In this document: piece by piece, positions 1 to 64,000 of the stretch
Layout of the letters: each line of letters opens with the position of its first letter
Numbering within the stretch: the first letter of the stretch is position 1
Virus record (IMG/VR): IMGVR_UViG_3300020046_006452
Coordinates: 21,296-85,295 of that record
DNA length: 64,000 nucleotides
Source of the DNA: a virus
Taxonomy: Duplodnaviria > Heunggongvirae > Uroviricota > Caudoviricetes
Strand: one strand, 5' to 3'
The notes under the pieces: model-generated
Databases searched by the model: none
Told to the model about the DNA's origin: nothing
The model's input: only the letters and a program-made list of their open reading frames with translations
Translations under genes and position numbers: made by a program

Positions 1-313
1 GTCCTGAGGTGTAGCCTAGGCTAGTTAGTACTTGCTCAACCTCCACACTCACCAAACCAGAGCGGTTGGAGTAGGAGTTTATGCGAAAATCACTCTCTAG
101 GTACCTGTCGACCGCATTGTAGACGTCAACCTGAATGACGTCGTTAGGATACTGATTGAATATGTCCGGGTAGGTACCAAAAGAGGGTACCAAATTCGAT
201 CCTGGTGGAGGTGGAGTTGATTGGGTCGGAACAAAATCTAAGAAGCTACCCGAACCTCTACCAGAGGTCACCAATCCATTCCTAAAGTCCAACCTAGATG
301 TGTCTCGATTCAT
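1..313 (-). CDS. 5' part of a gene running off the window (104 codons, no stop); probable distal tail/structural protein
   Basis: ATG at 311-313 (minus strand), open frame to window edge; follows the Ig-domain fibre gene; CTATTTATA motif 3 nt upstream. Confidence 0.4.
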   Translation of the reverse strand, partial: MNRDTSRLDFRNGLVTSGRGSGSFLDFVPTQSTPPPPGSNLVPSFGTYPDIFNQYPNDVIQVDVYNAVDRYLESDFRINSYSNRSGLVSVEVEQVLTSLGYTSG

Positions 314-337
314 CCTCTATAAATAGAGACAGATCAA

Positions 338-2755
338 TTACCTAGTCCTAGCTCCAGGATCCGCCCGAAATAAATCCTGCCCGGTTTCTTCGGCAGTATT
401 AGTGTCCTGGTTGAGTTGACCTAGGGTTGATTGAGCCACTTGATCTTCTAACTCTAGGTTGTTTTGTTGCTGGGCAATTAGGAACAGAGCCTCTGTGTTG
501 GTCAGGAATGGGTTATTGGATGAGGGCCTCAATGGAACTGCTAGTGGGAACTTATCAGTAGCAGTATCAACATCAAAATAAGGGAATATCTCTGGATCCG
601 CTGAGTTATGTACGTTTTGGTTCAACCTCTGCACTCGATAACCTACTACGGTATTTTGTGGTGGAGGTAACTTGTAGCTTGGGAACTTAGTACTGACTGA
701 GAAGTTGTTGGGTACAACGAGAAACTTCATCTTTGTGATGCCACAACGAGGGTAGCTATAGTCCACCACCCTCCTACTGGTACCTGAGGATTGCCCTAGA
801 ACATCGTAGTAGATGGTTTGCTCCGGCCACTTTTTAGCTTTGGGGTCATTATCTAGGATCACATCGGAGGTGTGTGTGAACCGCACAGTAATTCGCGCGG
901 ATCGTGTTCCACGTGGAATGATGCGGGTTTTTTCAACACCGAACATAGCTGCAGCACCTCCCTCCTTCAATGCTCTACTCTTTCTATCTGGCTTGAGATT
1001 GTAGCCAATTGGGATAGGAGATCCAAACTGCATCCAGTTCAACTTACTTAGAGTAAACTTGGCTTGGGCATCAGTCAACTCACCTAATTTGTTTTGATCA
1101 CCTCCCCACGCTGCAAACCTACCAGCTGGTGAGTCCCCATCAGGAACCTCCCAGTACTGCTGTGGATACGGAGTTGCATCTTCAAACAGAGGCTTAAGTG
1201 CTTCAGTAGTGGTGTAAGTCTGGCCAAACACCTTGATTGGGTTGTTACTGGCTATCAGAAACTCAAATAGCGGATACAAGTTAAGTGGAAGGAAGGTGTG
1301 ATCCTTGATGGCAAATACTTCCCGCTCACTGGGACCATCAACTAAATCTTTAGAGAGCTGCCTACCCTGTTGATCTAAGTAGGCAATCTCCACCTGTGTA
1401 ATATCCTCTACTAGAGGTATAATCTCTATTGGGGTGTTTGGTACTAGAACAACCTTCCCAGTGACTAGATCATCCTCCAATCGAGCCATGAAGTCATCAT
1501 AGTTGGCTATGAACCAGTTGAAGGTTTGGTTTGTAGTTCTACCCTGACCAGCAACCTGGGCTCTTATCTTATACCGAGTCAGTCCAGCTCCCACGTAAGC
1601 AAAGAATTGTGAGGTGGCGTGAGCAACCCCATATACATTACCGTCAATGAAGTCAGCCAAGTCCAGCAGATCCACTACCTGAGTCATCTGGGATGTTGCC
1701 TTTCCTCCGTACTTAGTGAACTTGAGCTTATCGCGAGTGAAGTAACTCAACCGCTGATCTTCAGACTCCTTCTTCAGACCAATCACCGGAGTTTCTGTAT
1801 CATCGTGATTGAGGTTGTACTGGTCGATATACTTCATCGCAGGGAAGAAACCTCCAAAAGGCTCACCTGGATCCATCGCCTCATTGTCTATGATTTGAGG
1901 CGTTACACCGGTGATTACCCACCTTCTCCACGCCGCTAGAGGTTGATCAACAGATTGATCCGGCTTAACCTGCATCCACTCTGGATCGACGTTTTGCCAT
2001 CCTGGACCACTCTGGATCCATGGAAAGAATGCTCGGTATAGAGTATCGGAGTGGTTTTGACTGAACACAAACTCAACGCCCGAATTGTACTTTAAGCCAT
2101 CCTTAGTACTAAGCATCTCATACAGCTTAGGCATACTCCCAAACCCATTACTCAAGAAGAGACTACTAGCAAACTCCTTACTCAGTATGTCCGGATCAAC
2201 TGACCACCCATCTAGCTGAGAGTCAGCATTCCCGTTGATTAGTAGGTTAGAGTAGAGTTTGGGATACTGATCTAAGTCGATCACCTGCAGGTTTAGTCCT
2301 TCACTTTCAGTGCGGCCGATCTGATTACTAACCTCACACACATACACACCACTTGCTTCGGGAGTGCACTGTGGTTCAGTTAGTAGTAGATTATCACTGC
2401 CTCGATAGGAGTTACTGTTATTGATATCAACTAACAATACCCCATCACGTCGCCAAACAAAGCTCAATGTAGCGTCGCTATTTGGAGCAGCGAGGTTGGT
2501 TGGATCAGAAGCAAACACATTCCACGTTAGTCGAGTACCTCGAACTACCTTGAATATGCCATCAATTGGCTTGATCTTCTGGTAGATTATGTTGTTGTTT
2601 TCAACAGAGGCAATCCAAGTAGTTTGTGCTATGTTACTAGACGGTTGTGATCCTATGATGGGGTTGATCGACAGCTTGGGTAGCAGAGCAAAATCTCCCA
2701 CCCTAAGAGCAGGATCAGATGGAAATTGGATGGTGTTGATGTTGGATGTACTCAT
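338..2755 (-). CDS. large tail fibre / distal tail protein with Ig-like (I-set) domain
   Basis: 805 aa; motif GVYVCEVSNQIGRTESEG typical of Ig-like domains; sits in tail module next to baseplate genes. Confidence 0.55.
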   Translation of the reverse strand: MSTSNINTIQFPSDPALRVGDFALLPKLSINPIIGSQPSSNIAQTTWIASVENNNIIYQKIKPIDGIFKVVRGTRLTWNVFASDPTNLAAPNSDATLSFVWRRDGVLLVDINNSNSYRGSDNLLLTEPQCTPEASGVYVCEVSNQIGRTESEGLNLQVIDLDQYPKLYSNLLINGNADSQLDGWSVDPDILSKEFASSLFLSNGFGSMPKLYEMLSTKDGLKYNSGVEFVFSQNHSDTLYRAFFPWIQSGPGWQNVDPEWMQVKPDQSVDQPLAAWRRWVITGVTPQIIDNEAMDPGEPFGGFFPAMKYIDQYNLNHDDTETPVIGLKKESEDQRLSYFTRDKLKFTKYGGKATSQMTQVVDLLDLADFIDGNVYGVAHATSQFFAYVGAGLTRYKIRAQVAGQGRTTNQTFNWFIANYDDFMARLEDDLVTGKVVLVPNTPIEIIPLVEDITQVEIAYLDQQGRQLSKDLVDGPSEREVFAIKDHTFLPLNLYPLFEFLIASNNPIKVFGQTYTTTEALKPLFEDATPYPQQYWEVPDGDSPAGRFAAWGGDQNKLGELTDAQAKFTLSKLNWMQFGSPIPIGYNLKPDRKSRALKEGGAAAMFGVEKTRIIPRGTRSARITVRFTHTSDVILDNDPKAKKWPEQTIYYDVLGQSSGTSRRVVDYSYPRCGITKMKFLVVPNNFSVSTKFPSYKLPPPQNTVVGYRVQRLNQNVHNSADPEIFPYFDVDTATDKFPLAVPLRPSSNNPFLTNTEALFLIAQQQNNLELEDQVAQSTLGQLNQDTNTAEETGQDLFRADPGARTR

Positions 2756-5688
2756 TGCTCAAGGTTGAGTGGGAAGGTACCCTCGTGGATAATGTTATCC
2801 TGTATGGCTCTAATCTCAACCTGGTAATAACTACCTCCTGTGTCATAACCTAACACAGGAGTACCACCAAAATCACTACCACTTACAGCTCCATAACCCA
2901 CAGCCTGTACGGCGTAGAGGCTAACTGCTTTATCTGGATTCCTATTAGGAAGGCTGCTGCTCAAGGAGAGTATATCATCCTCAGTAATGGATCGCCCAAA
3001 CAAAGCTAGACCCAACCCACCTTGATCGGGGTTGTTGTATAGTACTTCATTAGGCAGCTTGAAGTAGAAGTCCCCCTGCGAATTGATACCATGCTCAACC
3101 TCGATAGGATCAAGTGATCCGGAACCAACCATCTCGGTAGTACGTGATAGGGTTACGATAGAATCTGTATCACGAGTGGTGGTGGGGTGTTTGATCTCTA
3201 GTAGGTAGCTGTTATAGACTAACGGCTCATTTGAGGATATAACCTCATCATTGTAGTTCTGGTTGGAATTGTAGGAGGTGTTTACCGTCAGTATTAGGTT
3301 ACTCTCTGCATTATCAACTCCCTTGTCACGTACGACGTAATGTAGGATGTACCTAGCCTTACCATTCCACTCATTTGGTATTGACTGTGATCCATTTTCA
3401 TCGAACACCATCCCACCTGCAGGTCCATCGGTAGCCTTTGCAAATAGATTTGAACTCAGGTTAGCAGCTGCTAGGTTCCTTGTAATAGTACTGACTTCAG
3501 TATATGTGCTCCATGAGGTACCTAGATTAGTACTGCCAGTGCGCGCAAGCAAGCTTCCCCAATCCCCAGCAGAAACCAAATCCCCCCTTCGAGTAGATAC
3601 CACTCTCCAGTTTAGTAGATTGAAGTCATCCTCGGTACTACCTCCTATGTGAAAATCAACAGGTAGGCCGGTGGTAAATGGGAATAGTCGTTGATCTAAG
3701 ATTGGAAGTTGGTAGGGTATTCCTTGGTTAGGCTCAACCTGGAAGTTGATAGCTGTTATGTCTGCAGACGAGCTTGAGAAGCTAGATTGGTGTGAAAAGG
3801 TAGTGTATAGTCTCTTGAGGCGCCTTTCAAATGGATCAAAGGGTACCTCCAATAGCTGAGAGGTTACCTCCGATTGCTGTACATTGTTGGTTGATAGTGC
3901 TTGGTTTGTATAGAAGCTAGTTAGATTGGGCTTCTCATTTAGAATCGGCACCAATCCCAAAACCAAACCAGTGATTATTGGTCGTGGATCTGGTTGAGTG
4001 AGAAACTTCTCCGTAGCTGGAATCTGATCAGATGTGTTCAGTCGATCAAAAATGGAATCGGTATTCGATGGAAGCTCACCAAAGGTATTCTTCTTCGCAG
4101 GCCTGCTCCATCCACTGAAGTCCCAAACCTCATCAGACCCTAGCTCCGATAGAGTCCCTGGTTCTATCAGCTTATAGTCTTCACAGAAGAAGTTGAGCGC
4201 TACCCTAATCTTGTTAGTTTTAGGATTCAACTTGTCCAGGATCACCCTGTTGAACTCCACGTACTGGCCAAACGTAAATCGATCCTCGTAGTTAGGCATC
4301 AAGCTATCTGCAGCGTGGAGGATTCGATCTACTCTCTCACCAGGACTAGTAAAACCCAGCTCATACTGATCGGTTGGAAACCTCGTTGAACCAGGATAGT
4401 AAGGTGTTGATGGTGCTTGATTGATGGCTTTAGTGTAGGGGTCGTGTAGAGTGATTACTCTAGTTTCTAGGGTAGATTGTCCAGATTGGTTGAGTAACCT
4501 ACTAGCTAGTCTTGTCTCATCTTGGAACTCCTCAATAGTGACGTACGCACGGTCAATCAACTCAGGTTGCCCTGCAGCCAACCAATTCTCAACGCTCAAC
4601 CTAGGTGCACCGAAGAAGTGCTCTCGCCTATTCTTACGGTTGTTTATAGGTGTCAGTTCCTCGGTAGGAGCATAGTTTGATATGCCAGTACCAATATAGC
4701 ATCCAAAGATGCCCCGCAAACCACCTATACCATAGACCCCTCCAGCAATCAAATCAACTAGGTCAGACAGATCAATATCTTGGTAGGCCTTAACGTAAGT
4801 ACTACCTCCGCGAGCAAGGAACTTATATGGTGCTCTACTGAAGTATGTTCCTCGCCTGGTTAAGTTGCTAGCTAGGTCAACGCCCCTTATCACACCAGGG
4901 TTTAGCTGGTAGGGTCTTGGATGCATCATGTCAGCCGTATACCCAAACACGTTGATGTTATTGACTACCTTGAACTGTTCAGCTGAGGTAGTGGACATCT
5001 CCTTGGTTACAAACTCCGAGGTACTGGCATTCCAACCATCTACGCCGTCTTGGCCGTAGGGGTTGGTTATTAGGTTTGAGTGTAGCTTAGGGTCGGCATC
5101 TGGATTGTATACCTCAATTACCACAGCCTCACTTAGGACTGAGCCAATATCATTCGACACCTCACACTGGTAGGTTCCACTATGAGTGATTTGGATATTG
5201 GTGATCACACACTCACCTCGATCCACCATCAAGGAACTTCGAAGCCTACCTAGCTGAAAATCTGCTAGTGGTATATCATTGACCTTCCAGGTGTACACTA
5301 GATCTGTTTGATCCGGTATCATAACCAGGAGGCCATTCTCAACGTTGAGCTTGTCGGGTTGTTGAGCTGCAAATCGTAAGGTTATGCTTGTGCCTATGCA
5401 TACCCTAACTACCCCACTTGCATTAACGTACATACTTTGCCCACTCCCATCTACTAAGTGAATTGACTTGATTGGAGGTGTGGATCCATCAACCACTGTC
5501 GCTACTACAGTGGGAGTTTTGTTCACAATTACAGGAAGTAGGTCGTAGCTTGTTAGATTCTCGTTGAGACTAGAGGTCACTAGGGGTGATAGGCTTACAG
5601 ACGAAGTTGCCTGGAAGTTATCATTTGCATCACCAACTAACGCTCCATCCGGATACCTCATGTAGCCCTTAGTACTTTGAACACCCAA
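2752..5688 (-). CDS. large tail fibre / baseplate-distal protein with Ig-like domain
   Basis: 978 aa; motif GTYQCEVSNDIGSVLSEAVVIEV; 4-nt overlap with downstream gene; alternative start MRYPDG about 5661. Confidence 0.55.
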   Translation of the reverse strand: MGVQSTKGYMRYPDGALVGDANDNFQATSSVSLSPLVTSSLNENLTSYDLLPVIVNKTPTVVATVVDGSTPPIKSIHLVDGSGQSMYVNASGVVRVCIGTSITLRFAAQQPDKLNVENGLLVMIPDQTDLVYTWKVNDIPLADFQLGRLRSSLMVDRGECVITNIQITHSGTYQCEVSNDIGSVLSEAVVIEVYNPDADPKLHSNLITNPYGQDGVDGWNASTSEFVTKEMSTTSAEQFKVVNNINVFGYTADMMHPRPYQLNPGVIRGVDLASNLTRRGTYFSRAPYKFLARGGSTYVKAYQDIDLSDLVDLIAGGVYGIGGLRGIFGCYIGTGISNYAPTEELTPINNRKNRREHFFGAPRLSVENWLAAGQPELIDRAYVTIEEFQDETRLASRLLNQSGQSTLETRVITLHDPYTKAINQAPSTPYYPGSTRFPTDQYELGFTSPGERVDRILHAADSLMPNYEDRFTFGQYVEFNRVILDKLNPKTNKIRVALNFFCEDYKLIEPGTLSELGSDEVWDFSGWSRPAKKNTFGELPSNTDSIFDRLNTSDQIPATEKFLTQPDPRPIITGLVLGLVPILNEKPNLTSFYTNQALSTNNVQQSEVTSQLLEVPFDPFERRLKRLYTTFSHQSSFSSSSADITAINFQVEPNQGIPYQLPILDQRLFPFTTGLPVDFHIGGSTEDDFNLLNWRVVSTRRGDLVSAGDWGSLLARTGSTNLGTSWSTYTEVSTITRNLAAANLSSNLFAKATDGPAGGMVFDENGSQSIPNEWNGKARYILHYVVRDKGVDNAESNLILTVNTSYNSNQNYNDEVISSNEPLVYNSYLLEIKHPTTTRDTDSIVTLSRTTEMVGSGSLDPIEVEHGINSQGDFYFKLPNEVLYNNPDQGGLGLALFGRSITEDDILSLSSSLPNRNPDKAVSLYAVQAVGYGAVSGSDFGGTPVLGYDTGGSYYQVEIRAIQDNIIHEGTFPLNLEQ

Positions 5689-6761
5689 TTGTAATCAAAC
5701 ACCTGATGGCCGTAAGATCCAGAATTAGGCACTCTAAGCAGTATCTTATAGAACCTTTCTGGTTGAAAACTAGCCATGTGTAGCTTGATGTAGTTTCCAC
5801 TGGAGTCCTCACTCACCTTAGTATAGGGGCTGAAGTCAATAATCATATCATCACTTTGAGCACTCTGTATTGCATACTGTGATCCCGAGACGATAAAGCG
5901 ATCTAGGTAGGCAGAGGATGTAGCAAATGATCTAGCAGGATACCTAGGTCGAGCAGCAAATCTAACGATCGGAGTTGCTAGCTCGCTATACGTTGACTGC
6001 AGGTTTACCGGTACGATGTTGAATATGCTAGAGGGATCAATCGATTGGAGACTTCCCGTAAAGGTGCTATCATCATAACGTGCCTCCAAGGTGGGTAGAA
6101 ATACGGTTGAGGTATCCTTGCTGAAGAACTTCAGACTAGAAAAGGTCATCGCAGAGGCCTCATCTTCAGCACTCTTCATGATGATAACTCCAGCAAAGGG
6201 TATAGAGCCTGACTGCACCTCGTGAATGATATCGTTGAGGTCAAAACTAAAGTCAGCAGTGGTGTAAGTGAAGGAGTGACTAGCGGCACTGGAGGTATAC
6301 CAGGTACCGCCTCCGGGATTGGTAGTGTAGGATCCTGTGGTGTTTACCTCGAACGACTGAGTCAACCACGCAGATCCGGTATTAGTCAATCCAGTGCGGT
6401 AGTTCCAACTAACCCCTTCCGTTGTCGAGGGACTATTTGCATACTTCCCAATGCCCATAGTCCAACTCTGAGAAATGGGATAGCAGTATAGATTGAAGTC
6501 TGCAGGGATCTCACTAACCTCTGAGGCATATAGACGCAACTTCCAATCAAATTGGTTGGGATCTAAGCCCATATCCACTATACTGGCTGATATGGCACTG
6601 TAGTTGAAGTCCAACAACGCCCTTGAGTTATACAGGCTGGAAGATAGTGTGGTACCGGTCTTTTGCTTAGCTATCTCGAGGCTGGCATCTAGGCCAGTAT
6701 TCCTACTAGGATAGCGCTCGTAGATGGTTGCATCTTTGGAGGGGTAGAACTTTAATACCAT
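5658..6761 (-). CDS. baseplate / tail structural protein
   Basis: 367 aa ORF in the co-directional tail gene block; no recognisable motif. Confidence 0.45.
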   Translation of the reverse strand: MVLKFYPSKDATIYERYPSRNTGLDASLEIAKQKTGTTLSSSLYNSRALLDFNYSAISASIVDMGLDPNQFDWKLRLYASEVSEIPADFNLYCYPISQSWTMGIGKYANSPSTTEGVSWNYRTGLTNTGSAWLTQSFEVNTTGSYTTNPGGGTWYTSSAASHSFTYTTADFSFDLNDIIHEVQSGSIPFAGVIIMKSAEDEASAMTFSSLKFFSKDTSTVFLPTLEARYDDSTFTGSLQSIDPSSIFNIVPVNLQSTYSELATPIVRFAARPRYPARSFATSSAYLDRFIVSGSQYAIQSAQSDDMIIDFSPYTKVSEDSSGNYIKLHMASFQPERFYKILLRVPNSGSYGHQVFDYNWVFKVLRAT

Positions 6762-6762
6762 C

Positions 6763-8655
6763 TTAGTAGCTTGCTATACGACCTTTAATGTCGGAGTTGG
6801 GGTATTTTACTTCAAAGATACACGGATCGATACTAGGGTACACAATACCATTGCGAGTAGCCTCAGCGATGTTGTAGGCTACATTACTATATCCATCTGA
6901 TTGGTTGTAGAGGTTCTTTATTTGCACCTTAGCAACACTCTGTACACCAGGAACATCATTCAACACACCCGCAATATCCCCATACACAATTGGTTGGTTA
7001 ATCTGCCAACGATCGATATCAAAGAAGTCCTTCATGGCCTGTATTGATAGGGCCAGCACTTCATTTAGATTGTAATCTGGTAGGGGTACGATATCGAACT
7101 CAACTGCAATGTTGACGATAAAGGCATCACGAAGATTGATACTATCCGTCAGCATTCTGTACTGAGAGAGATAGGTTTTGAGATTCTCTTTGATAGCCCT
7201 ATTAGCCTGGGTCAGGTTCTTGTTATTGTCGTACCCAAGTAGGTACATATTGAGAGCGAGAGGATTGGCAACAGTATCATTGACTTCACTGGTTGCAAGA
7301 TTAGCTTGCTCATCCGGAGTAATGTACACCTTAGCGACGCTACCAAACATAGCAGGCATTGCATATGCTCGCACAATGTAGTCTTCCCTAGTAACTGCCC
7401 TATTCTGAGATGTCAGCTGTGCAAGAGCCTTCTGTCTAATCTCATCGATTGGCTCTAATGACATACCACCACCAGCTGCGGTATGGTTGTTAACAGCTAC
7501 GGAGCTTGCAATTAGGTTAGTGAGCTCAGGAGAGGTCGATGGAAAGTTAGAGATGTCCGTTGACATCTCCACAATGTCTGTTATTGTGTTGCTTGGTGAG
7601 TTAGCTTCCACCCCACCTCCTACTAAGTAGGTTACAGTTAGTGTGGTATTTGAAGGTGCAACACCGTAGGCTGATGTAATGATTGGAGCTTGAGGATCTA
7701 CAGAGATGTCAAGATTCTCAATTCCGGTAGGAAGGGAGATACCAAAATTCTCTGGGAGAGCCAGTAGCTCTTCGTCAGGAGCAGAACTAATACCAGCTCC
7801 AAATTGAATCTCCAACCCATCCTCAACTACACGAGTAACAAACCTTCTAGGCACTCTCTTTAACTTGAGTAGATATGGAGTGTCCTCGCTATACACTGCA
7901 GCGTCAGGATCATTGTAGGCTGTGTTGGTCACCTTTTCGAAGATGGTATCTTGAGCGAGGTATGGTACCTCGTACCAAGTGTTACCATCGGAGTCAACAA
8001 TACTCTCGATTCCAATTACTTTAGTATCAGCCAATTTGTACTTGAGGAACTTCTTGACTGAGGTTACTTCCACCTCCGCTACCTTACGAGAGGCAGATAT
8101 TGCCCTGCGTACCTTCTTTGCTAAGTAGTAGTTTGGTGCGCCCGCTCCATCAACACTGTATACTGTAATCTCTGTTGGATCTTCGAGCGTGTTATTTGCA
8201 AAGTCAACAGCCTCACGTACAATAAACTCAGTTCTACCCACAGTAGATCGTACTTTCATTCCAGATCCAATCTGAATGGCGTACGCCAAATCAGGAGCTA
8301 CACCAACACCACTACCTGAGGAAGGTAGTAGTTGAAAGATGTCTAGATCCACTTCTGCAGGAGTGCTCAGCTTTGGCTTATAACCAAAAGCAGTAGCTAT
8401 ATTCAGTACACTCCTCCTCTCAGTGGCATGTAGAAGTAAACTCTCCTTGAGTTGACTATCCACGTAGTAGCTTAACACATCACCAACATACGCAGCCATC
8501 TCAAGGAACATCATTCCAGGAGAGGCTTCATTGAAGTCGTTATAGGTGTTGGGGTAGTAGTTCTTAGTGAACTCTATCAACCCAGCCTTAAGGCTGTTGA
8601 AATCCCTGCCCAAGTAAGGGACACTCTTTGCGCGGTGAGTGTTGTTGTTAGCCAT
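6763..8655 (-). CDS. baseplate wedge protein, J/gp6-like (putative)
   Basis: 630 aa immediately downstream of the gp25/W-like gene (conserved W-J synteny); start overlaps gp25-like gene. Confidence 0.45.
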   Translation of the reverse strand: MANNNTHRAKSVPYLGRDFNSLKAGLIEFTKNYYPNTYNDFNEASPGMMFLEMAAYVGDVLSYYVDSQLKESLLLHATERRSVLNIATAFGYKPKLSTPAEVDLDIFQLLPSSGSGVGVAPDLAYAIQIGSGMKVRSTVGRTEFIVREAVDFANNTLEDPTEITVYSVDGAGAPNYYLAKKVRRAISASRKVAEVEVTSVKKFLKYKLADTKVIGIESIVDSDGNTWYEVPYLAQDTIFEKVTNTAYNDPDAAVYSEDTPYLLKLKRVPRRFVTRVVEDGLEIQFGAGISSAPDEELLALPENFGISLPTGIENLDISVDPQAPIITSAYGVAPSNTTLTVTYLVGGGVEANSPSNTITDIVEMSTDISNFPSTSPELTNLIASSVAVNNHTAAGGGMSLEPIDEIRQKALAQLTSQNRAVTREDYIVRAYAMPAMFGSVAKVYITPDEQANLATSEVNDTVANPLALNMYLLGYDNNKNLTQANRAIKENLKTYLSQYRMLTDSINLRDAFIVNIAVEFDIVPLPDYNLNEVLALSIQAMKDFFDIDRWQINQPIVYGDIAGVLNDVPGVQSVAKVQIKNLYNQSDGYSNVAYNIAEATRNGIVYPSIDPCIFEVKYPNSDIKGRIASY

Positions 8656-9067
8656 CTACACTCAAGGTTAGTATTATGGATCTGGTGTCAAACATATTGC
8701 CCTTAAGGCTGATTACTAGGGTAAGCCCAACTGTATTTGAGTCTTGGGGGATGAGCTCTAATTTATTGATTGCAATGTAGGGTAGCCAGTAAGCAAAGGC
8801 TTCCCTGATCCTAGAGTCCATCTTGGTCAAGAGGCTGGGTGTGACCTGTTCAAACAATGACTTACGTAAATCGCAGCCGAACTCGGGATGCATTAAGCGC
8901 TCACCTCTATCTGTTAGCAGTAGATTGCGCGCGTTTGCACTTGCCTGATCTAGGGTGGTATAGTTCAGTTTTAAGGTAGTGCCAGTGGATCCAATCATAG
9001 GTAGATCAATCCCCACAGCAACATCTAGCTCTAGGTCAATGGGATTGATTCGGATTGGAGTTGCCAC
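8648..9067 (-). CDS. baseplate wedge protein gp25/GPW-like (lysozyme-like fold)
   Basis: 139 aa; LLLTDRGERLMHPEFGCDL matches the (T/R)xxGERxMxPxFG signature of the GPW/gp25 family. Confidence 0.6.
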   Translation of the reverse strand: MATPIRINPIDLELDVAVGIDLPMIGSTGTTLKLNYTTLDQASANARNLLLTDRGERLMHPEFGCDLRKSLFEQVTPSLLTKMDSRIREAFAYWLPYIAINKLELIPQDSNTVGLTLVISLKGNMFDTRSIILTLSVDG

Positions 9068-9516
9068 TAGTACTTGCTATTATGGATTGCTTCTGCACTC
9101 TTTACTACAGCCCTGTAATCCTTCACAAAAGCCATCGTTGGATCTCCACTAGGATTGTAGTTAGGAGTAGCTGCCTGATGGATTGGGGCGACACCTTCCT
9201 CGATCATACCGTAATCGCTATCAGAATACTCCCCAGTGTCGGGAATAGGACTAGGGTGAGACATCATTGCCATTGCTGTCTCATTTAGGATGTCTCCTAC
9301 AGCACCAGGGATCTGAAACCTCCTTGGTGTGGGGGTCGCTGTTACGGGACGGGGCTTTGGTGTCAAAGCCTGTGCCAATAGCCCGGGCTTCTGGGCAGTC
9401 CTCGGTTGTGAAGCCTTTGATTCAACTAACGCAGTACGTAATTCTTCGCGAACTGCCTGCCTAACCTCCTCTCTAATTAGCTTTGCTAGGACCTTGAGGA
9501 ACTGTTTGCTGTCCAT
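9067..9516 (-). CDS. hypothetical tail/baseplate protein
   Basis: 149 aa ORF between tape-measure-like and gp25-like genes. Confidence 0.4.
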   Translation of the reverse strand: MDSKQFLKVLAKLIREEVRQAVREELRTALVESKASQPRTAQKPGLLAQALTPKPRPVTATPTPRRFQIPGAVGDILNETAMAMMSHPSPIPDTGEYSDSDYGMIEEGVAPIHQAATPNYNPSGDPTMAFVKDYRAVVKSAEAIHNSKY

Positions 9517-9551
9517 ATGTGTACACTTTGTAATACATAGTGGAACGGTGT

Positions 9552-12497
9552 TTAATTATAGCCTACAAACTGTAAAGGAGGGATTCCAGTTACGGGTGGA
9601 GGGGTAACTACACCCTTCATTAGACGTAGTTGATTCTGAAAACCACGAGCCATCTCTCGAACAAAACCTGTTGCACCATCCTCAACCTTAGCACGCATCT
9701 TGGGTGCAAAACCTCCTATGCTTGAACAGGTGTGGGTACTACCAGTTGGTCCGGTCCAGGTTGCTCCAGTCCATAGAGCGCGTGCAGATAGGCCTAATAC
9801 TGCACTCATAATAGTACCATCTAGATTAAGACCCTTACCAGCACGGTGCTTGGCGTCCTTACGAGCACCCTTGTGTATCTTATCGAGCTTTGCTTTAAGA
9901 GCTTTGATGGCACTATCAACCAGCTTTTTAACACTCCTACCAATCCAATTGATCAGTTGACCCACCAACTTTGCAAGAGCTTTCATACACATTAAGATTA
10001 GGGACTGTTGCTTCAGTAGACCTGCAGAAATCTTTTTCAGCTCGGTGTAAGCGGAGAAGAACAGTCCACAAGTATCCCCATCAGCTAATGCTTGCTGGTA
10101 CCTTCGCTTGAGATTTCGATCCTCCAGTATTGTCTGTATCAGTTGGCGAGTAGTTCGTAGCACTCTCTTCTCCACATCCACCAATCGGTTAGTAGCTGAT
10201 ATATCCTGCATCACTGATGAAGTGGCAACTTGTCCAGCCTGTTTAAGCTCCTTAAGAGTGCGGGGTGGTGTTTTTGTGAATTGGCGGATCGCCTCAACAC
10301 TTCTAGACTCAGCTGGAGAGATGGGCGTTGTAACTCCTTTTATGGAATCGAGCGCGCGATCAAATTCAGCACGGGCTTGGCCACGTAGGGTGCTAGATGT
10401 TTGTACTAGAGTTGAAGCAATTGACTCAATCACCATCAGAGATTGGAAGTTACTGTTGAACTTACCTTGTTCAGCAACCAATTGTTGTTGAGCTGCAGGC
10501 GATTTCCCTTGCCTTTTGTAACCGTATAAGGCATTGGATAGCTTAGTGATTGAGCTTTGATTCTCGGATAGCTTAAACCTACCTTGAGCTATGTTAGCTG
10601 TTAGAGCAACTAATGCTGGAGTTGCTTGAGCTAGACTAGCAAGCTTCTTGGTGGTACTTTTGATTCGAGCGAGCTTCTCCTTTGCTGCGCGGGCCTTTGC
10701 TTGACGTGCGTTCTTCTTACTGATTGGGTCGCGCGAGGCACTTGGGACAGGTATTAAATTCAAAGCAAGATTGCTTAACGCCTTGCCCACCTTCCTTAGT
10801 GTGTTTTTGATCAGAGATTCTAGCTGGGCGACAAACTTCTTTAGCCAAGCAGCTATCTTGGCCAGCTTTGGCTTAAGCCACCTAACAATACGCTCAAGTA
10901 GACACTTTATTGAAGCAGTTCTCTCAGACAACCACAGACGCACTCCGGTTCTCTTAGGTCGAGCCTTACCCCCAAAAAGAGTATTGACATCCCCCTGAGC
11001 CGCGGCTACCTCAGCTCCTAGGGTTTCAATCTCCAACCCGTAGTTCTTGTATCGAGCCCTCCTCCTTTCAAGCAAAGTAATCACCTCCTTAGCACTAGAT
11101 CCTGTCTCTACTACTAACTTTGCAGTTAGTTGGTAGAATGGACCCAACCCATTACCCTCCATGTAATCACTCAACTTATCTAGCTCTATCTTGGTACTAT
11201 TACCATCTGCTCTAGCTTGATCCAGATCATCGACAGTATTCTGCAGGGATGCCACTCTGGCGCGCTGCCTAATCAAATCAGACTTGAGTTGAGGAATCTC
11301 CTGCTGTACAGCCAAGGTAAGTGCTGTAATTTTAGTTCCAATAGAGACTGTTCTCTTGATCAAACTCTTACCAGCCTTGGCACGTGCAGTCTGCTTAGCA
11401 ATCTGATCAGAGTTGCTCTTCTTAGCCCTCTTGACTGTCTTATTAGCGCGCTTGAACAAACCACTCCTCTTACCTTCCTCTGACTTAGTATTATAGGTCT
11501 TAACCTTAGCTGACAGCTTGTTCTGTAGCTTAATGATCTTAGGTTGTAGCTTGTTGTGTAGGTTAGTCCTTAGATCCCGCATTGAAGCCTTCAACCTAAC
11601 CAACTTAGGACGAATGAATCGCTCTATGAACGCTATTTGGCGGATTGCTCGTGCAAACCTATTGAACTTAGCGGACTGTCTCTCTAGATTGTTGGCATAG
11701 TCTATGAATAGGTTGGGTTGCAGTGGTATCTGTACGAAAGTCAGGACTTCCTTTACCGCTTTGGTTAACCTCTTAGTTAGGTGTTGCTTGATTAGAGCTT
11801 CACGTCTACTTGAATCTAGAACCCTATCTGAGTCCCGAGTCTGCTGAACTAGGAAGGAAGATAATCGCGCTAGGCCAGCCTTATCTGTGACCGAGAAACT
11901 ACGAAGGGTCTCCATCATCCTAAGTTCACTCGCAAATAGTTGATTGAAATCCTGAGAGGACATACTAGCTGCGAATTCGGTTGTTCGGATGCTCTCTAGT
12001 AGATTATCAATCTGATTAACCTGATCCTTAATGAACAACTTAACCCCATCATCTAGATCTTTAAGGAAGGTGGGTAGTTGAGCTAGCTCCGCGGTTACTG
12101 ATTTGATCTGATCATTTATGGTCTTGATGCGCGCAGTAGTTGCCCTAACCTTTCTTAGCAACTGCTTAATTGTAGAGATCGTAGACTCGATTGAACCCCG
12201 CTGCAGCTTCAACTCCTTAACAGCGAAATAGGCGTGTATCACATTATACATGGGCTGTCTCCTAGCCTCAGCTGTAGTGAATGGAACTACACCTATGGTA
12301 AATGGGGGAGGTGGACCTCCAGGATTTAATCCAGGTGCGGGTAGTACAGGTGCAACACCACTAGGCATTCCCAGCTTAATGGTATTGAGGTAGTTGGTTG
12401 TTATGGCATTTGCCCAACTTCGAGCATCACTTATACCACCAGCATCTAGTTGTGCAAGTAGAGGTTGTGTGAAGGTAGCTTCAAAGTTGTAAGGCAT
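9552..12497 (-). CDS. tape measure-like protein (coiled-coil, K/A/L/R-rich)
   Basis: 981 aa, largely predicted helix/coiled coil, Pro/Gly-rich N-terminus; position upstream of baseplate genes. Confidence 0.45.
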   Translation of the reverse strand: MPYNFEATFTQPLLAQLDAGGISDARSWANAITTNYLNTIKLGMPSGVAPVLPAPGLNPGGPPPPFTIGVVPFTTAEARRQPMYNVIHAYFAVKELKLQRGSIESTISTIKQLLRKVRATTARIKTINDQIKSVTAELAQLPTFLKDLDDGVKLFIKDQVNQIDNLLESIRTTEFAASMSSQDFNQLFASELRMMETLRSFSVTDKAGLARLSSFLVQQTRDSDRVLDSSRREALIKQHLTKRLTKAVKEVLTFVQIPLQPNLFIDYANNLERQSAKFNRFARAIRQIAFIERFIRPKLVRLKASMRDLRTNLHNKLQPKIIKLQNKLSAKVKTYNTKSEEGKRSGLFKRANKTVKRAKKSNSDQIAKQTARAKAGKSLIKRTVSIGTKITALTLAVQQEIPQLKSDLIRQRARVASLQNTVDDLDQARADGNSTKIELDKLSDYMEGNGLGPFYQLTAKLVVETGSSAKEVITLLERRRARYKNYGLEIETLGAEVAAAQGDVNTLFGGKARPKRTGVRLWLSERTASIKCLLERIVRWLKPKLAKIAAWLKKFVAQLESLIKNTLRKVGKALSNLALNLIPVPSASRDPISKKNARQAKARAAKEKLARIKSTTKKLASLAQATPALVALTANIAQGRFKLSENQSSITKLSNALYGYKRQGKSPAAQQQLVAEQGKFNSNFQSLMVIESIASTLVQTSSTLRGQARAEFDRALDSIKGVTTPISPAESRSVEAIRQFTKTPPRTLKELKQAGQVATSSVMQDISATNRLVDVEKRVLRTTRQLIQTILEDRNLKRRYQQALADGDTCGLFFSAYTELKKISAGLLKQQSLILMCMKALAKLVGQLINWIGRSVKKLVDSAIKALKAKLDKIHKGARKDAKHRAGKGLNLDGTIMSAVLGLSARALWTGATWTGPTGSTHTCSSIGGFAPKMRAKVEDGATGFVREMARGFQNQLRLMKGVVTPPPVTGIPPLQFVGYN

Positions 12498-12499
12498 AA

Positions 12500-13774
12500 C
12501 TATGCAGGTAACCCAGAGAGTCCTAAATCAGAGTAAAAGCGATTGGCATTGGTATCTGCCAATACTGCATAGGGCCCGGCTGGGGCTCGATCTGGAAGAT
12601 ACTCAAAATGCCACTCCTCGCTGGCCACCGTACGTACGAATCCAAACCTATGTGCATTGTTAACCAACCAAACGTAGACACTAGTGTTGAGGTGCGGTCG
12701 AGAGCTGGTGTTTAGATCTAAAGCCAATCCAGAACCGTGCTTGGAGCTGCCAGGGCGGGCTGCTGTTGGTTGGAATCGATTGGAAGGAGCATTCATGATA
12801 AAGTCCTGATCATTACCTGGCCAGGTCGATCTGTTACGCCAAGTAGAGCGCTTGCTGCGGATACCTTCCTGGGTGGTAATAGCGATCTGACGGCCTTTAG
12901 TAGATTCCGCACTAGTGTTCGGACCGAATGCCGGGCGGAAGCCTGAGACTATCTGAAGAGTAACTCCCTGCTGCTTTGCAGCGTCTCTCAAAGCAAAGTA
13001 AGCCTCAGCTAAACCTTCAGTGATTATCTTGTCATTGATAACGAGTAACCTAGGGCGGTTGCCATTGTTATCCTGTACAGGAGTGCCAATCAAGTACTCT
13101 GCGTCTGTTGGTATTCCTGTGGAGGAAGGTCCTATATCTCCTAGTACCATTTGGTTTGTGGTGGTGATGGGTTGAGTTGGAACGCTAGCCTGATAGGTAG
13201 ACACAACATCTACGATGGAAGTACCAGCCTGGATTTGCTGCTTTATCTTACCTAGACCCACGTAGTACAATCCCACATCACCATACAGCAAGAATCCATA
13301 CAGCAGGCTATTATTGAGCAACCAACCCTGCACCTCCATCGATTTGATTGATTGAGGTGGATCTGGGATAACGAAGCGGCCTGTTCTACGAGGATCGCGA
13401 TCGGGTAGATTAGGTGGGTAGTATATCGACGTCGAGGAGTTTGTTACAGATATCTGATCCTGCGGTAGGGGTGGTTCAAACTGAGTAGATCTAAGGTCCT
13501 TAAGATAATCCTCAAACTCACGGTACTCAGCTGATCCAGATATCTGCCTATTGAGTAGATCCGAGAACCTTGTGTCTGGTGGATTCTTGTCCTTGACAAG
13601 CAGCTTCAATTCCTCCAGTACCTCATATCGTGAGCGATATCCCTCAGACAACCCAATCGTCACTCCAGTGTCTTCCAACAACTCTGCGGCCAGTATCTTA
13701 AACTGACTTAACACCTCGTTAACAGTGATCACACTGTTACCAACTTCCACTACCCTAGAACGTATATCGGACAT
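12500..13774 (-). CDS. tail-associated peptidoglycan hydrolase, C-terminal peptidase M15 (VanY/L-Ala-D-Glu peptidase-like) domain
   Basis: 424 aa; C-terminus has SKHGSGLALDL and EEWHFEY resembling the SxHxxGxAxD / ExxH zinc-binding motifs of M15 peptidases. Confidence 0.5.
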   Translation of the reverse strand: MSDIRSRVVEVGNSVITVNEVLSQFKILAAELLEDTGVTIGLSEGYRSRYEVLEELKLLVKDKNPPDTRFSDLLNRQISGSAEYREFEDYLKDLRSTQFEPPLPQDQISVTNSSTSIYYPPNLPDRDPRRTGRFVIPDPPQSIKSMEVQGWLLNNSLLYGFLLYGDVGLYYVGLGKIKQQIQAGTSIVDVVSTYQASVPTQPITTTNQMVLGDIGPSSTGIPTDAEYLIGTPVQDNNGNRPRLLVINDKIITEGLAEAYFALRDAAKQQGVTLQIVSGFRPAFGPNTSAESTKGRQIAITTQEGIRSKRSTWRNRSTWPGNDQDFIMNAPSNRFQPTAARPGSSKHGSGLALDLNTSSRPHLNTSVYVWLVNNAHRFGFVRTVASEEWHFEYLPDRAPAGPYAVLADTNANRFYSDLGLSGLPA

Positions 13775-15423
13775 TAGACTGGATCGTTGTAAAGTGGATT
13801 GGTCTGGTAAAAGTCGTCCATATCTGTTAGAGGAGTGGTCGGGGCAGCAGAGGCTTCTCCTACAGCAGTTGCGGAGCGTTCATCAGGTGGAGGTGTACTA
13901 GATGGTGCTGGACCTGGTGACGGATCGCTAGATTCATGACTGACTCCGTCAACGTAAGCAAAGGTACTCTTTATCTCAGGTAAGCGTGCTTGAAGTACAG
14001 CCAGCTCATGCAAGGTATCCTCACTAAAGTAAGCTGATCCAACTGAGCTTAGTATGGTCGAATTCCGAATCGTTAGAATCAGGTCCTCGAGGATATCAAC
14101 CAACTTACTACCCAACACCATTGGTTCATATTCCAGATCACGAGTACTACTTGGTATCGCCTCTCCTTTATTGGGTAGACCTAGGAATACACCATCTTCA
14201 CCATACAAGGTTACTGTGGAGTCAGACTCAACGTTAATCGGGTTGGGTGAAGAGATTGCTACTCCTGCACCACCAAACAACATCAGATAGTCCGTACGAG
14301 TGTTGAGTATGATCCTATCACTATTCAGTATTAACTGACTGCCACCAAAGGTATTGACCTTACCTCCCTCACCATTTCTTAGTGACAGCAGTTGATCTAG
14401 ATTGCTTGGTGCACCTCCATCCCCTTGGGTTTGGTTGGATGTAGGTACTGCAGCTTGATCTACTTCAGGTACGAGGGCGGCAGCCGAGAAAGTGTCTTGG
14501 TAGGTTTTACCGAGAGCTTTGAGGTTGTTATCTTCATTGGGATCAACTCTAGAGTAGGAACCATCCTCGTTGAGATTGAACTTACTGTTGATCTGAGTTA
14601 GGGTAGCTAGTTGAGAATCGCTGTCTGATAATAGTCGATCGGTCCAGTTCTGCTGCCAAACACCCAGCGGATTAGAATCCACTGGAGTGGTGATAGATTT
14701 GATCCACTGCTCTCGGACCTTGATTGCATTAGCAGAGAATCGAGCACCACCTCCCTCTACAACGGCAGTTGAATTTGCAGTCCAGGAAGTAGCATAAGTA
14801 CTGGGAAATGGACTTGGTGCTCCTGTGGGAGTTTGCACTGAGGATAGCTCGGTAGCATTGAATGATCCATCCTGAGGATTGGTCTCGAAGGCCCATTGTG
14901 CTAACAGATACCCAGCACAAGGGTCTACGGTCATGATTTGAACCGGGTAGAATGCCTGTGAGGAGCACGCAAGAGCAAGATAAAAGAGAGAGCTTATTCT
15001 ACTACTGGTACACAGTGAGAATAGTAGGTGTTTCTTCAATGACTCATCAGTCCTCCAATCGAATTGATTGATGGCATGGGCCTCGTAGGCCACACTACCA
15101 AACGCAGTGGTGATGAAAATTAGATCGAAGAAGCTCTCAAGAGTTTGCGTACTAACTCCGTTCATAGTACCACCACTAGTAGAGCTTCCTGGGCTCATTG
15201 GTGTATCCTGCCAACCCCTATCCCTCTGTGTGTTTGAAGGAAGTATGATGGTGTCTAATAGTGATACAAGTGACTCGCGGCTGAGGTAACCTCTACTTTG
15301 CTGCAATCCCTGATCTAGCAGTCTATTGTATATTGTACTATAGGCAGTGGGATCGAGATCGATCAACGTCACCAGATCCTGAATGGTCTGCTCTAGTACC
15401 GGGTTGATTGCTGTCTCTGCCAC
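13774..15423 (-). CDS. tail/baseplate structural protein (hub or spike candidate)
   Basis: 549 aa, S/T/G-rich, start overlaps stop of upstream gene. Confidence 0.45.
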   Translation of the reverse strand: MAETAINPVLEQTIQDLVTLIDLDPTAYSTIYNRLLDQGLQQSRGYLSRESLVSLLDTIILPSNTQRDRGWQDTPMSPGSSTSGGTMNGVSTQTLESFFDLIFITTAFGSVAYEAHAINQFDWRTDESLKKHLLFSLCTSSRISSLFYLALACSSQAFYPVQIMTVDPCAGYLLAQWAFETNPQDGSFNATELSSVQTPTGAPSPFPSTYATSWTANSTAVVEGGGARFSANAIKVREQWIKSITTPVDSNPLGVWQQNWTDRLLSDSDSQLATLTQINSKFNLNEDGSYSRVDPNEDNNLKALGKTYQDTFSAAALVPEVDQAAVPTSNQTQGDGGAPSNLDQLLSLRNGEGGKVNTFGGSQLILNSDRIILNTRTDYLMLFGGAGVAISSPNPINVESDSTVTLYGEDGVFLGLPNKGEAIPSSTRDLEYEPMVLGSKLVDILEDLILTIRNSTILSSVGSAYFSEDTLHELAVLQARLPEIKSTFAYVDGVSHESSDPSPGPAPSSTPPPDERSATAVGEASAAPTTPLTDMDDFYQTNPLYNDPV

Positions 15424-15431
15424 AAGTATAA

Positions 15432-16334
15432 CTAAGGTTGTAGTGAATTGACAATGCCCTCAGCAGCTAGCTTAGTCTTATCCTCCACTCCCAAAACATG
15501 GGACCAGGTCTTCATCCTCGAGGCGCACGATAGATTAACCTCAACTCGTTGACTTGAGCACATATAAATAGAGCTATCATCCGTGTTTGGATCTTCCTTG
15601 ATGAACATCTGGTTCGCGCTAGTTGTGTTGTTACGATCAACTCGGAGTACTAAAATGGGATCACCAGACATTCCCGGGGCCCCTGTACCAACTGCCGACC
15701 ATGGAGCATCTGTAACTGCAGAGGTTGATCCAAATCGTACCGTGTTACCAAAGCGACCTTGAAGGATGAAGTCCCCCTCATAAGGCCTAAGTTGCTTGAA
15801 GATCTTGACTTGGTTATCTGAGTCCTTGAACATGGACAAGTCTCCCACCTTCTGATCGAATCGTGCTTGGGCTTCTTGCACAGGAACAACTCTACCCTTT
15901 TCTAGTACCTTTTCATTGTGGCCCATGAAAGGGTGACTGTTGTAGGTAATGTTCATCTGGGATGAAACTACCATACTGTAGAACGGGATCGAGCTCAGTT
16001 GGTCCTTATCAGCACTCCTACGTTGCTGATCTCCAATTGCCGAGTAGATCATCACCTGCTCTCCTGGCAGCGGATACCGACTAATCGATCGATCTAGGGG
16101 ATAGGCAATGGTAGTGACCTCATTCTCGAAGTTCCTACCGTAGGCCTCACCAATACCAACTAGACGAAATCGGATTACTCCTATGTCACTAGGATCTTTG
16201 TATAGTGGTGAACTCTCATCCATACACACATCCAGAACCTGGGCTGGAGAGACAGCTAGCTGCTGTCTTGCACTCGCATTACCATTAGGGGCCCCAGATT
16301 TGTAGTTATCCCCTAGGCCTAGGAACAAGCTCAT
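15432..16334 (-). CDS. tail/baseplate structural protein
   Basis: 300 aa ORF in tail block. Confidence 0.45.
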   Translation of the reverse strand: MSLFLGLGDNYKSGAPNGNASARQQLAVSPAQVLDVCMDESSPLYKDPSDIGVIRFRLVGIGEAYGRNFENEVTTIAYPLDRSISRYPLPGEQVMIYSAIGDQQRRSADKDQLSSIPFYSMVVSSQMNITYNSHPFMGHNEKVLEKGRVVPVQEAQARFDQKVGDLSMFKDSDNQVKIFKQLRPYEGDFILQGRFGNTVRFGSTSAVTDAPWSAVGTGAPGMSGDPILVLRVDRNNTTSANQMFIKEDPNTDDSSIYMCSSQRVEVNLSCASRMKTWSHVLGVEDKTKLAAEGIVNSLQP

Positions 16335-16705
16335 TTAGAGCGATCCATTAGGTCTTGGGCCTCGTGTAGCAGCTGATCTCTCTCGGTCTTATCTTGAGCA
16401 AGAAGCTGCTGCCTCTCCTCCTCAGTTAGCCCCAATTCCTCGGTTTTTCCCCGATCTGCGGTGACCAACAAGCGTTGGATGATGCCTGTCAGCCTAACTA
16501 AGTTATCGTCGTTCTTAACCGATATTTCGAGGTACTCTTTGATCAAAGGGACCATCATGGAAGCTTCACTTAGGGTATTGACCATGCCACTAAGCTGATC
16601 CACTAGACCCTTGATTTGGCTCTCCTTCTTCTTAGTGTTGGTGTACACATCCCTCATCAAATCTGCGAAGGACTTGTCATCAAATAGTAGCGAATCTTTG
16701 TCCAT
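16331..16705 (-). CDS. hypothetical coiled-coil protein (first gene of tail block)
   Basis: 124 aa; preceded by 145-bp intergenic region. Confidence 0.4.
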   Translation of the reverse strand: MDKDSLLFDDKSFADLMRDVYTNTKKKESQIKGLVDQLSGMVNTLSEASMMVPLIKEYLEISVKNDDNLVRLTGIIQRLLVTADRGKTEELGLTEEERQQLLAQDKTERDQLLHEAQDLMDRSK

Positions 16706-16849
16706 ACCTAGGCTGTTTACCTATAGGTAGGAGGCTACCCGATTACCTAGGCTATGCCACTAGGACGGGCGATAACTCAAGGTGATCCTGCTCTATTTGA
16801 TCAAGCTGATCTTGCTCCTGCCCTAATAGAGGAGTGTGAAAACTATAGC

Positions 16850-17092
16850 TCATATGCAGGTAGGTAGATTATCTAGTTGTTCAATATACTCCTCAAGGAC
16901 CTTGATTTGAACGCCTGCCACCCACGCATCTCTATTATCGTAGAAGCCAAGACGTTTCAACTCCTCTGGGTCTGTGGTGGCAGGATCAAATTGATAAGCA
17001 TCTGGATTAGCTCCACCACCAACACTTCTCCAGGCCTGGACCTGAGCTCCTAGCATGGCAGCTAAACTCTCCTTACTGATCTCTATAATCAT
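16850..17092 (-). CDS. hypothetical protein
   Basis: 80 aa, ATGA overlap with sigma-like gene. Confidence 0.35.
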   Translation of the reverse strand: MIIEISKESLAAMLGAQVQAWRSVGGGANPDAYQFDPATTDPEELKRLGFYDNRDAWVAGVQIKVLEEYIEQLDNLPTCI

Positions 17093-17859
17093 CAGTACAC
17101 TCTGTTGTGGAGCAGATGACCGTGCGTTAGGTAGTCCTTATACATCTCCTTGTACTTTCCCTTGATTACCTTAACGATCTTGGTGATTTGAGGGGTAGTT
17201 GTTGGTTTAGGGGAACCACTGATGTCTGATATCTCCCTCACATAGATGTACAGGGCCTTCTTGTTGAACAGCTCCAAGGTATCCCTTCGACGGAATAGTT
17301 CTAAAACGGCAGCAGCTATGTACTTGTCTCCCTTTTTGGGACACAGCCTATCTAGGTTAGCATCCCAGTACTCCACAAAGGTGTTCTGAAACTGTTGTAT
17401 AGCATACTGGCTTTCATCAAATGAATCAGCCACCAACCTATTCTCAAGGCTTGAATCTCCTATGCTGGATAGAGTGTGATGAGAGGTTAGCTTTTTGTAA
17501 TTGGCCTTGTTGCGTTGGATACAGAAGTGCTTGGCTACCATACTGAAGTAGCTGAAGGCCTTTCCACTCTCTGGCTTGAACTTACCTAACTTCTCTACCA
17601 GGAAGCCTACAACCTCCTGCTGTGCTTGTTGGGGAGTTTGATCACCAAAGCGATAGTACTTGAATGTGTTGATGATAAACTCAACCAACTTCTCAAACGG
17701 GGCTCGAATATCCTGTTGATAGATCAAACTACGATCATAAGGATCTTCTGTCGCATTGTAGCGCACAATTGCATCATCCACTGCACTAGTAAAGTAGTAT
17801 CGATCCTTACTAGCGTCCTTACTCTTCCTCCTGGTTCTCTTTGGTTTGGCTGTCTGCAT
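17092..17859 (-). CDS. late-transcription sigma factor, T4 gp55-like
   Basis: 255 aa; QEVVGFLVEKLGKFKPESGKAFSYFSMVAKHFCIQRNKANYKK aligns by eye with the T4 gp55 segment [47 protein letters not shown] (recalled from memory). Confidence 0.5.
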   Translation of the reverse strand: MQTAKPKRTRRKSKDASKDRYYFTSAVDDAIVRYNATEDPYDRSLIYQQDIRAPFEKLVEFIINTFKYYRFGDQTPQQAQQEVVGFLVEKLGKFKPESGKAFSYFSMVAKHFCIQRNKANYKKLTSHHTLSSIGDSSLENRLVADSFDESQYAIQQFQNTFVEYWDANLDRLCPKKGDKYIAAAVLELFRRRDTLELFNKKALYIYVREISDISGSPKPTTTPQITKIVKVIKGKYKEMYKDYLTHGHLLHNRVY

Positions 17860-18133
17860 TGACGTACTTAGTTATGAATAAGTGAAGGTCGTTCACTGCA
17901 CTGTTGATTTCTGTAAACACAAACCCTACCTCATCATCAGCTTTGAATGCTCCGAGGCGATCAACTTCTTGTAACCTCTCTTGAACATCCTTGACTCTAA
18001 AGTACATCGCTGAGATAAAACTCACGTACGCCTCACAGAACAGTTCAAGCTTATCTACCTTACGAGTGTTTATGTACAGGAGATAGCTCAGCCCGCCAAT
18101 CAGTAGGATGCAGAGTAGGAGAATCCAAATCAT
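17819..18133 (-). CDS. small membrane protein
   Basis: 104 aa, N-terminal TM helix. Confidence 0.4.
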   Translation of the reverse strand: MIWILLLCILLIGGLSYLLYINTRKVDKLELFCEAYVSFISAMYFRVKDVQERLQEVDRLGAFKADDEVGFVFTEINSAVNDLHLFITKYVNADSQTKENQEEE

Positions 18134-18882
18134 GGTTTGAACATCTGATTGAATACGCCTTGTAGATCCTTCTTAGTTTCCTCAGTCATAGCCATTGTTG
18201 TGGCTGTACGTTTTTTCTTGTCTGAGGTTGATGATGATTGCTCCCTAACCCAAGCCTCATACTCTACACGAGCTGAGAGCATGTCAGCTTGGTGCAGCAC
18301 ATATGGTAGGTTGGTGCGCAGCCGACTGGTAGGATCGTAGCTAATGTAGTAGCTCTTATTAGCCTCCTCATACAACCCATCATGCAGCTTGATTCCAAAC
18401 CATTCCTGCTCACTGACAGGAATACCCCGATCAGCCAACAACTTCAACGAGCGATCTGGTACAGTCATGAAGCTATTGACTGGATTGTTCTTGTAGTGTT
18501 TGCCTTGATTCTTACGGTGCCACTCTGAATCGTTGATGATATACTGCTCAGCATCCTCAGTACCAATCTTACCTAGATCGTGATTGAGAGCTGCAAATAC
18601 CAGCTCCTCCTTGGTATAGTTGATCGTAGCTCCGAACTCTGCCCACAGATCGAACAAGCGCAACGAGGTCTCAATCACTCGAATTACGTGGTCGACGTAG
18701 CCTCCAGGAAAGCAGTTATGATAGTGCTCAGTACCACTGGCAGGCATAGTGGCAATCCTATCCTCGTGATCTTGATACAGCTTGATCACCAACTCCTTGC
18801 GAGGGCTAGCAATGTAGGTGTTGATGTAACCAAGGAGAGTGTTGTAGTTGTCTTGGATTTGCTCGGGTACTAAGGTCTTCAT
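18130..18882 (-). CDS. HD-domain phosphohydrolase
   Basis: 250 aa; H..HD (ALNHDLGK) ... H ... D (HQADM) pattern of the HD superfamily. Confidence 0.55.
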   Translation of the reverse strand: MKTLVPEQIQDNYNTLLGYINTYIASPRKELVIKLYQDHEDRIATMPASGTEHYHNCFPGGYVDHVIRVIETSLRLFDLWAEFGATINYTKEELVFAALNHDLGKIGTEDAEQYIINDSEWHRKNQGKHYKNNPVNSFMTVPDRSLKLLADRGIPVSEQEWFGIKLHDGLYEEANKSYYISYDPTSRLRTNLPYVLHQADMLSARVEYEAWVREQSSSTSDKKKRTATTMAMTEETKKDLQGVFNQMFKP

Positions 18883-19292
18883 AGCAATTTCTTTTGTAGT
18901 TTCTTGATTTGTGAGTTCAACTTCTTCTGCTTCATTTTCCCAGTCTCCTTCTTGAGTTGGGCTTTGAGTTTGCCTAGGTTTACAAGATCAGCCTCCCGCT
19001 CACGGGCCCGATCTACTTTACTCTTCTTATCAACTGGTACCTTGGGTGGAGTGGCTTCCAAGGTGCCTTTGAGTTTGGGTTGCTCCACACCTCTATGGTA
19101 GACAGTACCATCGGCATGCACGAATTGCTTCATGAACCTCCATCCTCGTGCATAGCCAGTAGTTTTCTTTTTGTAGGCTTGTGGCTCATCGACCATCCCA
19201 GCTACACACTCCCAGCAGGTGACAGCTCCGGCGTTATCACTAACATCGTGCACTATCTGTCCACACAACTTACAACCTAAGATCTTACTCAT
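18879..19292 (-). CDS. zinc-ribbon protein with Lys-rich C-terminus
   Basis: 137 aa; CKLCG...CWEC, basic tail. Confidence 0.4.
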   Translation of the reverse strand: MSKILGCKLCGQIVHDVSDNAGAVTCWECVAGMVDEPQAYKKKTTGYARGWRFMKQFVHADGTVYHRGVEQPKLKGTLEATPPKVPVDKKSKVDRAREREADLVNLGKLKAQLKKETGKMKQKKLNSQIKKLQKKLL

Positions 19293-19329
19293 TTCAACAC
19301 AATACGAAGAAAAAACCGACTTAGCAAAC

Positions 19330-19746
19330 CTAGTTTGGAGAATGAGGTACCATCGAGAAACGGATGTCGATCAACACGGTATAGAACATTCTACCATTGA
19401 TTAGGTGTTGTGTTCTGTAGTATGGAATGTCTCCATTGACCTTGTAACTGTGATCGCACGCATTGTCGATATGGGCCTTCTTGCCGCTAAAGGCAAATAG
19501 CAAATGATCTACCTTAATGTAGTGTAGATCGCGGTAGAATTCATCGGAGACCTCAGCTGGATAAGTTAGTAGCTCGTAGTACTCCATGTACTTGTTGTAC
19601 ACTACCCTCTTTACGCGCTTACCTAATCCGTAGGAGTGAGTGAGAGGCTTTGGTGCAGACAGTCCAAGTGCAGTGCGCGCCTGTTGGAGCTCCTTAGGAG
19701 CATTCCCAATGAACTTAGATTGAACTAGCTTGTGGTAGCAGCTCAT
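19330..19746 (-). CDS. hypothetical protein
   Basis: 138 aa ORF. Confidence 0.4.
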   Translation of the reverse strand: MSCYHKLVQSKFIGNAPKELQQARTALGLSAPKPLTHSYGLGKRVKRVVYNKYMEYYELLTYPAEVSDEFYRDLHYIKVDHLLFAFSGKKAHIDNACDHSYKVNGDIPYYRTQHLINGRMFYTVLIDIRFSMVPHSPN

Positions 19747-20024
19747 TCACTCGCTTGCTTCAGTTTAGCGTTCTTGTGGCTAGGAGGAGGGGTTGTACTT
19801 GACTTGGCGGTGGTTGCCTCTTTGAGAGTAACTACCTCAGCAGATATAGCGTTATTGGCTGCGGTAAGCTGCGCATTGGTCTTCGCAGCATATTCAGCAT
19901 AGTCCTGAGCTACTTTGAACTTCTCCTGCAACTCCTTGCGTTCCTTAAGGAGTTTTGCACGAGATATTAGCAGAGCGGCAACAAAAGCGCCTAGGCAGAC
20001 AGTTGCGATAATGGTGATTATCAT
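19743..20024 (-). CDS. membrane-anchored coiled-coil protein
   Basis: 93 aa, N-terminal TM. Confidence 0.4.
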   Translation of the reverse strand: MIITIIATVCLGAFVAALLISRAKLLKERKELQEKFKVAQDYAEYAAKTNAQLTAANNAISAEVVTLKEATTAKSSTTPPPSHKNAKLKQASE

Positions 20025-20280
20025 GGGTGGTATGTTGTTGTTTGTATACGAACATGATACGCCCTTTTTTGCAGTAAGTCAACGCAGACTATCCTTGTCC
20101 TGCGTATGGCTTGCTATAATTTTTAGAGCGACGGTTTTTCGATGTCTTAGACTTAGCGTGCACCCCTGGCCTCTTCCTTCGAGACTTCACCATCAACACT
20201 CCACTTGAAGATACCTTTGCCATTGTCTGCCGGGTTACTTTATCCCCTTATACGTAGGGCTACCCTCGAAAAAGATGCAA

Positions 20281-20592
20281 CTAAACGATCCTAGTCCTCC
20301 GAGTGCCAGGCATAGGTATGATCCTCTTAATCCTGTACCTCTCCACCAACTTCTTGTCATTTAGCTCCTCGATTGACAAGATGCGAGCTCGGTCCGATTT
20401 GGTTATGTTGTACTGGATATTGGTACCTTCGTAGAACACTGGCCCTCGGTAAGGTTGGTTGTCGATCCTACGCTGGCCAACAAACGATCTGAACCAGTTG
20501 GCTGTCACCCTATTCCACACCCCTGGAAGGTACTCAATCTCCAAGTTGGATGCTGTGTTAAACGGATGCTCCAGTTTGAGCAATCTCGACAT
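20281..20592 (-). CDS. hypothetical protein
   Basis: 103 aa ORF. Confidence 0.4.
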   Translation of the reverse strand: MSRLLKLEHPFNTASNLEIEYLPGVWNRVTANWFRSFVGQRRIDNQPYRGPVFYEGTNIQYNITKSDRARILSIEELNDKKLVERYRIKRIIPMPGTRRTRIV

Positions 20593-20710
20593 TGCTAAAG
20601 GCGGATGTTTTTAGCGGTGAAATCTTGGATTTGCCACGTTTTTTTGGCTTCACGGGTAGGAGACACCAGGTTGGAGCGATCGTCGCTTAAAACCAGGATT
20701 TTGGATCTAT

Positions 20711-20757
20711 AACCTGTTGATTCTCAGGGAGTTACCGTAATCACCTGAGAATCAAGG
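20711..20757 (-). terminator. 11-bp inverted repeat TTGATTCTCAG / CTGAGAATCAA with 16-nt loop at the 3' end of the metallopeptidase gene
   Basis: perfect stem seen directly; no U-tract. Confidence 0.3.
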
Positions 20758-21262
20758 AGTTAGTGCCGTGCAGTGCATGGAACACTTTAACATCCAAGTC
20801 TACTTGCTGAGGGGTAGCTCCAATCCAATCTAACACGTATGGTTTGATCCTCTCGGTCTTCAGATTGTAGAACAGCCTATTCTGAATGATGTGCATCCAA
20901 ACATAGCGCTTGGCATCCTCCTGATAGGCTAGGTCGACTATACCGTGGAATTTTTCAGCTCGTTTAATTGCCCACTGCTCAGCCACATACTCATCTAGAT
21001 AAGAGAACACTCGCTCTCCCATACTAATGTGTCCTATCTCATGCAAGCACACCATGAAGCTCCAAGTGTCAACTGGTATAGGGAGAAGTACCTGGCGAGT
21101 GTCTCGAAAGGCCTCATAACGACAGCTATCAGGATCCCATGGCATCCACTTACGCACTCGAACCCCTACTAGGTTGAGGTGCTCTCGGACATAGCCTACG
21201 TAGGGTTGTGTTGCTTCTGCTTGTTTTAGGAGTGCCTTAGTGCTCTTCATTGAAACAAACAT
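20741..21262 (-). CDS. putative zinc metallopeptidase (HExxH)
   Basis: 173 aa; MVCLHEIGHISMGE contains an HExxH motif. Confidence 0.45.
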   Translation of the reverse strand: MFVSMKSTKALLKQAEATQPYVGYVREHLNLVGVRVRKWMPWDPDSCRYEAFRDTRQVLLPIPVDTWSFMVCLHEIGHISMGERVFSYLDEYVAEQWAIKRAEKFHGIVDLAYQEDAKRYVWMHIIQNRLFYNLKTERIKPYVLDWIGATPQQVDLDVKVFHALHGTNSLILR

Positions 21263-21482
21263 AGCCCAGCCATTATGTTGGCTGCAACCCCAAACTTAAA
21301 CTGACTTCGAGCGGACAGACCAGATCATTGAAAGCATGCCGAGTACCGATCCAGTGATGATGGTCCAGTTGGACTCATCGATCGTACCCTTAGCTACTAG
21401 AATTGTTCCTACGATGGTCAGTCCGTGGCGGACTAGACCTACCCACTGCTCATATGATAGACTTTTCATGTTGGTGCTGTTG

Positions 21483-22598
21483 TTAGATTAGAGTTAATGA
21501 TACCTTGGATCCTAGATCCTTAACTATGGCTGTGGCATCTGAAAAGCAAAGTACAATTGTCTTTGCTTTGGCCACTTGATGGCTATCAAGTTGGTGCTGT
21601 ACGTTGGTGGAGCGCTTTGCAGGGTCGATTACGTAAAGCTCTCCCGTTAGCTCCATATCCATACCTCGTTCAAGGCTCTCTAGAAATTCTATCAGGCTAT
21701 CGCTTTCGTTAGCTGCTTCGAGTGCATTGAGAGGATCTCCTCCTGGCTCACCATTTGCAGCTTCATCACGATCTAAAACAAAGGACGCTACATCAGCATC
21801 TTGTGCAAGTCCAATCACCATATACTCCCCCTTAGTGAAAGACAGTCCCTTAAGGTTGTACCCTAACTTTCGAAGTTGAGTGGAAGGTCTGACTGAGGCA
21901 ATAAAGCCAGATAGGGCCGACTCAGCAAAGGCCTTAGATTGAGCCTCCTGTGTGGTTATTGCAATTGGAAGTGAGTAGTCTTCTCCTTTGATCCAAGAGA
22001 TGGGAAGTAAGCCTCCGTACCAGGTTGAGATTGAGGGAAGGTAGTTAGTCCACAGACCGTAGCTTCCCTTAAACAGTATAGTGTCACTATACAAAGTCCC
22101 CTCCTTCTCTAGTACTGCTTTGTAGATCAGCTTGCCATATCCCTTACCGCGGAACTGATCAGCGACTCCAGACCAGTGCACCTCTAAGGCTGGAAGGTTG
22201 AAGGCTGTGCTAGGACTGTAACCCATGCCTAGCGATCGCCTATCACCCTCTAAGGTTGCAATCACTAAATCCTTGATCACAGTAGCGTTGAAGTTGAGTA
22301 GGTAGTAGAATGGTCTATCGTATAGTTGATTAGACCACAAGTGTAGTCCTGGCTGCCCATCAACAGGCTCAGCTTGAGCCTTCAACTGTTCAATTGGTAG
22401 CTCTACAGACGGTAGTACACCAATCGCCCTAGCACGGGCATCACCCTCAAGACCTCGAACGTAGAGAGATGGTTTGATATCAAACCCCAACTTATCGAGG
22501 CGGCTAACAAAACTTCCCACATCAACTACCGTATCCTTTGTGCCGGCGTGTCCGGAACCTAAGGTTATCTCACCAATCAGACTCTTCAGTTTGATCAT
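21483..22598 (-). CDS. GNAT-family N-acetyltransferase domain protein
   Basis: 371 aa; FRGKGYGKLIYKAVLE matches the GNAT acetyl-CoA motif (R/Q)xxGxG/A. Confidence 0.5.
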   Translation of the reverse strand: MIKLKSLIGEITLGSGHAGTKDTVVDVGSFVSRLDKLGFDIKPSLYVRGLEGDARARAIGVLPSVELPIEQLKAQAEPVDGQPGLHLWSNQLYDRPFYYLLNFNATVIKDLVIATLEGDRRSLGMGYSPSTAFNLPALEVHWSGVADQFRGKGYGKLIYKAVLEKEGTLYSDTILFKGSYGLWTNYLPSISTWYGGLLPISWIKGEDYSLPIAITTQEAQSKAFAESALSGFIASVRPSTQLRKLGYNLKGLSFTKGEYMVIGLAQDADVASFVLDRDEAANGEPGGDPLNALEAANESDSLIEFLESLERGMDMELTGELYVIDPAKRSTNVQHQLDSHQVAKAKTIVLCFSDATAIVKDLGSKVSLTLI

Positions 22599-23209
22599 CG
22601 CCTTAGGTATAATTCCTGGTCCAACCTAGTTTGATAGCGAGAGGGATACAGTCTGACAAAGTCGACAAAGCTCCTATACTCAGGATCAAATTCGTTAGCT
22701 ATGTTGATGTACTTCCAGTCTGGATAGGCAACTAAGTGTAGGTTGGCTTTTGCCCTTTGAGGATCACTCATCGAAGTTAGAAAGATAGTACCCTTACTAA
22801 AGACATCCACAGTATAGTACTTCAAGTCTACGAAGAACACCTCACTACTGTCGTTAACCTTATATAGCAGAGCCATGTCGGACCCTAGTTTGTCAATCAA
22901 CGAGTCATTGTACTTGTTGGTTCTTGCCAACTCCACTCTACAGTCTTCGAAGTTCTGCAACAGGTTGAAGTGATTGACCTTAAGGCGATCGTACTTCTGC
23001 TTGAGCTCTTTGATGTAGTTAGCCTGGACCTGCAACCCTCGATTGAGTTGATCCGCCTGGCCCTTAGTCATGATGACCAAGGTATCACCTTGTTCAATTA
23101 TCTTCTGTACCGGGTAGCTCGACTGGCTCCATCCGGTAAGGGATAGTATTGTAAGGGCTAATAATACTATTGCGCTTCTCATATTCAAGTTGTTGCTTGG
23201 TGCTATCAA
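22595..23209 (-). CDS. secreted protein (signal peptide)
   Basis: 204 aa; MRSAIVLLALTILSLTGWSQS. Confidence 0.4.
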   Translation of the reverse strand: MIAPSNNLNMRSAIVLLALTILSLTGWSQSSYPVQKIIEQGDTLVIMTKGQADQLNRGLQVQANYIKELKQKYDRLKVNHFNLLQNFEDCRVELARTNKYNDSLIDKLGSDMALLYKVNDSSEVFFVDLKYYTVDVFSKGTIFLTSMSDPQRAKANLHLVAYPDWKYINIANEFDPEYRSFVDFVRLYPSRYQTRLDQELYLRR

Positions 23210-23483
23210 GCTGATCGGTCATAGTTTGCACAAGGAGCTCCTTAGCTGCTGATTCCTTGGCTAGGGAGTCGATGGTTTGAGTGTCAGTTGTGTCAATTAC
23301 CTGCTGCAGCTTAGCAACCTGGTACTTGAGGCTGTCATTCTGCTCAACTAGGATGATGTTGTTGACGACTACATCGACGTGCCTGATCCCCGTATCAACA
23401 ATACCCAGTACAACCAAGCCGATGAATACGATCACAGCTGCTAGTAGTACTTTAGTGTTGACTAACTTACTAGGTAGCATCAT
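23094..23483 (-). CDS. membrane-anchored coiled-coil protein
   Basis: 129 aa; overlaps downstream ORF. Confidence 0.35.
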   Translation of the reverse strand: MMLPSKLVNTKVLLAAVIVFIGLVVLGIVDTGIRHVDVVVNNIILVEQNDSLKYQVAKLQQVIDTTDTQTIDSLAKESAAKELLVQTMTDQLDSTKQQLEYEKRNSIISPYNTIPYRMEPVELPGTEDN

Positions 23484-23746
23484 CGCTTAGAGTTAAGAGT
23501 TTCCCTCAGGTTGTTTAGAGCTTCGGTGTTGTTGTTGAGAGCGGTAGTAACCCTATCCCTATCATCCTTGATGTAGTTGGTTAGCTCCTTTTGTAGCTCA
23601 TCAGCATGCAACCACACTCGATCATCCAATGCCAAAGCACGACGTAGTAGGTACCACACCACGAAGCCTAACGCTAGGGTAACTAGACCAAGTACACCAT
23701 ACTCGGCTAGGTGTTCAAATACTCCTACGTCGACTTGCAATAGCAT
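23480..23746 (-). CDS. small membrane protein
   Basis: 88 aa with TM helix. Confidence 0.35.
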   Translation of the reverse strand: MLLQVDVGVFEHLAEYGVLGLVTLALGFVVWYLLRRALALDDRVWLHADELQKELTNYIKDDRDRVTTALNNNTEALNNLRETLNSKR

Positions 23747-23748
23747 TA

Positions 23749-24174
23749 CTACTGTTGGGTTGAAGGTGTTTTGGACTTCTCACGAACGAACTGTCTGCTC
23801 TGATAGTATTTGCTTTTACCTTTTTCAGCAGCGGTGGGGTCTTGTGAAGGCACCAGTGATGACCCAGTAGGCTGATCATCAGGAGCTTCAACCTGATCGA
23901 AGGCTGCAGCACGGGCCTCTTCCATATCGGAAGTGATCACCACAATTTCTTCAGGCTTCAACCCACCTCGGATCTGATTGGCAAATCCAATTGGATCAAC
24001 CTTGAAGAAGATGTCACCTATCTCAGAATTTGGAGATGCCTTAGTCACTACGTAAAAGTAGACATCATTAGTTACCCTAAGGCGGGCAGCTGACCCTGGA
24101 CCCTTGGTCATATCACCCAACTCATGTTGCTCCTTGAGCTTAGCTTTTGGGGCTAGAAGGCTCTTCAATTTCAT
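23749..24174 (-). CDS. hypothetical protein
   Basis: 141 aa. Confidence 0.4.
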   Translation of the reverse strand: MKLKSLLAPKAKLKEQHELGDMTKGPGSAARLRVTNDVYFYVVTKASPNSEIGDIFFKVDPIGFANQIRGGLKPEEIVVITSDMEEARAAAFDQVEAPDDQPTGSSLVPSQDPTAAEKGKSKYYQSRQFVREKSKTPSTQQ

Positions 24175-24659
24175 CGCTTAATCTGGTTAGAGGTTGGTGC
24201 GGGTGGTAGGTTGGGGGCTAGAGGTTGTGTGTTTGTACCACTCAACCATGCTTTCAGTTTTTCAGGAGTGACATTGATGATTCGCTTTGTATCCAATTGG
24301 TCTGGACTTGATACTACTCGACTTCTCATATCGGTGTGAGGCTCTCCTGTTAGCTTGTAGGCTGCACCGCTTCCTCCTGCCTGTGAGATGACGTAAGCGG
24401 GTTGTCCATCCCAGTTATCTGACATATCAACTAGTACATTTGCAGGACCTTCTAAGTTGTTGTTAACATAGTCCTGTAAGGCTTTAACCAAGCCTCTAGA
24501 GTCTTTAGTACCATCATCAAAGCTGGTCTCCTCTTTCAACTTAGTCCACTCCTCCCTGATCAAGGTTCTGAGTATCTTACCGGTCAACTTTGTCATGTTA
24601 GTAGCGTGGAGTGGTTGTACATTGGTAATAAGTAGTGCACACCTCAATGAAGTGCACAC
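24171..24659 (-). CDS. hypothetical protein
   Basis: 162 aa. Confidence 0.4.
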   Translation of the reverse strand: MCTSLRCALLITNVQPLHATNMTKLTGKILRTLIREEWTKLKEETSFDDGTKDSRGLVKALQDYVNNNLEGPANVLVDMSDNWDGQPAYVISQAGGSGAAYKLTGEPHTDMRSRVVSSPDQLDTKRIINVTPEKLKAWLSGTNTQPLAPNLPPAPTSNQIKR

Positions 24660-24680
24660 TACAATCTTGAGCGGAGGGAG

Positions 24681-24947
24681 TTAAAACAACTCAGCCGACA
24701 GGCCCTGCAGGAACTTCAAACCCTTCTCAAACTTCTCCAGCTTGGCGAACTGATCAGCCAATTCTTGTGGGTTGAGTGGAAAGGTAGCTTTCATCGACTC
24801 CAATTCCTGCTTGGCCTCCTCGATAGCAGATTGAGTCTCCAAGATTGTGGACTCCAACTGCAATTTGGTTTTTGCAGCCTGGTACGTAAACTGCTTGAGC
24901 TGTTCCTTCTCCGTTCCTTGTGCCTTCAGTAGATCGAGATACTTCAT
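24681..24947 (-). CDS. coiled-coil protein
   Basis: 88 aa, convincing heptad pattern; overlaps 3' end of the next ORF in another frame. Confidence 0.4.
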   Translation of the reverse strand: MKYLDLLKAQGTEKEQLKQFTYQAAKTKLQLESTILETQSAIEEAKQELESMKATFPLNPQELADQFAKLEKFEKGLKFLQGLSAELF

Positions 24948-25758
24948 TGTTGTTGTTTGTTGTTTGTTGTTTGATAGTTAGGATGGCCTTAATCAGGTTG
25001 GGTAGGGTCTGTCCCGGAAGGCCTTCTGTAAATTGGTATAGGAGGCTTCTTGGGGGATTAGGATAGTAGCTTAGCTGTAGAGCAATCACCCCATCTAGAG
25101 ACCGGTCATAAGTTTGCCCACCTCGTCTTAATTGTACTATAGTCCCATAGTTCTGCCGACGAACATAACCAACCACACCTACACGACTGCAAGCTAAGTC
25201 GTATACGAGGTCACCCCTTTGATACTCACTCGGCGTTGGCCTGAAGAAGCACATTAACTTATCAAGGTCCTCGATCCGTGTGAGATCAATTTGAGCTTGG
25301 ATAGGAGGGATGGACAGAACTTGGCAACCTTGCTCATAGGAGATCACCGTGCAGGTAGATGGTAGGTCCTTCTTATGACAAAACGCTAACCCTTCCCGCT
25401 CTCTGTAGTATAGTACTATATTACCAACATTGGTGTCCTTGGAGGTTTTACAAATGTACTCTAGGAATCTCTCCAACACAGGAGTGGTTGGGTCAGAGTG
25501 TGTGTGAGGACTCTCCAACCTCGCTACTGGCCAGCCATGTTGTAGGGCAAGTGTGAGTAGCGTATGAGCTCTTGTCCTGAGTTCAGGATTGTACATTGCA
25601 ACATGCTCTGCTGGGTCCCACAACTGGATCACGGATCCTGGTCCAAAGTTAGATCTTATTCTTATCACAGGCGGGTGCACGATATGGGTTGGACACCTAT
25701 GATCATCGCCGTTCGGCGTGAAGCAGTTCGGGCAGTATGTAGCTAACTCAGGCATCAA
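24754..25758 (-). CDS. hypothetical protein with N-terminal Cys/His zinc-binding motif
   Basis: 334 aa; CPNCFTPNGDDHRCPTH; the last ~60 codons are low-complexity and overlap the 88-aa ORF. Confidence 0.4.
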   Translation of the reverse strand: MMPELATYCPNCFTPNGDDHRCPTHIVHPPVIRIRSNFGPGSVIQLWDPAEHVAMYNPELRTRAHTLLTLALQHGWPVARLESPHTHSDPTTPVLERFLEYICKTSKDTNVGNIVLYYREREGLAFCHKKDLPSTCTVISYEQGCQVLSIPPIQAQIDLTRIEDLDKLMCFFRPTPSEYQRGDLVYDLACSRVGVVGYVRRQNYGTIVQLRRGGQTYDRSLDGVIALQLSYYPNPPRSLLYQFTEGLPGQTLPNLIKAILTIKQQTTNNNNEVSRSTEGTRNGEGTAQAVYVPGCKNQIAVGVHNLGDSICYRGGQAGIGVDESYLSTQPTRIG

Positions 25759-25783
25759 TCAAATATAAGCAATCCAGATAGAA

Positions 25784-25999
25784 CTAAGCAACAGCCTCTT
25801 TAGGCCTCCACCAGCACCACGACTTAGTCATTCCACTATTAGTCAACTGCAGCAGCATACGCTTGTTGCACTTAGAGCACACTCGTTCCTGATCACGATC
25901 CCCATACACCCAATCATGCCCCAGCCAGCAACGCCAGTAGTGAAGTAGCATAATCTCGCAGCCATCTCCGATCGGGAGTATCAGTCCGCGCTCTTTCAT
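25784..25999 (-). CDS. small Cys-rich protein
   Basis: 71 aa. Confidence 0.3.
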   Translation of the reverse strand: MKERGLILPIGDGCEIMLLHYWRCWLGHDWVYGDRDQERVCSKCNKRMLLQLTNSGMTKSWCWWRPKEAVA

Positions 26000-26209
26000 T
26001 TGTTAGGGCTTAGCGTACACATACACAGTATCCACTTGGTTGTCTCTTATGATCAACTCAATCGAAGGCTCAATTGGTTGCTCCACCCTTATAGTACCAT
26101 CTTGGCCAGTTAATCTATCATAGGCCTCGTTGATGCCAAACATAAGCAAGGCACCAACTAATACTAGAAACAAGATTAGAGGACCAAAGTTAAAGTCTAG
26201 TTGCATTGC

Positions 26210-26431
26210 TTAGTCATTGTTCATTTCATGTTCCATCCCAATCATCCAATCAGGGCCTTCCATCGAATCAGCAAGACAATCAAACACTAGCTTGACATTG
26301 ATGTCCAGTATGTTGTTGTCGGTGAGCCAAATGATGTACGAAGGGTCTTGGTCAGCAATGTCATCTAGAGTCTGGCCCTTGTACTTGCCAAACGTCATAA
26401 CGTGATTGCTCTTTAGCTTGGGTTGACTCAT
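26210..26431 (-). CDS. hypothetical protein
   Basis: 73 aa. Confidence 0.35.
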   Translation of the reverse strand: MSQPKLKSNHVMTFGKYKGQTLDDIADQDPSYIIWLTDNNILDINVKLVFDCLADSMEGPDWMIGMEHEMNND

Positions 26432-26614
26432 CTACTGAATATGTTATAGCCGTTCCACAAGATAGCAAACACTACAAGCCCAAATCCAACCAGGATCATA
26501 GTAGTACTTTGGCGATCTCCTATCGTGAAGCATCTGTACCAATGAGAGAGGTGGTACTCACTCTTCTTCAAGAACAGTCTATCGACCCATCCGTGATCTT
26601 GCAAGTAGCTCATC

Positions 26615-26878
26615 TTACAGAGAGTCTTTTTTTTGAGTACTACCAAACACAAACTTACAAGAGTCCCCAGGTTGAATATCACAAGGGCAGGCTACACTCA
26701 CCTTGGCCGTACTACCATCCTGCATCCTCATTGAGACCCCACAATAACACTGTCCGCCGTACCCCATCCTATTAGAGTACACCCAGCCTGATGTATAGCC
26801 ATTGATCTCAAAGATCTCACATGACGTAATACAAAGCATCATTAGTACTACAGCAGAGGTTGTTATCGCTTTTCTCAT
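26615..26878 (-). CDS. Cys-rich lipoprotein/secreted protein
   Basis: 87 aa; signal peptide with LCITSC lipobox-like. Confidence 0.35.
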   Translation of the reverse strand: MRKAITTSAVVLMMLCITSCEIFEINGYTSGWVYSNRMGYGGQCYCGVSMRMQDGSTAKVSVACPCDIQPGDSCKFVFGSTQKKDSL

Positions 26879-27104
26879 AGTGTGACAAACATAACCCTTC
26901 TAATGCGTACCAACCAACTCTTCGGGCAGGGGGTAAGAGAGGCTAGTGAGGGAGGAGGAGGACTATGGGAGGGGAGGGCAGACACCCACGCAGTGGGGCC
27001 CAGAGTGTATGGTCTCTATACAAGAAAAAAATGGCATCGGAAAGAAAATAGGCCTCACCCGCCCTCCATACAGCCCTACCCCATGCATTTTCACGTATCT
27101 ATCA

Positions 27105-27201
27105 GGGGGGTACCCCCCCCTATATCCCCCCTAAAAACACGCTAAAACAGGGGGGGACCCCCCCGCGATAACACCCCCTATTAACAGGGGGGGGGCCCCC
27201 C
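27105..27201. repeat. three G(6-9)/C(6-8) homopolymer palindromes spaced about 40 bp apart in a 360-bp intergenic region
   Basis: GGGGGGTACCCCCCCC (27105-27120), GGGGGGGACCCCCCC (27150-27164), GGGGGGGGGCCCCCC (27187-27201); C5-7 runs between. Confidence 0.6.
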
Positions 27202-27239
27202 TGCTAGGAAGCCCCCCTCATACCCCCTCTGTTACCCCT

Positions 27240-29546
27240 CTATGCCTGGTGGGAAGACATCAGCATGGCATTCAAGGTAGTGGCAATCTGAGTTACGTTC
27301 TTAGTATCAATTGCCTTGGCACCACTACCATACATCTGAGTGAATGCACTTGAGCACTTCAGTGGTTCATTGTTGTAGGACTCCCTGATGAAGTAGCTAA
27401 GGGTCTTAATACCCAGGGCACCAATCCGCTCTACTTGCTTGCGGGTGTGATGCACTGCTACATTACCATAGTAGTTCATTGGGCCTGCAGGTTCACCATC
27501 AGAGAGGTTGATGAAGTAGCTGTCCAGTGTAGGTGACCCCGGGGTCAAGTGCTTGCCAGTAATCAGAGCATCGAAGCACAATCCCTCTGGTGTGCCTCCA
27601 TCTGGGCTAATGCACCCCAGGGTGGACACCAGGTGGTGGAACTTGTTGCGGCGGCTATCGTAGATGATCATGGTCCTTACTTGCTCGTTGAGGTTCTTGC
27701 GGACATCTACCGACACTGAGATCTTCTGAGCCTTGGAAGCTGCCTTGGCAATTGCAATGGTCATCTTGATGGTCTCGATCCAACGTGATCCACTCATTGA
27801 CCCCGATGCATCCAGTGAGAGGTGAATGTGTGAAGGCTTGCACTGTACGATGTTAGTCTGTGAGAAGATACTCTCAATCCCATACCCTACGTGTGGGATC
27901 CTACGAGGATCAACCTTACCGCTCCTCAGCCTGTTGGTAACTGTTACCCGCTGTTCGGCATGTTGCACCAGCTTACGGCTCAGCAGACCACCCAGCTCAA
28001 TCCCCTGAGTGATTGCTGCAGTGTAGCGACTAAGCCCTACTGCATAGAAGTCTTCACGATTGACACCAAAGTTGTTGGCCTCAGCCAGCTGCTTGTCAAT
28101 CTCGTGCCGCTGATCAGTGGTAGCGTTGACCTTAGCTTGAGCGAGTTTGATGTAGTTCAGTACGTTGGCACTGGTGTAGTCTTGCACAACAGCAACTACC
28201 CCATTGAACTGAGTGGTCTGTAGTTCGAGGTCCTGGGTGGAAAGGCTCTCCAGCTGCTTCTGCATATTCTTCTTAGCCTCCTTCTTCATCCCCTTTCCGT
28301 TGAGGAAGTTGCGCTGTGCATCAAGAGCCCTACGCGCCGCATCCGCTGCCGCAGAAGAGGTGTCCGCAGGTGTGGGTTGATCTTGTGCTGTATCTTGCTC
28401 TTGCTGCTCCTCGGTGTCTTGCTCTTCCAGCTCCTCCTCTTGCTGCTGGCCGAACAAGCTGTTGATCTCCATCTGCTTGCGCATGTTGTCCAACTGCTGC
28501 TCAGTGGGTTGTGGCAGCTCTGGTTGCTCCTCCTCAGGCTCATCCCGATCTTCTTCCTCCTCTTGATCGGCCTCCGGTGGTACACTGGTACCAATGGTAG
28601 GCAGTGGATCTTCACCCCCCAAGAACGAAGGTGGGGGTGGAATGATTGGGTCTTCTACATCCTTCAGCGCTGGTGGTATAGCAGCAGCATTAGCCAGGAT
28701 CACCTCCATCACTTGCAAGGTAGTCTCGATGGTATCCTCAACACTAGTCCAGCGCTGGGGGTTGTTGAGGTCAATTGCTGCGTACACCTCCTTCAGCCCC
28801 TTGAGAGCATTGAGGTCAATAGCTGGGCTGAGGAAGTTGTAGATGTGGAACTCCCAGCTGTACAGGTTACTAGAGTCGCGGTAACGGCTACTACGGATCC
28901 CTCGGATCACATCCTTGGTGTTCCAATAGTGATCGTACAGCTTGTGGTAGTAAGCCTTGTATCCTGGGGAGGTGGAGAACACAAAGTGGTCAATCCTCCG
29001 GTCTTCAATCCAGTTGTGGATATCGTGGATGAAGTGTGTAGCCGACCACACACTAGTAGCAAAGTGCTTGTCAATCTTGATGGCCATCTCCTTGACCTTG
29101 TCGGCCAGGGGAGTCATTGCAAAGGGCTTAGGCTTGAATGTACTGTTGAGTACCTCAAAGTCAGTCAGCAATACGTGTGAAGCTTCGTGCAAGGCCAAGC
29201 CCACCACCACATCGAAGTTCTTGGCACTGATGTCGGAGCTCAAGCAAATGGCCTTACCGTTGGTGAAAGACTGATCACCATACCACACTACCGGTATGTC
29301 CTTCTTGGAGATGATCTTGACAAAGTTGACCACTGCCTTACGGTAGGCATTCAGTTTGATCAGCTCAACTAGGCTGGCACCCTTCTTACCGTACGATCGT
29401 TCAGGCAATGAGGTACCCCAATCATCCTTGTCCATCCAGAACGAAGAGAAGCTTCGATCATCCTTCAGCCCCCTCACAGCCTTGCTACGGGTCCTGGACT
29501 CGATCAGCTTGCGGAGGTCTGCGGTATTTGAGTTTGTGGTCGTCAT
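27240..29546 (-). CDS. CobT-like von Willebrand factor A (vWA) domain protein with acidic linker; N-terminal region carries an HExxH motif
   Basis: MIDAS motif LSLDASGSMSG; ~90-aa D/E-rich linker; VVGLALHEASHVL; ATG at 29546 preferred over the TTG start (29582) in the ORF track. Confidence 0.6.
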   Translation of the reverse strand: MTTTNSNTADLRKLIESRTRSKAVRGLKDDRSFSSFWMDKDDWGTSLPERSYGKKGASLVELIKLNAYRKAVVNFVKIISKKDIPVVWYGDQSFTNGKAICLSSDISAKNFDVVVGLALHEASHVLLTDFEVLNSTFKPKPFAMTPLADKVKEMAIKIDKHFATSVWSATHFIHDIHNWIEDRRIDHFVFSTSPGYKAYYHKLYDHYWNTKDVIRGIRSSRYRDSSNLYSWEFHIYNFLSPAIDLNALKGLKEVYAAIDLNNPQRWTSVEDTIETTLQVMEVILANAAAIPPALKDVEDPIIPPPPSFLGGEDPLPTIGTSVPPEADQEEEEDRDEPEEEQPELPQPTEQQLDNMRKQMEINSLFGQQQEEELEEQDTEEQQEQDTAQDQPTPADTSSAAADAARRALDAQRNFLNGKGMKKEAKKNMQKQLESLSTQDLELQTTQFNGVVAVVQDYTSANVLNYIKLAQAKVNATTDQRHEIDKQLAEANNFGVNREDFYAVGLSRYTAAITQGIELGGLLSRKLVQHAEQRVTVTNRLRSGKVDPRRIPHVGYGIESIFSQTNIVQCKPSHIHLSLDASGSMSGSRWIETIKMTIAIAKAASKAQKISVSVDVRKNLNEQVRTMIIYDSRRNKFHHLVSTLGCISPDGGTPEGLCFDALITGKHLTPGSPTLDSYFINLSDGEPAGPMNYYGNVAVHHTRKQVERIGALGIKTLSYFIRESYNNEPLKCSSAFTQMYGSGAKAIDTKNVTQIATTLNAMLMSSHQA

Positions 29547-29574
29547 GCTTGGTATAGAGCTCGTGCTTTTTGTG

Positions 29575-29690
29575 TAGGGCAAAGGTCCCCCTTCTTGGAG
29601 GCTTGGGCAACAGTAAGTTATGAACCGATAGCTAACTCCCTGAGGCTCAGGGGGAATAAAGTTAATCCGCTGAGCCTCAGTAAGTTAGTC
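29575..29690 (-). promoter_or_regulatory. early promoter/operator cassette upstream of the vWA gene: GGTTCATAAC element, -33 TGTTG, -7 TAnnTTTG-like box, two CTGAG-N-CTCAG palindromes
   Basis: minus-strand read: CCCTGAGCCTCAG ... CCCTGAGGCTCAGGG ... GGTTCATAACTTACTGTTGCC-N19-GGACCTTTGCCC ... ATG. Confidence 0.5.
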
Positions 29691-29778
29691 AAAATCCCGG
29701 TTCTAAGGCACGATCGTCCTCTGGCTGCACCCTGATGCCACCCACAAGGAGATCGTGCCGCAGATCCAAGATTTCACG
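29691..29778 (-). terminator. conserved about 88-nt stem-loop element, copy 1 (3' of the 106-aa gene)
   Basis: AAATCCCGGTTCTAAG-GCACGATCGTCCTC...GGAGATCGTGCC-GCAGATCCAAGATTT; 13-bp stem with one bulge. Confidence 0.45.
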
Positions 29779-29779
29779 C

Positions 29780-30100
29780 CTAATCATCCCCTCCACGCTC
29801 CTTTGCAATACTGCGGAAGATCTTCTCGTCACAGAACGCAGCATTGGACTTTCGGATCATGTTGGAGAACCACGCACAGTACTTTGCTTGCTCCCAAGCC
29901 TCTCGTACTGAGCGGGCTGGAGGTATTAGGAGATCAGGGTCCACAATAGGCTGGCCTTTGCCATCGATCAATGCATACCACATCTGATCTCCTACTTGCC
30001 TTGCTTGCACGTGCGCACCTGGGGCTCGCTTGTCAACGTACTTCTTCAGCTTAGCGAATTCCTTCTGCTGGGGGGTCATTGTTGCTTGCTTCGTCATCAT
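29780..30100 (-). CDS. hypothetical protein between the vWA and AAA+ genes
   Basis: 106 aa. Confidence 0.4.
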   Translation of the reverse strand: MMTKQATMTPQQKEFAKLKKYVDKRAPGAHVQARQVGDQMWYALIDGKGQPIVDPDLLIPPARSVREAWEQAKYCAWFSNMIRKSNAAFCDEKIFRSIAKERGGDD

Positions 30101-30108
30101 GGTGTCGT

Positions 30109-31341
30109 TCAGAATTCAAAGTCTTCAGTAACCGCAGGAGTGCCCATCAGGTTGTCCGCCGTACCATCATTGATGTACTTTTGGATCAACTGCTTGATGA
30201 AGGTACGCTCACTCTGCATCCCACCCTCCTGGGAGTACAGAGGATAGATCAGCACTTCGGCACACTCACTCAAAGTGAAGCCATCGGTGATCAATCCAGC
30301 CATCTCCAGCACACTGCGGGTGGACACTGGAGTAGTGATCCGAGCACTATCACCCATCACCTCAGCCCTGGTGGCCGTAGCGATCTCGGCAAGGTTCTGT
30401 GCTTGCTCCTGCTCGATTGCTGGGAACAGCTGACGCACAAGACCACTCTCCTGGGCAGTGTTGAGGAAGGGGATCTCAATGATCGAGAAGCGATCGATCA
30501 GAGCTCGGTCCAGTACACGTGTTGCAGTGTACTCCGATCCGATGTTGGCAGTGGCAATGAATGACACTGTAGGGTCCACTTTGATCGTTGGAGTCCCCAC
30601 TTGCTCGTCCATGCGCAGGTACCGTTGGTTAGGGTCCAATACGGTCATCAGGATGTTGGCAGCCTCAGGGTGCGCCCTCGAGATCTCGTCCAGCACCACA
30701 CAGGTGTTGGGAGTTTGGATCGCAGTGACGAACGCACTTTGATTGAAGAACGTACCAGCGTCCTTGGCAAAGTGGGTGTTGCCGATCAGTGCTCCCCGTG
30801 GGTCCTGCGTAGCACCTAGGTTGATATAGAACACCTCCTTGCCCATCGCCTTGGCCGCAGCAAAGGCAGTTTGGGACTTACCTGTCCCCGTAGGGCCAGT
30901 CAGCATGATGTTACGCCCCCGGATCACACTGCGGCATATCATCTTCCAGGTCAAGTCAGCGCAGATCAAGCTCTCTGGCCGCTGCTGGGGTGAGGAGTGG
31001 ATCAGCTTCAAGATCGGATCGTTCTCAGCCTTGGCTGCAGCCTTCTTGGCATCCAGCTCCCCCTGTATTGGGGATGCACTTTGGGCCTTGCCAGTGGGGG
31101 TGGAGATCGTGCCTACCTCGGCAAGAGTAGTGCCGGAAGGTACTCGCATCCAGCGGTCGACCTCGGAGACCTTCAACAGCCACTCCTTGCTCTTGAACGC
31201 CCCCTGTATGGTGACGTATACGATCTCCCGGGTGATGTCGCCCCCAGTGCGGACATCGTAGGCTCGGACGGTCAGCTTGCCACCCTTACCAGGTGCTTGC
31301 TTGATCTCGGCCAGAAGGGGGTACTGTTGTACTGTACTCAT
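30109..31341 (-). CDS. CobS-like MoxR-family AAA+ ATPase
   Basis: Walker A GPTGTGKS, Walker B VVLDEISRA, sensor ATAN; ATG at 31341 preferred (the ORF-track GTG start lies inside the promoter motif). Confidence 0.65.
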   Translation of the reverse strand: MSTVQQYPLLAEIKQAPGKGGKLTVRAYDVRTGGDITREIVYVTIQGAFKSKEWLLKVSEVDRWMRVPSGTTLAEVGTISTPTGKAQSASPIQGELDAKKAAAKAENDPILKLIHSSPQQRPESLICADLTWKMICRSVIRGRNIMLTGPTGTGKSQTAFAAAKAMGKEVFYINLGATQDPRGALIGNTHFAKDAGTFFNQSAFVTAIQTPNTCVVLDEISRAHPEAANILMTVLDPNQRYLRMDEQVGTPTIKVDPTVSFIATANIGSEYTATRVLDRALIDRFSIIEIPFLNTAQESGLVRQLFPAIEQEQAQNLAEIATATRAEVMGDSARITTPVSTRSVLEMAGLITDGFTLSECAEVLIYPLYSQEGGMQSERTFIKQLIQKYINDGTADNLMGTPAVTEDFEF

Positions 31342-31417
31342 ATGTGCTTGTGTGTTCGTTTGGACTAGGGCAAAGATCACCCTATTTTGGTTTGGTGCAA
31401 CTGAAAGTTATGAACAA

Positions 31418-31585
31418 GTTATGAACCGCTCCGCTTGTTGCGTTTGCGGAAGTTGACTCGGTCCCTCCACTCCTGGAAGTAGATTGCCGGAATGGCGATG
31501 GCTAGTATTATGACGTACATGGTGCCGAACGCGAGGATGACTGATATGATTGCAGTGAGTGCCTTGATCAGGATAGTTTCCCACA
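31418..31585 (-). CDS. small membrane protein (55 aa; below the ORF-track cutoff)
   Basis: MWETILIKALTAIISVILAFGTMYVIILAIAIPAIYFQEWRDRVNFRKRNKRSGS; ATG 6 nt after upstream stop. Confidence 0.35.
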
Positions 31586-31588
31586 TGC

Positions 31589-32044
31589 TTAGCAGCTTTT
31601 AGCACATTCAGGACCAAGGCGGCTATCGATCGAGGAAGGCACTGTCAGCACCTTACCACATCGAGCGCAGGTAGTTGCCCACATCACCTCGAACCCCTTG
31701 GCAGTGATCGCATCGTGCTGATCACGCAGCAGATTGAGTAGTGCCCACTCCGCAGCGCGGAACTCCACGCTAGTTGTGGCGAACTTACTCTTGGCAGTTG
31801 CCCGCAGGGGCTGGGCTGTACTACCCAGCATCCCGAGGTAGGTGTAGTGACGGGTGTTATCAGGACCGGTCAACACCCCCACTGCATACTGCGCAGCAGG
31901 CGGGGTTTGAAAGGGTCCACCATAACGCCCGGGCATTACGTGGGGCTTGAGCTTGGCCACCTGGAAGGACCACCTGCGACCCTTTGCACCATCGACCAAT
32001 GTGAACCGTGCCTTTCCGGCCTTGAGGATCTCGCTGTGTTTCAT
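31589..32044 (-). CDS. hypothetical early protein with C-terminal zinc ribbon
   Basis: 151 aa; CARCGK..GPEC; own promoter cassette. Confidence 0.45.
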   Translation of the reverse strand: MKHSEILKAGKARFTLVDGAKGRRWSFQVAKLKPHVMPGRYGGPFQTPPAAQYAVGVLTGPDNTRHYTYLGMLGSTAQPLRATAKSKFATTSVEFRAAEWALLNLLRDQHDAITAKGFEVMWATTCARCGKVLTVPSSIDSRLGPECAKSC

Positions 32045-32190
32045 GAAGGCAAAGATCCCCCAACTACAACTAAAGTCAACACCAATTTTCCTCTACTCTT
32101 GGAAGCCTACGGATAAACACCTGAGCCCCAGGAGGATATGTAACCCCCTGAGGCTCAGTCACTTAGTTAACTCGCTGAGGCTCAGCTAGA
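32045..32190 (-). promoter_or_regulatory. early promoter/operator cassette (leaderless; -7 box abuts ATG) with two CTGAGGCTCAG palindromes
   Basis: minus strand: ...TGTTG-N19-GATCTTTGCCTTC-ATG; palindromes at about 32147-32165 and 32173-32190. Confidence 0.5.
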
Positions 32191-32646
32191 TCAGGCCTCC
32201 TGCGCAGGACTCTCCACTTCACTGGTGGCCACTTCGGCTTCCACTTCAGGGGTAGCTTTCGCCTTCTTTGGCGCCTTTGGGGTCTTCACCTTGGCAGCCA
32301 CTGGGGTCTTGGGGACCTTCACCTTGGCGACCTTGACAGGCACCACCTTGGCAGGCTTCTCCGGCAGCTTACCGGTCTCCGCCAGTGCCTTCAAGATCTC
32401 GGCAGTCTCCGCCTTGGAGATCCGCTGCCACTTGGACTCCAGGGTCTCCTTGATCAGGTTGAAGCCGGCCACGTACGCATTGCGCAAGGTCGGGTAGACG
32501 ATCATCTTGCTCAGGTCCTCGACCTCACCCTCGGGGGCTTGGGCATTGAGGGCACGGATTACAGGGTCCTTGCGCTTGGCGCCCATCGCTTGGCAGATGT
32601 TGACGATGCAAGGGTAGGTCAGGGAGGTGTTGTTCTTGGTACTCAT
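32191..32646 (-). CDS. histone H1-like / AKP-repeat basic DNA-binding protein
   Basis: C-terminus KPAKVVPVKVAKVKVPKTPVAAKVKTPKAPKKAKATPE; own promoter with 80-nt leader. Confidence 0.45.
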   Translation of the reverse strand: MSTKNNTSLTYPCIVNICQAMGAKRKDPVIRALNAQAPEGEVEDLSKMIVYPTLRNAYVAGFNLIKETLESKWQRISKAETAEILKALAETGKLPEKPAKVVPVKVAKVKVPKTPVAAKVKTPKAPKKAKATPEVEAEVATSEVESPAQEA

Positions 32647-32763
32647 GGTCTTGTCTTGTTGTTTGTTGTTTTGCTAGCTCCTTAAAGGCTGAGCAGCGTT
32701 TGCCTATGGTTTGTTTGTGTTGAATCAAATATACGCCAACTTTCTCAAGCAGGCAACAGTAAG

Positions 32764-33072
32764 TTATGAACCGATCCGGGTGATCACGATATCGATGTTG
32801 GTAGTGTGGTAGAACCCCGAGGTGTAGACTTTCCACTTCAGTTGATAGCCAGCCACACGCAAGCCCTGGGCGATTCGGTCTTCGAGGTTGAACAGTACGG
32901 AGGCCTTCACCCCCCGGTAGACCCCCCAGAACTTCAGCCTGCGGCCATTAGCGCGGGGTTCGGAGAACGTGCGGTATTCCCCCAGTGATCCATTGCTACG
33001 AAGCTCGATCGCGATGTTGCGCATGATCTTGATCTCCTGCTTATACAGGGGGCAGTCCTTGTTGTGTTTCAT
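32764..33072 (-). CDS. hypothetical early protein
   Basis: 102 aa with own promoter cassette. Confidence 0.4.
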   Translation of the reverse strand: MKHNKDCPLYKQEIKIMRNIAIELRSNGSLGEYRTFSEPRANGRRLKFWGVYRGVKASVLFNLEDRIAQGLRVAGYQLKWKVYTSGFYHTTNIDIVITRIGS

Positions 33073-33165
33073 GAAGGCAAAGATACGGTGTTTTGGCGTT
33101 GAGGCAACAGTTCCAAGGTGAAAAAGTTATGAACCGGTGCTAACTCCCTCAGGCCCAGTGGGTTG
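33073..33165 (-). promoter_or_regulatory. early promoter cassette: GGTTCATAAC, TGTTG-N19-TATCTTTGCCTTC directly abutting ATG, plus degenerate palindrome
   Basis: GCACCGGTTCATAACTTTTTCACCTTGGAACTGTTGCCTCAACGCCAAAACACCGTATCTTTGCCTTCATG. Confidence 0.55.
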
Positions 33166-33399
33166 CATGTAATACGTTGAGTTCCAGTGAGTTCGGGTGT
33201 AGTGCAGGAACTTGGGCACTTTGGCGTTGTCATAGAACGGATCTACCCCCTGGCGCCTCATCTCGCGCGCCAATTGTGGGTGCTCCACCACAAGGGTGTT
33301 CCAAAGGTGCTGTCCCCAGCGGATTCCCTGGCGTTCATAGTGGTCCTTCCAGGTGCAATACGCGGAGGTGAGCCATTGATGTCGTGTTATAGTAGGCAT
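33127..33399 (-). CDS. hypothetical early protein
   Basis: 90 aa. Confidence 0.4.
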   Translation of the reverse strand: MPTITRHQWLTSAYCTWKDHYERQGIRWGQHLWNTLVVEHPQLAREMRRQGVDPFYDNAKVPKFLHYTRTHWNSTYYMQPTGPEGVSTGS

Positions 33400-33404
33400 G
33401 TTGT

Positions 33405-33644
33405 TCAGCAGGTTTCAGGGTGGGGGAACGAACAGAAGTCGCCGTTGGTGCGGGTTACCTGGGCAAGGTACCACTCTCCCCCCTCTTCTTGCTCAACTTT
33501 GGGGACCATAGCCTCGCCTATGTTGCGCAGGCTACGCAGGTCACCATCTTCACACCGCAGCACTCGGGTACGGCCATCGTAGACATTGCGGTACTTGAGG
33601 GTGGAGGGGTACATCGGTTCGGTTTGCAGTTGTGGGCTTATCAT
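33405..33644 (-). CDS. hypothetical protein
   Basis: 79 aa. Confidence 0.35.
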   Translation of the reverse strand: MISPQLQTEPMYPSTLKYRNVYDGRTRVLRCEDGDLRSLRNIGEAMVPKVEQEEGGEWYLAQVTRTNGDFCSFPHPETC

Positions 33645-33647
33645 GTG

Positions 33648-33884
33648 TTACTGGGGGAGTTTGTGTCCTTGATTTGCAGCCGCTTCAAAGGCTGAGTGTA
33701 TGTGCAGGTTGTCAAACAGGTCAGGCTTCTTGCACTGATCGAGGGTCTTAAGCAGGCGTTGGATCAGCTGGGCGTCCTTCTCACGCTCCGTTTCATACAG
33801 GTCGCGCAGTTCGGAAAGGCTCCAAGCGTAGCCCTGCATTTCGGCAAGCCGATCATCGCTGCAAAGGAGGTTAAGGGTGGCCAT
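33648..33884 (-). CDS. hypothetical early protein
   Basis: 78 aa; promoter box 25 nt upstream. Confidence 0.4.
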   Translation of the reverse strand: MATLNLLCSDDRLAEMQGYAWSLSELRDLYETEREKDAQLIQRLLKTLDQCKKPDLFDNLHIHSAFEAAANQGHKLPQ

Positions 33885-34084
33885 GGGATCTCGTTGTGTT
33901 TGTATAAGGCAAAGATACGGTGCTATAGACTAAAGTCAACACCCAAAGTTCGGCATTCGTGGAATCCTAGCTGTAACTTGCTGAGACTGAGGGGGAAAGT
34001 TTTTTCTCTCTGATTGCCAGGCAGTTACGTAGTTGCCCTGAGGATCAGGGGTTTAGCTGTAACTCCCTGAGGCTCAGCACTTAA
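33885..34084 (-). promoter_or_regulatory. early promoter cassette with three CTGAG-N-CTCAG-type palindromes
   Basis: TATCTTTGCC box at about 33897-33915; palindromes about 34002-34012, 34035-34050, 34060-34078. Confidence 0.45.
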
Positions 34085-34175
34085 GGCAAAAAACGGGCTA
34101 TAAACGACGATCGCCCCTTCCCTGGTCTCTGACACCAGGTGGGAGGCGATCGTGCCTTACAATCGAGATTTGAGC
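34085..34175 (-). terminator. conserved stem-loop element, copy 2 (nested hairpin CCTGGT/ACCAGG inside a CGACGATCGCCCC/GGGAGGCGATCGTG stem)
   Basis: same flanks as copies 1 and 3: ...ACGACGATCG...GGCGATCGTGCC...AGATTT. Confidence 0.45.
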
Positions 34176-34181
34176 GGTAGT

Positions 34182-34652
34182 CTACGCTTTTCGCAGCTCC
34201 TTAATAGCATCAGCACATGCCACGATCTCCTTCTCATGGATCCAGCCCATCTTGGCCCCATACAAGTCCAGTACCTTGACCCCAGTCTTGTGCACCCTCA
34301 ACGTACGTACACAGCGGCCGCTGAGCACGGCATCACTATCGATATCGATGTACTTGGGTGCACCCACATAAGCACTCAGCCATTGCAGGGCTTGTTGGAC
34401 CGTTAGTGTAACCCCCGGGGGGGTGGTGGAGATAGAGTCATCCATCTTCTCACCATCCCACACCATGCTGTATATAGGGAATGTGTTGATGTACGTAGGG
34501 AATTGGAAGTGAGGTACCTTACACGCCTCGATCACTGCCTTCAGCATGTCGAAGGTGTCTCGATCATTGGTACTGAGCTTGACGTGCCACTTAGTGGTCT
34601 GATTGGGGATGCTTGTGTTGTTCATCGTGTTGTTTGTGTTTGTTGCGTTCAT
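34182..34652 (-). CDS. hypothetical early protein
   Basis: 156 aa; promoter box abuts ATG. Confidence 0.45.
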   Translation of the reverse strand: MNATNTNNTMNNTSIPNQTTKWHVKLSTNDRDTFDMLKAVIEACKVPHFQFPTYINTFPIYSMVWDGEKMDDSISTTPPGVTLTVQQALQWLSAYVGAPKYIDIDSDAVLSGRCVRTLRVHKTGVKVLDLYGAKMGWIHEKEIVACADAIKELRKA

Positions 34653-34754
34653 GAAGGCAAAGATACGCTAACTGAGTTCAAAGTCAACGACAACTTTCCC
34701 CTACTCTTGGAATCCCAGGTGTAACTTGCTGGGGGTCAGGGGGTTAACTGCCCT

Positions 34755-34788
34755 AAAAAAGGTTACCCCCGCCGTTGACGGGGGGGGG
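34755..34788 (-). terminator. rho-independent terminator (minus strand): GC hairpin CCCCCCCCGTCAACGGCGGGGG followed by T6
   Basis: hairpin 34765-34788, A6 at 34755-34760 on plus strand; downstream of the SPFH gene, upstream of the next promoter. Confidence 0.5.
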
Positions 34789-35088
34789 TTAGCCGGTTCA
34801 TAACTTTATTTTGGTTTGAGTGTGTGATTTCTATAGCTTTTTGTGATCGGGTGTATATGTATGGGATCCGGTTCCTCCCCCCTCCCTCCACTTATCGAGT
34901 GTCTTGTTTTTACCAAGGTGTCTACTATAGAGCTACCTCGTAACAGCGACTAATTTACCTACCTGGGTGTCTTACCTTACGCCGAGTGCAGTTAAGTATA
35001 CCCCCACGACTCAAAGCACTAAAAAAAGGAGGGAGGTCATCTTGTGACCCCCCCCCCTTTGTTATTGTACCTATGCTAACACAAGAGA

Positions 35089-36339
35089 CTACTTACCCCT
35101 CATGTTGAGATCTAGTCCTAGCTGCTTAGCATTGTTGATTGTCATCATGTCAATCAAGTTGTTTACTCCGTTGGGTGAAGCGCTCCCCCCACCACTAAGG
35201 TAAGTCGGGACTACATTAGCTCCATTCTTTGCCCACGCATCTGCCCACGCTTGTTGTACTTTGATGAAGGCATCTAGTTTAGGATTCAAGGCACCGTCGG
35301 CTGCCATCAACAGCTTCTTCTTTTCAGCTTCACCTTCACCTTCTAAGATCAATTGCTTCTTAGTGAACTCAGCTGCCTTCATGTCTTGCTCTGCTACTTC
35401 CTTTCTTTGGATAGCGGCGATCACAGCTTGTTCTTTCTCTGCGTTCATCTTACTCTGTACTTCTGCGATCTTAGTCTTACCTTGAGATGCTGCAGTCTTT
35501 TCATCTTGTTGTGCTACGAGGGCTCTTGCTCTTGAGGTTTGGATCTCCATTGCCATCTTTTGTTGTTGCAGCAATTGGTCTCGCACCACTGGACTGAACA
35601 CTACACTGATAGCTGGTGTCCCGATGCTGATATTGTACTTGGAGAGCTCGCTTGGAGATTGGCGTTTGAATCCTCCTGGAGAGTCTGGATCTGCAATACG
35701 CTCTGCGAACCTCACTACTACACTATCACCAGTAATTGCATCCACTTCGTAAGTCTCTTGGGTACGTGTTAGATACAGTCCGTTCTTGACCATGTCTTCG
35801 GTATATCCAATCAGGTCACTACGCTTCTCTGCACTAGCCTCTTGACTAGTCATGAATGCACCAACTTGCATTACAGCACTCTTCAATTGCTTCTGTACAA
35901 TCTGAGAGTTGAGGCTTTCCCATCCTCCGTGCTTTTCTTGAATGAACCTAATGCTTTGTTCATCAGTGGGCATTTCTACTGGGATGGTGACAAAGAGGAA
36001 GGCCTCACCTCGATCGTAGAATTGCACCTTGACTCCGAACCGTGCTACATTGTTGTCAGTCCAGGCATTGTCATAGCTCAGACTCTCCTTTTGGTCTTCT
36101 GGGATGTCGAAACTGGAGAGATCGAACTTTGGGTAGTCACCTACAAGATCCCCTAGTTGTTGGTTCTGCCAGCCTGGAGTACTGTAGACGTGCATCTTGC
36201 CGCCTGGGGTTTGTACAACATAGATCCGATTGGCTGGTACGTTAATCAGCAGCTTGTTGCCAAGGTAGAATGCTCCGATCAGCAGGAATGCGATGCCGAT
36301 CATCGTAGCGATGCGGCGGAAGGAAAGGGTTTGGTTCAT
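35089..36339 (-). CDS. SPFH/band-7 (flotillin-like) membrane protein
   Basis: 416 aa; N-terminal TM, SPFH-like core, long E/K/A-rich coiled coil. Confidence 0.5.
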   Translation of the reverse strand: MNQTLSFRRIATMIGIAFLLIGAFYLGNKLLINVPANRIYVVQTPGGKMHVYSTPGWQNQQLGDLVGDYPKFDLSSFDIPEDQKESLSYDNAWTDNNVARFGVKVQFYDRGEAFLFVTIPVEMPTDEQSIRFIQEKHGGWESLNSQIVQKQLKSAVMQVGAFMTSQEASAEKRSDLIGYTEDMVKNGLYLTRTQETYEVDAITGDSVVVRFAERIADPDSPGGFKRQSPSELSKYNISIGTPAISVVFSPVVRDQLLQQQKMAMEIQTSRARALVAQQDEKTAASQGKTKIAEVQSKMNAEKEQAVIAAIQRKEVAEQDMKAAEFTKKQLILEGEGEAEKKKLLMAADGALNPKLDAFIKVQQAWADAWAKNGANVVPTYLSGGGSASPNGVNNLIDMMTINNAKQLGLDLNMRGK

Positions 36340-36563
36340 TTGTTTGGGGCTGTTGTGTTTTTGGTTGGTTGTTCAGTATCGCTTTCAGTTTTCTTCTTGC
36401 CGTAGTTCCATGGCCACTCTCCGTAGAGGGCCTTGAAGAACCAGAGGAGCAGGGCCATGATCGTCAGCAGGAAGCCGAAGATCTCAAACAGTCGTAGTAA
36501 TGCCATGTGTTGTTGTTTTGATTTGTTGAGTGAAATGTAAGGCCTTATTTGTGTACCTTGCAA
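36336..36563 (-). CDS. small membrane protein (possible NfeD-like partner of SPFH)
   Basis: 75 aa, 1-2 TM helices, gene directly upstream of and overlapping SPFH gene. Confidence 0.4.
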   Translation of the reverse strand: MQGTQIRPYISLNKSKQQHMALLRLFEIFGFLLTIMALLLWFFKALYGEWPWNYGKKKTESDTEQPTKNTTAPNK

Positions 36564-36575
36564 CTCCTTCCTTTG

Positions 36576-36779
36576 CTAGTGCTTCTTCCACCCGATTGCT
36601 TTGCTGGCAGCTACGTGTCGATCATTGCCGACCTCCTCTCTTCTACGCTGCATTACTTCGGCATAGTATTCACCACAAGCACCTTGGAACATCTGATCTC
36701 CGATCGGGGCCATTCGCCACCGTTCAAGTAGCTGGTAGTAGGTGGCCGTATCGATCCACTTCTTTTGCTCGGCTGTCAT
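36576..36779 (-). CDS. hypothetical protein
   Basis: 67 aa. Confidence 0.35.
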   Translation of the reverse strand: MTAEQKKWIDTATYYQLLERWRMAPIGDQMFQGACGEYYAEVMQRRREEVGNDRHVAASKAIGWKKH

Positions 36780-36790
36780 ATTGTTGTGTA

Positions 36791-38110
36791 TTAAGCCTTA
36801 GTGAGAGGAGGAGCGATGGTGAACTGATATCTCTCGACCCAGCTACAAGCAAGGTCACCTTCCCAGAAAATCATGTGAAACCGTTGTTTGATGTGGCCGA
36901 GGGTGGCCTCTACACGTAGGTAAACTCCTTTACGCTTTGCACCCCCCACTTCTTGTATTGGAGTACCAAATGCAATTGGCTTTGCTAGCTCCTTTACTTT
37001 GTTCTTAGCAACAGTACCTTTAAGGCGCTTGATGAACTCTTGTTCTGTCAGCCGATCATCGCCCCCATCACCACCACTACCTTGGATTGATATAACCTGT
37101 TTATGGTCATCACCATCCACAGCAGCGCAGAGGTATTCGAAGGTCTTTGAATAGTCGGAGTACCATGGGAAGTTAGCATCATTGATCGCTTCGATGATTG
37201 CTGGGGTGCTCTTGACAGTATCATACGGTTGCAAGCAATCAATCTTTGCCCACTTAAGTTGTTTGTTGTGCTGCTCGATCTCTTGTGCAGTTGCTACTCG
37301 GAGGTCTTGTGCACAGTATATGTTGGTTGGTCTAGCCTCAAAACCATCCACTGTAATATCCCATTTGTTAGTCCATGGTGATTGTGCAACCTCAACTACC
37401 TTACCCAGTCCTTGAGGTGGGTGCGTAACAAACGGTCGAGGTCCTGCCCACACTACAGTATCTCCTACTTTGAATGGCGGTACTACCTCCTTTGCTTGAG
37501 CTCCTGCTGTGTCCTTGTCAAGGCCCTCAAGTGCCTCTCTCATCTCCTTATAGGCTGCCAAGGTGTCTAGTTTGGATTCGATCAAGTTGATCTTACGATC
37601 AAGCGTCTCGAGGGTGATCTTCCCATCCTTAGGTTTAGAGATCACTTCAGCCCACTTACCTCCGTTTGAGTCTGTACCATCATTAGCACACAGCAGGTAG
37701 TTCAAAGCACTACCTACGTGCAGTCGTGGAGTGCTCTTGGAGGTAGTAGTTGAAGAGATACCCCACTTGTGTATGGGATCCACTACACCCTCTACATTAG
37801 CGTGGAATGCACTACGGATGGTAACACCAGGTACAATTCCTCGTTTGAGTGCTAGGTCGGTCAAGTGTCGCTTGATGTTGGCCTTGGGTGCATCGTTGTC
37901 CACAAAGTTGGTTTGGCTGTACGCTCTGATCTTGCCTTGATCGTTTCGCACTGCTATTGTGTTATTTGACCTCCACTCAACCTCATATGACTTACCGTGT
38001 GTGAGATGGCGTGAGAGGGGGAAGTGAGCTTTTATGCTACTCTTAGTGTTGTTGTTCATCTTAGTTGGTTGTTGTTGGCACAGTCCACTGCAGGACTGGA
38101 AGAGGTACAT
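36791..38110 (-). CDS. hypothetical protein
   Basis: 439 aa; alternative start MNNNTK about 38059 would remove the overlap with the upstream gene. Confidence 0.45.
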   Translation of the reverse strand: MYLFQSCSGLCQQQPTKMNNNTKSSIKAHFPLSRHLTHGKSYEVEWRSNNTIAVRNDQGKIRAYSQTNFVDNDAPKANIKRHLTDLALKRGIVPGVTIRSAFHANVEGVVDPIHKWGISSTTTSKSTPRLHVGSALNYLLCANDGTDSNGGKWAEVISKPKDGKITLETLDRKINLIESKLDTLAAYKEMREALEGLDKDTAGAQAKEVVPPFKVGDTVVWAGPRPFVTHPPQGLGKVVEVAQSPWTNKWDITVDGFEARPTNIYCAQDLRVATAQEIEQHNKQLKWAKIDCLQPYDTVKSTPAIIEAINDANFPWYSDYSKTFEYLCAAVDGDDHKQVISIQGSGGDGGDDRLTEQEFIKRLKGTVAKNKVKELAKPIAFGTPIQEVGGAKRKGVYLRVEATLGHIKQRFHMIFWEGDLACSWVERYQFTIAPPLTKA

Positions 38111-38324
38111 TAAGCCTCCTACACCATCGACTTTTGAGAGCTGAGACGTATGCCTCTAGTGCTGGATCCACTCCTTCCCACATGCCGTTTTGATCCTTGG
38201 TTATTAGGCCTGCCCGTTGAAGGTATTGGTGCACTTGATCGCTTGCATTACTTGACTCGCTCCACTGATTAGGAGAGTAGTAGTAGTGCATCGCTATTCT
38301 GATCAGAAGAGGTGAGTGTTCCAT
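38061..38324 (-). CDS. hypothetical protein
   Basis: 87 aa. Confidence 0.35.
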   Translation of the reverse strand: MEHSPLLIRIAMHYYYSPNQWSESSNASDQVHQYLQRAGLITKDQNGMWEGVDPALEAYVSALKSRWCRRLNVPLPVLQWTVPTTTN

Positions 38325-38566
38325 TACTGTGGTTTAATGGTATCGCACGGGCAATTGTGGATAGGGTTAGTACAGTCCCCAGCATGTACAAGGGTATGGC
38401 TCCCAGTGTATAGTCCCACATAGTCGCAGTTGCGGATGTGGAACACCTGGGCGCCCTCAAAGAAGGCCTCCTTCACCTCTGGGGAGCCTTGTTGTGCGGC
38501 CTTTGGCACTTCGAAACACCCCATGAGGGGGAGCAGCAGGGCGAGAGTAGTAGTGAGCTTGTTCAT
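38324..38566 (-). CDS. Cys-rich lipoprotein
   Basis: LALLLPLMGC lipobox; TATCTTTGAC box 18 nt upstream. Confidence 0.4.
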   Translation of the reverse strand: MNKLTTTLALLLPLMGCFEVPKAAQQGSPEVKEAFFEGAQVFHIRNCDYVGLYTGSHTLVHAGDCTNPIHNCPCDTIKPQ

Positions 38567-38645
38567 GTTTTGCTATTGAGTCAAAGATAAGGCATCCATT
38601 GTGTACCCAGTAACACTAAGTTATGAACAACGGTGGTGGGTGCTG

Positions 38646-38960
38646 TTAGGATGCTTCGATTGTTACCTTGGTGGCAGGCACGATACGAAGTGTTGGTAGC
38701 TCTCCTGTGTCGAGATTCTCGGATAAGAACTCGGATAAGGCTTCGAGACTTTTATATGGACCCGCCCACCAATGGCCATCAGCTGCACTCACTAACGTAT
38801 ACTGATCTACCCCTGTACGTACACACAAGTACAGATCAAGTTGGTTCCTTCCCAACCAGTACCAGTGTCCTTGTTCGAGTTGAATAGGGGCTTTTGTTGG
38901 TTCCTTTCTATTGATTGTTGCTTTCATGCTTGTTGTTATTGCTTGTTCCGTATCAGCCAC
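38646..38960 (-). CDS. hypothetical protein
   Basis: 104 aa. Confidence 0.35.
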   Translation of the reverse strand: MADTEQAITTSMKATINRKEPTKAPIQLEQGHWYWLGRNQLDLYLCVRTGVDQYTLVSAADGHWWAGPYKSLEALSEFLSENLDTGELPTLRIVPATKVTIEAS

Positions 38961-39099
38961 GCGCTAATCGACGCACCAAAGACCCATGATAGCATCAAAG
39001 CAAGCCACTGAACCCAGCGCACGTCTGTGAGTAGCATCAACCAAACAGCATTGAACCCTATTAGGGTCATGGCCCAGTATAGTACGTGATTTCTCATAC

Positions 39100-39402
39100 T
39101 CATGCTTGTTGAAGGTTAAGTTTACGGGCCTTCTTGATTGCTGCTTTGAGACTCCCAGCCCACACCATTACACCATTGATCTCATAGGGTTGTTGACCTT
39201 TCTGCTGGTCTTGAATTGGAGTCTTGTGTACCCTGTACTCTCCTTTGTGTAGTCCCAGCTTGCTGTGAGGCCTCATCGACCTCAGTACTTGCTCTTTGAG
39301 TTGCTCCAAGTCCTTGTAGTGGTCTTGGATGGTTTGCTCGAATAGAGGCCCTACGACCTCTGTGATGTCTTTGCTGGTGGGTGTCTCTTCTGTCTTTGTC
39401 AT
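39100..39402 (-). CDS. hypothetical protein
   Basis: 100 aa; promoter box abuts ATG. Confidence 0.4.
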   Translation of the reverse strand: MTKTEETPTSKDITEVVGPLFEQTIQDHYKDLEQLKEQVLRSMRPHSKLGLHKGEYRVHKTPIQDQQKGQQPYEINGVMVWAGSLKAAIKKARKLNLQQA

Positions 39403-39467
39403 GAAGGCAAAGATAAGCCATCCCTTGTGTACTCAGCAACACTAAGTTATGAATAGCGTTTAGGAGG

Positions 39468-39767
39468 TCACAACGGAAACCAGTCGATCAGAGATCCATA
39501 ATCATCTCTAGCATCTGTACTACCTGTGGCTTGGCCTAAGGTGGCATTGAGGATCTCTAGCCACGGCTTGTTTAGCTGATCGATGTGCTCGGCTATCTCC
39601 TTAAGTAGCCAACTATCCCAGCAGCCACCCTCCTTATAGAACACTGCGTACCAAAAGCCATCCTCTAGTTGGTCTAGCTCGCAGATCTGATGGTTGTGGT
39701 TATCAGCCTCAACTACTATCTTGGTAGTTTTAGGATGAGCTGGGTGGTCTATGATTGCTGTGTTCAT
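39468..39767 (-). CDS. hypothetical protein
   Basis: 99 aa. Confidence 0.4.
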   Translation of the reverse strand: MNTAIIDHPAHPKTTKIVVEADNHNHQICELDQLEDGFWYAVFYKEGGCWDSWLLKEIAEHIDQLNKPWLEILNATLGQATGSTDARDDYGSLIDWFPL

Positions 39768-39771
39768 TGTG

Positions 39772-40101
39772 TCATAGTACTAGTTTGACTCCAAAGTTAG
39801 AACCCCTCTTCTGAAAGGTCCACCTACCATTGGCTACTCCTCGTGTGATTGTGCCCTTGGTGATCAGATCAACCATATCCTTCATGAACATGGTATACTG
39901 GAATCCAGTCAGTTGATCCTCCAAGTCAAAGTAGGCAGCTGATCTTCCACGTTGAAAGCCCTTGATGGTTAGAGCAGCAGTGAACTCAAAGTTATCTACC
40001 CACTTGACCCCCTCGTAAGTGTACAGGCCATAGCCAGCGTAGTGCATTTGGTGTCCCTTCTCAGAAAAGGGTATTTGATAGAGAGTTGGTTTGCTTGGCA
40101 T
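39772..40101 (-). CDS. hypothetical protein
   Basis: 109 aa. Confidence 0.4.
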   Translation of the reverse strand: MPSKPTLYQIPFSEKGHQMHYAGYGLYTYEGVKWVDNFEFTAALTIKGFQRGRSAAYFDLEDQLTGFQYTMFMKDMVDLITKGTITRGVANGRWTFQKRGSNFGVKLVL

Positions 40102-40285
40102 GATGTTAGTATGAAGGGTCTTGGTAAGCTCGACGATGACCTATTGCGAGACAGGAGCCACTCCTCATGTCAGCCCCTCTTTCAACCCACCTCCCGTTCT
40201 TGCGTAGTGAGTAGTACTTAACCCAACTAGCCTGGAAGGATGATTTTGGATGGTACATATACTTCTGTTGTGTGCAATGCGAATT

Positions 40286-40462
40286 ACCATTTTCCACCTC
40301 GCAACTTCTCGCGCTCTCGAATGATGTCCTCGGTAAGGCTCCACACCTCTTCGAGCTTGTCCGTTCGGTCATCATCTTTTTCAAGCGAAATCGCGTGCTG
40401 AAAGCTGAGGCACGCGGCCACAAGCTGGTCAAGTTCTGCCTCCCATTCCTTTCGTGTCATCG
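40286..40462 (-). CDS. small protein (about 58 aa; below the ORF-track cutoff)
   Basis: MTRKEWEAELDQLVAACLSFQHAISLEKDDDRTDKLEEVWSLTEDIIREREKLRGGKW; the longer minus and plus ORFs listed here look non-protein-like. Confidence 0.3.
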
Positions 40463-40472
40463 TTGTACGTGT

Positions 40473-40715
40473 TTAACTGTGTAACCTCAAATCCCAAAAG
40501 CACTGCACACAACTACGTGCATACGGCATTGCAGAGCCAACGCCGTATGCACTTGTCCGATCCTCACTTAGTCCATTGGCATCGATTCGCTCGTAGTCAT
40601 CCCTGACCACACCCACCAACTTGTCTGTGGCATACACAATGGTCATTGGATAGCGATCCGATCCTACCACTAGTGTAGCTCCCATTAGGGGGGCTGGCTT
40701 GATCTGCTCGTTCAC
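40473..40715 (-). CDS. hypothetical protein
   Basis: 80 aa. Confidence 0.35.
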   Translation of the reverse strand: MNEQIKPAPLMGATLVVGSDRYPMTIVYATDKLVGVVRDDYERIDANGLSEDRTSAYGVGSAMPYARSCVQCFWDLRLHS

Positions 40716-41170
40716 GCTCTGAAGCTCTTAGGTACGAACTTAGCAGTAACGTCCTGGATCTCAATAGGCTCTGGGATGTACTCCACCTTGATGCTCTCCA
40801 ATACTCGGGTAAAGAAGTCACCACCAGTCAGTCCTAGGTCGTAGGCATACTCCAGGTAGACGTCAATATCGCTATCCACATCCTCAAAGACCTCATGTAG
40901 GTCGGAGGATAGAGGAGAGTGCTTGGCAACTACCCTCTTGATAGCTTTATTTAGCCCCTCGATCTCTTGGTCAGATGGCTCATATAAGTTGCCGAACCCC
41001 TCGTCCTTGCCGTTCACGCTCCCAAACAGCAGGGCAAAGTCAACAGTGAACTTAGCGTCTTGTTCACTCAGCCCCTCGATGGTCTCGGTCCTGGAGTTAT
41101 CACCGTCATTCTCCCAGGAGTCTACAGTAATGCGATAGCCTGCTGGTATGATTGTTGCTTTAGTCTTCAT
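40712..41170 (-). CDS. hypothetical acidic protein
   Basis: 152 aa. Confidence 0.4.
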   Translation of the reverse strand: MKTKATIIPAGYRITVDSWENDGDNSRTETIEGLSEQDAKFTVDFALLFGSVNGKDEGFGNLYEPSDQEIEGLNKAIKRVVAKHSPLSSDLHEVFEDVDSDIDVYLEYAYDLGLTGGDFFTRVLESIKVEYIPEPIEIQDVTAKFVPKSFRA

Positions 41171-41454
41171 CGTTCTTTGTTGGGTCTTATCACTTGATCT
41201 GTCAGTAACTGGCGGACCTGCTTTTTCTCGTACTCGAGGTGGTTAAGCAGGATGTCAATGCTTTGTTGAATTCGAGCAGGCTCTCCCTTGAGCACCTCAA
41301 TCAATATCTCGTTACCAGTCAGCTTGGCCATACTGGTCAGGGTCTTAACCATAACCTCAGCTTGGTGCAAGGTAGCTAGTACATTATCAATATCACCTTT
41401 AGTCAGTGCCATCTTGCTGTCGCTTATGCTTGTTGCGGTTGTACTTCTTGGCAT
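41167..41454 (-). CDS. hypothetical protein
   Basis: 95 aa. Confidence 0.4.
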   Translation of the reverse strand: MPRSTTATSISDSKMALTKGDIDNVLATLHQAEVMVKTLTSMAKLTGNEILIEVLKGEPARIQQSIDILLNHLEYEKKQVRQLLTDQVIRPNKER

Positions 41455-41669
41455 CTCCGTGGCTCTTTTGAATCATCTTGCGTCGGATGATCTGAGATAC
41501 GTGCCTTGGTGACAACCCCCTGAGTGGATCCTCGCCTTGAGGAGTCTCGTTGGATGAGATGTTGGAAGTATTGCTGTTCATTGTAGTTGAAGTCTAGGTC
41601 ATCATTGAAGTACTGACCCTCTCGCTCAATCCAGTCTAGGAATTGAGCACTCTCCTTGATGTAGCTCAC
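41424..41669 (-). CDS. hypothetical protein
   Basis: 81 aa; N-terminal half protein-like. Confidence 0.3.
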   Translation of the reverse strand: MSYIKESAQFLDWIEREGQYFNDDLDFNYNEQQYFQHLIQRDSSRRGSTQGVVTKARISDHPTQDDSKEPRRCQEVQPQQA

Positions 41670-41947
41670 GAGGCCTTTGTGTTGGTGGTACGCCAGGCCA
41701 TAACAGCAGCAGCATACTGCTCGATGCTATCTGAACTCCAGTTAGGGGGGTACACAGTGGTCACTTTGATTGGAGGCTTACCAACCAACTTGCAAAATGG
41801 TTTCAGTCGGTACAGTACGTTGGTCAAGTCTTTCATGTTGCTTGTTTTGAAGCTAGTCAAATATAAGCTGAGTATTGTGCGCTGAGCAACAGGCTGTTCA
41901 AAACTTCTCGATGCTTGGCACTGCACCACCGTTGTCATACTGGACAC
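41666..41947 (-). CDS. hypothetical protein
   Basis: 93 aa. Confidence 0.35.
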   Translation of the reverse strand: MSSMTTVVQCQASRSFEQPVAQRTILSLYLTSFKTSNMKDLTNVLYRLKPFCKLVGKPPIKVTTVYPPNWSSDSIEQYAAAVMAWRTTNTKAS

Positions 41948-42305
41948 ACTCCTTACCCTTGGAGGTCAGGAACACCATCTCCTTACCTTGCTCATTCTCG
42001 ATAGTGTTAACTAACCCTTTGTCAATCAGACTCTGCAGTGCAGACTCCATTACACATCGTCGTATAGCATCCTCAGCCTCTTCTTGGTTTACGTTTAACT
42101 CTCCAGTAGAGCACCACTTGTCAAATAAGATCTTGCCAAACACCTTTCGGACTGTGGGGCTATCGGTATCGGGGATGTCTACATAGAAGTTGGTATCTTG
42201 AAGTTCTTGCTCCAACTCATCCAATGCTTGTTCTACTTCTTGTGGGTACATGGTGGTGCTATTTGATTTGGTTTTGTTGAGTGAAATGGTCGGGGGTCGG
42301 GTCAC
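41898..42305 (-). CDS. hypothetical protein
   Basis: 135 aa. Confidence 0.4.
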   Translation of the reverse strand: MTRPPTISLNKTKSNSTTMYPQEVEQALDELEQELQDTNFYVDIPDTDSPTVRKVFGKILFDKWCSTGELNVNQEEAEDAIRRCVMESALQSLIDKGLVNTIENEQGKEMVFLTSKGKECVQYDNGGAVPSIEKF

Positions 42306-42381
42306 TTGGTGGCGGCGTTCAACTCATTGCAAACCGCATTGCGCTCCACCGTGTACGGCCCTACTGCGGTTGTCTCGTTGC

Positions 42382-42993
42382 TCATGGCCTGGGTGTGAGT
42401 TGTTCGATGAGCTTCAGTGCTGCGCCGTAGCGGGCCACCTCTTCCCGTGTGTAGCCTTCCATGCGCCCGACCGCTTCGTATTTGTCCAGCCATCCGGCAA
42501 GCGTGTTGACGTGGCAACCGATGGAGATCACATCGTTGTCGGCCTTGGTGATCGTGTGCTTGCCAAGGCATATCGTCCAAGGGGTGCGTTCAACCCGCGC
42601 ATCCCCGGACACCCGCGCATTCCCGGACACCAGCGCATTCCCGGACACCTGCGCATCCCCGTACACCTGCGCATTCCCGTACACCCGCGCATTCCCGGAC
42701 ACCCGCGCATCCCCGTACACCTGCGCATCCCCGTACACCCGCGCATTCCCGGACACCAGCGCATTCCCGGACACCAGCGCATTCCCGGACACCCGCGCAT
42801 CCCCGTACACCTGCGCATTCCCGTACACCTGCGCATTCCCGTACACCCGCGCATTCCCGGACACTAGTCCTTCGATGCGGGCTGTTTTGTCTACCCTGTC
42901 TGGGTGTTGGACCCATCCGCCACCGTTGGCGTGTTGGAAAAGCTCCGTGTCCTTCATCCACGGGTATTTGGCATTGAGTTCTTCGCGTGTCAT
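42382..42993 (-). CDS. hexapeptide-repeat (left-handed beta-helix-like) protein, about 15 x [G-N/D-A-R/Q/L-V-Y/S]
   Basis: repeat block encoded by near-perfect 18-bp tandem DNA repeats at 42590-42860; unique N- and C-terminal segments; ATG at 42993 (MTREEL) gives ATGA overlap with upstream stop. Confidence 0.55.
42590..42860. repeat. about 15 tandem copies of an 18-bp repeat GCGCAT(T/C)CCCG(G/T)ACACC(C/A/T) (plus-strand reading)
   Basis: near-perfect periodicity of 18 bp; encodes the hexapeptide repeats on the minus strand; explains the open frames on both strands. Confidence 0.7.
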
Positions 42994-43298
42994 GTTGTTG
43001 GTGTGATATTGTGCTTGGTGGCTGCGAGGGAGAGGGCGGCATCGCCATCTATGTATGGGCATTCGTCATAAGTCCTTGCGTATGCACAGGCGCCATCCAG
43101 CGCATCCACCAGCGCCTGAACCGTCGCCCGCAGGCTCTCCAGTTCGGCGTGTGTGGTCTTGCGGTCGGCTTCGTACAGGTCGCGAACCATCACTGCCCCC
43201 GCCACATATCCATGTCCTTTGTCACGGATCAATGGACCGTAAAGGAATGCCTCGCCTATTGCGTCATCGCTCACCAGTAGCTCAAGTGTTGCGCTCAT
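42990..43298 (-). CDS. hypothetical protein
   Basis: 102 aa. Confidence 0.4.
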
Positions 43299-43344
43299 AG
43301 GTAGTGATCAAGATATTCGTAAGAGTCGGGAAGTACGTCGTAGC

Positions 43345-43617
43345 TCATTGGTGGTTAGGGTTACGTGTATTGGAGCAAACAGTACCACCCACCACAATCA
43401 AGGATGCCATATGGCCCTCCTCTGCAGTAGCGAACTTACGCACTAAGGTATGCTTATCGATGTGTTCATCCTCCACCCAAAAGATACCCTCTTGCTCCAA
43501 TTGCTCGGTGGTGGTCTCCAGAGCTAGATAAGTGTCCTGGATACTCCCAGCTACTGAAGTGATTGTCTTCTGAGTCCTCTCGTCGTACGAGATCAGGTTG
43601 AGTACTTCGCGGTCCAT
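43345..43617 (-). CDS. hypothetical protein
   Basis: 90 aa; TATCTTTGAC box about 30 nt upstream. Confidence 0.4.
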   Translation of the reverse strand: MDREVLNLISYDERTQKTITSVAGSIQDTYLALETTTEQLEQEGIFWVEDEHIDKHTLVRKFATAEEGHMASLIVVGGTVCSNTRNPNHQ

Positions 43618-43698
43618 TGTGTTGTTATGCTTTTGCTATTGAGTCAAAGATAAGGCATCGGTTGTGTACTTAGCAACACTAAGTTATGAACACTAATG

Positions 43699-43917
43699 CT
43701 AGCGGTACAGTACTACGAAGTCTCCAAACTCTCGATCAAACACCTCCACTAGGTGCTCGTAGTCCCCAGCTTGCATCTCCTCTATGATTGCCTTAGGGTC
43801 CTTGTCCAGTTGCTTAGCAAGCACCTGAGCGTAACCCATTAGAGCAAAAGCGTTGCCATCAGGTCCAGTGAGGTCAATCTCAATTGGTCCTTGGCGGGGT
43901 TGTTTGTTCTTGATCAT
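43699..43917 (-). CDS. hypothetical protein
   Basis: 72 aa. Confidence 0.4.
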   Translation of the reverse strand: MIKNKQPRQGPIEIDLTGPDGNAFALMGYAQVLAKQLDKDPKAIIEEMQAGDYEHLVEVFDREFGDFVVLYR

Positions 43918-44270
43918 TTGCTCAGGGCCTTTGCTTTGTTTACCTTGGGCTTTGGCATCTCCGAGATCAGCTTGTGATAGAACTGATCCTTACTTAGGGG
44001 TTGACCAAACCTACCAACATCATGGTAATGGCCCCACATATATTCAAAGTTGTCTTTGACTATCTCTTCACTGAGAAAGAGACACCCTGCGTACTGATAC
44101 ACCACTCCCAACTCCAGAGCCAATTGGACATCAAGAGCATTGTTCGTGGTTGGCTCAGGCTCAATATCTAAAGCTAGATCCGGTACCTGGTTTGAGACGT
44201 GTCCCTTGGCCAGGATACACTCCCGATTGAGGTTCAGTGCTACCTCAGCGATTTGCTGCTTTGTCATCAT
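43914..44270 (-). CDS. hypothetical protein
   Basis: start moved to MMTKQQ; the first 33 codons of the listed ORF overlie a tRNA-like element. Confidence 0.4.
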   Translation of the reverse strand: MMTKQQIAEVALNLNRECILAKGHVSNQVPDLALDIEPEPTTNNALDVQLALELGVVYQYAGCLFLSEEIVKDNFEYMWGHYHDVGRFGQPLSKDQFYHKLISEMPKPKVNKAKALSK

Positions 44271-44271
44271 G

Positions 44272-44367
44272 TGAACAAGGTAGGACTCGAACCTACACGC
44301 ACCCTGTGCTTCGCTACCCGAGCTTGCTTCCCTCGGACGATGTGGCTCCCAGTTACACCACTTGCTC
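44272..44367 (-). tRNA. tRNA-like element (about 96 nt) with canonical T-arm GTAGGTTCGAGTCCTAC and GAGCAAG/CTTGTTC acceptor; anticodon region does not fold canonically (9-nt loop)
   Basis: manual fold; acceptor and T-arm clear, D-arm GTGT/ACAT; possibly a type-II or degenerate tRNA. Confidence 0.3.
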
Positions 44368-44416
44368 ATAACGTTATTGACAAATATACAACTTTAACTG
44401 ACTACCTTGCAACCAC

Positions 44417-45142
44417 CTATAACAAGCTGAAGTTTTTACATTCGTCAAGAGAGCGAAGAAAGATTATGTTTGAGTAAGTTGACTTCAAGATCTCGATCTT
44501 ATGTAATTGATTGGCATATGCTGCTGGGTTCTTTGGATCTAGATACAAGTTGTGATCCTCCAAGTAAAAGTCAGGAAAGTAATTATGCTCCAGACCGCTC
44601 TTGTCAACCCACTTGAGTGGAGATGGTCTGCTCCACTTTATGCCCATTTCATCTAATCGGATAGCTAATGCATGCTCCCACGTACTGTCCAGCAACACTC
44701 CTTTGTACTCGATAATGTTTCTGCGAAGTCTTCTATGATCTGATCTCAGGGCCGCGTCGCGCATCCTTTCTATTGACTCAGACTTATGCTTCCTTCCCAG
44801 CTTGTAGCTGTAGTCCACATGAGCGTATTTGCCGTCCGCATGGGCCTTTTTTATAGCGCAACTTCGCTTTTCTATCACTTCCGGCTTCTTATAGGCTGCT
44901 CTACGGTGTGAAAGGAACTCCTCATACTCAACTCGTTTGGGATTTGATTTACACCACCTTGAGTGGTTCATTATCTCAGAGGAAGTAGACACACTCAAAC
45001 TCTTCCACGTAAGCTGACAGTGCTTACAACAGGTTGACTTCCCTCTAGTCAAAGGAGGTTGGCCTGTACAGCAGGCGAAATGCCTTTCGAGGTTGTTATT
45101 AGTGATACTAGCCTTACATCTATCGCACGTGGACTGTCTCAT
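44417..45142 (-). CDS. Zn-finger protein, possible homing endonuclease
   Basis: 241 aa; N-terminal Cys clusters; C-terminal TWEHALAIRLDEMGIKW...YFPDFYLEDHNLYLDPK nuclease-like; sits inside the tRNA region. Confidence 0.35.
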   Translation of the reverse strand: MRQSTCDRCKASITNNNLERHFACCTGQPPLTRGKSTCCKHCQLTWKSLSVSTSSEIMNHSRWCKSNPKRVEYEEFLSHRRAAYKKPEVIEKRSCAIKKAHADGKYAHVDYSYKLGRKHKSESIERMRDAALRSDHRRLRRNIIEYKGVLLDSTWEHALAIRLDEMGIKWSRPSPLKWVDKSGLEHNYFPDFYLEDHNLYLDPKNPAAYANQLHKIEILKSTYSNIIFLRSLDECKNFSLL

Positions 45143-45195
45143 TACCTTTTCTCATAAGTATGGTGAAGGGGATAAAACAGCGATGTTCGGTTTAG

Positions 45196-45268
45196 TAGTC
45201 CTGACAAGATTCGAACTTGTGACCTAGGTGTTAGAAGCACCTTGCTCTGTCCACTGAGCTACAGGACC
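45196..45268 (-). tRNA. tRNA-Arg(TCT): tRNA-Arg (anticodon TCT)
   Basis: GGTCCTG-TA-GCTCAGTGGACAGAGC-A-AGGTG/CTTCTAA/CACCT-AGGTC-ACAAGTTCGAATCTTGT-CAGGACT-A. Confidence 0.7.
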
Positions 45269-45697
45269 AATTTGGAGGACCATGCGCGGGAACGATCCGG
45301 CTGATTTTGTGCTGTCCACAGGGGCTACCTGCAACCTTTCACGAACCATCACCCATGTACTGCAATCTGCTTTTGCTTTTCGTCACGGACTAGCGAAGTC
45401 CATCTCGATCAGCACAGACGCCCACATTGTGAAAGGCCCAAAATACGAGAAGTGAGGTACTTGGTAGGCTGCACCTATATAGCACTATCTATCTCCTTCA
45501 ATGGGGAGCAGCGGCCACAGACCCTTTACCTAGTAGTACTTCGACTCAAGTACTCCACTTCTAACATCATCTAACAGTACTTAATGTGTTGGTGGTGGTC
45601 ATTCCGGGGACTCGGGGACACTAAGGCGTCCATTCCCTCCGATGTGTTTACCTATTGCCACACACCAACACACTAAATCAAAGAACACTACTACCTC

Positions 45698-46117
45698 TCA
45701 TTCGGTAGAGGAGTGTGGCTGACTTGCTGGGGCCGTCTTGTCCCAGCGCTGAAGGCGCCCACAGTACTTACTACCACACTCCTCCCACCTAACCACCGGC
45801 TTCTGCTCACCTATCGCCTGCGAGGGCTTCAGGTATCCGTGGTCGCGGGCGTAGCGCAGTCCGCGCTCAAAGAATGCGCGGGCCATGTCGATTGCGCCGT
45901 CTTGGTCAAGAGCAAGTCCGACATGGGAATCCGCAGGAATGCTGTCCATCGCGGCGCGTCCCACCTCCTCATCGCTCAACTCCATGCCCTGCGCCTCCTG
46001 TGCTTCGGCTTGGGCGATGCAGTCATCCACCAAGTTCATCACGTTAGGCGTGTCCGATTCCTCAGACATCAGTACATCGCGCAGGTCGCGCAGCCTTTGG
46101 CTCAGTGTGGTGCTCAT
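45698..46117 (-). CDS. hypothetical protein
   Basis: 139 aa. Confidence 0.4.
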   Translation of the reverse strand: MSTTLSQRLRDLRDVLMSEESDTPNVMNLVDDCIAQAEAQEAQGMELSDEEVGRAAMDSIPADSHVGLALDQDGAIDMARAFFERGLRYARDHGYLKPSQAIGEQKPVVRWEECGSKYCGRLQRWDKTAPASQPHSSTE

Positions 46118-46129
46118 CGCTGTTCGGGG

Positions 46130-46534
46130 TTAGGGGGTGGCGGGGCGGATGGCATCGCGCCAAGTCTTGATCGGAAACTCTCTGGAGTTGTCCCTGGTAC
46201 ACAGTCCGAACCTGAAATTAGAGCTTTTTATCCATGGAATGCCGTCGCGCAGTTCCAGCACCTTCGTTATGGAACCCAGTCCATCTTCGCGGGCGGCGAG
46301 ACCTCCTGTAATCACCACCCAATCCCCCACCTTCGGCACCCATGCCTCCGCTGGCGCTGATCGGGATTCGAGGGCGGTCAGGCGCTCATGCACAGGCTCT
46401 AACATCTTGCTCACGATGCGCCGGATACGCAGCTCCTCTTCTTCCATCGCAATCTTGCGCAGGTTCAATGCGCGTTCTCCCGCTGCCTTCGGGTTCGGCT
46501 TCTTCGTGGTCTTGGTGGCTGTCTTCTTGCTCAT
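46130..46534 (-). CDS. hypothetical basic protein
   Basis: 134 aa, K-rich N-terminus; long leader carrying promoter cassette. Confidence 0.4.
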   Translation of the reverse strand: MSKKTATKTTKKPNPKAAGERALNLRKIAMEEEELRIRRIVSKMLEPVHERLTALESRSAPAEAWVPKVGDWVVITGGLAAREDGLGSITKVLELRDGIPWIKSSNFRFGLCTRDNSREFPIKTWRDAIRPATP

Positions 46535-46860
46535 GGTCGGTTAAGAGTTGTTGTCGTGATGTTGGTACTCGGGCTTTCCAGGCTCTGGTCCTACTATCTA
46601 TCTTGCTTTTGATCTTCTCTTGCGATCGAGGCAAAGATAGGCTACTTTTGGTTTGTTTGCAACAGTGGTCTCGATAAGTTATGAACCGAGTTATGAACCG
46701 CTGTTGTTGTTGATTGCTTGTTGTTGCTTTTGACGAAGGCAAAGATACGGTGATCTGGCAGGCTGAGCAAACCCTTTTTGGGCTATTGTTGGAAGGCTAC
46801 CGCTAATCCCCTGAGCCTCAGAGAGTTAGCTAACTACCTAGGTATCAGCAAGTTAGCTAC
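46535..46860 (-). promoter_or_regulatory. double promoter cassette: two TATCTTTGCC boxes, tandem GTTATGAAC direct repeat, one CTGAGCCTCAG palindrome
   Basis: boxes about 46625-46640 and 46728-46746 (second lacks an adjacent ATG); GTTATGAACCGAGTTATGAACC at 46676-46699; palindrome about 46807-46822. Confidence 0.45.
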
Positions 46861-46863
46861 CTC

Positions 46864-46948
46864 AAAATCCCGGTTTTAAGCGACGATCTCCTCCTTGGTG
46901 GCACCTTGCCCCAGGCAGGAGGAGATCGTGCCGCAGATCCAGGATTTG
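46864..46948 (-). terminator. conserved stem-loop element, copy 3
   Basis: AAAATCCCGGTTTTAAG-CGACGATCTCCTCC...GGAGGAGATCGTGCC-GCAGATCCAGGATTT; 12-14-bp stem. Confidence 0.45.
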
Positions 46949-46957
46949 GCTATTGGC

Positions 46958-47443
46958 CTACTGGTTATCCAACTCGTCAAACGCGTCCACGAAGGCTTCA
47001 ACCTCAGCTCGTGGGATCCATCCAATAATGGAATGTCGACTATCATCAGATACTACCTGGACTCCAGTCTTAAATACTCGAAACTTATACCAATCCACGT
47101 GCTCACCATCCTTGCTAACCATTGTCTCGTCACTCAACCAGCCACCATTGGTCATCTGAGGTTCAATGAACTTAGGCTTGGGCGGGGTGTTGGTTTCGCG
47201 GAGGATCCGGAGTAGGTTCAACAGGCCAATGGCCCCCGCTGATCCAGATCCGCGGTGGGTCGGCCGAACCTCCACCAATCCTCCATGGGGTGCTACACTG
47301 ACGGTATAAGAGATGGCGTCTTCATCACATTGGTCGGAGATATTGAAGTTGCGGTCCTCGCATACTGCTTGGATAGCTGTGAGTACTGCCTTACCCTCAT
47401 CTCCAACGAAGAGGTGATAGTGTTTAGTTGATTCCTTCTTCAT
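46958..47443 (-). CDS. hypothetical protein
   Basis: 161 aa. Confidence 0.4.
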   Translation of the reverse strand: MKKESTKHYHLFVGDEGKAVLTAIQAVCEDRNFNISDQCDEDAISYTVSVAPHGGLVEVRPTHRGSGSAGAIGLLNLLRILRETNTPPKPKFIEPQMTNGGWLSDETMVSKDGEHVDWYKFRVFKTGVQVVSDDSRHSIIGWIPRAEVEAFVDAFDELDNQ

Positions 47444-47653
47444 TGTGTTGTGTTGTTTGATTTTAATGGGGGTTGAATTGAGCTGTTGCTTTGATTGAGA
47501 GTCGCTCAGACTTTCGGCTTTCTGGAGTGCAACCTACGTGCCTACGAGGTCCTGCACATCCAAATGTGATCAGGATGAGTAGGGCTACTGTAGCTACTCG
47601 GGTTAGTGTATTGGTCTTCATTGTTGTTGTGTTGTTTGGTTGTTATTGTTAAG

Positions 47654-47884
47654 TTATGCAACATGCTCGCTCTCGTATATGTGTTGCACTTCTTCACCTG
47701 TTAAATGGTATGGGTGTGTTCTATCGGGGTAATATTTCCACAAATAACCAACCCAACTATCGTTCATGTCTTGTAAGTTCTGTATGGGTAGTTCGTGCCA
47801 CCAATCTAAAGCACGTTGCATAACATCAGATATACCCAATTTGGGTGTTGTCTGTTTATCCCACTCTTGTTTTTCTTTACTCAT
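47654..47884 (-). CDS. hypothetical protein
   Basis: 76 aa. Confidence 0.35.
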   Translation of the reverse strand: MSKEKQEWDKQTTPKLGISDVMQRALDWWHELPIQNLQDMNDSWVGYLWKYYPDRTHPYHLTGEEVQHIYESEHVA

Positions 47885-47942
47885 TTTGTCTATAATTTAA
47901 AGTTTCTACTATTTAATCCCAAACTGGGCATATCTGTAACCG

Positions 47943-48272
47943 TTAAACGAAGTTCAAGTCGTTGACAACGATTACATCGAAGGTCATGTCTGCAGATCTC
48001 CAGTGCCAATCTAGAATGGCGGACTTGGGTGTTACTGTCTTCTTCAAAAACTGACACCACTTCACCGCCTTGGTTTTTGTACTTGCCAGTGCGATCACCT
48101 TTTCGCGGCATGGACCCTCCTGCATGATTCCCTCATTCTGAAGGGTTGATAGGTTGGTGCTGAAGGTCTTGGACTCAGGGTCCCACAGGAAGTGCCTAGT
48201 TGATAGGATCGTACTTTGGGCAGCTGTCTTACCAAAGCTGCGGCCACCTTGAGTTACAGTTAGCTTATCCAT
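47943..48272 (-). CDS. hypothetical protein
   Basis: 109 aa. Confidence 0.35.
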   Translation of the reverse strand: MDKLTVTQGGRSFGKTAAQSTILSTRHFLWDPESKTFSTNLSTLQNEGIMQEGPCREKVIALASTKTKAVKWCQFLKKTVTPKSAILDWHWRSADMTFDVIVVNDLNFV

Positions 48273-48387
48273 TTGATCACGGTGTGTATTAGTAACAGCA
48301 GAACAGTCAGCCCCAAAGACAGTAGGACAACGAGGTCCACTACTCGCTCAACTAGGCCTTCTGTTGGTTCTCGGCGTGTTGACATGC

Positions 48388-48654
48388 TTACAGTTTATGT
48401 TCGTTCTGGTCCAGGTACTCTATCTGGTCAACCAAGTCGTGATATTGAGCTAGAGTGATCACCTCTTTGAAGCTCTCTCCCTCCCATTTGATCTCAGCGA
48501 GTACACGGGTGACACGTTCTGTAGGATACCCATAAAACTTAGCATCCAAACACCCCAACAAGCAGATGATACCACCGTTAGGGACAAAGGACAGTACAGG
48601 ATGATCAGAGTCCCGGACTTCGTAGTTCTTGCTTTTCTTCTTCTTGTTTGGCAT
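48388..48654 (-). CDS. hypothetical protein
   Basis: 88 aa; TATATTTG box 4 nt upstream of ATG. Confidence 0.4.
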   Translation of the reverse strand: MPNKKKKSKNYEVRDSDHPVLSFVPNGGIICLLGCLDAKFYGYPTERVTRVLAEIKWEGESFKEVITLAQYHDLVDQIEYLDQNEHKL

Positions 48655-48758
48655 ATGTCAAATATAAGGCTGACTATGTGTACCATGCAACAACAAAGAG
48701 CCCCACCCGAAAGTGAGGCCCCATGTCTGTTTGAGAGTCCTACTCCCAACTGTAACGC

Positions 48759-49130
48759 TTACCAGCTATAGTTGCTGTAGTAGCTTGGCTTAGGAGCACT
48801 CTTGCTAGCAGCCTTCTTACCTTTCTTGGTGATCTCGTACTTGCCAGTAGCCACACGCTTCAGCTTGCCTTCGTTGGCAAGATACCTCATCGAGCGACCT
48901 ACTGAGAGGTTGAACTCAAAGTTGTCCATCTCAGTGGTGGGGATGCGCAGCCTTCGGCGAAGAACTGGATTGCTCACAGTGTCCTCTTTTGTAGCAGCAT
49001 TCAGGATACGCTCGGTCCACGGTTTACGATTACTCATACTTGTCTGTTTGTAACTTTGTTTGAAACTGTCAAACTTGCAGCTTCTCATCTTTGATGTGGG
49101 GTGAGAAGGTTTGCCCACTTTGTTGTTCAC
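48759..49130 (-). CDS. putative DNA-binding protein
   Basis: 123 aa, basic, helix-turn-helix-like region. Confidence 0.3.
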   Translation of the reverse strand: MNNKVGKPSHPTSKMRSCKFDSFKQSYKQTSMSNRKPWTERILNAATKEDTVSNPVLRRRLRIPTTEMDNFEFNLSVGRSMRYLANEGKLKRVATGKYEITKKGKKAASKSAPKPSYYSNYSW

Positions 49131-49167
49131 CTGGCCAGTGATTACATCTACAATATACGCCTTATCC

Positions 49168-49680
49168 TCACTTGAGGCAACAGCCTCTCACCATTAGGTG
49201 GATGTAGGGTTCAAAGTTATCAATGTTGTACATCACTGGAGTCCACATTATCATATAGAGGTGAGTATAGCCTAGCTCAGTTAGCTCAGCTTTAAGCTGA
49301 TCGTAATCAACTAGGTGAGGTCCACGATCTGCAGGGTTGTCATAATTGTACTGCATCTGTGTACGCAGCTTTTGAGTCTTGCTGCAAATAGCAATCTCCT
49401 CTCCCTTCCAGTTGACTAATGCACTAGGAAGCTCCATCACCTCAAACCCATCCGGTAGTGGTATTGTGTCTCTGGTGATGTTATCTGCATAGTCCTTTGT
49501 CCTCTCAAGTGCTGCAGCAAGGTTGTCCTTAGGCTTATCTACAGACCCACTCGCAGCAAGTAGCGAGGGGGCAACTGCTGCACCTACTAGCAGGGCACCG
49601 AGCTTACCTAGAAAAGATCTCCTTTCTCCGATGTTAGGTTCATCCTTATCGGATGACAGCATGTCCATTTGTGCACTCAT
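49168..49680 (-). CDS. Tat-signal secreted protein
   Basis: ERRSFLGKLGALLVGAAVAPSLLAASGS = twin-arginine motif (S/T)RRxFLK plus hydrophobic region. Confidence 0.45.
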   Translation of the reverse strand: MSAQMDMLSSDKDEPNIGERRSFLGKLGALLVGAAVAPSLLAASGSVDKPKDNLAAALERTKDYADNITRDTIPLPDGFEVMELPSALVNWKGEEIAICSKTQKLRTQMQYNYDNPADRGPHLVDYDQLKAELTELGYTHLYMIMWTPVMYNIDNFEPYIHLMVRGCCLK

Positions 49681-49698
49681 TTGATTGGGGTTTGTTAG

Positions 49699-50193
49699 TT
49701 ACTGAAAGCTGGTTTGGTAGTCACTCCATACTTGCTCTACATCAGGATCGAATAGCTTACCGAACACTGAGGGCTCATATGGCTTGTTAGTCAACCGCAT
49801 GTTAGCCTCTTCAGGAGTCCTGTCAGCCTTCTTCAAGTTGCAGCTGTAGCAGCAAGTGATTAGGTTGGTCCACGAGTTATCTCCACCTCGTGACTTAGGT
49901 AGAATGTGGTCAATAGTCAAGTGCCTAGTTGATCCGCAGTAGGTACAAGTGTGATGATCACGGTCGTAGATCCTCTTGCGGTTGACCTTCAACTTCTTCA
50001 TCATGAAGCGAACGTACTTCAGCAATCTAATGATCACTGGACGTACGTACTGCACTACCCCAGCAAGGATTGGACTGTCTTCAACAGACTTCAGTATCTC
50101 AGCCTTTCCTTTGTAAACCAACTTGAATCCGTGACGGACCGAGGTGACGTTCAATGGAGAGTAGTCTGAGTTTAGCACCAGTACTCTTTCCAT
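49699..50193 (-). CDS. HNH endonuclease
   Basis: HHTCTYCGSTRHLTIDHILPKSRGGDNSWTNLITCCYSCNLKK. Confidence 0.7.
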   Translation of the reverse strand: MERVLVLNSDYSPLNVTSVRHGFKLVYKGKAEILKSVEDSPILAGVVQYVRPVIIRLLKYVRFMMKKLKVNRKRIYDRDHHTCTYCGSTRHLTIDHILPKSRGGDNSWTNLITCCYSCNLKKADRTPEEANMRLTNKPYEPSVFGKLFDPDVEQVWSDYQTSFQ

Positions 50194-50211
50194 AATAGTA
50201 GCGGTTGATGG

Positions 50212-50544
50212 TTAGTTCTCCACCCAAACAGAGGAGCCAAGGATCATAGCCTCACCTGCAGACAGATGGGGGTACAGCTGCATGTAGTACAGAGCTCGGC
50301 ACACAACATCGGCTTGTGTTCCCAACGCAATACTGTTATCTAGTACGTCCTGAGCAACCTCACGATCGTAGGTGGTAGTTGCATTAGGCTGACGAGCTTG
50401 CCTCTGGCCATTGACTAGATCCTGAAACCAGGAACGTAGTTGAGCGATCTTGGTTGGAGGGTTAAGGCTTATAGTACTGTTGCTTTCCATACTGTAGTAA
50501 CTGTTTGATTGTGTTATCTGCGTTTCCTTGATGTAATATACCAA
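50212..50544 (-). CDS. hypothetical protein
   Basis: 110 aa; probable later start (MESNST). Confidence 0.3.
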   Translation of the reverse strand: MVYYIKETQITQSNSYYSMESNSTISLNPPTKIAQLRSWFQDLVNGQRQARQPNATTTYDREVAQDVLDNSIALGTQADVVCRALYYMQLYPHLSAGEAMILGSSVWVEN

Positions 50545-51121
50545 ATCCTCCCCGACTTTGCCACTGTGTTACGTTTTTATGGTAGTCGTCGATTAGGATC
50601 GCTGAGGGTGAGCTCAGTTGGGACTTATGCTCAGACCTCTTAAATACATAGGGCGGTGTGATTGGACCGAGGTGTTTTGTGATCCACTCTATCTTACCCT
50701 TACGGCCTGCAGTACCCTCATTAGGTGGAGCACTTAGGATGGTTGGGTTGTATAGCCTGACGTGATTCCAAATAGTTGGGCCTTCAGGTAGCCATGGCAT
50801 CTCACTCCAGAACTCTATAGGTGCATCGCTAAGCTGCTTGTGGAAGGCATCACTCCCGTGCTGCTTACGATAGGCTGAAGGGTCTAGTTGATAGTAGTCT
50901 ACCCACTGCTTAACGAAGTCTGCTAGCACTCCATCCAGGTCACAGTATACTTTGTGATCCTCCTGTATTGCTTGTATTGATCGAAGGTCATCCAGATCTC
51001 TACCACACTCACCACAAACACTTCCAGCTCGATCTAGATTACCATAATCTAAGTACCACATACAACCTAGACAAAAGTTACTGATGAGAGGGTTGCTGTA
51101 GTTAAGGAGAGGAGATTTCAT
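50462..51121 (-). CDS. 5'(3')-deoxyribonucleotidase-like HAD-superfamily hydrolase
   Basis: VYCDLDGVLADF (DxDGVLADF motif of the NT5C family), ILIDDY motif III. Confidence 0.55.
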   Translation of the reverse strand: MKSPLLNYSNPLISNFCLGCMWYLDYGNLDRAGSVCGECGRDLDDLRSIQAIQEDHKVYCDLDGVLADFVKQWVDYYQLDPSAYRKQHGSDAFHKQLSDAPIEFWSEMPWLPEGPTIWNHVRLYNPTILSAPPNEGTAGRKGKIEWITKHLGPITPPYVFKRSEHKSQLSSPSAILIDDYHKNVTQWQSRGGFGILHQGNADNTIKQLLQYGKQQYYKP

Positions 51122-51618
51122 AGGTCAAGGCTACCTGACATCAGGCGCTGCTTTTTGAAGATGTCCCCATTAGCCCAGTGCTCCACCAACCAACCCTCCT
51201 TGTCCATGTAGATCATAGGAAAGCCTTTGTCCCAAGTATCTTTCTTGACCTGTGCAGCGAAGTCTTTAGTGAATTGATCTGAACGCAGATATCCAGCTAG
51301 GGCATCCTCATCTAGATCTTCCTTCTGGTGTAGAGGTTTGATGGTCTGGTCTGGATGGCTCTTGATTCTATTAGCTGCCCATTGCATGTCCTGTTGGTCA
51401 GGAGGAGGATCAATACCCTTTAGTACGTGGATGTAAGCTACTAGGTAGTTGACTAGACCTAAGGTACCTGGAACCCCATAGGAGTCCCCGTCGACCCACT
51501 TATCGTTGAGCACCAAGCGAGCATACTCCTCCACCCTTTGATCGGTGTCACAAGTGTCTTCTAGCAAGTGCTTGTAGCTCTTGAAGTAGTCCTTGTTGGG
51601 GTCTTTAGTTATGGGCAT
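51118..51618 (-). CDS. hypothetical protein
   Basis: 166 aa. Confidence 0.4.
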   Translation of the reverse strand: MPITKDPNKDYFKSYKHLLEDTCDTDQRVEEYARLVLNDKWVDGDSYGVPGTLGLVNYLVAYIHVLKGIDPPPDQQDMQWAANRIKSHPDQTIKPLHQKEDLDEDALAGYLRSDQFTKDFAAQVKKDTWDKGFPMIYMDKEGWLVEHWANGDIFKKQRLMSGSLDL

Positions 51619-51772
51619 TTGGCAACTTGGATGTAGTGGCGGGTGGGGACATCTCTGTTACCAGTGTCCTCCCAGGTTATGATGTAGAACCTATAGCTCT
51701 CAGTATCGAAGTATACTTGGTTGTCGCGATCAGCGATCATTCCTTTTGGCAGTCCTTCCATGTTAGTTGTGA

Positions 51773-52267
51773 TTAAAATACTCCGTGTTCAATCCTACCA
51801 ATCTCCGCTAAGATCTCCTTCTCGTCCATGTCCATCACCCGAGTGTAGCTGCTGCCTAGTTTAGTCAGTCCCCACTTCATTGAGTGTAGTGTAGGTTGAC
51901 CGAGCCAAGTTAGAAGCTTCGTTGAATCTTCCCACAACCCCATGCCAGCCTCTTTAACTTTAGGATGGCTGTGCAACCATACAGCTGCATCTGCTTGATC
52001 GAACGTCTCCTTAAGCTTACCTAGATCATCTGGACTTATGATCATACCATCGTAGTCACCGAACCTAGGTCTCTTCCCTGCAATGTAGCCAAGAGCTCTC
52101 CAGATCCGTTGTAGCACGTTTTTGTGATTAGGTGGAGTCACATGCCACCATAGCTCTCCTTCCTCAGGATCGAACCAAAACGAGTAGACGTGTCCTAGAG
52201 ATTGGCACTCACATACGAATACTTGTTGCTTATCGTTTGTCATCACACTGAAGTTAGAGTTATCCAA
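51773..52267 (-). CDS. hypothetical protein
   Basis: 164 aa. Confidence 0.4.
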   Translation of the reverse strand: MDNSNFSVMTNDKQQVFVCECQSLGHVYSFWFDPEEGELWWHVTPPNHKNVLQRIWRALGYIAGKRPRFGDYDGMIISPDDLGKLKETFDQADAAVWLHSHPKVKEAGMGLWEDSTKLLTWLGQPTLHSMKWGLTKLGSSYTRVMDMDEKEILAEIGRIEHGVF

Positions 52268-52452
52268 GCAGCAGCTGTAGCTGCAACAACTAGGAGAGCA
52301 ATCACAATCACTACCCTACCAGCTAGTACAGTTAGCTTAGCTGAGTCTAGGTCGGCATCATCGGCTCGGCCCGTCTTTATTAGCACCACTATGGCAGCTA
52401 GTAAGATCAAGGCTATTAGTGCACCTACTACTATCCAACCAATGTTGATCAT
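52243..52452 (-). CDS. two-TM small membrane protein (holin-like topology)
   Basis: 69 aa. Confidence 0.35.
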   Translation of the reverse strand: MINIGWIVVGALIALILLAAIVVLIKTGRADDADLDSAKLTVLAGRVVIVIALLVVAATAAAWITLTSV

Positions 52453-52721
52453 TTCAACTCCTGTATTACAGAGAGGATGTCATCTAAGGCCTTACTAAGC
52501 AACTCAGCCTGGGACTCACTTATCTCACCAACAAGTTCCATACCCTCGAACAAAGCAGAGTGCTCAGTGAAGTGTGATGGTGAGTATAGATCATTAGTAG
52601 TGATCCAGTAGTCTGCTGCAGTACGAATGATCTCAGCGACCTCTATTTGAAGGGGGTTAGGCTTACGGCTTTGCATCTTCATATAGCTTTGATTTGATCC
52701 ACTACGTCTGACGGCACCCAC
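52449..52721 (-). CDS. hypothetical protein
   Basis: 90 aa. Confidence 0.35.
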   Translation of the reverse strand: MGAVRRSGSNQSYMKMQSRKPNPLQIEVAEIIRTAADYWITTNDLYSPSHFTEHSALFEGMELVGEISESQAELLSKALDDILSVIQELK

Positions 52722-53047
52722 CTCACAAAATCAGCTTGCTGTTCGATCTCCTTTAACCTCTCGATGACCGCGGTCCTAGACTCCTCAACCACTTGAGCGT
52801 ACTCCTCCTTAAGGTGATATATTTGTGAGGCCAGCTCCAAGTAAGATCCTGTTGGTCTAGCCTCGAAGCCAGGCCTGTCAACCAATCTGATATAGTCATC
52901 ATAATCCAGAGTGAACTTGCCAGGTTCGTAGGACCTCAAATCATTCCACTGCTCTAATGACATTGGAACGTACACCTCGTTGGGGTCCCTGTACTTTTTG
53001 GCCAGGTAAAAGACGATGCCAGTCTTAGGTAGTTTGCTGTTTGTCAT
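52679..53047 (-). CDS. hypothetical protein
   Basis: 122 aa. Confidence 0.35.
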   Translation of the reverse strand: MTNSKLPKTGIVFYLAKKYRDPNEVYVPMSLEQWNDLRSYEPGKFTLDYDDYIRLVDRPGFEARPTGSYLELASQIYHLKEEYAQVVEESRTAVIERLKEIEQQADFVRWVPSDVVDQIKAI

Positions 53048-53561
53048 TGTCGAGTAGTTTATTGCCTTTGTGTATGAACTGCCTACCTCCTACACAGGAT
53101 AGGGGTACCACCTTAGTCATCGCAGCGATGGAACCAATCTCACTCCTATTATTATCTAGGTGCCACACAAAGTCATGACCGAACTGTTGAAACCAGTAAG
53201 CTTTGATCTGCCCATTAGTGAACACAATCCGATCTCTTGGGATCCCTAGTACATCAGCCATAGGGTATAGGTCCTCGTTATTAGTCCAGATCTGGTGATC
53301 ACCCCACGTCTCAGCAAACTCTTCAGGAGTGCATCGAGCTCGGAAGAATGCTTCGGGGTCCTTAGGTCTAGATGTCACTATCCACACCTCAACATCAGGG
53401 CGCAGTAGGAGCTGCTTGCAGTAGTCTTGCACTATGGCAAGATCCTTCAGACAGTCGTCAAAGTCGAAGCTAACTTTCTTAACCATAGATGAACTTGCTA
53501 TAGGGTATGTGCCTAGAACCGTGAACCCAACCAGCGAACTCCTCTGCTGAGTGAAGATCAA
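53025..53561 (-). CDS. possible HAD-like phosphatase
   Basis: VSFDFDDCL (DxD-type motif I) and VWIVTSRP (motif II-like); weak. Confidence 0.3.
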   Translation of the reverse strand: MIFTQQRSSLVGFTVLGTYPIASSSMVKKVSFDFDDCLKDLAIVQDYCKQLLLRPDVEVWIVTSRPKDPEAFFRARCTPEEFAETWGDHQIWTNNEDLYPMADVLGIPRDRIVFTNGQIKAYWFQQFGHDFVWHLDNNRSEIGSIAAMTKVVPLSCVGGRQFIHKGNKLLDNDKQQTT

Positions 53562-53904
53562 ATGCTTGAGGGTGTCCCTCCAGGATCAACTGAGCTGCAA
53601 TAGGCACCTTGTCAACTACCACAGTCTTCAGAGGTGAGGAAAGAGTTGACTTCTGAACCTTGATCCAAATGCGATAAGGATCCCTGTGAGGTGATGTATA
53701 GATCTTCTGATCAGTAATACTACCATCGGTCACTTCAATCGTAGCACTTTGGTAGAAGATTGTAATCCTTCTAGCCTTCAGCTTATCACCTACGATTTGA
53801 TCAACCTTATACAAGATCATTCCGTATTCGGCCTTCTTATTGCCAGCACCAGGGTACGCTACGTAGCAGCCCTCTGCGATCTCTTGTCCTATGAAGTCTT
53901 TCAT
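53479..53904 (-). CDS. hypothetical protein
   Basis: 141 aa. Confidence 0.35.
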   Translation of the reverse strand: MKDFIGQEIAEGCYVAYPGAGNKKAEYGMILYKVDQIVGDKLKARRITIFYQSATIEVTDGSITDQKIYTSPHRDPYRIWIKVQKSTLSSPLKTVVVDKVPIAAQLILEGHPQAFDLHSAEEFAGWVHGSRHIPYSKFIYG

Positions 53905-53943
53905 GCCAGCAAGATAGGCCTACCTTAGTGTACCTTGCAACTC

Positions 53944-54468
53944 CTAATTCAATAAACCGCCCTCGGTGAACAGCCTATAGGACCTCATCTCAGAGAAGTC
54001 AGTAACAGTAACCTTCTGCACTTGGATTCCCCAGGTCTTAGCCTCCGGTTTAGCTAACTTAGTCAACTCAGCATCGAGGTCGATAGCTCGCAGTTGCTCA
54101 AATGTTCGAGTCCTGATCGCATTGTAGATGATCCCTCCAGTCATGTCAGAAAGGGCATCAGGTGCATCCCACACCTCAACAGCAAAGATCGAGAGATCTT
54201 GCACCTTATACTTGATCTGAGCTCTGATCACAATTGACTTACCATCCTGGGTGATCACACTCTGAGGAGGTAGAGTGATCGTAGTGACCACCACCGTGTA
54301 GACGTCTATCTCATCACCGAATGGAATCTTGAAGTGGATCCCTGGTAGCTTAACTCCTCTAAACCTACCGAATCTGAACAACGCTCCGTTCTGGTACTCC
54401 TTGACTATCTTGACCGGGAGTATCTGCTCAATGATGTTGAGCAGGAATTCGATTAGTTTGTCCAGCAT
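53944..54468 (-). CDS. SPFH/band-7 (stomatin/HflC-like) domain protein
   Basis: 174 aa; KIPFGDEIDVYTVVVTTITLPPQSVITQDGKSIVIRAQIKYKV resembles the SPFH core. Confidence 0.45.
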   Translation of the reverse strand: MLDKLIEFLLNIIEQILPVKIVKEYQNGALFRFGRFRGVKLPGIHFKIPFGDEIDVYTVVVTTITLPPQSVITQDGKSIVIRAQIKYKVQDLSIFAVEVWDAPDALSDMTGGIIYNAIRTRTFEQLRAIDLDAELTKLAKPEAKTWGIQVQKVTVTDFSEMRSYRLFTEGGLLN

Positions 54469-54488
54469 TTGGTGACTATACGCAATTA

Positions 54489-54854
54489 TTACACACTAGG
54501 CAACGTGGTGGCCTTATTGAGAGCCTCCACTACCTTTACACCCCGAGTAATCAGCTGTTCAGTCCTCTGAGTTTGGTATTGGTGGTGTGCGTGCACCATC
54601 TCCAATACGTGTTGAATCTCGGCAGGGTCTTCTAGCAGGTAGGATCTTTCACGACCTTTATGCCCTACCCACATCTCATATAGACCTTTGTGATTAGGTT
54701 GATGGTCCTGAGTAACTTCGAACCTACGGCCTGAGCTATCTAGACCGTCATAACCCCAGCAAATAACTGCTAGGGTGCCTCCATCCCTATAGGTGTCTAG
54801 GCGTTCAATTGAAACAATACGGAACTTAGGTTTGTTGGTATCACTCATCTTCAT
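54489..54854 (-). CDS. hypothetical protein
   Basis: 121 aa. Confidence 0.4.
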   Translation of the reverse strand: MKMSDTNKPKFRIVSIERLDTYRDGGTLAVICWGYDGLDSSGRRFEVTQDHQPNHKGLYEMWVGHKGRERSYLLEDPAEIQHVLEMVHAHHQYQTQRTEQLITRGVKVVEALNKATTLPSV

Positions 54855-55209
54855 CGTGTAGTTTAACTGTTAGTCCACATCCGGGGCATGCCCAAGTTAG
54901 GGGAGGTACTCCAAAGTAGCTCTCACGCCTGTTTGAGTTGAAGTAAGGGTTTTGAGAGCAGCACTTGGTGACCAATATACCAAAGCTATCGTCCCTTAGT
55001 CTCATAGGATCCTTATACCACTCCATCCACACTTCTTCAGGAACTGAGGGGTGATGGACTTCGACCTTGTTGACTATCTTTAGCTTGCCGCTGGTGATCT
55101 TGGCCTCATAGAAGTCACGAACTGCCTCTGCTGTGCGCACCTCCCGCTCGTCGTTAGGATTGCCTACACAAGCTATCCAATCCCTGTATGCTAGTAGTGG
55201 CGTACCCAT
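54841..55209 (-). CDS. hypothetical protein with CxxC pair
   Basis: 122 aa; promoter-like TATCTTTGGC just upstream. Confidence 0.4.
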   Translation of the reverse strand: MGTPLLAYRDWIACVGNPNDEREVRTAEAVRDFYEAKITSGKLKIVNKVEVHHPSVPEEVWMEWYKDPMRLRDDSFGILVTKCCSQNPYFNSNRRESYFGVPPLTWACPGCGLTVKLHDEDE

Positions 55210-55272
55210 ATTGATGCCTTATGTGTTGAGCCAAAGATACACCCTACCTAGTGTACTTAGCAACTTTACTAT

Positions 55273-55348
55273 TGGAGCAAATGATCGGACTCGAACCGAC
55301 AGCCTTCACGTTGGCAACGTAGTGCTCTACCAATTGAGCTACATTTGC
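55273..55348 (-). tRNA. tRNA-Gly(GCC): tRNA-Gly (anticodon GCC), CCA encoded
   Basis: GCAAATG-TA-GCTCAATTGGTAGAGC-A-CTACG/TTGCCAA/CGTGA-AGGCT-GTCGGTTCGAGTCCGAT-CATTTGC-T-CCA. Confidence 0.65.
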
Positions 55349-55415
55349 ATTTACCTGTCTTTCCAGGTTGTCAACCAGTGCACCTGTGGCCGTCGCCTAG
55401 CGTGTTGGGTTTGTC

Positions 55416-55472
55416 GTGGAGCCGTTAGGAGTTGAACCTAAAACCGGAAGCTCTCCGTCGAGCTACGGCCCC
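55416..55472 (-). pseudogene. truncated tRNA-like remnant (about 57 nt): acceptor + D-arm + T-arm, anticodon arm missing (tRNA-Ala-like halves)
   Basis: GGGGCCG-TA-GCTCGACGGAGAGC-TTCCGGTTT-TAGGTTCAACTCCTAA-CGGCTCC-A; lies 4 nt from the tRNA-Val 3' end. Confidence 0.35.
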
Positions 55473-55476
55473 ATTG

Positions 55477-55555
55477 TGGTAGTTCCTCTCAGATTTGAAC
55501 TGAGGACCTTCGCTTTGTAGGAGCGCTGCTCTTAACCAGACTGAGCTAAGGAACT
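55477..55555 (-). tRNA. tRNA-Val(TAC): tRNA-Val (anticodon TAC), CCA encoded; C at position 33
   Basis: AGTTCCT-TA-GCTCAGTCTGGTTAAGAGC-A-GCGCT/CCTACAA/AGCGA-AGGTC-CTCAGTTCAAATCTGAG-AGGAACT-A-CCA. Confidence 0.55.
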
Positions 55556-56039
55556 GTGTGTAGAAGGCCTAGTCTCAAGTTCCCTCCTATATGACTAGAG
55601 GGTCCATCACGGCCGTGAATGCTGGCAAGCTCTAAGGAACTATTAGCTCACCGGGGACCTCCTCTAAGAGGACACTTCTACAGTAACAAAAAAGATGTAG
55701 GGAGTCTAATGTAAAACCCTCCTCGATTAGAAGCGAACCATGATCGTCGGATTACAAGACCATGAAGTTGACTGAGTCGCTAAACCCCATCCCTACAATA
55801 ACAATACAGCAGCAGCGAGTGTGAAGGACTGGACGGCTAAACCCAGTTGCGTTTTGAGGACGCCTCAGCCTGACTACATGGGGGATCAATCCCACTTATC
55901 TACTAGCTTGCCCTTTTCGAAAATCAAAGTGTGTACACCGCTATAAGTCGTTTGTGGTTGCTTTGCTGGCATCCAACGACTCACTTACCACACCGCTCTT
56001 CACCTCTAGCTGCAATAATCAAAGAACACCTTTCTCCAG

Positions 56040-56113
56040 TACTCCGGGCAGGGATTGAACCTGCGACCTTGTGCTCATAAGGCACCTGCTACTAACCGCT
56101 GAGCTACCGGAGC
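56040..56113 (-). tRNA. tRNA-Ile(TAT): tRNA-Ile (anticodon TAT; alternatively a Met/Ile2 derivative)
   Basis: GCTCCGG-TA-GCTCAGCGGTTAGTAGC-A-GGTGC/CTTATGA/GCACA-AGGTC-GCAGGTTCAATCCCTGC-CCGGAGT-T. Confidence 0.5.
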
Positions 56114-56208
56114 GTTATTTTGTGAGAGGAAGGGGATTGATACCCTGCAGTGTGACTCACCCACACTGTCACTTGCGCCAAGTAGGTCCTTTCCTACTCC
56201 TCTCTTTT

Positions 56209-56281
56209 GTACCCCCTGCAGGATTCGAACCTGCAGAATTTTGCTCCTAAGGCAAACGCGTATACCTTTCCGCCAAGGGGG
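56209..56281 (-). tRNA. class-I (short variable arm) tRNA with anticodon TAG (formally Leu-CUA)
   Basis: GCCCCCT-TG-GCGGAAAGGTATACGC-G-TTTGC/CTTAGGA/GCAAA-ATTCT-GCAGGTTCGAATCCTGC-AGGGGGT-A; perfect anticodon stem; G1-U72. Confidence 0.55.
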
Positions 56282-56289
56282 CATTACTC

Positions 56290-56428
56290 TCACTTCTCCT
56301 TGAGATCTATACCATACAACTTGACGATCAGATCATTGAACTCTTGCTGCACTATTGGACTCACAAAGCTATCACGCACTGCAACTAACAGCTGCTTAAC
56401 TTGTTGCTTGGTCCAGGTTGGTTGTTCC
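56290..56428 (-). CDS. small protein (about 46 aa)
   Basis: start set at MEQPTWTK because TATATTTG promoter box lies about 21 nt upstream; the longer listed ORF runs into the tRNA. Confidence 0.3.
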
Positions 56429-56464
56429 ATCTCGCTGCTGTTGGATGAATCAAATATACGCCAC

Positions 56465-56734
56465 TTACTCTGTACTCTGCAACTTTTTTCTAGCTGGAAG
56501 AAGGTGGTACTCATCGTACCATGCCGTATGGGGATCGAAGCTCTCAACCTCAAAGCACTCGTGCGCTGGATAGTGTACTCCATTAGTTGACACTATTGCT
56601 TTCTCCTTGTACTGTATCCCCCGTTCAACATCCACCTTTGTGTAGTCGTAGGTTCTCTCTACGATTAGTACTGCTGGTTGATTAGTTGTTGGTGAATACC
56701 GTATCATCACCATTCCCTTCTTGTAGTAAGCCAT
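56465..56734 (-). CDS. hypothetical protein
   Basis: 89 aa. Confidence 0.4.
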   Translation of the reverse strand: MAYYKKGMVMIRYSPTTNQPAVLIVERTYDYTKVDVERGIQYKEKAIVSTNGVHYPAHECFEVESFDPHTAWYDEYHLLPARKKLQSTE

Positions 56735-56746
56735 AACTTGTGAATT

Positions 56747-57157
56747 TTAGAACTCCATGTAAACCATTCGCCTAGAGATCAAGTCCAGCATTCCAGGAGT
56801 AGCATATGCGATCGTATTGAAATCGGCATCTACTAGTCGTACTGGCTTGATGTATAGGTTGAACACTATACAGCTTTCAAATGAAGTAAGCACCAACTTT
56901 TCATTGTGGACCACCTTATTGTTGACCTCAAAGCTGAAGATATATGTACCAGGATCCAATGAGATCATGGTCTTGTTGGTGAATGCCTTGGACTTGACCT
57001 TAAGGGTTAAGTCTGGCATCTGCTTCCAGATGAACACCTCACCTTGTGCTACCTCGGTAGGATGCTCTTTGATCACATTAACGAACACGGTGCTGAGTTG
57101 CGCTTTGCATGATAAGCTAAGCAATGCAACTAGTAACAGTAGTATCAGCTTTCTCAT
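56747..57157 (-). CDS. lipoprotein
   Basis: MRKLILLLLVALLSLSCKAQ signal peptide with lipobox. Confidence 0.4.
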   Translation of the reverse strand: MRKLILLLLVALLSLSCKAQLSTVFVNVIKEHPTEVAQGEVFIWKQMPDLTLKVKSKAFTNKTMISLDPGTYIFSFEVNNKVVHNEKLVLTSFESCIVFNLYIKPVRLVDADFNTIAYATPGMLDLISRRMVYMEF

Positions 57158-57175
57158 AGTGCTGATAAGTAGAAG

Positions 57176-57985
57176 TCAGCGTTGTTTGTTCGCGTATCTT
57201 TGATCCCATAACTTAATGCGATCCAGCAATTGATCTAGGGTGATTGCACTTACCGTGTTCTTGCTGTTGTTATCAGAGTGCTTCATCAGTTGGCAGTTTG
57301 CTGGATGACGAATGATCTCAGGGTCAATGCTCTTTGAAAATCCCTCTCTCACACTGTACAGGTGATCTCTACTAACACCACCTAAGTTGTTCCCTTTGTT
57401 GGTTGGACTATACCAACCAAGTTGGGTGACCAATGTCATGTCAAAGGCATCAGGAAACTTGGAGATATCAAAGTCAAACTCACAGGAGGGTCTATAGAAT
57501 TTGTAGTAGGTGATTCTACACACACTGCATAGTAATCTCTTTCCCTCAAGCTTCTTCCACTCCCCACAAGACTTACACAGTCTCTTTCCATCAACGCACT
57601 TCGTTTTGCGTAATGCAGATCGGCCATCAATCCATAGTGAGCTGTTGGGCCCTTTTCTACTATCAGGAACAGTGCGACCTATCAGTTTGGATCGAATCTT
57701 CTCCTTTGTCTGATCGCTGTGAACTCGTCCTATATTACTATGGGTAGTGGCACAGCTAGCTGAGCAGAACTTTCTAGGGTGTTTACGCCTAATGGAAACC
57801 TTAAAAGGTTCCTTACAGGTTGGGCATTCGCGTTGTGCGTAGTACTCAGTTTTTATTTTAAGCTTACACGTTCGGTTGTTTACCGACAATTTAGTAACTC
57901 CCAACAAAAGGGCAATCTCATTGCGTGACTTCCCTTGTTTGACGAGGTCTGCTAGCTTAGCATCCCCACTATCTGTCCATCTCAT
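57176..57985 (-). CDS. HTH + zinc-finger protein, probable HNH-type homing endonuclease
   Basis: 269 aa; N-terminal sigma-70 region-4-like HTH (NEIALLLGVTKLSV), several CxxC pairs, C-terminal DHLYSV...NCQLMKHSDNNSKN. Confidence 0.4.
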   Translation of the reverse strand: MRWTDSGDAKLADLVKQGKSRNEIALLLGVTKLSVNNRTCKLKIKTEYYAQRECPTCKEPFKVSIRRKHPRKFCSASCATTHSNIGRVHSDQTKEKIRSKLIGRTVPDSRKGPNSSLWIDGRSALRKTKCVDGKRLCKSCGEWKKLEGKRLLCSVCRITYYKFYRPSCEFDFDISKFPDAFDMTLVTQLGWYSPTNKGNNLGGVSRDHLYSVREGFSKSIDPEIIRHPANCQLMKHSDNNSKNTVSAITLDQLLDRIKLWDQRYANKQR

Positions 57986-58049
57986 GCTAATACATAGGAC
58001 TATAAGAGACCAAAGTGGTTTCTGAACCTATAGATGTCATTGAGAGTGG

Positions 58050-58124
58050 AGCGAGAATCCCACTCACCTATCCGGGGTTGCAATCCGGCGCCTAAGTACT
58101 CGGCCACCCACTCTCAATGATACC
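58050..58124 (-). tRNA. tRNA-like (candidate anticodon GCA, Cys) with non-canonical D-loop (no GG) and T-loop (GGATTCT)
   Basis: perfect 7-bp acceptor GAGAGTG/CACTCTC; anticodon arm CCGGA/TTGCAAC/CCCGG with A-C mismatch at 31:39; coordinates approximate. Confidence 0.3.
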
Positions 58125-58140
58125 TAAACCACTCGGACAA

Positions 58141-58215
58141 CTGACTATATGGCACACCCGCCCTGATTCGAACAGGGGACTCTAGTTTTGGAGACTAGCG
58201 CTTTTCCAGCTAAAC
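58141..58215 (-). tRNA. tRNA-Trp(CCA): tRNA-Trp (anticodon CCA), CCA encoded
   Basis: GCATCTG-TA-GTTTAGCTGGAAAAGC-G-CTAGT/CTCCAAA/ACTAG-AGTC-CCCTGTTCGAATCAGGG-CGGGTGT-G-CCA (three G-U pairs in acceptor). Confidence 0.55.
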
Positions 58216-58237
58216 TACAGATGCGTATACTACTAAT

Positions 58238-58364
58238 TCAAGATAGGGGGGCAAGGTTGGATTTGAACCAACGCGCCTACATTACAATCGACTGCAGTGT
58301 AAACATTGCCCTAGCTGTGTCGATCAGCCTCAGGCCCAGTTAAGCCTCTCCTGCACTTGCCCCC
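58238..58364 (-). ncRNA. about 120-nt tRNA-like RNA: 9-bp terminal stem GGGGGCAAG/CTTGCCCCC, canonical T-arm GTTGGTTCAAATCCAAC, internal arm with anticodon-like loop ATCGACA (CGA, Ser)
   Basis: manual fold; too long for a standard type-II tRNA; contains a CCTGAGGCTGATC palindrome-like segment. Confidence 0.3.
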
Positions 58365-58379
58365 TTCTTCTCTCGAATA

Positions 58380-58673
58380 TCAAAACAAGAACTCAACTCC
58401 GGAGTTACCCCATTGTGAGCTCCACTCTTTCTTTCGCAGCGAACGCTTGTACATCCACTGCTTTTTGTTCTTAGAGACAAGCTTCCAGGAAGGGTAGTTG
58501 ATGTAGGTCCTACCATTGTATTGGTTGACGATACCATACCACTTCTTGCCCTTTGCATTGTCTCGTTCGTGCCAGCCACAGTAAGAACACCTAGCGTGTA
58601 TCTCCTTATGCAGTTTGTTGAACACTGATCGGTTAGTGGTCTGGTCATAGTACGTCTTCTTCTTATTGTACAT
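58380..58673 (-). CDS. hypothetical Cys/His-containing protein
   Basis: 97 aa; HARCSYCGWHE. Confidence 0.3.
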   Translation of the reverse strand: MYNKKKTYYDQTTNRSVFNKLHKEIHARCSYCGWHERDNAKGKKWYGIVNQYNGRTYINYPSWKLVSKNKKQWMYKRSLRKKEWSSQWGNSGVEFLF

Positions 58674-58752
58674 TGTTGGTTTGATTTAGGGAATTTACCT
58701 AAATCGTGCCATGCTGTTTTTGATCATCGTGTGTTGTGTTGTTAGTGTATAG

Positions 58753-58827
58753 TAGCCAAGGTGAGAGTCGAACTCACAGAACTCCTGAGTTTGAATCAGG
58801 CGACTTTACCAGTTTGCCCACTTGGCC
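58753..58827 (-). tRNA. class-I tRNA with anticodon CAA (formally Leu-UUG)
   Basis: GGCCAAG-TG-GGCAAACTGGTAAAGTC-G-CCTGA/TTCAAAC/TCAGG-AGTTCT-GTGAGTTCGACTCTCAC-CTTGGCT-A. Confidence 0.5.
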
Positions 58828-58833
58828 TTATCG

Positions 58834-58904
58834 TACTCCCACTGAGAATCGAACTCAGATCTTCACTTTAAAAGAGTGTAGCTCTACCACTGAGCTATAG
58901 GAGT
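58834..58904 (-). tRNA. tRNA-Lys(TTT): tRNA-Lys (anticodon TTT)
   Basis: ACTCCTA-TA-GCTCAGTGGTAGAGC-T-ACACT/CTTTTAA/AGTGA-AGAT-CTGAGTTCGATTCTCAG-TGGGAGT-A. Confidence 0.6.
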
Positions 58905-59166
58905 AAAAGTGACACCCTATTTTACTCAGCTACAGGTGTCGTGGCTGTCCTCCTCGAAGCAATGGTCACGTTGTACGCCCACACCGGCAAGGAGTTAGAG
59001 ATAAGACCTTAAGGCTCGTTCTAGTCGCCTCTTCCCAACATCAGGCTGTGTCTGGCCTACCACTGAGGATTGCAGCCCTCTTCCGACATGGTTATCGGCC
59101 CCTGCAGTAGTCACTCTGCTTCCTCGCTTGGGGGCAAGCTATCTGGGAACAACCCCAGAGCGTTTG

Positions 59167-59358
59167 TTAGTCCTCATCAACATACTCGATATCATCCTTA
59201 AGAATACCATCGGCAATTAAACAAAGCAGATCTAGACCTTCAAGTTGGCCATCATCACTTTGCATGATTGATTCACCAGGTCCATGCTCACTGTAGTACT
59301 TTGTGAGTGCTTCAATTGCTTGAGCCTTCTTGCGCTCAGTCCATTTGATGTTGTACAT
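59167..59358 (-). CDS. hypothetical acidic protein
   Basis: 63 aa. Confidence 0.3.
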   Translation of the reverse strand: MYNIKWTERKKAQAIEALTKYYSEHGPGESIMQSDDGQLEGLDLLCLIADGILKDDIEYVDED

Positions 59359-59624
59359 TACAGTTTGATTATTGTGATAGTTCCATCATCCCAGGCTCTG
59401 AAGCAAGGACCATCTCCCAGCTGCACTTCATACCAGACATACCCACCTTCAGTTTCAATCACCAACTTGACTATGTTCACGTCTGTTGCATTCAGTGCTC
59501 TGAGCTGACTTTCTATTGCCTCACGTGCTTTGGAGTGTTGTATGTACTCCAGTGTGATTCTATTACTCCATGCCATACTGTATTGTGTTGTTTGTGGTAC
59601 CTCCTGAAAGACTCGAACTTTCAA
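59358..59624 (-). CDS. hypothetical protein
   Basis: 88 aa. Confidence 0.35.
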   Translation of the reverse strand: MKVRVFQEVPQTTQYSMAWSNRITLEYIQHSKAREAIESQLRALNATDVNIVKLVIETEGGYVWYEVQLGDGPCFRAWDDGTITIIKL

Positions 59625-59671
59625 CCCCTACGTTCGAAGCGTAGTACTCTATCCAATTGAGCTAAGGAGGC
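59595..59671 (-). tRNA. tRNA-Arg(TCG): tRNA-Arg (anticodon TCG), CCA encoded
   Basis: GCCTCCT-TA-GCTCAATTGGATAGAGT-A-CTACG/CTTCGAA/CGTAG-GGGT-TGAAAGTTCGAGTCTTTCA-GGAGGT-A-CCA; overlaps the 3' end of the 59358..59624 ORF, whose stop I did not check. Confidence 0.65.
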
Positions 59672-59677
59672 ATACTA

Positions 59678-59923
59678 TTACATCCGCTCTATCTCTTCCT
59701 TGGTCTTCTTCTGCACCACCATTAGATCGTATATCTTAGCGTGGTAGTCCTTAAGCAGTTGCATGCTGTGTATGGACCAATCATCTGGTGGTATTGTGTA
59801 GTCAGGAAAGTAAGTGAACCTGATCATACCATTTTGGTTTGGTCCAGATCCTAGGATCCTACCATCATCATCCATATGGCACTCAAAGTTACCATCACCT
59901 ATGTGTTTTATTGTGCACTCCAT
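59678..59923 (-). CDS. hypothetical protein
   Basis: 81 aa. Confidence 0.35.
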   Translation of the reverse strand: MECTIKHIGDGNFECHMDDDGRILGSGPNQNGMIRFTYFPDYTIPPDDWSIHSMQLLKDYHAKIYDLMVVQKKTKEEIERM

Positions 59924-60232
59924 TGCAAAGGCTTAATCGACAGCACTACCTTGGTGGGTATTGCTACTACATATCCAACTACTTGTTCAGTACTATCCTT
60001 CTGGTTGGTGAAGTAACTATCAGTTAGGACTAGCTGATTAGAGTCCTGTTTGAGTACAAAGCCAATTTGCTGTACTGTGTCGGTGTTCCACTCTAGAGCT
60101 TCTTGCAAAGGTCGCCAAGCACCATCACTCGCTACAATATCAACCCAGGTCACTAGCACCGGCTGAGGATTGAACTGTGCTTGTGCTCCCTTTAGTACGA
60201 GGACAAGCAGGGCTGTAGCGATTTGCTTCATC
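59908..60232 (-). CDS. secreted protein
   Basis: start set at MKQIATALLVLVLKGAQA (signal peptide) with TATATTTC box just upstream. Confidence 0.35.
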
Positions 60233-60262
60233 GCTGAAATATACGCCCTTCCTAGTGTACTA

Positions 60263-60436
60263 TCCAAATAACATTGGCCGTTGGGGCACAATATCATAGA
60301 AGTACCATTCAGCAAACTGCTTATTGACCACCTCGGTGATCTGTTCCTTTGTTAGATCGCGATGAACATATATGGTCTGATTCTCTGAGTAGTCTTCTGT
60401 GAGGTAGACTACGACCTCCTTCTCGTTGTTTGGCAT
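60263..60436 (-). CDS. small protein (about 57 aa; below the ORF-track cutoff)
   Basis: MPNNEKEVVVYLTEDYSENQTIYVHRDLTKEQITEVVNKQFAEWYFYDIVPQRPMLFG. Confidence 0.3.
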
Positions 60437-60451
60437 GTCCTATTTGTTTAG

Positions 60452-60525
60452 TACTCCCTAAAAGATTCGAACTTTTAGCCTCAACATTCGTAGTGTTGTG
60501 CTCTATCCAATTGAGCTAAGGGAGT
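60452..60525 (-). tRNA. tRNA-Arg(ACG): tRNA-Arg (anticodon ACG)
   Basis: ACTCCCT-TA-GCTCAATTGGATAGAGC-A-CAACA/CTACGAA/TGTTG-AGGC-TAAAAGTTCGAATCTTTTA-GGGAGT-A. Confidence 0.7.
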
Positions 60526-60741
60526 GTGTTTAATGTGTTCGTGGGGCGACTTCATGGCTTCAGAAGTAGAGTCAGTCCGGCAGAATGCCGCGTTTTTGAC
60601 CTTGCTTCGCTATCCTGGCATCGTGGAGTTAGAGTCCACTACTCCCGCGCATTGCACCATGTTTGCATCCCTTGGACCATTGCCGGATTGCTCCGTCGGA
60701 AGGGTAGCCGCACCCACGAACACATCAATTTTAACCTCAAG

Positions 60742-60815
60742 GGTATGTGATGGGGGTCGAACCCACGATAACTAGCTCCACAAACTAGCGCGTTAACCAC
60801 TTCGCCACACATACC
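60742..60815 (-). tRNA. tRNA-His(GTG): tRNA-His (anticodon GTG) with encoded G-1
   Basis: G-GTATGTG-TG-GCGAAGTGGTTAACGC-G-CTAGT/TTGTGGA/GCTAG-TTATC-GTGGGTTCGACCCCCAT-CACATAC-C; G-1:C73 is the His hallmark. Confidence 0.65.
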
Positions 60816-60836
60816 ATGTACTCTTCTTTTGTGATC

Positions 60837-60908
60837 TCGGCAGGAGTCGAACCTGCATCTACTGTTTAGGAAACGGTGGTTCTCTCCATTGAACTACGAG
60901 ACCAATTG
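60837..60908 (-). tRNA. tRNA-Arg(CCT): tRNA, probable Arg (anticodon CCT); anticodon stem has a C-A mismatch
   Basis: GGTCTCG-TA-GTTCAATGGAGAGAAC-C-ACCGT/TTCCTAA/ACAGT-AGAT-GCAGGTTCGACTCCTGC-CGAGATC-A. Confidence 0.45.
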
Positions 60909-60913
60909 TTGCG

Positions 60914-60985
60914 CAGCCAGGAGTTGAACCTGGATCTCTGGGTTATGAGCCGAGCGTGCTACCATTTACACCACCGCACAATGTA
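60914..60985 (-). tRNA. tRNA-Met(CAT): tRNA-Met (anticodon CAT)
   Basis: TGTGCGG-TG-GTGTAAATGGTAGCAC-G-CTCGG/CTCATAA/CCCAG-AGAT-CCAGGTTCAACTCCTGG-CTGCGCA-A. Confidence 0.55.
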
Positions 60986-61086
60986 CTTTCTATTATTTGA
61001 GTAATTAACCCCACCACACTAGTTGCTTGCACACGACCTCTATTTCAACAGCGGTCCACTAGCTTTACGTGATCATCCTGTCTACC

Positions 61087-61410
61087 TCAGGTGAGGTCAA
61101 TTACCTTAACTGCCTTCTTCTTTACCCAGTCTGGACCCAATTGCTCAGTACCGAACCTACCATCCATCTCTCGAAGGACATACAAGGTAGTGTTGAGCTG
61201 CTTGGCAATTGACTTCAAGTGCCCCATGTCATTAGTCAAGTCTAGGTCTCCGTACCATACTTTGCCTTGGCCTTGTGTGAAGATGTTGGCGTTGAAGTGC
61301 ACCTCGTTGTTGGGGTGTGCTTGTGTGTAAAAGGTCTTACTACCTCCAATCATACGACCCATGATAAGGCCTTGTGTGTCGAATGCTGCTGAGATTTTCG
61401 TTAGTGTCAT
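61087..61410 (-). CDS. hypothetical protein
   Basis: 107 aa; TATATTTGAC box abuts ATG. Confidence 0.4.
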   Translation of the reverse strand: MTLTKISAAFDTQGLIMGRMIGGSKTFYTQAHPNNEVHFNANIFTQGQGKVWYGDLDLTNDMGHLKSIAKQLNTTLYVLREMDGRFGTEQLGPDWVKKKAVKVIDLT

Positions 61411-61463
61411 CGTGTGTCAAATATAACCCCTACTTTGGGGACTTTGCAACTTTACTTGTTAAG

Positions 61464-61542
61464 TACCCCCGACAGGACTCGAACCTGTACTCCTAAGAAC
61501 CTGGTCTTAAATCAGGCGCGGCTACCGTTTCGCCACGGGGGC
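61464..61542 (-). tRNA. tRNA-Leu(TAA): tRNA-Leu (anticodon TAA), class II with about 12-nt variable arm
   Basis: GCCCCCG-TG-GCGAAACGGTAGCCGC-G-CCTGA/TTTAAGA/CCAGG-TTCTTAGGAGTA-CAGGTTCGAGTCCTG-TCGGGGGT-A. Confidence 0.55.
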
Positions 61543-61555
61543 ATTTGTATCTAAG

Positions 61556-61628
61556 TCCTCTCGGCTGGAATCGAACCAACGGCCGCCACAGTATCGGTGT
61601 GGAACTCTAACCACTGAGTTACGAGAGG
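61556..61628 (-). tRNA. tRNA-Ile(GAT): tRNA-Ile (anticodon GAT); C at position 33
   Basis: CCTCTCG-TA-ACTCAGTGGTTAGAGT-T-CCACA/CCGATAC/TGTGG-CGGCC-GTTGGTTCGATTCCAGC-CGAGAGG-A; its 5' 10 nt overlap the stop of the upstream HNH gene. Confidence 0.5.
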
Positions 61629-62242
61629 TGTTTTTGCTTTTCTTGGTATACTGCTTCCTCCTCTTCTCCGTGGCAGTTAGCACAGAGTAGTATGCACTTA
61701 TCAACCTCGGCTTTCATCTTTTCGTAGCTGCATGTACCATATGATAGATCAAAGTCCTTTGTGTTTCGATCGATGTGATGGAACTGTAGGGATCTTATGC
61801 ACCGATCGTATCCGCACGACTGACACTTTCCACCCTTATAATCAACGAGGGTCTTCTTCAACCACCTTCGTCTCTTTTGTGTGTACTCACCTCCTTTCTT
61901 CTTTCTTGTTGGTTCATCCATCTTAGATCGTACACGCTGATTTATGTAGCCAGCTAGTGTTGATCGACACCAACCAAATCTCTTGCATACATCACGTAGT
62001 GGGACACCAGTGTCGTAAAAAAGCTGCATCTCGGTTATTTGCTCCTTTGTTGGAGCACCTTTGTACAGAGGTGATTGTATGCCAGCCTTCTTGCAGTGAT
62101 AGGAGATCAAAGACATCGTACATCCCACCTCTCTCTTTATTGCAGGAAAGCTTAGTCCCTGCTGTCTTAACTTTATTATAGTGGCCTTGAACTGATTACC
62201 CATATCACACTCTATTTGAGTATAAATAGGGACAGGGTTCAA
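61619..62242 (-). CDS. HNH homing endonuclease with N-terminal HTH
   Basis: SLQFHHIDRNTKDFDLSYGTCSYEKMKAEVDKCILLCANCH; stop codon TAA is tRNA positions 8-10 of the adjacent tRNA; CTATTTATA motif upstream. Confidence 0.65.
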   Translation of the reverse strand: MNPVPIYTQIECDMGNQFKATIIKLRQQGLSFPAIKREVGCTMSLISYHCKKAGIQSPLYKGAPTKEQITEMQLFYDTGVPLRDVCKRFGWCRSTLAGYINQRVRSKMDEPTRKKKGGEYTQKRRRWLKKTLVDYKGGKCQSCGYDRCIRSLQFHHIDRNTKDFDLSYGTCSYEKMKAEVDKCILLCANCHGEEEEAVYQEKQKHLS

Positions 62243-62404
62243 GAACCACCCAAAGTGTGGTCATTTTCCCCGTTGGTTCCCTTGATCAGAGGGAGGAGTG
62301 GGTAGAAACAACCAAAACATCATCTCCAGTTGGTGGGCGAGCCGGCATAGCAAGGCTACCACCTCCCTAACGGAGGGGGCTCTTACTAAAGCTTCGCCCA
62401 TGTG

Positions 62405-62481
62405 CGGTCCGTATGGGATTTGAACCCATGCAATCTCCTCAGTGACAGTGAGGCGTCCACTCCAGGCTGGACCGACGGACC
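62405..62481 (-). tRNA. tRNA-Asp(GTC): tRNA-Asp (anticodon GTC)
   Basis: GGTCCGT-CG-GTCCAGCCTGGAGTGGAC-G-CCTCA/CTGTCAC/TGAGG-AGATTGC-ATGGGTTCAAATCCCAT-ACGGACC-G. Confidence 0.65.
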
Positions 62482-62852
62482 AAATATAGTATCATTATCG
62501 GTTGAGATTACACCGTTTCTAACAGACCCTTCGTACCTACATTCCACTGAGGTGCGACCCTCTAGGTTTAGTACTTATCCACTGACTCTTTCGGGTCAGT
62601 CGCCTGCCATCGCTGCCTTTGATTATCCTGAGGGGCATTGCTCAGTATCACAGTAACTTTACTCGACCTTTTGTCTCGTCCTCTGCTTTGCGGGCATTCA
62701 ACTACGCTTCAAACGCTTGTCTAAGGATCTGCCTACTCGATCAAATCTCTCGGCCTTGCGAGCTTTGAGACTCCTGTTCATCCGTAGATGCAGGAATTAA
62801 GCGACTTTTCGTCACTGTGTGTCCCCGGTCTTTGCTTTTAATCATGTTTTAT

Positions 62853-62920
62853 AGCGATGGAATCGAACCACCAACCTATTCCTTAGAAGGGAATCGCTCT
62901 ACCAATTGAGCTAACTTTGT
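62853..62920 (-). tRNA. tRNA-like with D-arm GCTCAATTGGTAGAGC, anticodon arm ATTCC/CTTCTAA/GGAAT (TCT) and T-arm GGTGGTTCGATTCCATC but no pairing acceptor stem found
   Basis: manual fold; acceptor 5' ACAAAGT has no complement 3' of the T-arm; degenerate tRNA or mis-resolved ends. Confidence 0.3.
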
Positions 62921-63806
62921 TGATTGTCTATGTTGAAATGTGCCAGGGACTAGCTGCTCTACTTCCTTTTAGGAAGCAAAATACAACACACTTCTATGCG
63001 TTTCGGCTTGCGGCCTACTGTGCTGATATTGACCAACCCTTTCGGATCAGCTTGTTCAGGTCTACCGAGGTAAGTTTAACCCTACCCTTTATACCCTCAT
63101 TCTGAAGCTTAGCGTTTGACTTGCGGTCTCACACAGAACTCCTGCACCTTATTCATCTCCAGACTGCGTAGATTGGTTGCGTGGTGGTAGGGATGTCCCC
63201 ACCTCAATTAGTACTCACCGATCGGCTCTGTACGTATCCTTACCAAAGGACCATCACTATCTACTTCTGTCTTTCACTCCACTTGGTGGTGAAGTCTAGC
63301 ATTGGTTGCTAGGGAACAGTGCTTGCTTGAATTGACCATATTGCTATGGTGGGTCGCCTTAGACTAGCTTCCCCTTTACAGCCTTGCGACTGCTTATCTT
63401 TCTTCGTGGCTCCTCCTTCCCCGCAGCACTACCCGAAGGTAGGTCCGCAGTACTCAGACTTGCCACAACCGCCTCAAGCAGCGGTAATCTCTTTAAGATC
63501 AATGTGTGTATGGTTTATTACCCGGACCTTGGCCTACTTGCTAGAGGACTTCACCCCTACCCACCATTCCTGCTATCTGAGAGTTTTGCTTTCGCATATC
63601 AGACTCGCATCCAAGGCTCTGTACTACTAACATTACTGCTAGTAGAGCTTTACCGTTTAGGTACTCCTAAATCTAGTGGAGGAGACCACTTACACACACT
63701 ATGTCTTGCTTTTCAAAGAACGTTGATTGCTTTTGCAATCGCTTGACTTTCACAATATACGCCAACCATTTGGTCTTTGCAACTGTTAAGCCAAACTTTC
63801 TTTTTG

Positions 63807-63879
63807 CTGCTCCACTAGGAATCGAACCTAGATAAGTTGGTTAACAGCCAACCGTAATAAGCCTTTATACGATGGAGCA
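63807..63879 (-). tRNA. tRNA-Asn(GTT): tRNA-Asn (anticodon GTT)
   Basis: TGCTCCA-TC-GTATAAAGGCTTATTAC-G-GTTGG/CTGTTAA/CCAAC-TTAT-CTAGGTTCGATTCCTAG-TGGAGCA-G. Confidence 0.65.
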
Positions 63880-64000
63880 ATGATATCATCAGGCCCTCCC
63901 CAGCCTCCGCGGATGGTTCAGTATCTGATCGGCTTTAGTCTCTAGGCTCTAGAACCATAGAAAGATAAGAGGCCCATCTGAATATCCCACACCCACACTC

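Follow-up and report, generated by a model that had tools for sequence, protein, structure and literature searches.

The minus-strand genes at positions 29575–34800 of this phage DNA are preceded by repeated sequence elements, and the locus raises the question of whether these form one kind of regulatory unit and what such a unit would do. The phage is large, uncultured and known from metagenomes alone; the window (the whole 64,000-nt stretch analysed here) includes a baseplate-wedge homologue and 19 tRNA genes. A first-pass annotation had proposed that each gene follows the same ordered set of stem-loop, palindromic operators, Bacteroidota-type promoter and leaderless ATG. Repeated plug-in regulatory cassettes do precede most of the small accessory genes, and in this region seven predicted minus-strand promoters serve 11 genes. 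That interpretation was partly supported: the sigma-A match, the over-representation of leaderless starts and the reading of the palindromes as protein sites stood, but the uniform order of elements was overstated, since at least two types of upstream block and several mini-operons were found. Five of the nine small genes have a cassette of their own, while the other four lie downstream in mini-operons of two or three genes.

Cassette map

Features are given in the direction of transcription. Type-B promoters follow the element GGTTCATAAC, and type-A promoters a different block, GGnTTCCAAnAATAG..TTGG.

34795–34804 (+): inverted copy of GGTTCATAAC, just upstream of the following hairpin
34766–34784 (−): GC-rich hairpin then T-run, a canonical intrinsic terminator heading the cassette of the 156-aa gene
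34722–34746 (−): palindrome unit TAACCCCCTGACCCCCAGCAAGTTA, 6 nt before the type-A block
34701–34715 (−): type-A block GGATTCCAAGAGTAG
34658–34687 (−): promoter, TTG 34685–34687, 19 nt, TATCTTTG 34658–34665; ATG 34652, 5 nt past the box, predicted leaderless
34182–34652 (−): 156-aa gene behind this promoter, a window-specific ORFan
34092–34174 (−): hairpin of about 85 nt downstream of the 156-aa gene, inner stem GCACGATCG/CGATCGTC, then TTTTTT; terminator-like
33974–34084 (−): array of about four palindrome units in both orientations
33910–33939 (−): type-A promoter, TTG 33937–33939, 19 nt, TATCTTTG 33910–33917; 25-nt leader
33648–33884, 33405–33644, 33127–33399 (−): genes of this promoter (78, 79 and 90 aa)
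33141–33165 (−): palindrome unit within the 3' end of the 90-aa ORF
33126–33135 (−): GGTTCATAAC; the 90-aa ORF terminates at its TAA
33078–33107 (−): type-B promoter, TTG 33105–33107, 19 nt, TATCTTTG 33078–33085; ATG 33072, 5 nt past the box, predicted leaderless
32764–33072 (−): 102-aa gene; N-terminus MKHNKDCPLYK conserved in orthologues with synonymous changes
32763–32772 (−): GGTTCATAAC, 6 nt before −33; the 102-aa gene terminates at its TAA
32726–32756 (−): type-B promoter, TTG 32754–32756, 20 nt, TATATTTG 32726–32733; 79-nt CA-rich leader without Shine-Dalgarno sequence
32191–32646 (−): 151-aa gene behind this promoter
32114–32192 (−): three tandem palindrome units, 27-nt period
32093–32107 (−): type-A block GGCTTCCAAGAGTAG
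32050–32079 (−): type-A promoter, TTG 32077–32079, 19 nt, GATCTTTG 32050–32057; ATG 32044, 5 nt past the box, predicted leaderless
31589–32044, 31419–31586 (−): genes of this promoter, a DUF6011 protein and a 55-aa ORF ending in GGTTCATAA
31407–31427 (−): doubled element GGTTCATAAC-T-TGTTCATAAC, 11-bp period
31371–31400 (−): type-B promoter, TTG 31398–31400, 19 nt, weak −7 box GATCTTTG starting at 31378; flanked by the inverted repeat TAGGG/CCCTA; 29-nt leader
30109–31341, 29780–30100 (−): genes of this promoter, AAA+ (MoxR/CobS-like) and 106 aa
29688–29778 (−): hairpin of about 85 nt, −48 kcal/mol, z = −5.1; orthologous position in the related contigs L004 and L008
29633–29687 (−): two palindrome units, an inverted pair
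29617–29626 (−): GGTTCATAAC, 6 nt before −33
29580–29610 (−): type-B promoter, TTG 29608–29610, 20 nt, GACCTTTG 29580–29587; 33-nt leader
27240–29546 (−): 768-aa gene behind this promoter, previously labelled 'vWA'; no Pfam match

Palindromes and hairpins

A 25-bp palindrome, TAAC-N3-CTG-N5-CAG-N3-GTTA, is arrayed upstream of the promoter blocks. The window holds 12 copies (0.25 expected) and densities are similar in six related contigs, while none was found in the stretches of phage Mel-JY01 and immuto that were examined. Complementarity at its variable positions is no greater than base composition predicts (0.36, 0.29 and 0.28 observed vs 0.46, 0.29 and 0.31 expected), and because compensatory pairing is lacking the unit reads as a probable protein site rather than a hairpin, in line with the palindromic operators first proposed. 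The conserved, terminator-like hairpin of about 85 nt (−37 to −51 kcal/mol, z = −2.8 to −5.2) is maintained in relatives with seven compensatory pairs, and may well be a terminator. It had been assigned to every cassette, but occurs in three: two of the seven in the region and one at 46.9 kb. There is a further, inverted copy at 20.7 kb:

20618–20762: inverted copy of the long hairpin (20618–20705) with adjacent palindrome units (20710–20762), downstream of gene 20741–21250

A possible though unlikely alternative is that neither the palindromes nor the long hairpins are operators, and that both are instead repeats of a selfish or structural kind (REP/MITE-like) or RNA elements (terminators, RNase III or stability hairpins). 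Adjacent palindrome units can fold into long structures (−32.5 kcal/mol, z = −6.6, at 29625–29695; 15-bp pairing at 32121–32158), and the inverted copy and compensatory changes of the long hairpin would suit such elements, as would the terminator function of the stem-loops in PeSL cassettes (see below). A single palindrome unit, however, folds poorly, its loop being too short (1 nt); its four blocks are conserved in phages of 39–55% GC with no complementarity beyond expectation between them, it lies at a constant 6 nt from the type-A block, and units are found at orthologous positions in all relatives.

Promoter-proximal blocks

The element GGTTCATAAC was matched 12 times with at most one mismatch (3.6 expected). 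Nine copies are on the minus strand, in intergenic DNA or at gene ends, and one is inverted (34795–34804, +). It accompanies four of the seven in-region promoters, usually 6 nt before the −33 element, and the other three have the type-A block. Single or doubled at the helical period, this asymmetric element lies 6, 15 or 18 nt before −33. The relatives L006 and L010 share the doubled form (11–12 bp) in front of the AAA+ gene, and the use of its TAA as the stop of the 102-aa gene is conserved in L004 and L006.

Such properties recall the stoperators of Cluster A mycobacteriophages, which are situated in short intergenic gaps, as are many GGTTCATAAC copies here (PMC9283540, PMC6550527). A repressor site of this kind would block elongating polymerase or silence the adjacent promoter, and it would fit the asymmetry of GGTTCATAAC, the orientation of 9 of 10 gene-end or intergenic copies along transcription, and the three window copies that include the preceding gene's stop codon. 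It is nevertheless distinctly improbable here, as the distance to −33 is fixed (6 nt, or one helical turn more at 15–18 nt), the element is doubled (11–12-bp period) specifically at the weakest −7 box, that of the AAA+ gene, which looks like activation, and the window has no repressor or integrase and no sign of a temperate phage.

Promoter core and sigma factor

The promoter core (TTG, spacer, TAnnTTTG-like box) was found 21 times across 21–61 kb, and so, while present in 29575–34800 as described, it is window-wide and not special to that region. The composite GTTG-N18-21-TANNTTTG has 17 matches against 0.54 expected, a number reached in none of 100 shuffles, and 16 of the 17 are on the minus (coding) strand; TCTTTGCC has 10 matches (2.3 expected). 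Enrichment over 45 upstream regions with no prior motif recovered the same motifs within the window, the top k-mers being CTTTGCC, ATCTTTG, TTCATAA, TATCTTT, GTACACA and TGTTGC. At 20 of the 21 sites an ATG opening an ORF of at least 46 aa follows within 4–97 nt. Promoters outside the region have a 21-nt spacer and a TTGCnnnGTACAC signature, and a second full cassette, previously placed at 46535–46957, is indeed present:

46632–46948 (−): second full cassette, outside 29575–34800
46866–46948 (−): its hairpin, followed by palindromes (46804–46855) and a type-A block (46783–46797)
46740–46747 (−): −7 box of its promoter P1, without a following ATG
46678–46699 (−): two copies of GGTTCATAAC between P1 and P2, 12-bp period
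46632–46639 (−): −7 box of its promoter P2; 97-nt leader, ATG 46534
38582–39454 (−): two near-identical type-B/C promoters, (T/A)(G/T)TTCATAAC-TTAGTG-TT(G/A)C
39408–39415 (−): −7 box of a type-B/C promoter, then a predicted leaderless ATG at 39402
38582–38589 (−): −7 box of a type-B/C promoter, then a 15-nt leader
43645–43692: third copy of the type-B/C promoter

The −33/−7 pair, far above chance and co-oriented with the genes, fits the Bacteroidota sigma-A consensus TTTG/TAnnTTTG, refined to TAHHTTTG with G at −5 and 4–5 nt to the start site (PMC6847099, PMC7366714, PMC9723704). Off-consensus −7 boxes occur (GATCTTTG, GACCTTTG; TTTA or TTTC in L009 and L010). The sites could also be read as ordinary sigma-70-type promoters (−35 TTGACn/TTGCnn, 16–18 nt, −10 TAnnnT) of a cyanobacterial or other non-Bacteroidota host, with TTTG incidental: TTG-N19-21 is equivalent to a hexamer spacing of 16–18, three promoters score 9/12 in a sigma-70 scan (core TTGACT-16-TATCTT), some cyanobacteria also do without Shine-Dalgarno sequences, and the closest deposited relative is labelled Microcystis phage Mel-JY01. 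This reading is highly doubtful. The unbiased enrichment ranks ATCTTTG, CTTTGCC and TCTTTGC first, so that TTTG(C/A)C, which falls outside the −10 hexamer, is the most conserved piece; the boxes GATCTT and GACCTT have no T at −12, which a −10 hexamer requires; textbook TTGCATAC..GTATATTTG sites occur in Mel-JY01 itself, at 35% GC; and Shine-Dalgarno-like sequences in the window are below the random level. All 21 boxes have T at their fifth position, where sigma-70 prefers A, a weaker point as the sites were chosen on TTTG.

A member of Bacteroidota is the most likely host. Relatives by protein similarity include a Flavobacterium phage. It counts against this reading that the only relative whose Flavobacterium host is proven shows no intergenic promoters of this type in its first 50 kb.

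Predicted leaderless starts

An ATG lies 4–5 nt past the box at 7 of the 21 promoters (P = 2e-6) and within 7 nt at nine, compared with 3.7–5.5% in Bacteroidota transcriptomes (PMC7366714, PMC9723704); in the region it is exactly 5 nt past the box at 34652, 33072 and 32044, and 25–79 nt past it at the other four. Leaderless mRNAs are therefore predicted, and the suggestion that many transcripts are of this kind gains from their strong over-representation. The N-termini of orthologues are conserved from the box-adjacent ATG onward, and the 25-nt leader at 33910–33939 is homologous to the leaderless version with the ATG lost (CCTTATAC vs CCTTCATG). CA content is raised over the first 30 coding nt (0.72 vs 0.59, P = 0.004), Shine-Dalgarno-like 4-mers upstream of starts are depleted (6/100 vs 14 expected), and A peaks at −3, −6 and −11/−12 upstream of starts, as in F. 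johnsoniae.

It might be argued that the box adjoining the ATG is a start-associated translation or processing signal, with genes carried on long read-through transcripts and no leaderless mRNAs: polycistronic RNA is plausible because every gene lies on the same strand and strong terminators are few, translation could begin at an internal AUG with U/C-rich, G-poor surroundings because Bacteroidota need no Shine-Dalgarno sequence, and leaderless mRNAs are rare in the phylum (about 4–6%). This is very improbable, given that 11 other units have the same box 15–97 nt before the ATG, and that the box has no ORF behind it at 46747, is always paired with a TTG 19–21 nt upstream, has at 33917 a leadered copy that is a mutated version of the leaderless one, and shows an ATG offset of 4–5 nt that exactly equals the published distance from box to start site (PMC6847099).

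Cassettes and genes in related phages

The cassettes are retained in five or more related phages from metagenomes, and eleven type-A cassettes from five phages align ungapped over about 115 nt. Across phages of 39–55% GC the spacers drift, but the palindrome blocks, GTTCATAAC, CTGTTG and the −7 box do not vary. Behind homologous cassettes the genes themselves either show no relationship or are not equally many. Window 34904–34648 is 74% identical to L006 6166–6421, and window 32166–32037 matches L004 7098–7229; in both cases the genes behind are unrelated. Between two orthologous cassettes there is one gene in the window and three in L006, and genes present only in the window (78, 90 and 55 aa) are inserted at cassette borders, two of them ending in the cassette's own TAA. 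There is no sign of recent homogenisation, since orthologous cassettes are about as diverged as coding DNA (67–74%). Breakpoints in three to five contigs suggest that recombination at the cassettes may have caused these exchanges.

Interpretation

The whole is best explained (probability roughly 0.62) by autonomous, host-sigma-A-dependent cassettes in an accessory block of a Bacteroidota phage, which also serve as homology patches for gene swaps. The region would be a hyperplastic accessory-gene block of a large tailed phage, with each gene or mini-operon of two or three genes placed behind its own autonomous cassette. From 5' to 3', this would comprise a terminator (the conserved hairpin, or a short GC hairpin and T-run) insulating it from upstream transcription; one to four copies of the dyad TAAC-N3-CTG(A)-N3-(T)CAG-N3-GTTA, putatively bound by a protein peculiar to this clade of phages; around −40 to −60, either GGTTCATAAC or GGnTTCCAAnAATAG-N-CCAAnTTGG, a candidate activator or alpha-CTD-type contact site; and a Bacteroidota-type host sigma-A promoter (−33 TTG, 19–20 nt, −7 TAnnTTTG), at every copy of which host RNA polymerase would initiate. 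The ATG would then follow exactly 4–5 nt past the box, the predicted +1 being the A of AUG and the mRNA leaderless, or else a CA-rich leader of 15–97 nt without Shine-Dalgarno sequence. The cassettes may be early and may answer to a dedicated regulator, as was first proposed; a search for a regulator or DNA-binding protein identified none. Unrelated ORFan genes would be inserted, lost or replaced via the cassettes, which could act as homology patches because some 60–115 nt, running through the start codon and first codons (MKH..), are repeated within the genome and shared between phages.

The best reading is thus of a functional analogue, in a Bacteroidota phage, of the PeSL promoter-terminator cassettes of T4-type phages, which follow the same logic of cassettes kept and genes swapped. 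The swapping, insertion or loss of genes behind retained cassettes, a PeSL-like property missed by the first-pass annotation, is probably the most interesting aspect of this locus.

Predicted promoter cassettes between nt 29575 and 34800

The 11 minus-strand genes of this region are served by seven predicted promoters with spacers of 19–20 nt, listed here by the start of the -7 box with the transcription unit that follows:

34665 (−), type A promoter, 156-aa gene
33917 (−), type A promoter, 78-, 79- and 90-aa genes
33085 (−), type B promoter, 102-aa gene
32733 (−), type B promoter, 151-aa gene
32057 (−), type A promoter, 151-aa (DUF6011) and 55-aa genes
31378 (−), type B promoter, AAA+ (410 aa) and 106-aa genes
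29587 (−), type B promoter, 768-aa gene labelled 'vWA'

The first-pass annotation had placed one and the same ordered set of elements before each gene. A common promoter core is indeed present throughout, but the cassettes are not uniform and several genes share one. In type B promoters a short asymmetric element, GGTTCATAAC, lies ahead of the -33 TTG, at a distance of 6 nt in three promoters (including the proximal copy of a doublet at 31378), 18 nt at 33085 and, outside the region, 15 nt at 46639. The ORF ahead terminates at the TAA within GGTTCATAAC in three cases. Type A promoters, which include 46747 outside the region, carry GGnTTCCAAnAATAG..TTGG-GTTGAC in place of GGTTCATAAC, and a third flavour (type C), found elsewhere in the window, combines a 21-nt spacer with TTGCnnnGTACAC. 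The promoters of the AAA+ and 768-aa genes share an inverted repeat around the box, TAGGG-N-GAyCTTTG-CCCTA, which may be an operator. Three copies of 99 nt of cassette sequence occur within the window.

Among the proteins of the region a function could be assigned only to the AAA+ protein; seven of the 10 scanned have no Pfam or PHROG match, and 16 of 20 further proteins have no Pfam match. The vWA label previously given to the 768-aa gene (27240–29546, −) was not confirmed, as there is no Pfam match at E ≤ 0.01 and only a weak match to PHROG 1576 (function unknown); it is plausible given the pairing with a MoxR/CobS-like AAA+ gene. The 151-aa protein encoded at 32191–32646 (−) has an N-terminus of about 90 residues that is paralogous to that of the neighbouring AAA+ protein (32–38% identity), followed by a K/A/P/V-rich, histone H1-like tail, and its gene carries a 22-nt frameshifting deletion in a natural variant (contig L003). 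Beyond the region, a non-coding stretch of about 290 nt (34800–35089) that is conserved with the related metagenomic contig L006 has an inverted GGTTCATAAC (34795–34804, +) followed by TTG-N20-TAGCTTTT on the plus strand, which could represent a divergent or antisense promoter, or a small-RNA locus.

Promoter core and likely host

The motifs GGTTCATAAC, TCTTTGCC and TANNTTTG each exceed their expectation in dinucleotide shuffles, and the composite GTTG-N18-21-TANNTTTG matches 17 times (0.54 expected), 16 times on the coding strand. Relaxing the first base of the box gave a set of 21 sites, all between 21 and 61 kb, of which 20 have an ATG 4–97 nt downstream at the head of an ORF of 46 aa or more; only 46747, the upstream partner in a tandem promoter pair, has none. 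As a control for ascertainment bias, the k-mers of 45 upstream regions were ranked against the whole window with no pattern supplied. The highest-ranking 7-mers were CTTTGCC, TCTTTGC, ATCTTTG, TTCATAA and TATCTTT, and next came GTACACA and CATAACT; these are the motifs reported earlier.

Promoters recognised by the primary sigma factor of Bacteroidota (sigma-ABfr / sigma-A) have a -33 TTTG and a -7 TAnnTTTG (PMC6847099, PMC7366714, PMC9723704). For F. johnsoniae the box has been narrowed to TAHHTTTG (T-12, A-11, T-8, T-7, T-6 and G-5), and 4–5 nt separate it from the start site (PMC6847099, PMC7366714, PMC9723704). The phage sites resemble these in the sequence of the box (TAnnTTTG in 18/21, more narrowly TAT(C/A)TTTG in 16/21), in the TTG located 19–21 nt upstream of it at all 21 sites (TTA in one), in the avoidance of G at box positions 3–4 (19/21), and in a purine 4–5 nt past the box, most sites having A at the fifth or sixth position. 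They differ in having (G/T)GTTG(C/A)C rather than TTTG at -33, in boxes that start with G instead of T (GAyCTTTG, 3/21), and in conserved upstream blocks, none of which have been described for Bacteroidota host promoters; in two related contigs (L009 and L010) the last G of the box is often A or C, also unlike the consensus. In the sister population represented by L003, a natural insertion of one A at nt 33095 gives the 33085 promoter a spacer of 20 nt in place of 19. Ahead of the structural genes (0–20 kb) no distinct late-promoter motif was evident.

Translation signals were also surveyed. Ahead of 100 ATG ORFs, Shine-Dalgarno (SD)-like 4-mers are rarer than at random positions (6, compared with 14 ± 3), and A peaks at -3, -6 and -11/-12, where it has been shown to promote initiation in F. 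johnsoniae. That these are ordinary sigma-70 promoters of a phage whose host lies outside the Bacteroidota is retained as a rival explanation, since the same sequences score 9/12 as sigma-70 promoters and SD sequences are also absent in some cyanobacteria. Two features argue against it: the conservation of TTTG(C/A)C, which no -10 hexamer would include, and the boxes that start with G. The host clues are divided: the depletion of SD-like sequences stands with a Flavobacterium phage relative (44% aa identity), while the nearest deposited relative, Mel-JY01 (PP395634.1; 35% GC), the closest in INPHARED, is labelled a Microcystis phage. Mel-JY01 itself argues against the sigma-70 alternative, as 25 kb of its genome (121286–146245) contain at least 10 textbook Bacteroidota promoters of the form TTGCATAC..N..GTATATTTG; its reported cyanobacterial host may be wrong, the real host being, for example, a heterotroph in a non-axenic culture. 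A sigma-54 reading of GG..TTGC was rejected because the GG-to-GC distance is 16 nt and not 10.

Predicted leaderless start codons

An ATG lies no more than 7 nt past the box at nine promoters, and exactly 4 or 5 nt past it at seven (ATGs at 34652, 33072, 32044, 39402, 48654, 25755 and 21250; binomial P = 2e-6). Given the published box-to-start distance of 4–5 nt, the predicted +1 falls on the A of the AUG or on the preceding C. The box-adjacent ATG is the first in-frame ATG, and orthologues in three related contigs (L004, L006 and L008) keep both the box-ATG arrangement and the N-terminal residues (MKHNKDCPLYK, MKHNKNCPLYK, MKHDKNCPLYK) despite synonymous changes. The first 30 coding nt are rich in C and A (0.72 vs 0.59, P = 0.004), and leadered type A copies (33917, and nt 7809 of L006) have the same sequence with a mutated ATG (CCTTATACAAACAC vs CCTTCATGAAACAC). 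Because of this conservation, the CA-rich start and the mutated ATG of the leadered copies, the box-adjacent ATGs are taken to be real start codons. The leaderless transcripts proposed earlier are predicted for 7 of 21 promoters. In Bacteroidota transcriptomes leaderless transcripts make up 3.7–5.5% of mRNAs, or up to about 13% in F. johnsoniae if all leaders of ≤10 nt are counted (PMC6847099, PMC7366714, PMC9723704).

Hairpins and the 25-bp palindrome

Two kinds of stem-loop are associated with the cassettes:

29688–29778, hairpin of about 85 nt
34092–34174, hairpin of about 85 nt
46866–46948, hairpin of about 85 nt
20618–20705, hairpin of about 85 nt, inverted
34766–34784, canonical GC hairpin with T-run

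The long hairpin has an inner stem GCACGATCG/CGATCGTGC and an outer stem AAATC/GATTT, with a predicted free energy of -37 to -51 kcal/mol (z -2.8 to -5.2). It is found at orthologous positions in L004, L006 and L008, with seven compensatory pairs. The A and T runs on either side give it the look of a terminator, perhaps one that works in both directions. At gathering thresholds Rfam returned only tRNAs, which places these hairpins outside any RNA family known there. Three of the seven cassettes of the region, and the one at 46.9 kb, have a long hairpin or a canonical terminator; the remaining cassettes have palindrome units only.

These units contain a dyad of 25 bp, TAAC-N3-CTG-N5-CAG-N3-GTTA. 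It occurs 12 times in the window (≤2 mismatches; 0.25 in shuffles), always inside cassettes (at 20.7, 29.6, 32.1, 33.1, 34.0, 34.7 and 46.8 kb), and in type A cassettes exactly 6 nt separate the proximal copy from the TTCCAA block. Four sequence blocks are conserved in a set of 72 copies drawn from six phages. Pairing of positions 5–7 with 19–21 is no more frequent than composition predicts (observed/expected 0.36/0.46, 0.29/0.29 and 0.28/0.31). Conservation of sequence without conservation of pairing is what a protein site would show and a hairpin would not, and the dyad reads as a predicted protein site.

There is some likeness to integron cassettes, in that imperfect palindromes with GTTA.. 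and ..TAAC ends border exchangeable ORFan cassettes that adjoin a promoter. An attC site, however, is recognised as a folded hairpin whose structure is kept over its sequence, the opposite of what is seen here, and the attC-like reading failed the pairing test. No integrase was found in the window and, unlike integron cassettes, every phage cassette has its own promoter.

Conservation and gene exchange among related phages

Relatives were retrieved with the AAA+ protein (L006, 77% aa identity; L008, 73%; L004, 71%; L009, 69%; L010, 64%) and range from 39 to 53% GC; two more contigs (L013 and L016) were added by pattern scan. All of these contigs have the same kinds of elements. Where the sequence ahead of the AAA+ and 768-aa genes was aligned, the palindrome blocks, GTTCATAAC, CTGTTG and the -7 box stand out as invariant islands amid drifting sequence, and the doubled GGTTCATAAC ahead of the AAA+ gene (period 11–12 bp) is kept in the window, L006 and L010.

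Eleven type A cassettes from five phages, found by a short pattern and alignment (an over-specified longer pattern matched nothing), give a gap-free alignment of about 115 nt that begins at the palindrome and runs some 10 nt beyond the ATG. The genes behind them can differ entirely, a comparison that rests on 3–5 contigs. Window nt 34904–34648 are 74% identical to nt 6166–6421 of L006, yet the genes that follow (156 aa vs 138 aa) are unrelated, and before the next orthologous cassette is reached there is one gene in the window and three in L006. Likewise, 32166–32037 matches L004 (7098–7229), with the DUF6011 gene behind one and an unrelated 181-aa gene behind the other. The 78-, 90- and 55-aa genes occur in the window only and are located at cassette borders; the 90- and 55-aa ORFs extend into the cassette and end at its TAA.

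An ORF of 416 aa (phrog_11908, no Pfam match, 62–69% aa identity) occupies three different genome positions in three related phages (window 35089–36339, −; L006, 2255–3511; L004, 15655–16908), and may be a mobile gene.

Genome setting

Nearly every ORF of the window is on the minus strand. Tail and baseplate genes, including a baseplate-wedge homologue, lie at 0–20 kb, and are followed between about 20 and 64 kb by some 80 ORFans, most of them small, and by 19 tRNA genes (44271–63879, −), all on the coding strand. Several type C promoters lie directly 3' of tRNA ends (e.g. 61425, 55239). The 97-nt tRNA-Pro called by ARAGORN at 44271–44367 overlaps an ORF, is absent from the Rfam matches and is probably spurious. 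From 28 to 34 kb the G+C content is 52–56%, against 45–49% in the rest of the window. This island (~28000–34000) coincides with the type A and type B cassettes and their 19–20-nt spacers, the 21-nt spacers lying outside it, and it may have been acquired from a higher-GC relative such as L004 or L006. Another local GC peak contains a 226-aa protein (42382–43062, −) with YdcK beta-solenoid and bactofilin-like repeats (Pfam E = 1e-24).

Proteins of the window were matched exactly on the JGI metagenome contigs 3300020036 and 3300020037; these two, which carry the AAA+ protein, represent one phage, an apparent difference of 501 nt being an N run only. A nucleotide near-identity search with 27–47 kb against 50,697 deposited phage records gave no match, nor did scans of IMG/VR with the AAA+ protein and two cassette patterns, or of GTDB bacterial genomes with the AAA+ protein. 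By protein similarity the nearest deposited relatives are Mel-JY01 (44–50% aa identity), Flavobacterium phage vB_FspM_immuto (44%) and an uncultured 484-kb phage. The first 50 kb of immuto have no intergenic promoters of the cassette type, no palindromes and no GGTTCATAAC, so this phage is unusable as a cultured anchor.

Pfam and PHROG scans of 30 window proteins revealed no regulator, apart from sub-threshold winged-helix hints (41898–42305, 48759–49130), and no repressor or integrase was found in the 64 kb. The 106-aa protein (29780–30100, −) is the best-conserved small protein of the clade (57–84% identity) and is present in every palindrome-bearing contig, with only 14 homologue clusters among 5.8 billion proteins. 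Its AF2 model (pLDDT 83) has no significant fold match in the PDB (best E = 0.2), and so provides no evidence for DNA binding.

Comparison with known cassette systems

The closest known parallel is the promoter-early stem-loop (PeSL) cassette of T4-type phages (Arbiol et al. 2010, PMC2839356; Comeau et al. 2014, PMC4122927). In the two systems alike, a composite motif recurs between genes, is conserved over about 100 bp, pairs a strong promoter for a host sigma factor with a terminator or attenuator stem-loop (predicted in the present case) and is concentrated in ORFan-rich hyperplastic regions. In both, indels and replacements between related phages end at cassettes (here in 3–5 contigs), and a gene is made transcriptionally autonomous by its own cassette, which for this phage is predicted from sequence. 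The differences are that the phage cassettes show no sequence homology to PeSLs, that their predicted promoter is of the Bacteroidota -33/-7 type and not sigma-70, and that their 3' end has no SD sequence. These three points make them an analogue of PeSLs rather than a member of that family. Also unlike PeSLs, about one third of the cassettes end in a start codon (predicted leaderless) and even supply the first codons, and they have extra conserved parts, namely the 25-bp palindrome arrays and a promoter-proximal block of either of two kinds. Their stem-loop precedes the promoter and is not part of it, with the exception of the short TAGGG/CCCTA repeat around two -7 boxes. Mini-circle formation is a feature of PeSLs.

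A second comparison is with the stoperators of Cluster A mycobacteriophages (PMC9283540, PMC6550527), which are likewise short asymmetric sites, present in many copies of one orientation within small gaps between genes and frequently overlapping a stop codon. GGTTCATAAC has nine minus-strand copies, at gene ends or in intergenic DNA, and one inverted copy; three copies overlap stop codons. It differs from stoperators (PMC9283540, PMC6550527) in its fixed helical phasing to the -33 element and its tandem doublets. Stoperators are sites at which an immunity repressor blocks elongation, but no immunity repressor is known for this phage, which appears to be lytic.

Proposed mechanism and significance

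The observation made in the first-pass annotation is confirmed and its interpretation is supported in part. The system is best described as a PeSL-like arrangement of promoter, terminator and operator cassettes, apparently adapted to Bacteroidota transcription and to SD-less, often leaderless translation. Each cassette would be a start point for host RNA polymerase with sigma-A, and the units would be insulated by the terminators. GGTTCATAAC is asymmetric, keeps a constant helical phase and appears as a doublet where the -7 boxes are weakest (GATCTTTG), and at other promoters the TTCCAA block takes its place in the -40 to -60 zone; this suggests two classes of activator or alpha-CTD contact, which could define two sub-classes, regulatory or temporal. 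The arrays of palindromes, found at about -70 to -150, are suggestive of a clade-specific dimeric DNA-binding protein, and the repeated modules of 60–115 nt could provide the homology for gene exchange.

A bolder reading, to which we give roughly one chance in five, is that of a plug-and-play system within a clade of Bacteroidota phages. A module of about 115 nt would give interchangeable leaderless ORFans an operator array, a promoter, a start site, a start codon and the first codons (MKH..), and a clade-specific reader of the 25-bp dyad (TAAC..CTG..CAG..GTTA) would both regulate the units and target recombination. If true, this would amount to integron-like exchange within phage genomes, via homology or site recognition.

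The cassettes would extend the PeSL idea, that of regulatory cassettes doubling as recombination linkers, beyond T4-type coliphages, into an unrelated lineage and the unusual machinery of transcription and translation in Bacteroidota. They predict that at least one third of the transcription units of this phage are leaderless, compared with about 4–6% of mRNAs in the phylum, and would form a compact natural test set for start-codon selection by ribosomes that do not use SD sequences. The short, strong and portable promoter parts and the new 25-bp operator that are predicted here may find use in Bacteroidota genetics. The promoter type may also serve as a practical predictor of host phylum for uncultured phages, and it casts doubt on the reported host of Mel-JY01.

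Follow-up and report, generated by a model that had tools for sequence, protein, structure and literature searches.

The stretch of viral DNA analysed here (64 kb; hereafter the window) carries a short palindrome that recurs at several gene junctions, and the locus raises the question of whether these repeats exceed chance and, if so, whether they act as folded nucleic acid or as duplex-DNA sites for a protein, and for which protein. All long open reading frames (ORFs) of the window are located on the minus strand, and the cassettes that contain the palindromes are described on this gene strand throughout. Tail and baseplate genes are found below 27 kb, and about 20 tRNA genes between 44 and 64 kb. 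The largest ORFs (~980 amino acids) are tail-like; profile scanning of 10 large ORFs gave one match to a baseplate wedge protein, one to a tape-measure protein, and no match at all for the remaining eight. No near match to the window was present among the 50,697 phage records of INPHARED. Neither lysogeny functions nor partition genes were seen. Three genes are needed for orientation:

27240-29549, minus strand: gene of a CobT-like vWA protein, with the 29.6-kb array upstream
30109-31380, minus strand: gene of a CobS-like AAA ATPase, preceding the CobT-like gene
31589-32044, minus strand: gene of a DUF6011 protein, preceding the CobT-like gene, with the 32.1-kb array upstream

The preliminary description of this DNA had reported a repeated 11–15-bp palindrome. 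Its recurrence beyond chance was confirmed by comparison with dinucleotide-shuffled sequences: the exact core CTGAGSCTCAG is present in six copies in the window versus 0.11 expected, six copies were reached in none of 100 shuffles, and degenerate copies exist at the other places that had been named. The following cores were recorded:

29640, 29670, 32148, 32175, 34067 and 46811: exact cores
32121, 33148, 33981, 34010 and 34038: degenerate cores
34729 and 46838, plus the array at 20710-20762: copies newly added to the earlier list

When the copies were compared side by side, the dyad turned out to be the core of a 25-bp palindrome, TAACT-nn-CTGAG-n-CTCAG-nn-AGTTA, in which the 2-nt gaps are fixed. 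The unit is thus longer than the 11–15 bp first assumed, and the CCC...GGG extension of the original palindrome is not conserved in the close relative L004 (see below). Nor is every site a perfect dyad, as had been stated, since this holds for the six exact cores only. Units were scored by their matches to the 20 specified bases, and the mean of 200 dinucleotide shuffles served as expectation. The window contains 14 units with a score of at least 15/20 (0.53 in shuffles), 12 with at least 16/20 (0.04 in shuffles), and seven tandem pairs of units 24–32 bp apart (0.01 in shuffles). A chance origin of the palindromes is ruled out by the shuffles at the level of cores, units, and pairs alike, and their occurrence is far from random. 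Although ~85% of the window is coding, 12 of the 14 unit centres fall between genes. Seven groups of units can be distinguished (at 20.7, 29.6, 32.1, 33.1, 34.0, 34.7, and 46.8 kb), which are situated at gene boundaries and hold one to four sites each; the period within arrays is 27–30 bp, in agreement with the spacing of 25–35 bp given earlier. A further copy that had been placed inside a tRNA-like RNA was not recovered: none is contained in any tRNA or tRNA-like gene, and the only similar string (at 45254) has two mismatches and is at chance level. Units are absent from the 10 kb past the left end of the window. The seven groups are composed as follows, with centres given relative to the inferred transcription start:

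29633-29657: proximal unit of the CobT cassette, core CTGAGGCTCAG at 29640-29650, centre at about -70
29663-29687: distal unit of the CobT cassette, core at 29670-29680, centre at about -100
32114-32192: three-unit array upstream of the DUF6011 gene, units at 32114, 32141 and 32168, period 27
33141-33194: units at 33.1 kb, a degenerate one at 33141 (16/20, centre at -80) and a weaker one at 33170 (14/20)
33974-34084: array at 34.0 kb with four copies, units at 33974, 34003 (degenerate) and 34060, and a core-only copy at 34031
34722-34746: single unit at 34.7 kb, degenerate core CTGACCCCCAG (gene strand), centre at -81
46804-46855: two-unit array at 46.8 kb, units at 46804 and 46831, centres at -81 and -108
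20710-20762: two-unit array at 20.7 kb, in the structural-gene region

The centres of the 32.1-kb array lie at -81, -108, and -135. The units at 33.1 kb overlap the 3' end of an ORF (33127-33399), unit 33974 is a non-palindromic variant (CTCAGtCTCAG on the gene strand), and units 46804 and 46831 are joined by a perfect palindrome, AGTTAGCTAACT.

The usual order of elements within a cassette is a terminator-like hairpin, followed by the units, a conserved block, and a sigma-70-like promoter. A stem-loop with a T-run is located upstream of the promoter in four cassettes, as an 86-nt element in three of them and as a G+C-rich hairpin in the fourth; the 34.7-kb unit is preceded by such a G+C-rich hairpin with a T-run (34784-34766). 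The copies of the 86-nt element are:

29689-29774, minus strand: copy 1, terminator-like, directly upstream of the array of the CobT cassette
34086-34171, minus strand: copy 2
46862-46947, minus strand: copy 3

This element consists of a long hairpin, GGCACGATC...GATCGTGCC, within an outer stem AAATCYTGG/CCGGGATTT and is followed by TTTTGA; among seven copies, compensatory changes were observed at 4 of the 19 predicted pairs. Because of their placement after terminator-like hairpins with T-runs, the arrays are probably little transcribed. The 20.7-kb array deviates from the other cassettes by preceding an inverted partial copy of the 86-nt element. Since the array is followed rather than preceded by this inverted copy, the whole cassette is inverted, and no clear promoter is visible at the 20.7-kb array. 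The units are associated with terminators as well as with promoters.

Between units and promoter the sequence is conserved and reads GGnTTCCAAnAnTAG or GGTTCATAACTT. The promoters that follow the arrays conform to a pattern of TTGACT or TTGCCN, a 16–17-nt spacer, and TATCTT, followed by TGCC:

29582-29610, minus strand: promoter-like site of the CobT-like gene, TTGCCC, 17-nt spacer, GACCTT, then TGCC
32052-32079, minus strand: promoter-like site, TTGACT, 16-nt spacer, GATCTT
33912-33939, minus strand: promoter-like site, TTGACT, 16-nt spacer, TATCTT
34660-34687, minus strand: promoter-like site, TTGACT, 16-nt spacer, TATCTT
46742-46770, minus strand: promoter-like site, TTGCTC, 17-nt spacer, TATCTT

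At the site 32052-32079 an ATG is found 7 nt past the -10 hexamer. The earlier assertion that the palindromes lie upstream of promoters is therefore upheld for sigma-70-like promoters on the minus strand, and arrays are present at six or seven of the ~20 promoter-like cassettes in the window. The unit nearest to the promoter is centred at -81 or -80 in five cassettes and at -70 in the sixth, that of CobT, and these two positions are one helical turn apart. One of the five cassettes with the -81/-80 position has a different sequence between unit and promoter; the cassettes are partly paralogous, however, so that the constant spacing of -81 may have been inherited rather than selected. Altogether, the unit centres span the region from -70 to -135, and none of the units overlaps the core promoter, a placement that suits an activator or an insulator better than a classical repressor operator.

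Metagenomic relatives of the CobT-like protein number in the hundreds and allowed the conservation of the arrays to be assessed over a range of distances. One contig (L004), whose CobT is 71% identical to that of the window, is syntenic and mosaic with the window at 70–96% nucleotide identity and has kept the arrays. The 32.1-kb array is 100% identical in this contig, and copies at the orthologous site exist in L006 and L007. L005, L006, and L007 (CobT ~41–43% identical) have arrays at the orthologous places in front of the DUF6011 and CobT genes, and alignments show the units as conserved blocks; in L004, L006, and L007 the arrays are kept while the flanking sequence diverges. In distant contigs from IMG/VR and public metagenomes (mostly JGI), whose CobT is ~27–40% identical to that of the window, the bipartite unit recurs with a core that is richer in AT (TAACTnnYTGATnATCARnnAGTTA), and tandem pairs of units with the core YTGAK-n-MTCAR were found upstream of promoters in dozens of distant CobT-encoding phage contigs. 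Promoters of the form TTGNNN-N17-TATATT begin shortly downstream of the AT-rich pairs, whose two units often flank a terminator. The unit centres are positioned 22, 33, and 43/44 bp upstream of the first -35 base, i.e., in 11-bp steps, which rest on a handful of independent promoter contexts and do not accommodate one group of relatives with a distance of 27 bp to the -35 hexamer. The spacing of 84 distinct tandem pairs was 25 bp in 36 pairs, 27 bp in 28, and 29 bp in 10. The motif is kept across a large clade of uncultured phages, in genomes of 37% to 55% G+C content, and the base identity of the unit is maintained even between phages without nucleotide similarity elsewhere.

A core-plus-flank scan of IMG/VR yielded single matches in each of three contigs, two of which look like chance; the third, L001, proved to be a genuine relative and has five units. 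Scans for paired perfect cores in IMG/VR and for paired cores in 185,579 representative bacterial and archaeal genomes retrieved unrelated repeats only, which are apparently coding tandem repeats (in the bacterial and archaeal genomes as judged by inspection), and among the paired-core loci of the host genomes the TAACT/AGTTA flank is present at one only and looks like chance. On the basis of these scans, the palindrome is neither a host genomic repeat nor a CRISPR-like element. A synthetic double-unit query against isolated phages produced only chance or coding matches, and Microcystis phage Mel-JY01, whose CobT is distantly related to that of the window, has a CobT region without units. An IMG/VR search for close relatives with the AAA ATPase returned none, and full-text literature searches for the core and for the AT-rich form TTGATAATCAA gave nothing relevant.

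The identity between the window and its single close relative L004 changes in blocks (~70–79%, 83%, and 94–96%), whose boundaries are intergenic or lie in cassettes (33882, 31585/31428). Such switches, together with the one cassette that is 100% identical and the six- to sevenfold repetition of hairpin, units, and promoter with one copy inverted, would be expected if the arrays resided in mobile or recombinogenic cassettes resembling PeSLs, with short homologies serving gene shuffling and protein binding being secondary. PeSLs of T4-type phages are defined as composite terminator/promoter motifs at exchange points (PMC4122927, PMC2839356). Homology is sufficient for such exchange, however, so that a dyad is not needed, and neither the base-level conservation in otherwise dissimilar phages nor the fixed distance to the promoter is explained by it. 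Recombination cassettes are thus a quite unlikely explanation, and one that is compatible with a function of the units as operators rather than being a true alternative to it.

Since every unit is self-complementary, the palindromes could also act as nucleic-acid hairpins, be it as RNA stem-loops that terminate or stabilise transcripts or mark 3'-end processing, or as DNA cruciforms. Adjacent units can form a stem of ~20 bp, and the predicted RNA fold of the 29.6-kb array region, with neighbouring units paired into one long stem, is very stable (z = -6.1). In a cassette that has no 86-nt hairpin, the pair 32158-32121 is terminator-like, with 15 pairs and a T-rich tail; units directly follow stop codons or terminators, and in AT-rich relatives the right arm of the unit overlaps the stem of the terminator hairpin. 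The pairing tests nevertheless pointed in another direction. Among the changes affecting one half of the palindrome in 158 distinct units, 63 were of the G·T type and 73 of the A·C type, and this lack of a wobble excess over A·C changes indicates that there is no RNA-type tolerance on either strand. The 2-nt gaps are complementary in only ~28–31% of the 158 units, and spacers and centre are non-complementary within units as well as between neighbours. In 84 pairs of adjacent units, the unspecified positions were complementary no more often than in permutations (33 Watson–Crick combinations at the centre versus 34.4 expected), on which basis a long hairpin between adjacent units was rejected. 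Positions 12 and 14, which adjoin the centre, are strongly conserved though unable to pair across a 1-nt loop, and they show no within-genome covariation (Mantel–Haenszel odds ratio 0.88). The sole contrary sign was a weak covariation of positions 8 and 18 within genomes (Mantel–Haenszel odds ratio 4.8, chi-square 4.3). At several independent sites the dyad, and hence the stem, is broken by a recurrent variant, CTCAGnCTCAG, and most units are not followed by a U-run. Dedicated terminators already exist upstream, and Rfam gave only tRNAs at the gathering threshold and no family at E ≤ 1 in the region from 29.5 to 34.9 kb. Finally, the primary sequence is constant over very distant phages, in contrast to the way in which structural hairpins evolve. 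A role as hairpins is therefore unlikely, and the unit is conserved by its sequence and not by pairing.

Conservation of sequence rather than pairing, the fixed distance to the promoter, and the position behind terminators together favour recognition of duplex DNA by a symmetric protein. One candidate class would be host proteins recruited by the phage, of the Fur, FNR/CRP, or IHF type. The central TGATAATCA of the classical Fur box is present within the AT-rich form TTGATAATCAA, together with FNR-type half-sites (TTGAT/ATCAA), and the right half of the unit, ATCARnnAGTTA, fits the IHF consensus WATCARNNNNTTR. By inspection, the AT-rich form thus partly matches all three consensus sequences, and the upstream positions resemble those of class I CRP sites. 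On the other hand, the half-sites are spaced by 1 bp as compared to 4 bp for FNR (by inspection), the IHF-like halves are directly adjacent, with no bend region of ~9 bp between them, and each strand has only one Fur hexamer. The version found in the window, CTGAGSCTCAG, has lost the likeness to Fur, FNR, and IHF sites while retaining the flanks. Moreover, no such arrays were found in the 185,579 representative bacterial and archaeal genomes, and the occurrence of the motif follows phage lineage in contigs that vary widely in G+C content. A host factor as ligand of the units consequently is very unlikely.

The core can also be drawn as a hairpin promoter of the type used by the virion RNA polymerase of phage N4, whose hairpin promoters have a stem of 5–7 bp and a 3-nt loop: CTGA-GSC-TCAG would form a stem of 4–6 bp with a loop of 3 nt. 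This possibility is extremely remote, given that neither the window nor the 10 kb past its left end contains a gene for a giant RNA polymerase, that units are found to either side of terminators and in both orientations, and that ordinary sigma-70-like promoters follow the arrays.

For a phage-encoded ligand of the units, the preliminary description had pointed to two proteins of the region, at 48759-49130 and 32191-32646. Approximately 45 ORFs of the window were searched for DNA-binding domains against Pfam and/or PHROGs. The only one with a signal was 48759-49130, which weakly matched Mrr_N as well as a PHROG with the annotation transcriptional regulator; 32191-32646 showed no DNA-binding signature and was discarded as a regulator. 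Comparison with homologues indicated that the real start of the former is probably Met32, at 49037, which defines the candidate:

48759-49037, minus strand: gene of a 92-amino-acid winged-helix protein, the putative cognate factor of the units

The AlphaFold2 model of this protein is confident (mean pLDDT 87) and consists of a winged helix plus a C-terminal helix. Its best fold matches were small DNA-binding proteins that form dimers, namely pNOB8 AspA, a PhiH1 repressor-like protein, PadR, and MarR, all of the matches being weak (TM ~0.6, E ~1e-2, 12–29% identity); the PhiH1 repressor-like protein was also matched, weakly, by the sequence profile (E = 0.013). Homologues with 52–61% identity are encoded in nine distant loci whose CobT is only ~30–40% identical, and in eight of these nine a unit is found within ~180 bp of the end of the winged-helix gene. 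In L163 the promoter of the gene itself has a unit immediately upstream of its -35 hexamer, and in L243 arrays directly follow the gene. The close relatives L238 and L241 possess the winged-helix gene and have no unit within 10 kb on either side. The nearest array in the window is 1.9 kb away from the gene, whose own promoter lacks a unit. Isolated phages yielded no homologue of the winged-helix protein. The link between protein and units thus consists of gene proximity and joint occurrence among phages of one related group, and shared ancestry could explain the association. In addition, the inner half-sites are only 6 bp apart from centre to centre, which is unusual for the two recognition helices of a winged-helix dimer. 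A second, weaker candidate is the DUF6011 protein, with a Cys-rich motif at its C-terminus and a gene that has an array upstream in the window, L004, L006, and L007; searches for a solved relative or an annotation of this protein found none. From these observations we infer that the 92-amino-acid winged-helix protein is the most likely binder of the units.

Taken together, we consider it moderately likely that the palindromes are duplex-DNA operators for a two-fold symmetric phage factor, for which the winged-helix protein is the likeliest candidate, and that the arrays act from upstream of the promoters. A dimer of this factor would bind each 25-bp unit, and neighbouring dimers would cooperate across junctions of 0–4 bp, with additional dimers on the distal sites. 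The arrays occupy the space that separates the terminator of a transcription unit from the sigma-70-like promoter of the following one, and the bound factor would act on RNA polymerase from upstream in the manner of a class I activator, as suggested by the fixed position of the nearest unit at -70/-81 and the 11-bp steps in the relatives. The subset of genes activated in this way would comprise the CobS/CobT module and the adjacent small genes. Judging from the upstream position of the units, the factor probably activates rather than represses or insulates; repression, or insulation against read-through from the upstream transcription unit, is possible. The original interpretation as sites of a cooperatively binding dimeric repressor or activator thus is partly supported and the best one available: as far as can be judged from sequence, a dimeric regulator would fit the conservation of the units and their fixed distance to the promoter, and the position of the sites fits a repressor operator less well.

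A more far-reaching reading, which we put forward tentatively and hold to be rather doubtful, is that the 25-bp unit and the winged-helix protein constitute an undescribed transcription switch of a large clade of uncultured, CobS/CobT-encoding phages from freshwater, estuarine, and marine habitats. The protein, produced from an ordinary promoter, would load onto the arrays at terminator–promoter junctions, where it would insulate the upstream transcription unit and activate the next one. Such a switch would take the part that MotA/AsiA have in T4, with a different architecture. If the protein only represses or insulates, the arrays amount to a phage operator system of the ordinary kind. Almost nothing is known about how large uncultured environmental phages regulate their genes, and the motif marks a specific subset of promoters. 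Combined with a testable candidate factor, it offers a route into the temporal programme of this clade, and it provides a sequence signature by which related contigs and regulated genes can be spotted in metagenomes.

Several known systems share features with the arrays. Like OR1-3 and OL1-3 of phage lambda, the units are dyad sites of odd length that are arranged head to tail with short spacers suiting cooperative dimers, and as for the operators of temperate phages, the presumed ligand is a small phage-encoded DNA-binding protein. They differ from the lambda operators in being bipartite and 25 bp instead of 17 bp long and in occurring at seven places rather than in one immunity region. Unlike operators of lambda-type repressors, they do not overlap the -35 and -10 hexamers and are located upstream of the core promoter. 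The stoperators of cluster A mycobacteriophages are asymmetric 13-bp sites that are oriented with transcription, distributed genome-wide, and bound by a single phage repressor. The arrays resemble them in that many copies of one short site are found in the intergenic spaces of a phage, and their placement at the ends of transcription units likewise suggests a blocking of read-through, whereas the sites described here are symmetric, arrayed, and confined to seven gene junctions, six of which fall in two short stretches.

On the side of the protein, AspA, PhiH1 repressor-like, and PadR-type proteins are dimers that recognise palindromic DNA, and AspA spreads onto the neighbouring DNA. The candidate shares with pNOB8 AspA, the PhiH1 repressor-like protein, and PadR a size of 80–90 amino acids and a winged-helix core plus C-terminal helix; unlike the members of the pNOB8 AspA/PadR group, the phage protein is a putative dimer and a putative DNA binder, and no partition genes were seen. 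Class I sites of CRP-type activators are centred near -61.5, -71.5, or -82.5. A proximal centre at -70 or -81 upstream of a sigma-70-like promoter and the 11-bp steps in relatives are similar to this arrangement, but sequence and half-site spacing are unrelated to those of CRP/FNR sites, no CRP-family protein was found, and the arrays have a period of 25–29 bp, which does not correspond to whole helical turns. With PeSL cassettes the arrays have in common the succession of a stem-loop terminator and a sigma-70-like promoter, repeated between small genes (PMC2839356, PMC4122927), and possibly also a coincidence with mosaic-block boundaries, which between the window and L004 are intergenic or lie in cassettes. 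PeSLs differ, as far as the accessible parts of these reports describe them, by having no array of conserved palindromic units between terminator and promoter (PMC2839356, PMC4122927), and the scan of 10 large ORFs gave no evidence that the present group is T4-like. In kind, the arrays represent an ordinary phage regulatory system.

Two short sequence blocks are conserved near the -35 hexamers. The first, GGnTTCCAAnAnTAG, lies between the hexamer and the proximal unit, i.e., the palindromic unit of an array that is nearest to the promoter. It was also found in the metagenomic relatives L006, L007, and L240 and is retained where CobT is only about 41–43% identical. The second, the box GGTTCATAACTT, occurs just upstream of -35 elements in nine copies on the gene strand, with one additional copy on the other strand, and is conserved in L004 (a close, syntenic relative), L005, and L158. 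Because the box terminates in TAACTTActg, which resembles the left arm of the palindromic unit, it may represent a half-site of this unit.

32093–32104, 34701–34712, 46783–46794 (window): block GGnTTCCAAnAnTAG
33953–33964 (window): similar block
29615, 31405, 31416, 32761, 33124, 38618, 39444, 43681, 46676, minus strand: box GGTTCATAACTT

Downstream of the -10 hexamer, a TGCCTTC block is conserved in eight promoters, and in four genes the ATG follows exactly 7 nt past the hexamer (TATCTT TGCCTTC ATG). Judged from this spacing, the mRNAs of these four genes would be leaderless or nearly so. A second promoter family, with the pattern TTGCWnnGTACAC...TATATT or TATCTT, is represented by about 10 gene-strand copies in the window, every one of which lacks the palindromic unit.

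32044, 33072, 34652, 39402, minus strand: gene starts with ATG 7 nt past the -10 hexamer
36529, 38579, 39405, 43642, 44378, 48656, 53906, 55214, 56448, 61415 (plus-strand coordinates): start of each repeat copy of the second promoter family

A unit array precedes the gene of a DUF6011 protein in the window as well as in L004, L006, and L007. The C-terminal end of this protein carries a CxxCG...GPxCxxxC motif that looks like a zinc ribbon, and no solved relative of the protein was found.

31589–32044, minus strand: DUF6011 gene of the window
L004 2577–3032, L007 392–838, L243 (a further relative) 1–157: DUF6011 in relatives

The G + C content reaches 52–56% at 28000–34000 and 42000–44000 versus 45–49% elsewhere in the window, and the former stretch matches the position of the CobS/CobT module, where most of the arrays are located. 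Sequence identity between the window and L004 shifts blockwise (70–79%, 83%, and 94–96%, with one cassette being 100% identical), and the block boundaries lie in intergenic regions. A tandem repeat at 42539–42918 (18-bp period, about 20 copies), located within overlapping ORFs, probably encodes a hexapeptide repeat. The 97-nt tRNA-Pro called by ARAGORN at 44271–44367 overlaps the ORF 43914–44369 and is without Rfam support; a tRNA at 62848–62920 was found by Rfam but missed by ARAGORN.

A repeat element of 86 nt forms a long hairpin with the core GGCACGATC...GATCGTGCC, which is enclosed by the outer stem AAATCYTGG/CCGGGATTT, and has a T-run at its end.

29689–29774, 34086–34171, 46862–46947, minus strand: 86-nt repeated element
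about 20615–20705, inverted: partial copy

Across seven copies, drawn from the window, L004, and L007, 4 of the 19 predicted pairs carry compensatory changes, and the element has no match in Rfam. It is probably a terminator, possibly one acting in both directions. In the more distant AT-rich relatives (L012, L082, L185, L198, L199, L207, L228, and others), the usual order is a unit, a terminator hairpin with a T-run, a second unit, and the promoter, with the first unit contributing its right arm to the terminator stem.

Follow-up and report, generated by a model that had tools for sequence, protein, structure and literature searches.

The 64,000-nt stretch of DNA analysed here, hereafter called the window, is part of a large uncultured phage with a genome of at least ~166 kb, which is seen in part only. 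JGI metagenome contigs encode identical proteins, and one of these contigs has a length of 132,550 bp. The genes and long ORFs of the window are all found on the minus strand, as are 19–20 tRNA genes located between 44 and 64 kb. There are no nucleotide relatives among the GenBank phages; at the protein level, the neighbours are recognized by a CobS-like AAA ATPase and a CobT/vWA-like protein, which are common to huge phages and a Microcystis phage.

Some 20 promoters of a single form (GTTGC or GTTGAC, 19–21 nt, TA(T/C)(C/A)TTTG) can be recognized on the minus strand, at sites between 25767 and 62488 (e.g., 33917, 38589, 43652, and 48666). Such a promoter cassette often has TTCATAACTTAnTG in front, and an A/C-rich leader lacking a Shine–Dalgarno motif follows it. 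TAnnTTTG is the −7 box of the Bacteroidota sigma-A (PMC9723704). A Shine–Dalgarno-like motif is present in just 6 of the 98 predicted genes, and the scarcity of this motif fits the Bacteroidota (PMC6847099). Judging from these promoter and leader features only, the host is probably a member of the Bacteroidota, and the Bacteroidota setting proposed in the initial annotation fits them.

Arrays of one to four imperfect palindromes of ~25 bp (AACTnnCTGAGnCTCAGnnAGTT) are located upstream of promoters, and are conserved across phages in which the CobT protein is only ~40% identical. In addition to the arrays of the window (Table 1), they are found in the related contigs L003 (605–720), L004 (6840–6920), L005 (8770–8860), L013 (247–320 and 2585–2640), and L014 (9905–10000). 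Their appearance is that of operator sites bound by a dimeric phage regulator, or of small tandem hairpins. Three palindromes of another kind, built from G and C tracts and located near 27.1 kb (Table 1), recall the poly-G/poly-C stem-loops of the promoter-early stem-loop (PeSL) elements of T4-type phages.

Table 1. Positions of the hairpin copies, neighbouring genes, and regulatory features in the window (position 1 is its first letter).
Feature	Position	Strand	Description
Older family member (20.6-kb copy)	20606–20714	+	Hairpin polarity opposite to c1–c3; inner stem degenerate; 38.6 bits on the plus strand
Palindrome array	20710–20762		
G6–9/C6–9 palindromes	27099–27207		Three, GGGGGGTACCCCCCC and similar; just 3' of CobT-like gene
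Promoter downstream of c1	29580–29615	−	GTTGCC-N-GACCTTTG; CobT/vWA-like gene, ATG ~29545
Palindromes from c1 to promoter	29631–29688		Two units (CTAACTccCTGAGgCTCAG / CTGAGcCTCAGtaAGTTAG); families D10 and D13; inverted repeat I5
Copy c1	29686–29780	−	36-bp imperfect hairpin, paired bases 29775–29691; U-tract 29694–29691; 5 nt after TAG stop of gene 29780–30100; −48.5 kcal/mol, z −5.7, covariance model 102.6 bits
Gene upstream of c1	29780–30100	−	106 aa, no known family
Palindrome array	32121–32189		
Promoter downstream of c2	33910–33945	−	TTGACT-N16-TATCTTTG; gene 33648–33884
Palindromes from c2 to promoter	33972–34081		Four units, same type as after c1
Copy c2	34081–34177	−	~30-bp hairpin; U6 (34093–34088) directly after closing C-G pair; 10 nt after TAG stop of gene 34182–34652; −37.0 kcal/mol, z −3.9
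Gene upstream of c2	34182–34652	−	156 aa; weak paralogue of gene before c3 (E 2e-4)
Palindrome array	34720–34743		
Canonical intrinsic terminator	34766–34784	−	G-rich stem and U7 or U-rich tail
Canonical intrinsic terminator	~35040–35088	−	G-rich stem and U7 or U-rich tail
Second promoter after c3	~46632–46665		Ahead of gene 46130–46534
First promoter downstream of c3	46740–46775	−	TTTGCT-N-TATCTTTG
Palindromes from c3 to promoter	46800–46856		Two units
Copy c3	46857–46953	−	32-bp hairpin; U-tract 46867–46864; 10 nt after TAG stop of gene 46958–47443; −49.7 kcal/mol, z −5.9; identical in contigs L006–L009
Gene upstream of c3	46958–47443	−	161 aa, ORFan
Canonical intrinsic terminator	48690–48730	−	G-rich stem and U7 or U-rich tail

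Three gene ends of the window carry a long hairpin (c1–c3). The initial annotation had placed three copies of a structured element, with shared flanks and a shared stem, at 29691–29778, 34085–34175, and 46864–46948; these positions are correct, and the copies form one repeat family (D6) with 63–76% identity over 86 nt. A 24-nt right flank is found twice and the frame ACGATC...GATCGT three times, where shuffled sequences lead one to expect 0.00 and 0.03 occurrences, respectively. As inverted repeats (I1, I2, and I7), c1–c3 are the most prominent of the 64 kb.

As the minus strand is the gene strand, the originally read string has to be reverse-complemented to give the relevant RNA. In the gene sense, it consists of AAAUCyUGGAUCUGCGGCACGAUC, a variable apex, and GAUCGUssyUUAnAACCGGGAUUUUG, and the terminal U-tract takes the form GGGAUUUUG, or CCCGUUUUUUG. 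Positions A7 and A9, the CACGATC/GATCGT core, and T87–T90 are invariant in all six distinct hairpin copies known from the window and its relatives (alignment A6). The elements had been described as having no U-tract, which holds for the non-transcribed strand only; T87–T90 is an invariant U-tract on the transcribed strand. The four U residues of c1 and c3 (AUUUUG) can pair with the upstream A-tract.

Only a few 1-nt bulges interrupt the helix over its 28–36 bp, and RNA folding, which had been proposed as a check, shows each copy to be far more stable than its shuffles (z −3.9 to −5.9). The gene-sense RNA is more stable than the antisense RNA in 6/6 copies, and there are 15 G-U pairs versus 4 in four copies; this strand asymmetry is suggestive, with the qualification that the copies are not independent and that base composition may account for part of it. 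Folded by itself, the variable apical part is little better than shuffles (z −0.6 to −2.0) and therefore lends no independent support to structural selection.

Differences within the stem had also been taken as covariation pointing to selection for structure. Compensatory changes do exist, but they are few and not significant when compared with shuffles. With four sequences, both sides change in 2 of 28 pairs, which is equalled by 34 of 500 shuffles, and with the six distinct sequences they change in 5 of 32 pairs, equalled by 67 of 500; these six are all the distinct hairpin sequences available. In the fixed register, 82–93% of the sequence-by-pair cells are paired, versus 34–54% when the partners are slid by one to three columns. 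The helix is thus real, and the structure is supported by thermodynamics, by the register controls, and by its conservation in other phages.

The position that had been assigned to the copies, after a gene and before a promoter cassette, is borne out at c1–c3 on the minus strand. The order is hairpin, palindromes, and promoter at c1, c2, and c3, as well as at both copies of the related contig L013 (L013-A and L013-B). The promoters behind the hairpins are of the form TTG-N19–21-TAnnTTTG, that is, of the Bacteroidota type, and the L003 orthologue of the promoter downstream of c1 reads GATCTTTG. Only 3 of the ~20 promoter cassettes possess a hairpin. No single gene family accompanies the hairpins: weak paralogues precede c2 and c3, but the genes before c1 and L013-A are unrelated.

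All three upstream genes end in TAG (29780–29782, 34182–34184, and 46958–46960), which is the least used stop codon of the window (17 of the 98 predicted genes), and at the 20.6-kb copy a TAG lies 5 nt before AAATC. L013-A follows TAA instead; c1 is out of frame with its upstream gene, and none of the 19–20 tRNAs of the window is a suppressor, so read-through or recoding of TAG was rejected and the preference remains a minor, unexplained bias. A small peptide was likewise rejected. One frame is open through c1–c3, but the differences between c1 and its L003 orthologue are almost all non-synonymous, and the frame of c1 again does not match that of the gene before it.

Counting three copies was too few. 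A covariance model built from the copies finds one more member in the window, a plus-strand match at 20614–20709 that belongs to a degenerate copy in the opposite orientation (20606–20714), and further members are present in relatives; no other was detected in the 10 kb past the left end of the window. L003, in which the CobT-like protein is 71% identical, contains orthologues of c1 (4674–4770) and c2 (513–609). The c2 orthologue is identical. At c1, the 54 nt of the basal arms are unchanged, although the flanking DNA is 83–90% identical, and 10 of the ~33 apical positions differ.

More distant relatives (~40% identity) differ in whether the site is occupied. In L013, the site orthologous to c1 carries a hairpin (2485–2581; −40.5 kcal/mol, z −5.7), and a second copy, L013-A (150–246), is found upstream of a DUF6011 gene; this second copy has a c2-like core and a replaced 5' outer arm, with the 3' arm and U-tract kept at ~13 nt from the remaining stem. 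In L004, L005, and L014 the c1 site is empty, and the stop codon runs straight into the palindrome. Altogether, six distinct hairpin copies at no fewer than four loci in three phages are all co-oriented with transcription.

Small-gene indels distinguish the window from L003 at 33885–33650, at ~33063, and at 31590–31420, and each of them borders a promoter cassette. The region at 33067–33650 of the window is highly divergent from L003 (~60–79% identical), with flanks that are 94–96% identical.

The 20.6-kb copy should be considered separately. It has a palindrome pair on one side and the ATG of gene 20281–20592 on the other, and its polarity is antisense to the genes. Orthologous sequence is found in L004 (6920–7027), L005 (8859–8968), and L014 (9996–10103), and also in L015, in each case with a palindrome array before it and the ATG of the orthologous gene immediately downstream. 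This copy and its orthologues fold no better than shuffles (z −0.2 to −1.4); what is conserved is the primary sequence, namely T(T/A)TAAGCG(A/T)CGATC, TGGTGTC, GTGTCAAATCC, and an A-rich leader. A recent inverted insertion followed by decay can be dismissed, as the same sequence occupies the orthologous site in L004, L005, and L014. Its conservation at orthologous loci makes the family older than the gene-end hairpins of the window.

Our preferred reading, to which we give about an even chance, is that the hairpins are extra-long intrinsic terminators or 3'-end-protecting hairpins, and form the terminator half of modular terminator-operator-promoter cassettes. Most likely, they stop or cap transcripts. 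The transcribed strand carries a stable, G+C-rich hairpin (−37 to −49.7 kcal/mol) at the 3' end of a transcription unit, 5–10 nt after the stop codon and co-oriented in 6/6 copies, and hairpin-plus-U7 terminators of the canonical kind occupy the equivalent place at other junctions (near 35.05, 34.78, and 48.7 kb). The gene-end position, the uniform orientation, the A-tract and U-tract round a G+C-rich helix, and the canonical terminators elsewhere therefore fit an intrinsic terminator, and the U-tract on the transcribed strand brings the element nearer to a canonical one than to a U-less 'special' one. The canonical examples also imply that the phage uses ordinary terminators beside the long hairpins.

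Read in this way, the elements would be clade-specific, long, imperfect RNA hairpins encoded on the minus strand and transcribed as the 3' tail of early-region genes. The upstream A-tract, G+C-rich helix, and invariant U-tract would act together as a Rho-independent terminator for the host RNA polymerase, and the same hairpin may block 3' exonucleases and so protect the 3' end of the upstream mRNA. It would insulate the upstream unit from the next cassette, which has its own operator-like palindromes and predicted sigma-A promoter. Hairpin, palindromes, and promoter would thus make up a modular intergenic cassette functionally like a PeSL, with a repeated sequence that may also supply homology for the shuffling of small genes. 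Both termination or stabilization and the role in recombination are what we infer from the arrangement just described.

Several observations count against a terminator. Terminator stems average 7–9 bp, and one of 15 bp is already considered 'extraordinary' (PMC10325885), so that the 30–36-bp stems found here far exceed the typical case. The U-tract has only 4–6 nt, versus the 7–9 nt of a typical U-rich tract immediately 3' of the stem; it is short in c1 and c3, where it can also pair with the upstream A-tract, and a consensus terminator scan (at least 5 T in 8, loop of at most 8) called no copy. The lack of significance of the covariation weighs on the same side. The 20.6-kb copy, moreover, is antisense to the genes and is kept mainly at the sequence level, and the 3' arm of L013-A, kept without its 5' partner, hints at a sequence-specific role of the arm. 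These last two observations keep a sequence-specific role, at the protein or DNA level, alive. Nothing apart from the extreme stem length and the conserved sequence of the arms might suggest more than a plain terminator.

Termination can go together with a long stem, as is illustrated by TerR of plasmid pLS20, where a transcription unit ends with a long imperfect hairpin, rich in G+C and set between an A-tract and a U-tract, and where a 15-bp stem, beyond the norm in length, gives resistance to antitermination (PMC10325885). The likeness has its limits, since the stem of TerR is half as long as those described here, or less (15 versus 30–36 bp), and the U-tract of the latter is 4–6 nt. The window revealed no antitermination system.

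The main rival is control of processing or stability, because a helix of 30–36 bp is an ideal substrate for RNase III. The hairpins would be sites for a double-strand-specific endoribonuclease of host (RNase III) or phage origin, as in T7, SP82, and lambda sib; the long helix of read-through transcripts would be cut, and the hairpin left over would set the half-life of the upstream mRNA. We consider this unlikely on balance. The RNase III sites of the T7 and SP82 early mRNAs and of lambda sib are conserved long hairpins with small internal loops between early genes, and the copies described here are also a family of long hairpins in an early-gene region. Each has more than the ~20 bp that the enzyme needs, is much longer than terminators, and has basal arms that are conserved in sequence beneath a variable apex, much like the R-sites of T7, which are reportedly conserved (a finding said to be that of Dunn and Studier in 1983). 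The known sites differ in being located inside polycistronic transcripts, with no promoter after each and without a conserved U-tract. Here, a promoter of its own follows each copy, which requires no polycistronic precursor, and the invariant U-tract and A-tract play no part in RNase III recognition. Of the functions first suggested for the element, termination and processing or stability stay in the lead, and a free-standing small RNA has gained no specific support.

Mobility without an RNA function offers another way to account for the repeats, namely a selfish or structural DNA palindrome (REPIN- or MITE-like, or a recombination linker) spread by transposition or gene conversion. REPIN and REP sequences also have inverted conserved arms with a spacer, form a hairpin of ~90 nt, and are extragenic at the 3' ends of genes (PMC3116915, PMC3337134), and the arms of ~27 nt round a variable spacer of ~35 nt reproduce the REPIN layout (PMC3337134). 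Patchy occupancy, with the c1 site filled in the window, L003, and L013 and empty in L004, L005, and L014, would be expected of such an element, as would one oppositely oriented copy and mosaic breakpoints at cassettes, and it needs no significant covariation. REPINs, however, are chromosomal, RAYT-dependent, and present in tens to hundreds of copies in both orientations (PMC3116915, PMC3337134), whereas this phage has 3–4 copies, in one orientation, with no RAYT seen and no bacterial relatives. Only three intact copies and one old one are found in ~74 kb, the intact ones all have one orientation relative to transcription, and the opposite one is an old orthologous locus rather than a recent insertion. 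Inspection of the borders revealed no consistent target-site duplication, and the Pfam annotations of the called genes round the loci, which cover part of the genome, include no transposase, RAYT, or recombinase. Scanned with a pattern, 185,579 bacterial genomes yielded 39 chance-level matches versus an estimated ~48 expected, none of which passed the model. A REPIN- or MITE-like selfish element is therefore disfavoured, and we rate this explanation as improbable.

It is similarly doubtful that the elements form a directional, sequence-specific module of this clade. In such a module, a dedicated factor (a phage nuclease, a regulator that binds DNA, or a protein of termination or antitermination) would read the conserved arms and not just respond to hairpin stability, and the hairpins would have arisen by inverted copying of the conserved leader of the late operon at 20.6 kb, which would couple the shut-off or processing of early transcripts to that locus.

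A little less probable again is a regulatory site that acts at the DNA level, either as inverted half-sites for a phage protein or as a promoter-like motif; copied in reverse from the leader upstream of gene 20281–20592, it could drive antisense transcription into early genes. The plus-strand arm AAAATCCyGGTTyTAAGssACGATCG does match the gene-sense motif that precedes this gene both in the window and in L004, L005, and L014, at sites that have not kept the hairpin itself, and the module order of palindromes and then element is the same at all loci. The 3' arm of L013-A, which persists with no pairing partner, would also suit a protein site. The motif occurs in the gene sense just once in the 64 kb, however, which does not make it a general promoter class, and it has no recognizable promoter consensus. 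A protein site would need neither a U-tract nor the more than 30 bp of pairing that the intact copies hold, and the gene-sense RNA is the more stable of the two strands.

Single-stranded DNA hairpins that depend on replication direction, and serve for instance to prime or initiate it, would explain the flipped 20.6-kb copy and agree with the change of orientation between 20.6 and 29.7 kb, the strand-asymmetric folding, and the G/C-tract palindromes at 27.1–27.2 kb between the two groups, but this is very improbable, given that the GC skew shows no switch in this interval, that no replication genes or iterons specific to the sites were seen, and that the tight coupling to stop codons and promoters would go unexplained.

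Other candidates were set aside on the basis of database searches. At the gathering threshold, Rfam recognizes only tRNAs in the window, and permissive scans of the loci gave chance-level miRNA and leader matches (E ≥ 0.3), so neither a tRNA-like element nor any known RNA family was matched. Searches with five DNA patterns, with a protein seed, and with BLAST detected no homologue among the GenBank phages, in IMG/VR, or in the JGI metagenome contigs; a single DNA-pattern match failed the model test. A host-derived repeat was rejected because two pattern scans of bacterial genomes gave no members. A link to cyanobacterial HIP1 through GCGATCGC was also dropped, since this sequence is not enriched (1 found versus 0.8 expected).

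The sequence family is new, and the kind of element is a known one, that is, a terminator-type hairpin in a modular phage regulatory cassette. The closest parallel to the preferred reading, an extra-long terminator within such a cassette, is offered by the PeSLs, which both terminate and promote transcription in reporter tests (PMC2839356, PMC4122927). As with PeSLs, we find a repeated intergenic cassette that combines a stem-loop with a host-type early promoter, located between small, poorly conserved genes, with gene indels between close relatives at the cassettes. The likeness is functional only, as the sequences are not similar (a search of 50,697 phage records gave no nucleotide match). 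Furthermore, the promoter is of the TAnnTTTG type and not TTGACA/TATAAT, the hairpin has three to four times the length, and a palindrome array separates hairpin and promoter.

If this reading is correct, a clade of phages that probably infect Bacteroidota would build its early region from insulated cassettes, each made up of a terminator, operators, a promoter, and a small gene, and would have reached the cassette logic of T4-type phages with unrelated sequences. Such cassettes would offer portable candidate terminators and promoters for a phylum with poorly charted transcription signals, as well as a concrete case of the shuffling of small phage genes.

Some minor features of the window are recorded here for the annotator. 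Contig L002 matches positions 16280–16400 of the window at 8899–9019 and joins window position ~21454 straight to ~16280, which suggests a deletion variant or an assembly join with ~5 kb gone, including the 20.6-kb locus. GATC occurs 513 times in the whole window versus ~246 expected from base composition. ARAGORN places 19 genes in the tRNA array (44271–63879); a degenerate tRNA-like sequence at 62848–62920 is detected by Rfam alone, and a 97-nt 'tRNA-Pro' at 44271–44367 overlaps ORF 43914–44369. Lastly, an 18-nt unit is repeated ~15 times in tandem at 42539–42918, inside the minus-strand ORF 42382–43062, implying a hexapeptide-repeat protein.
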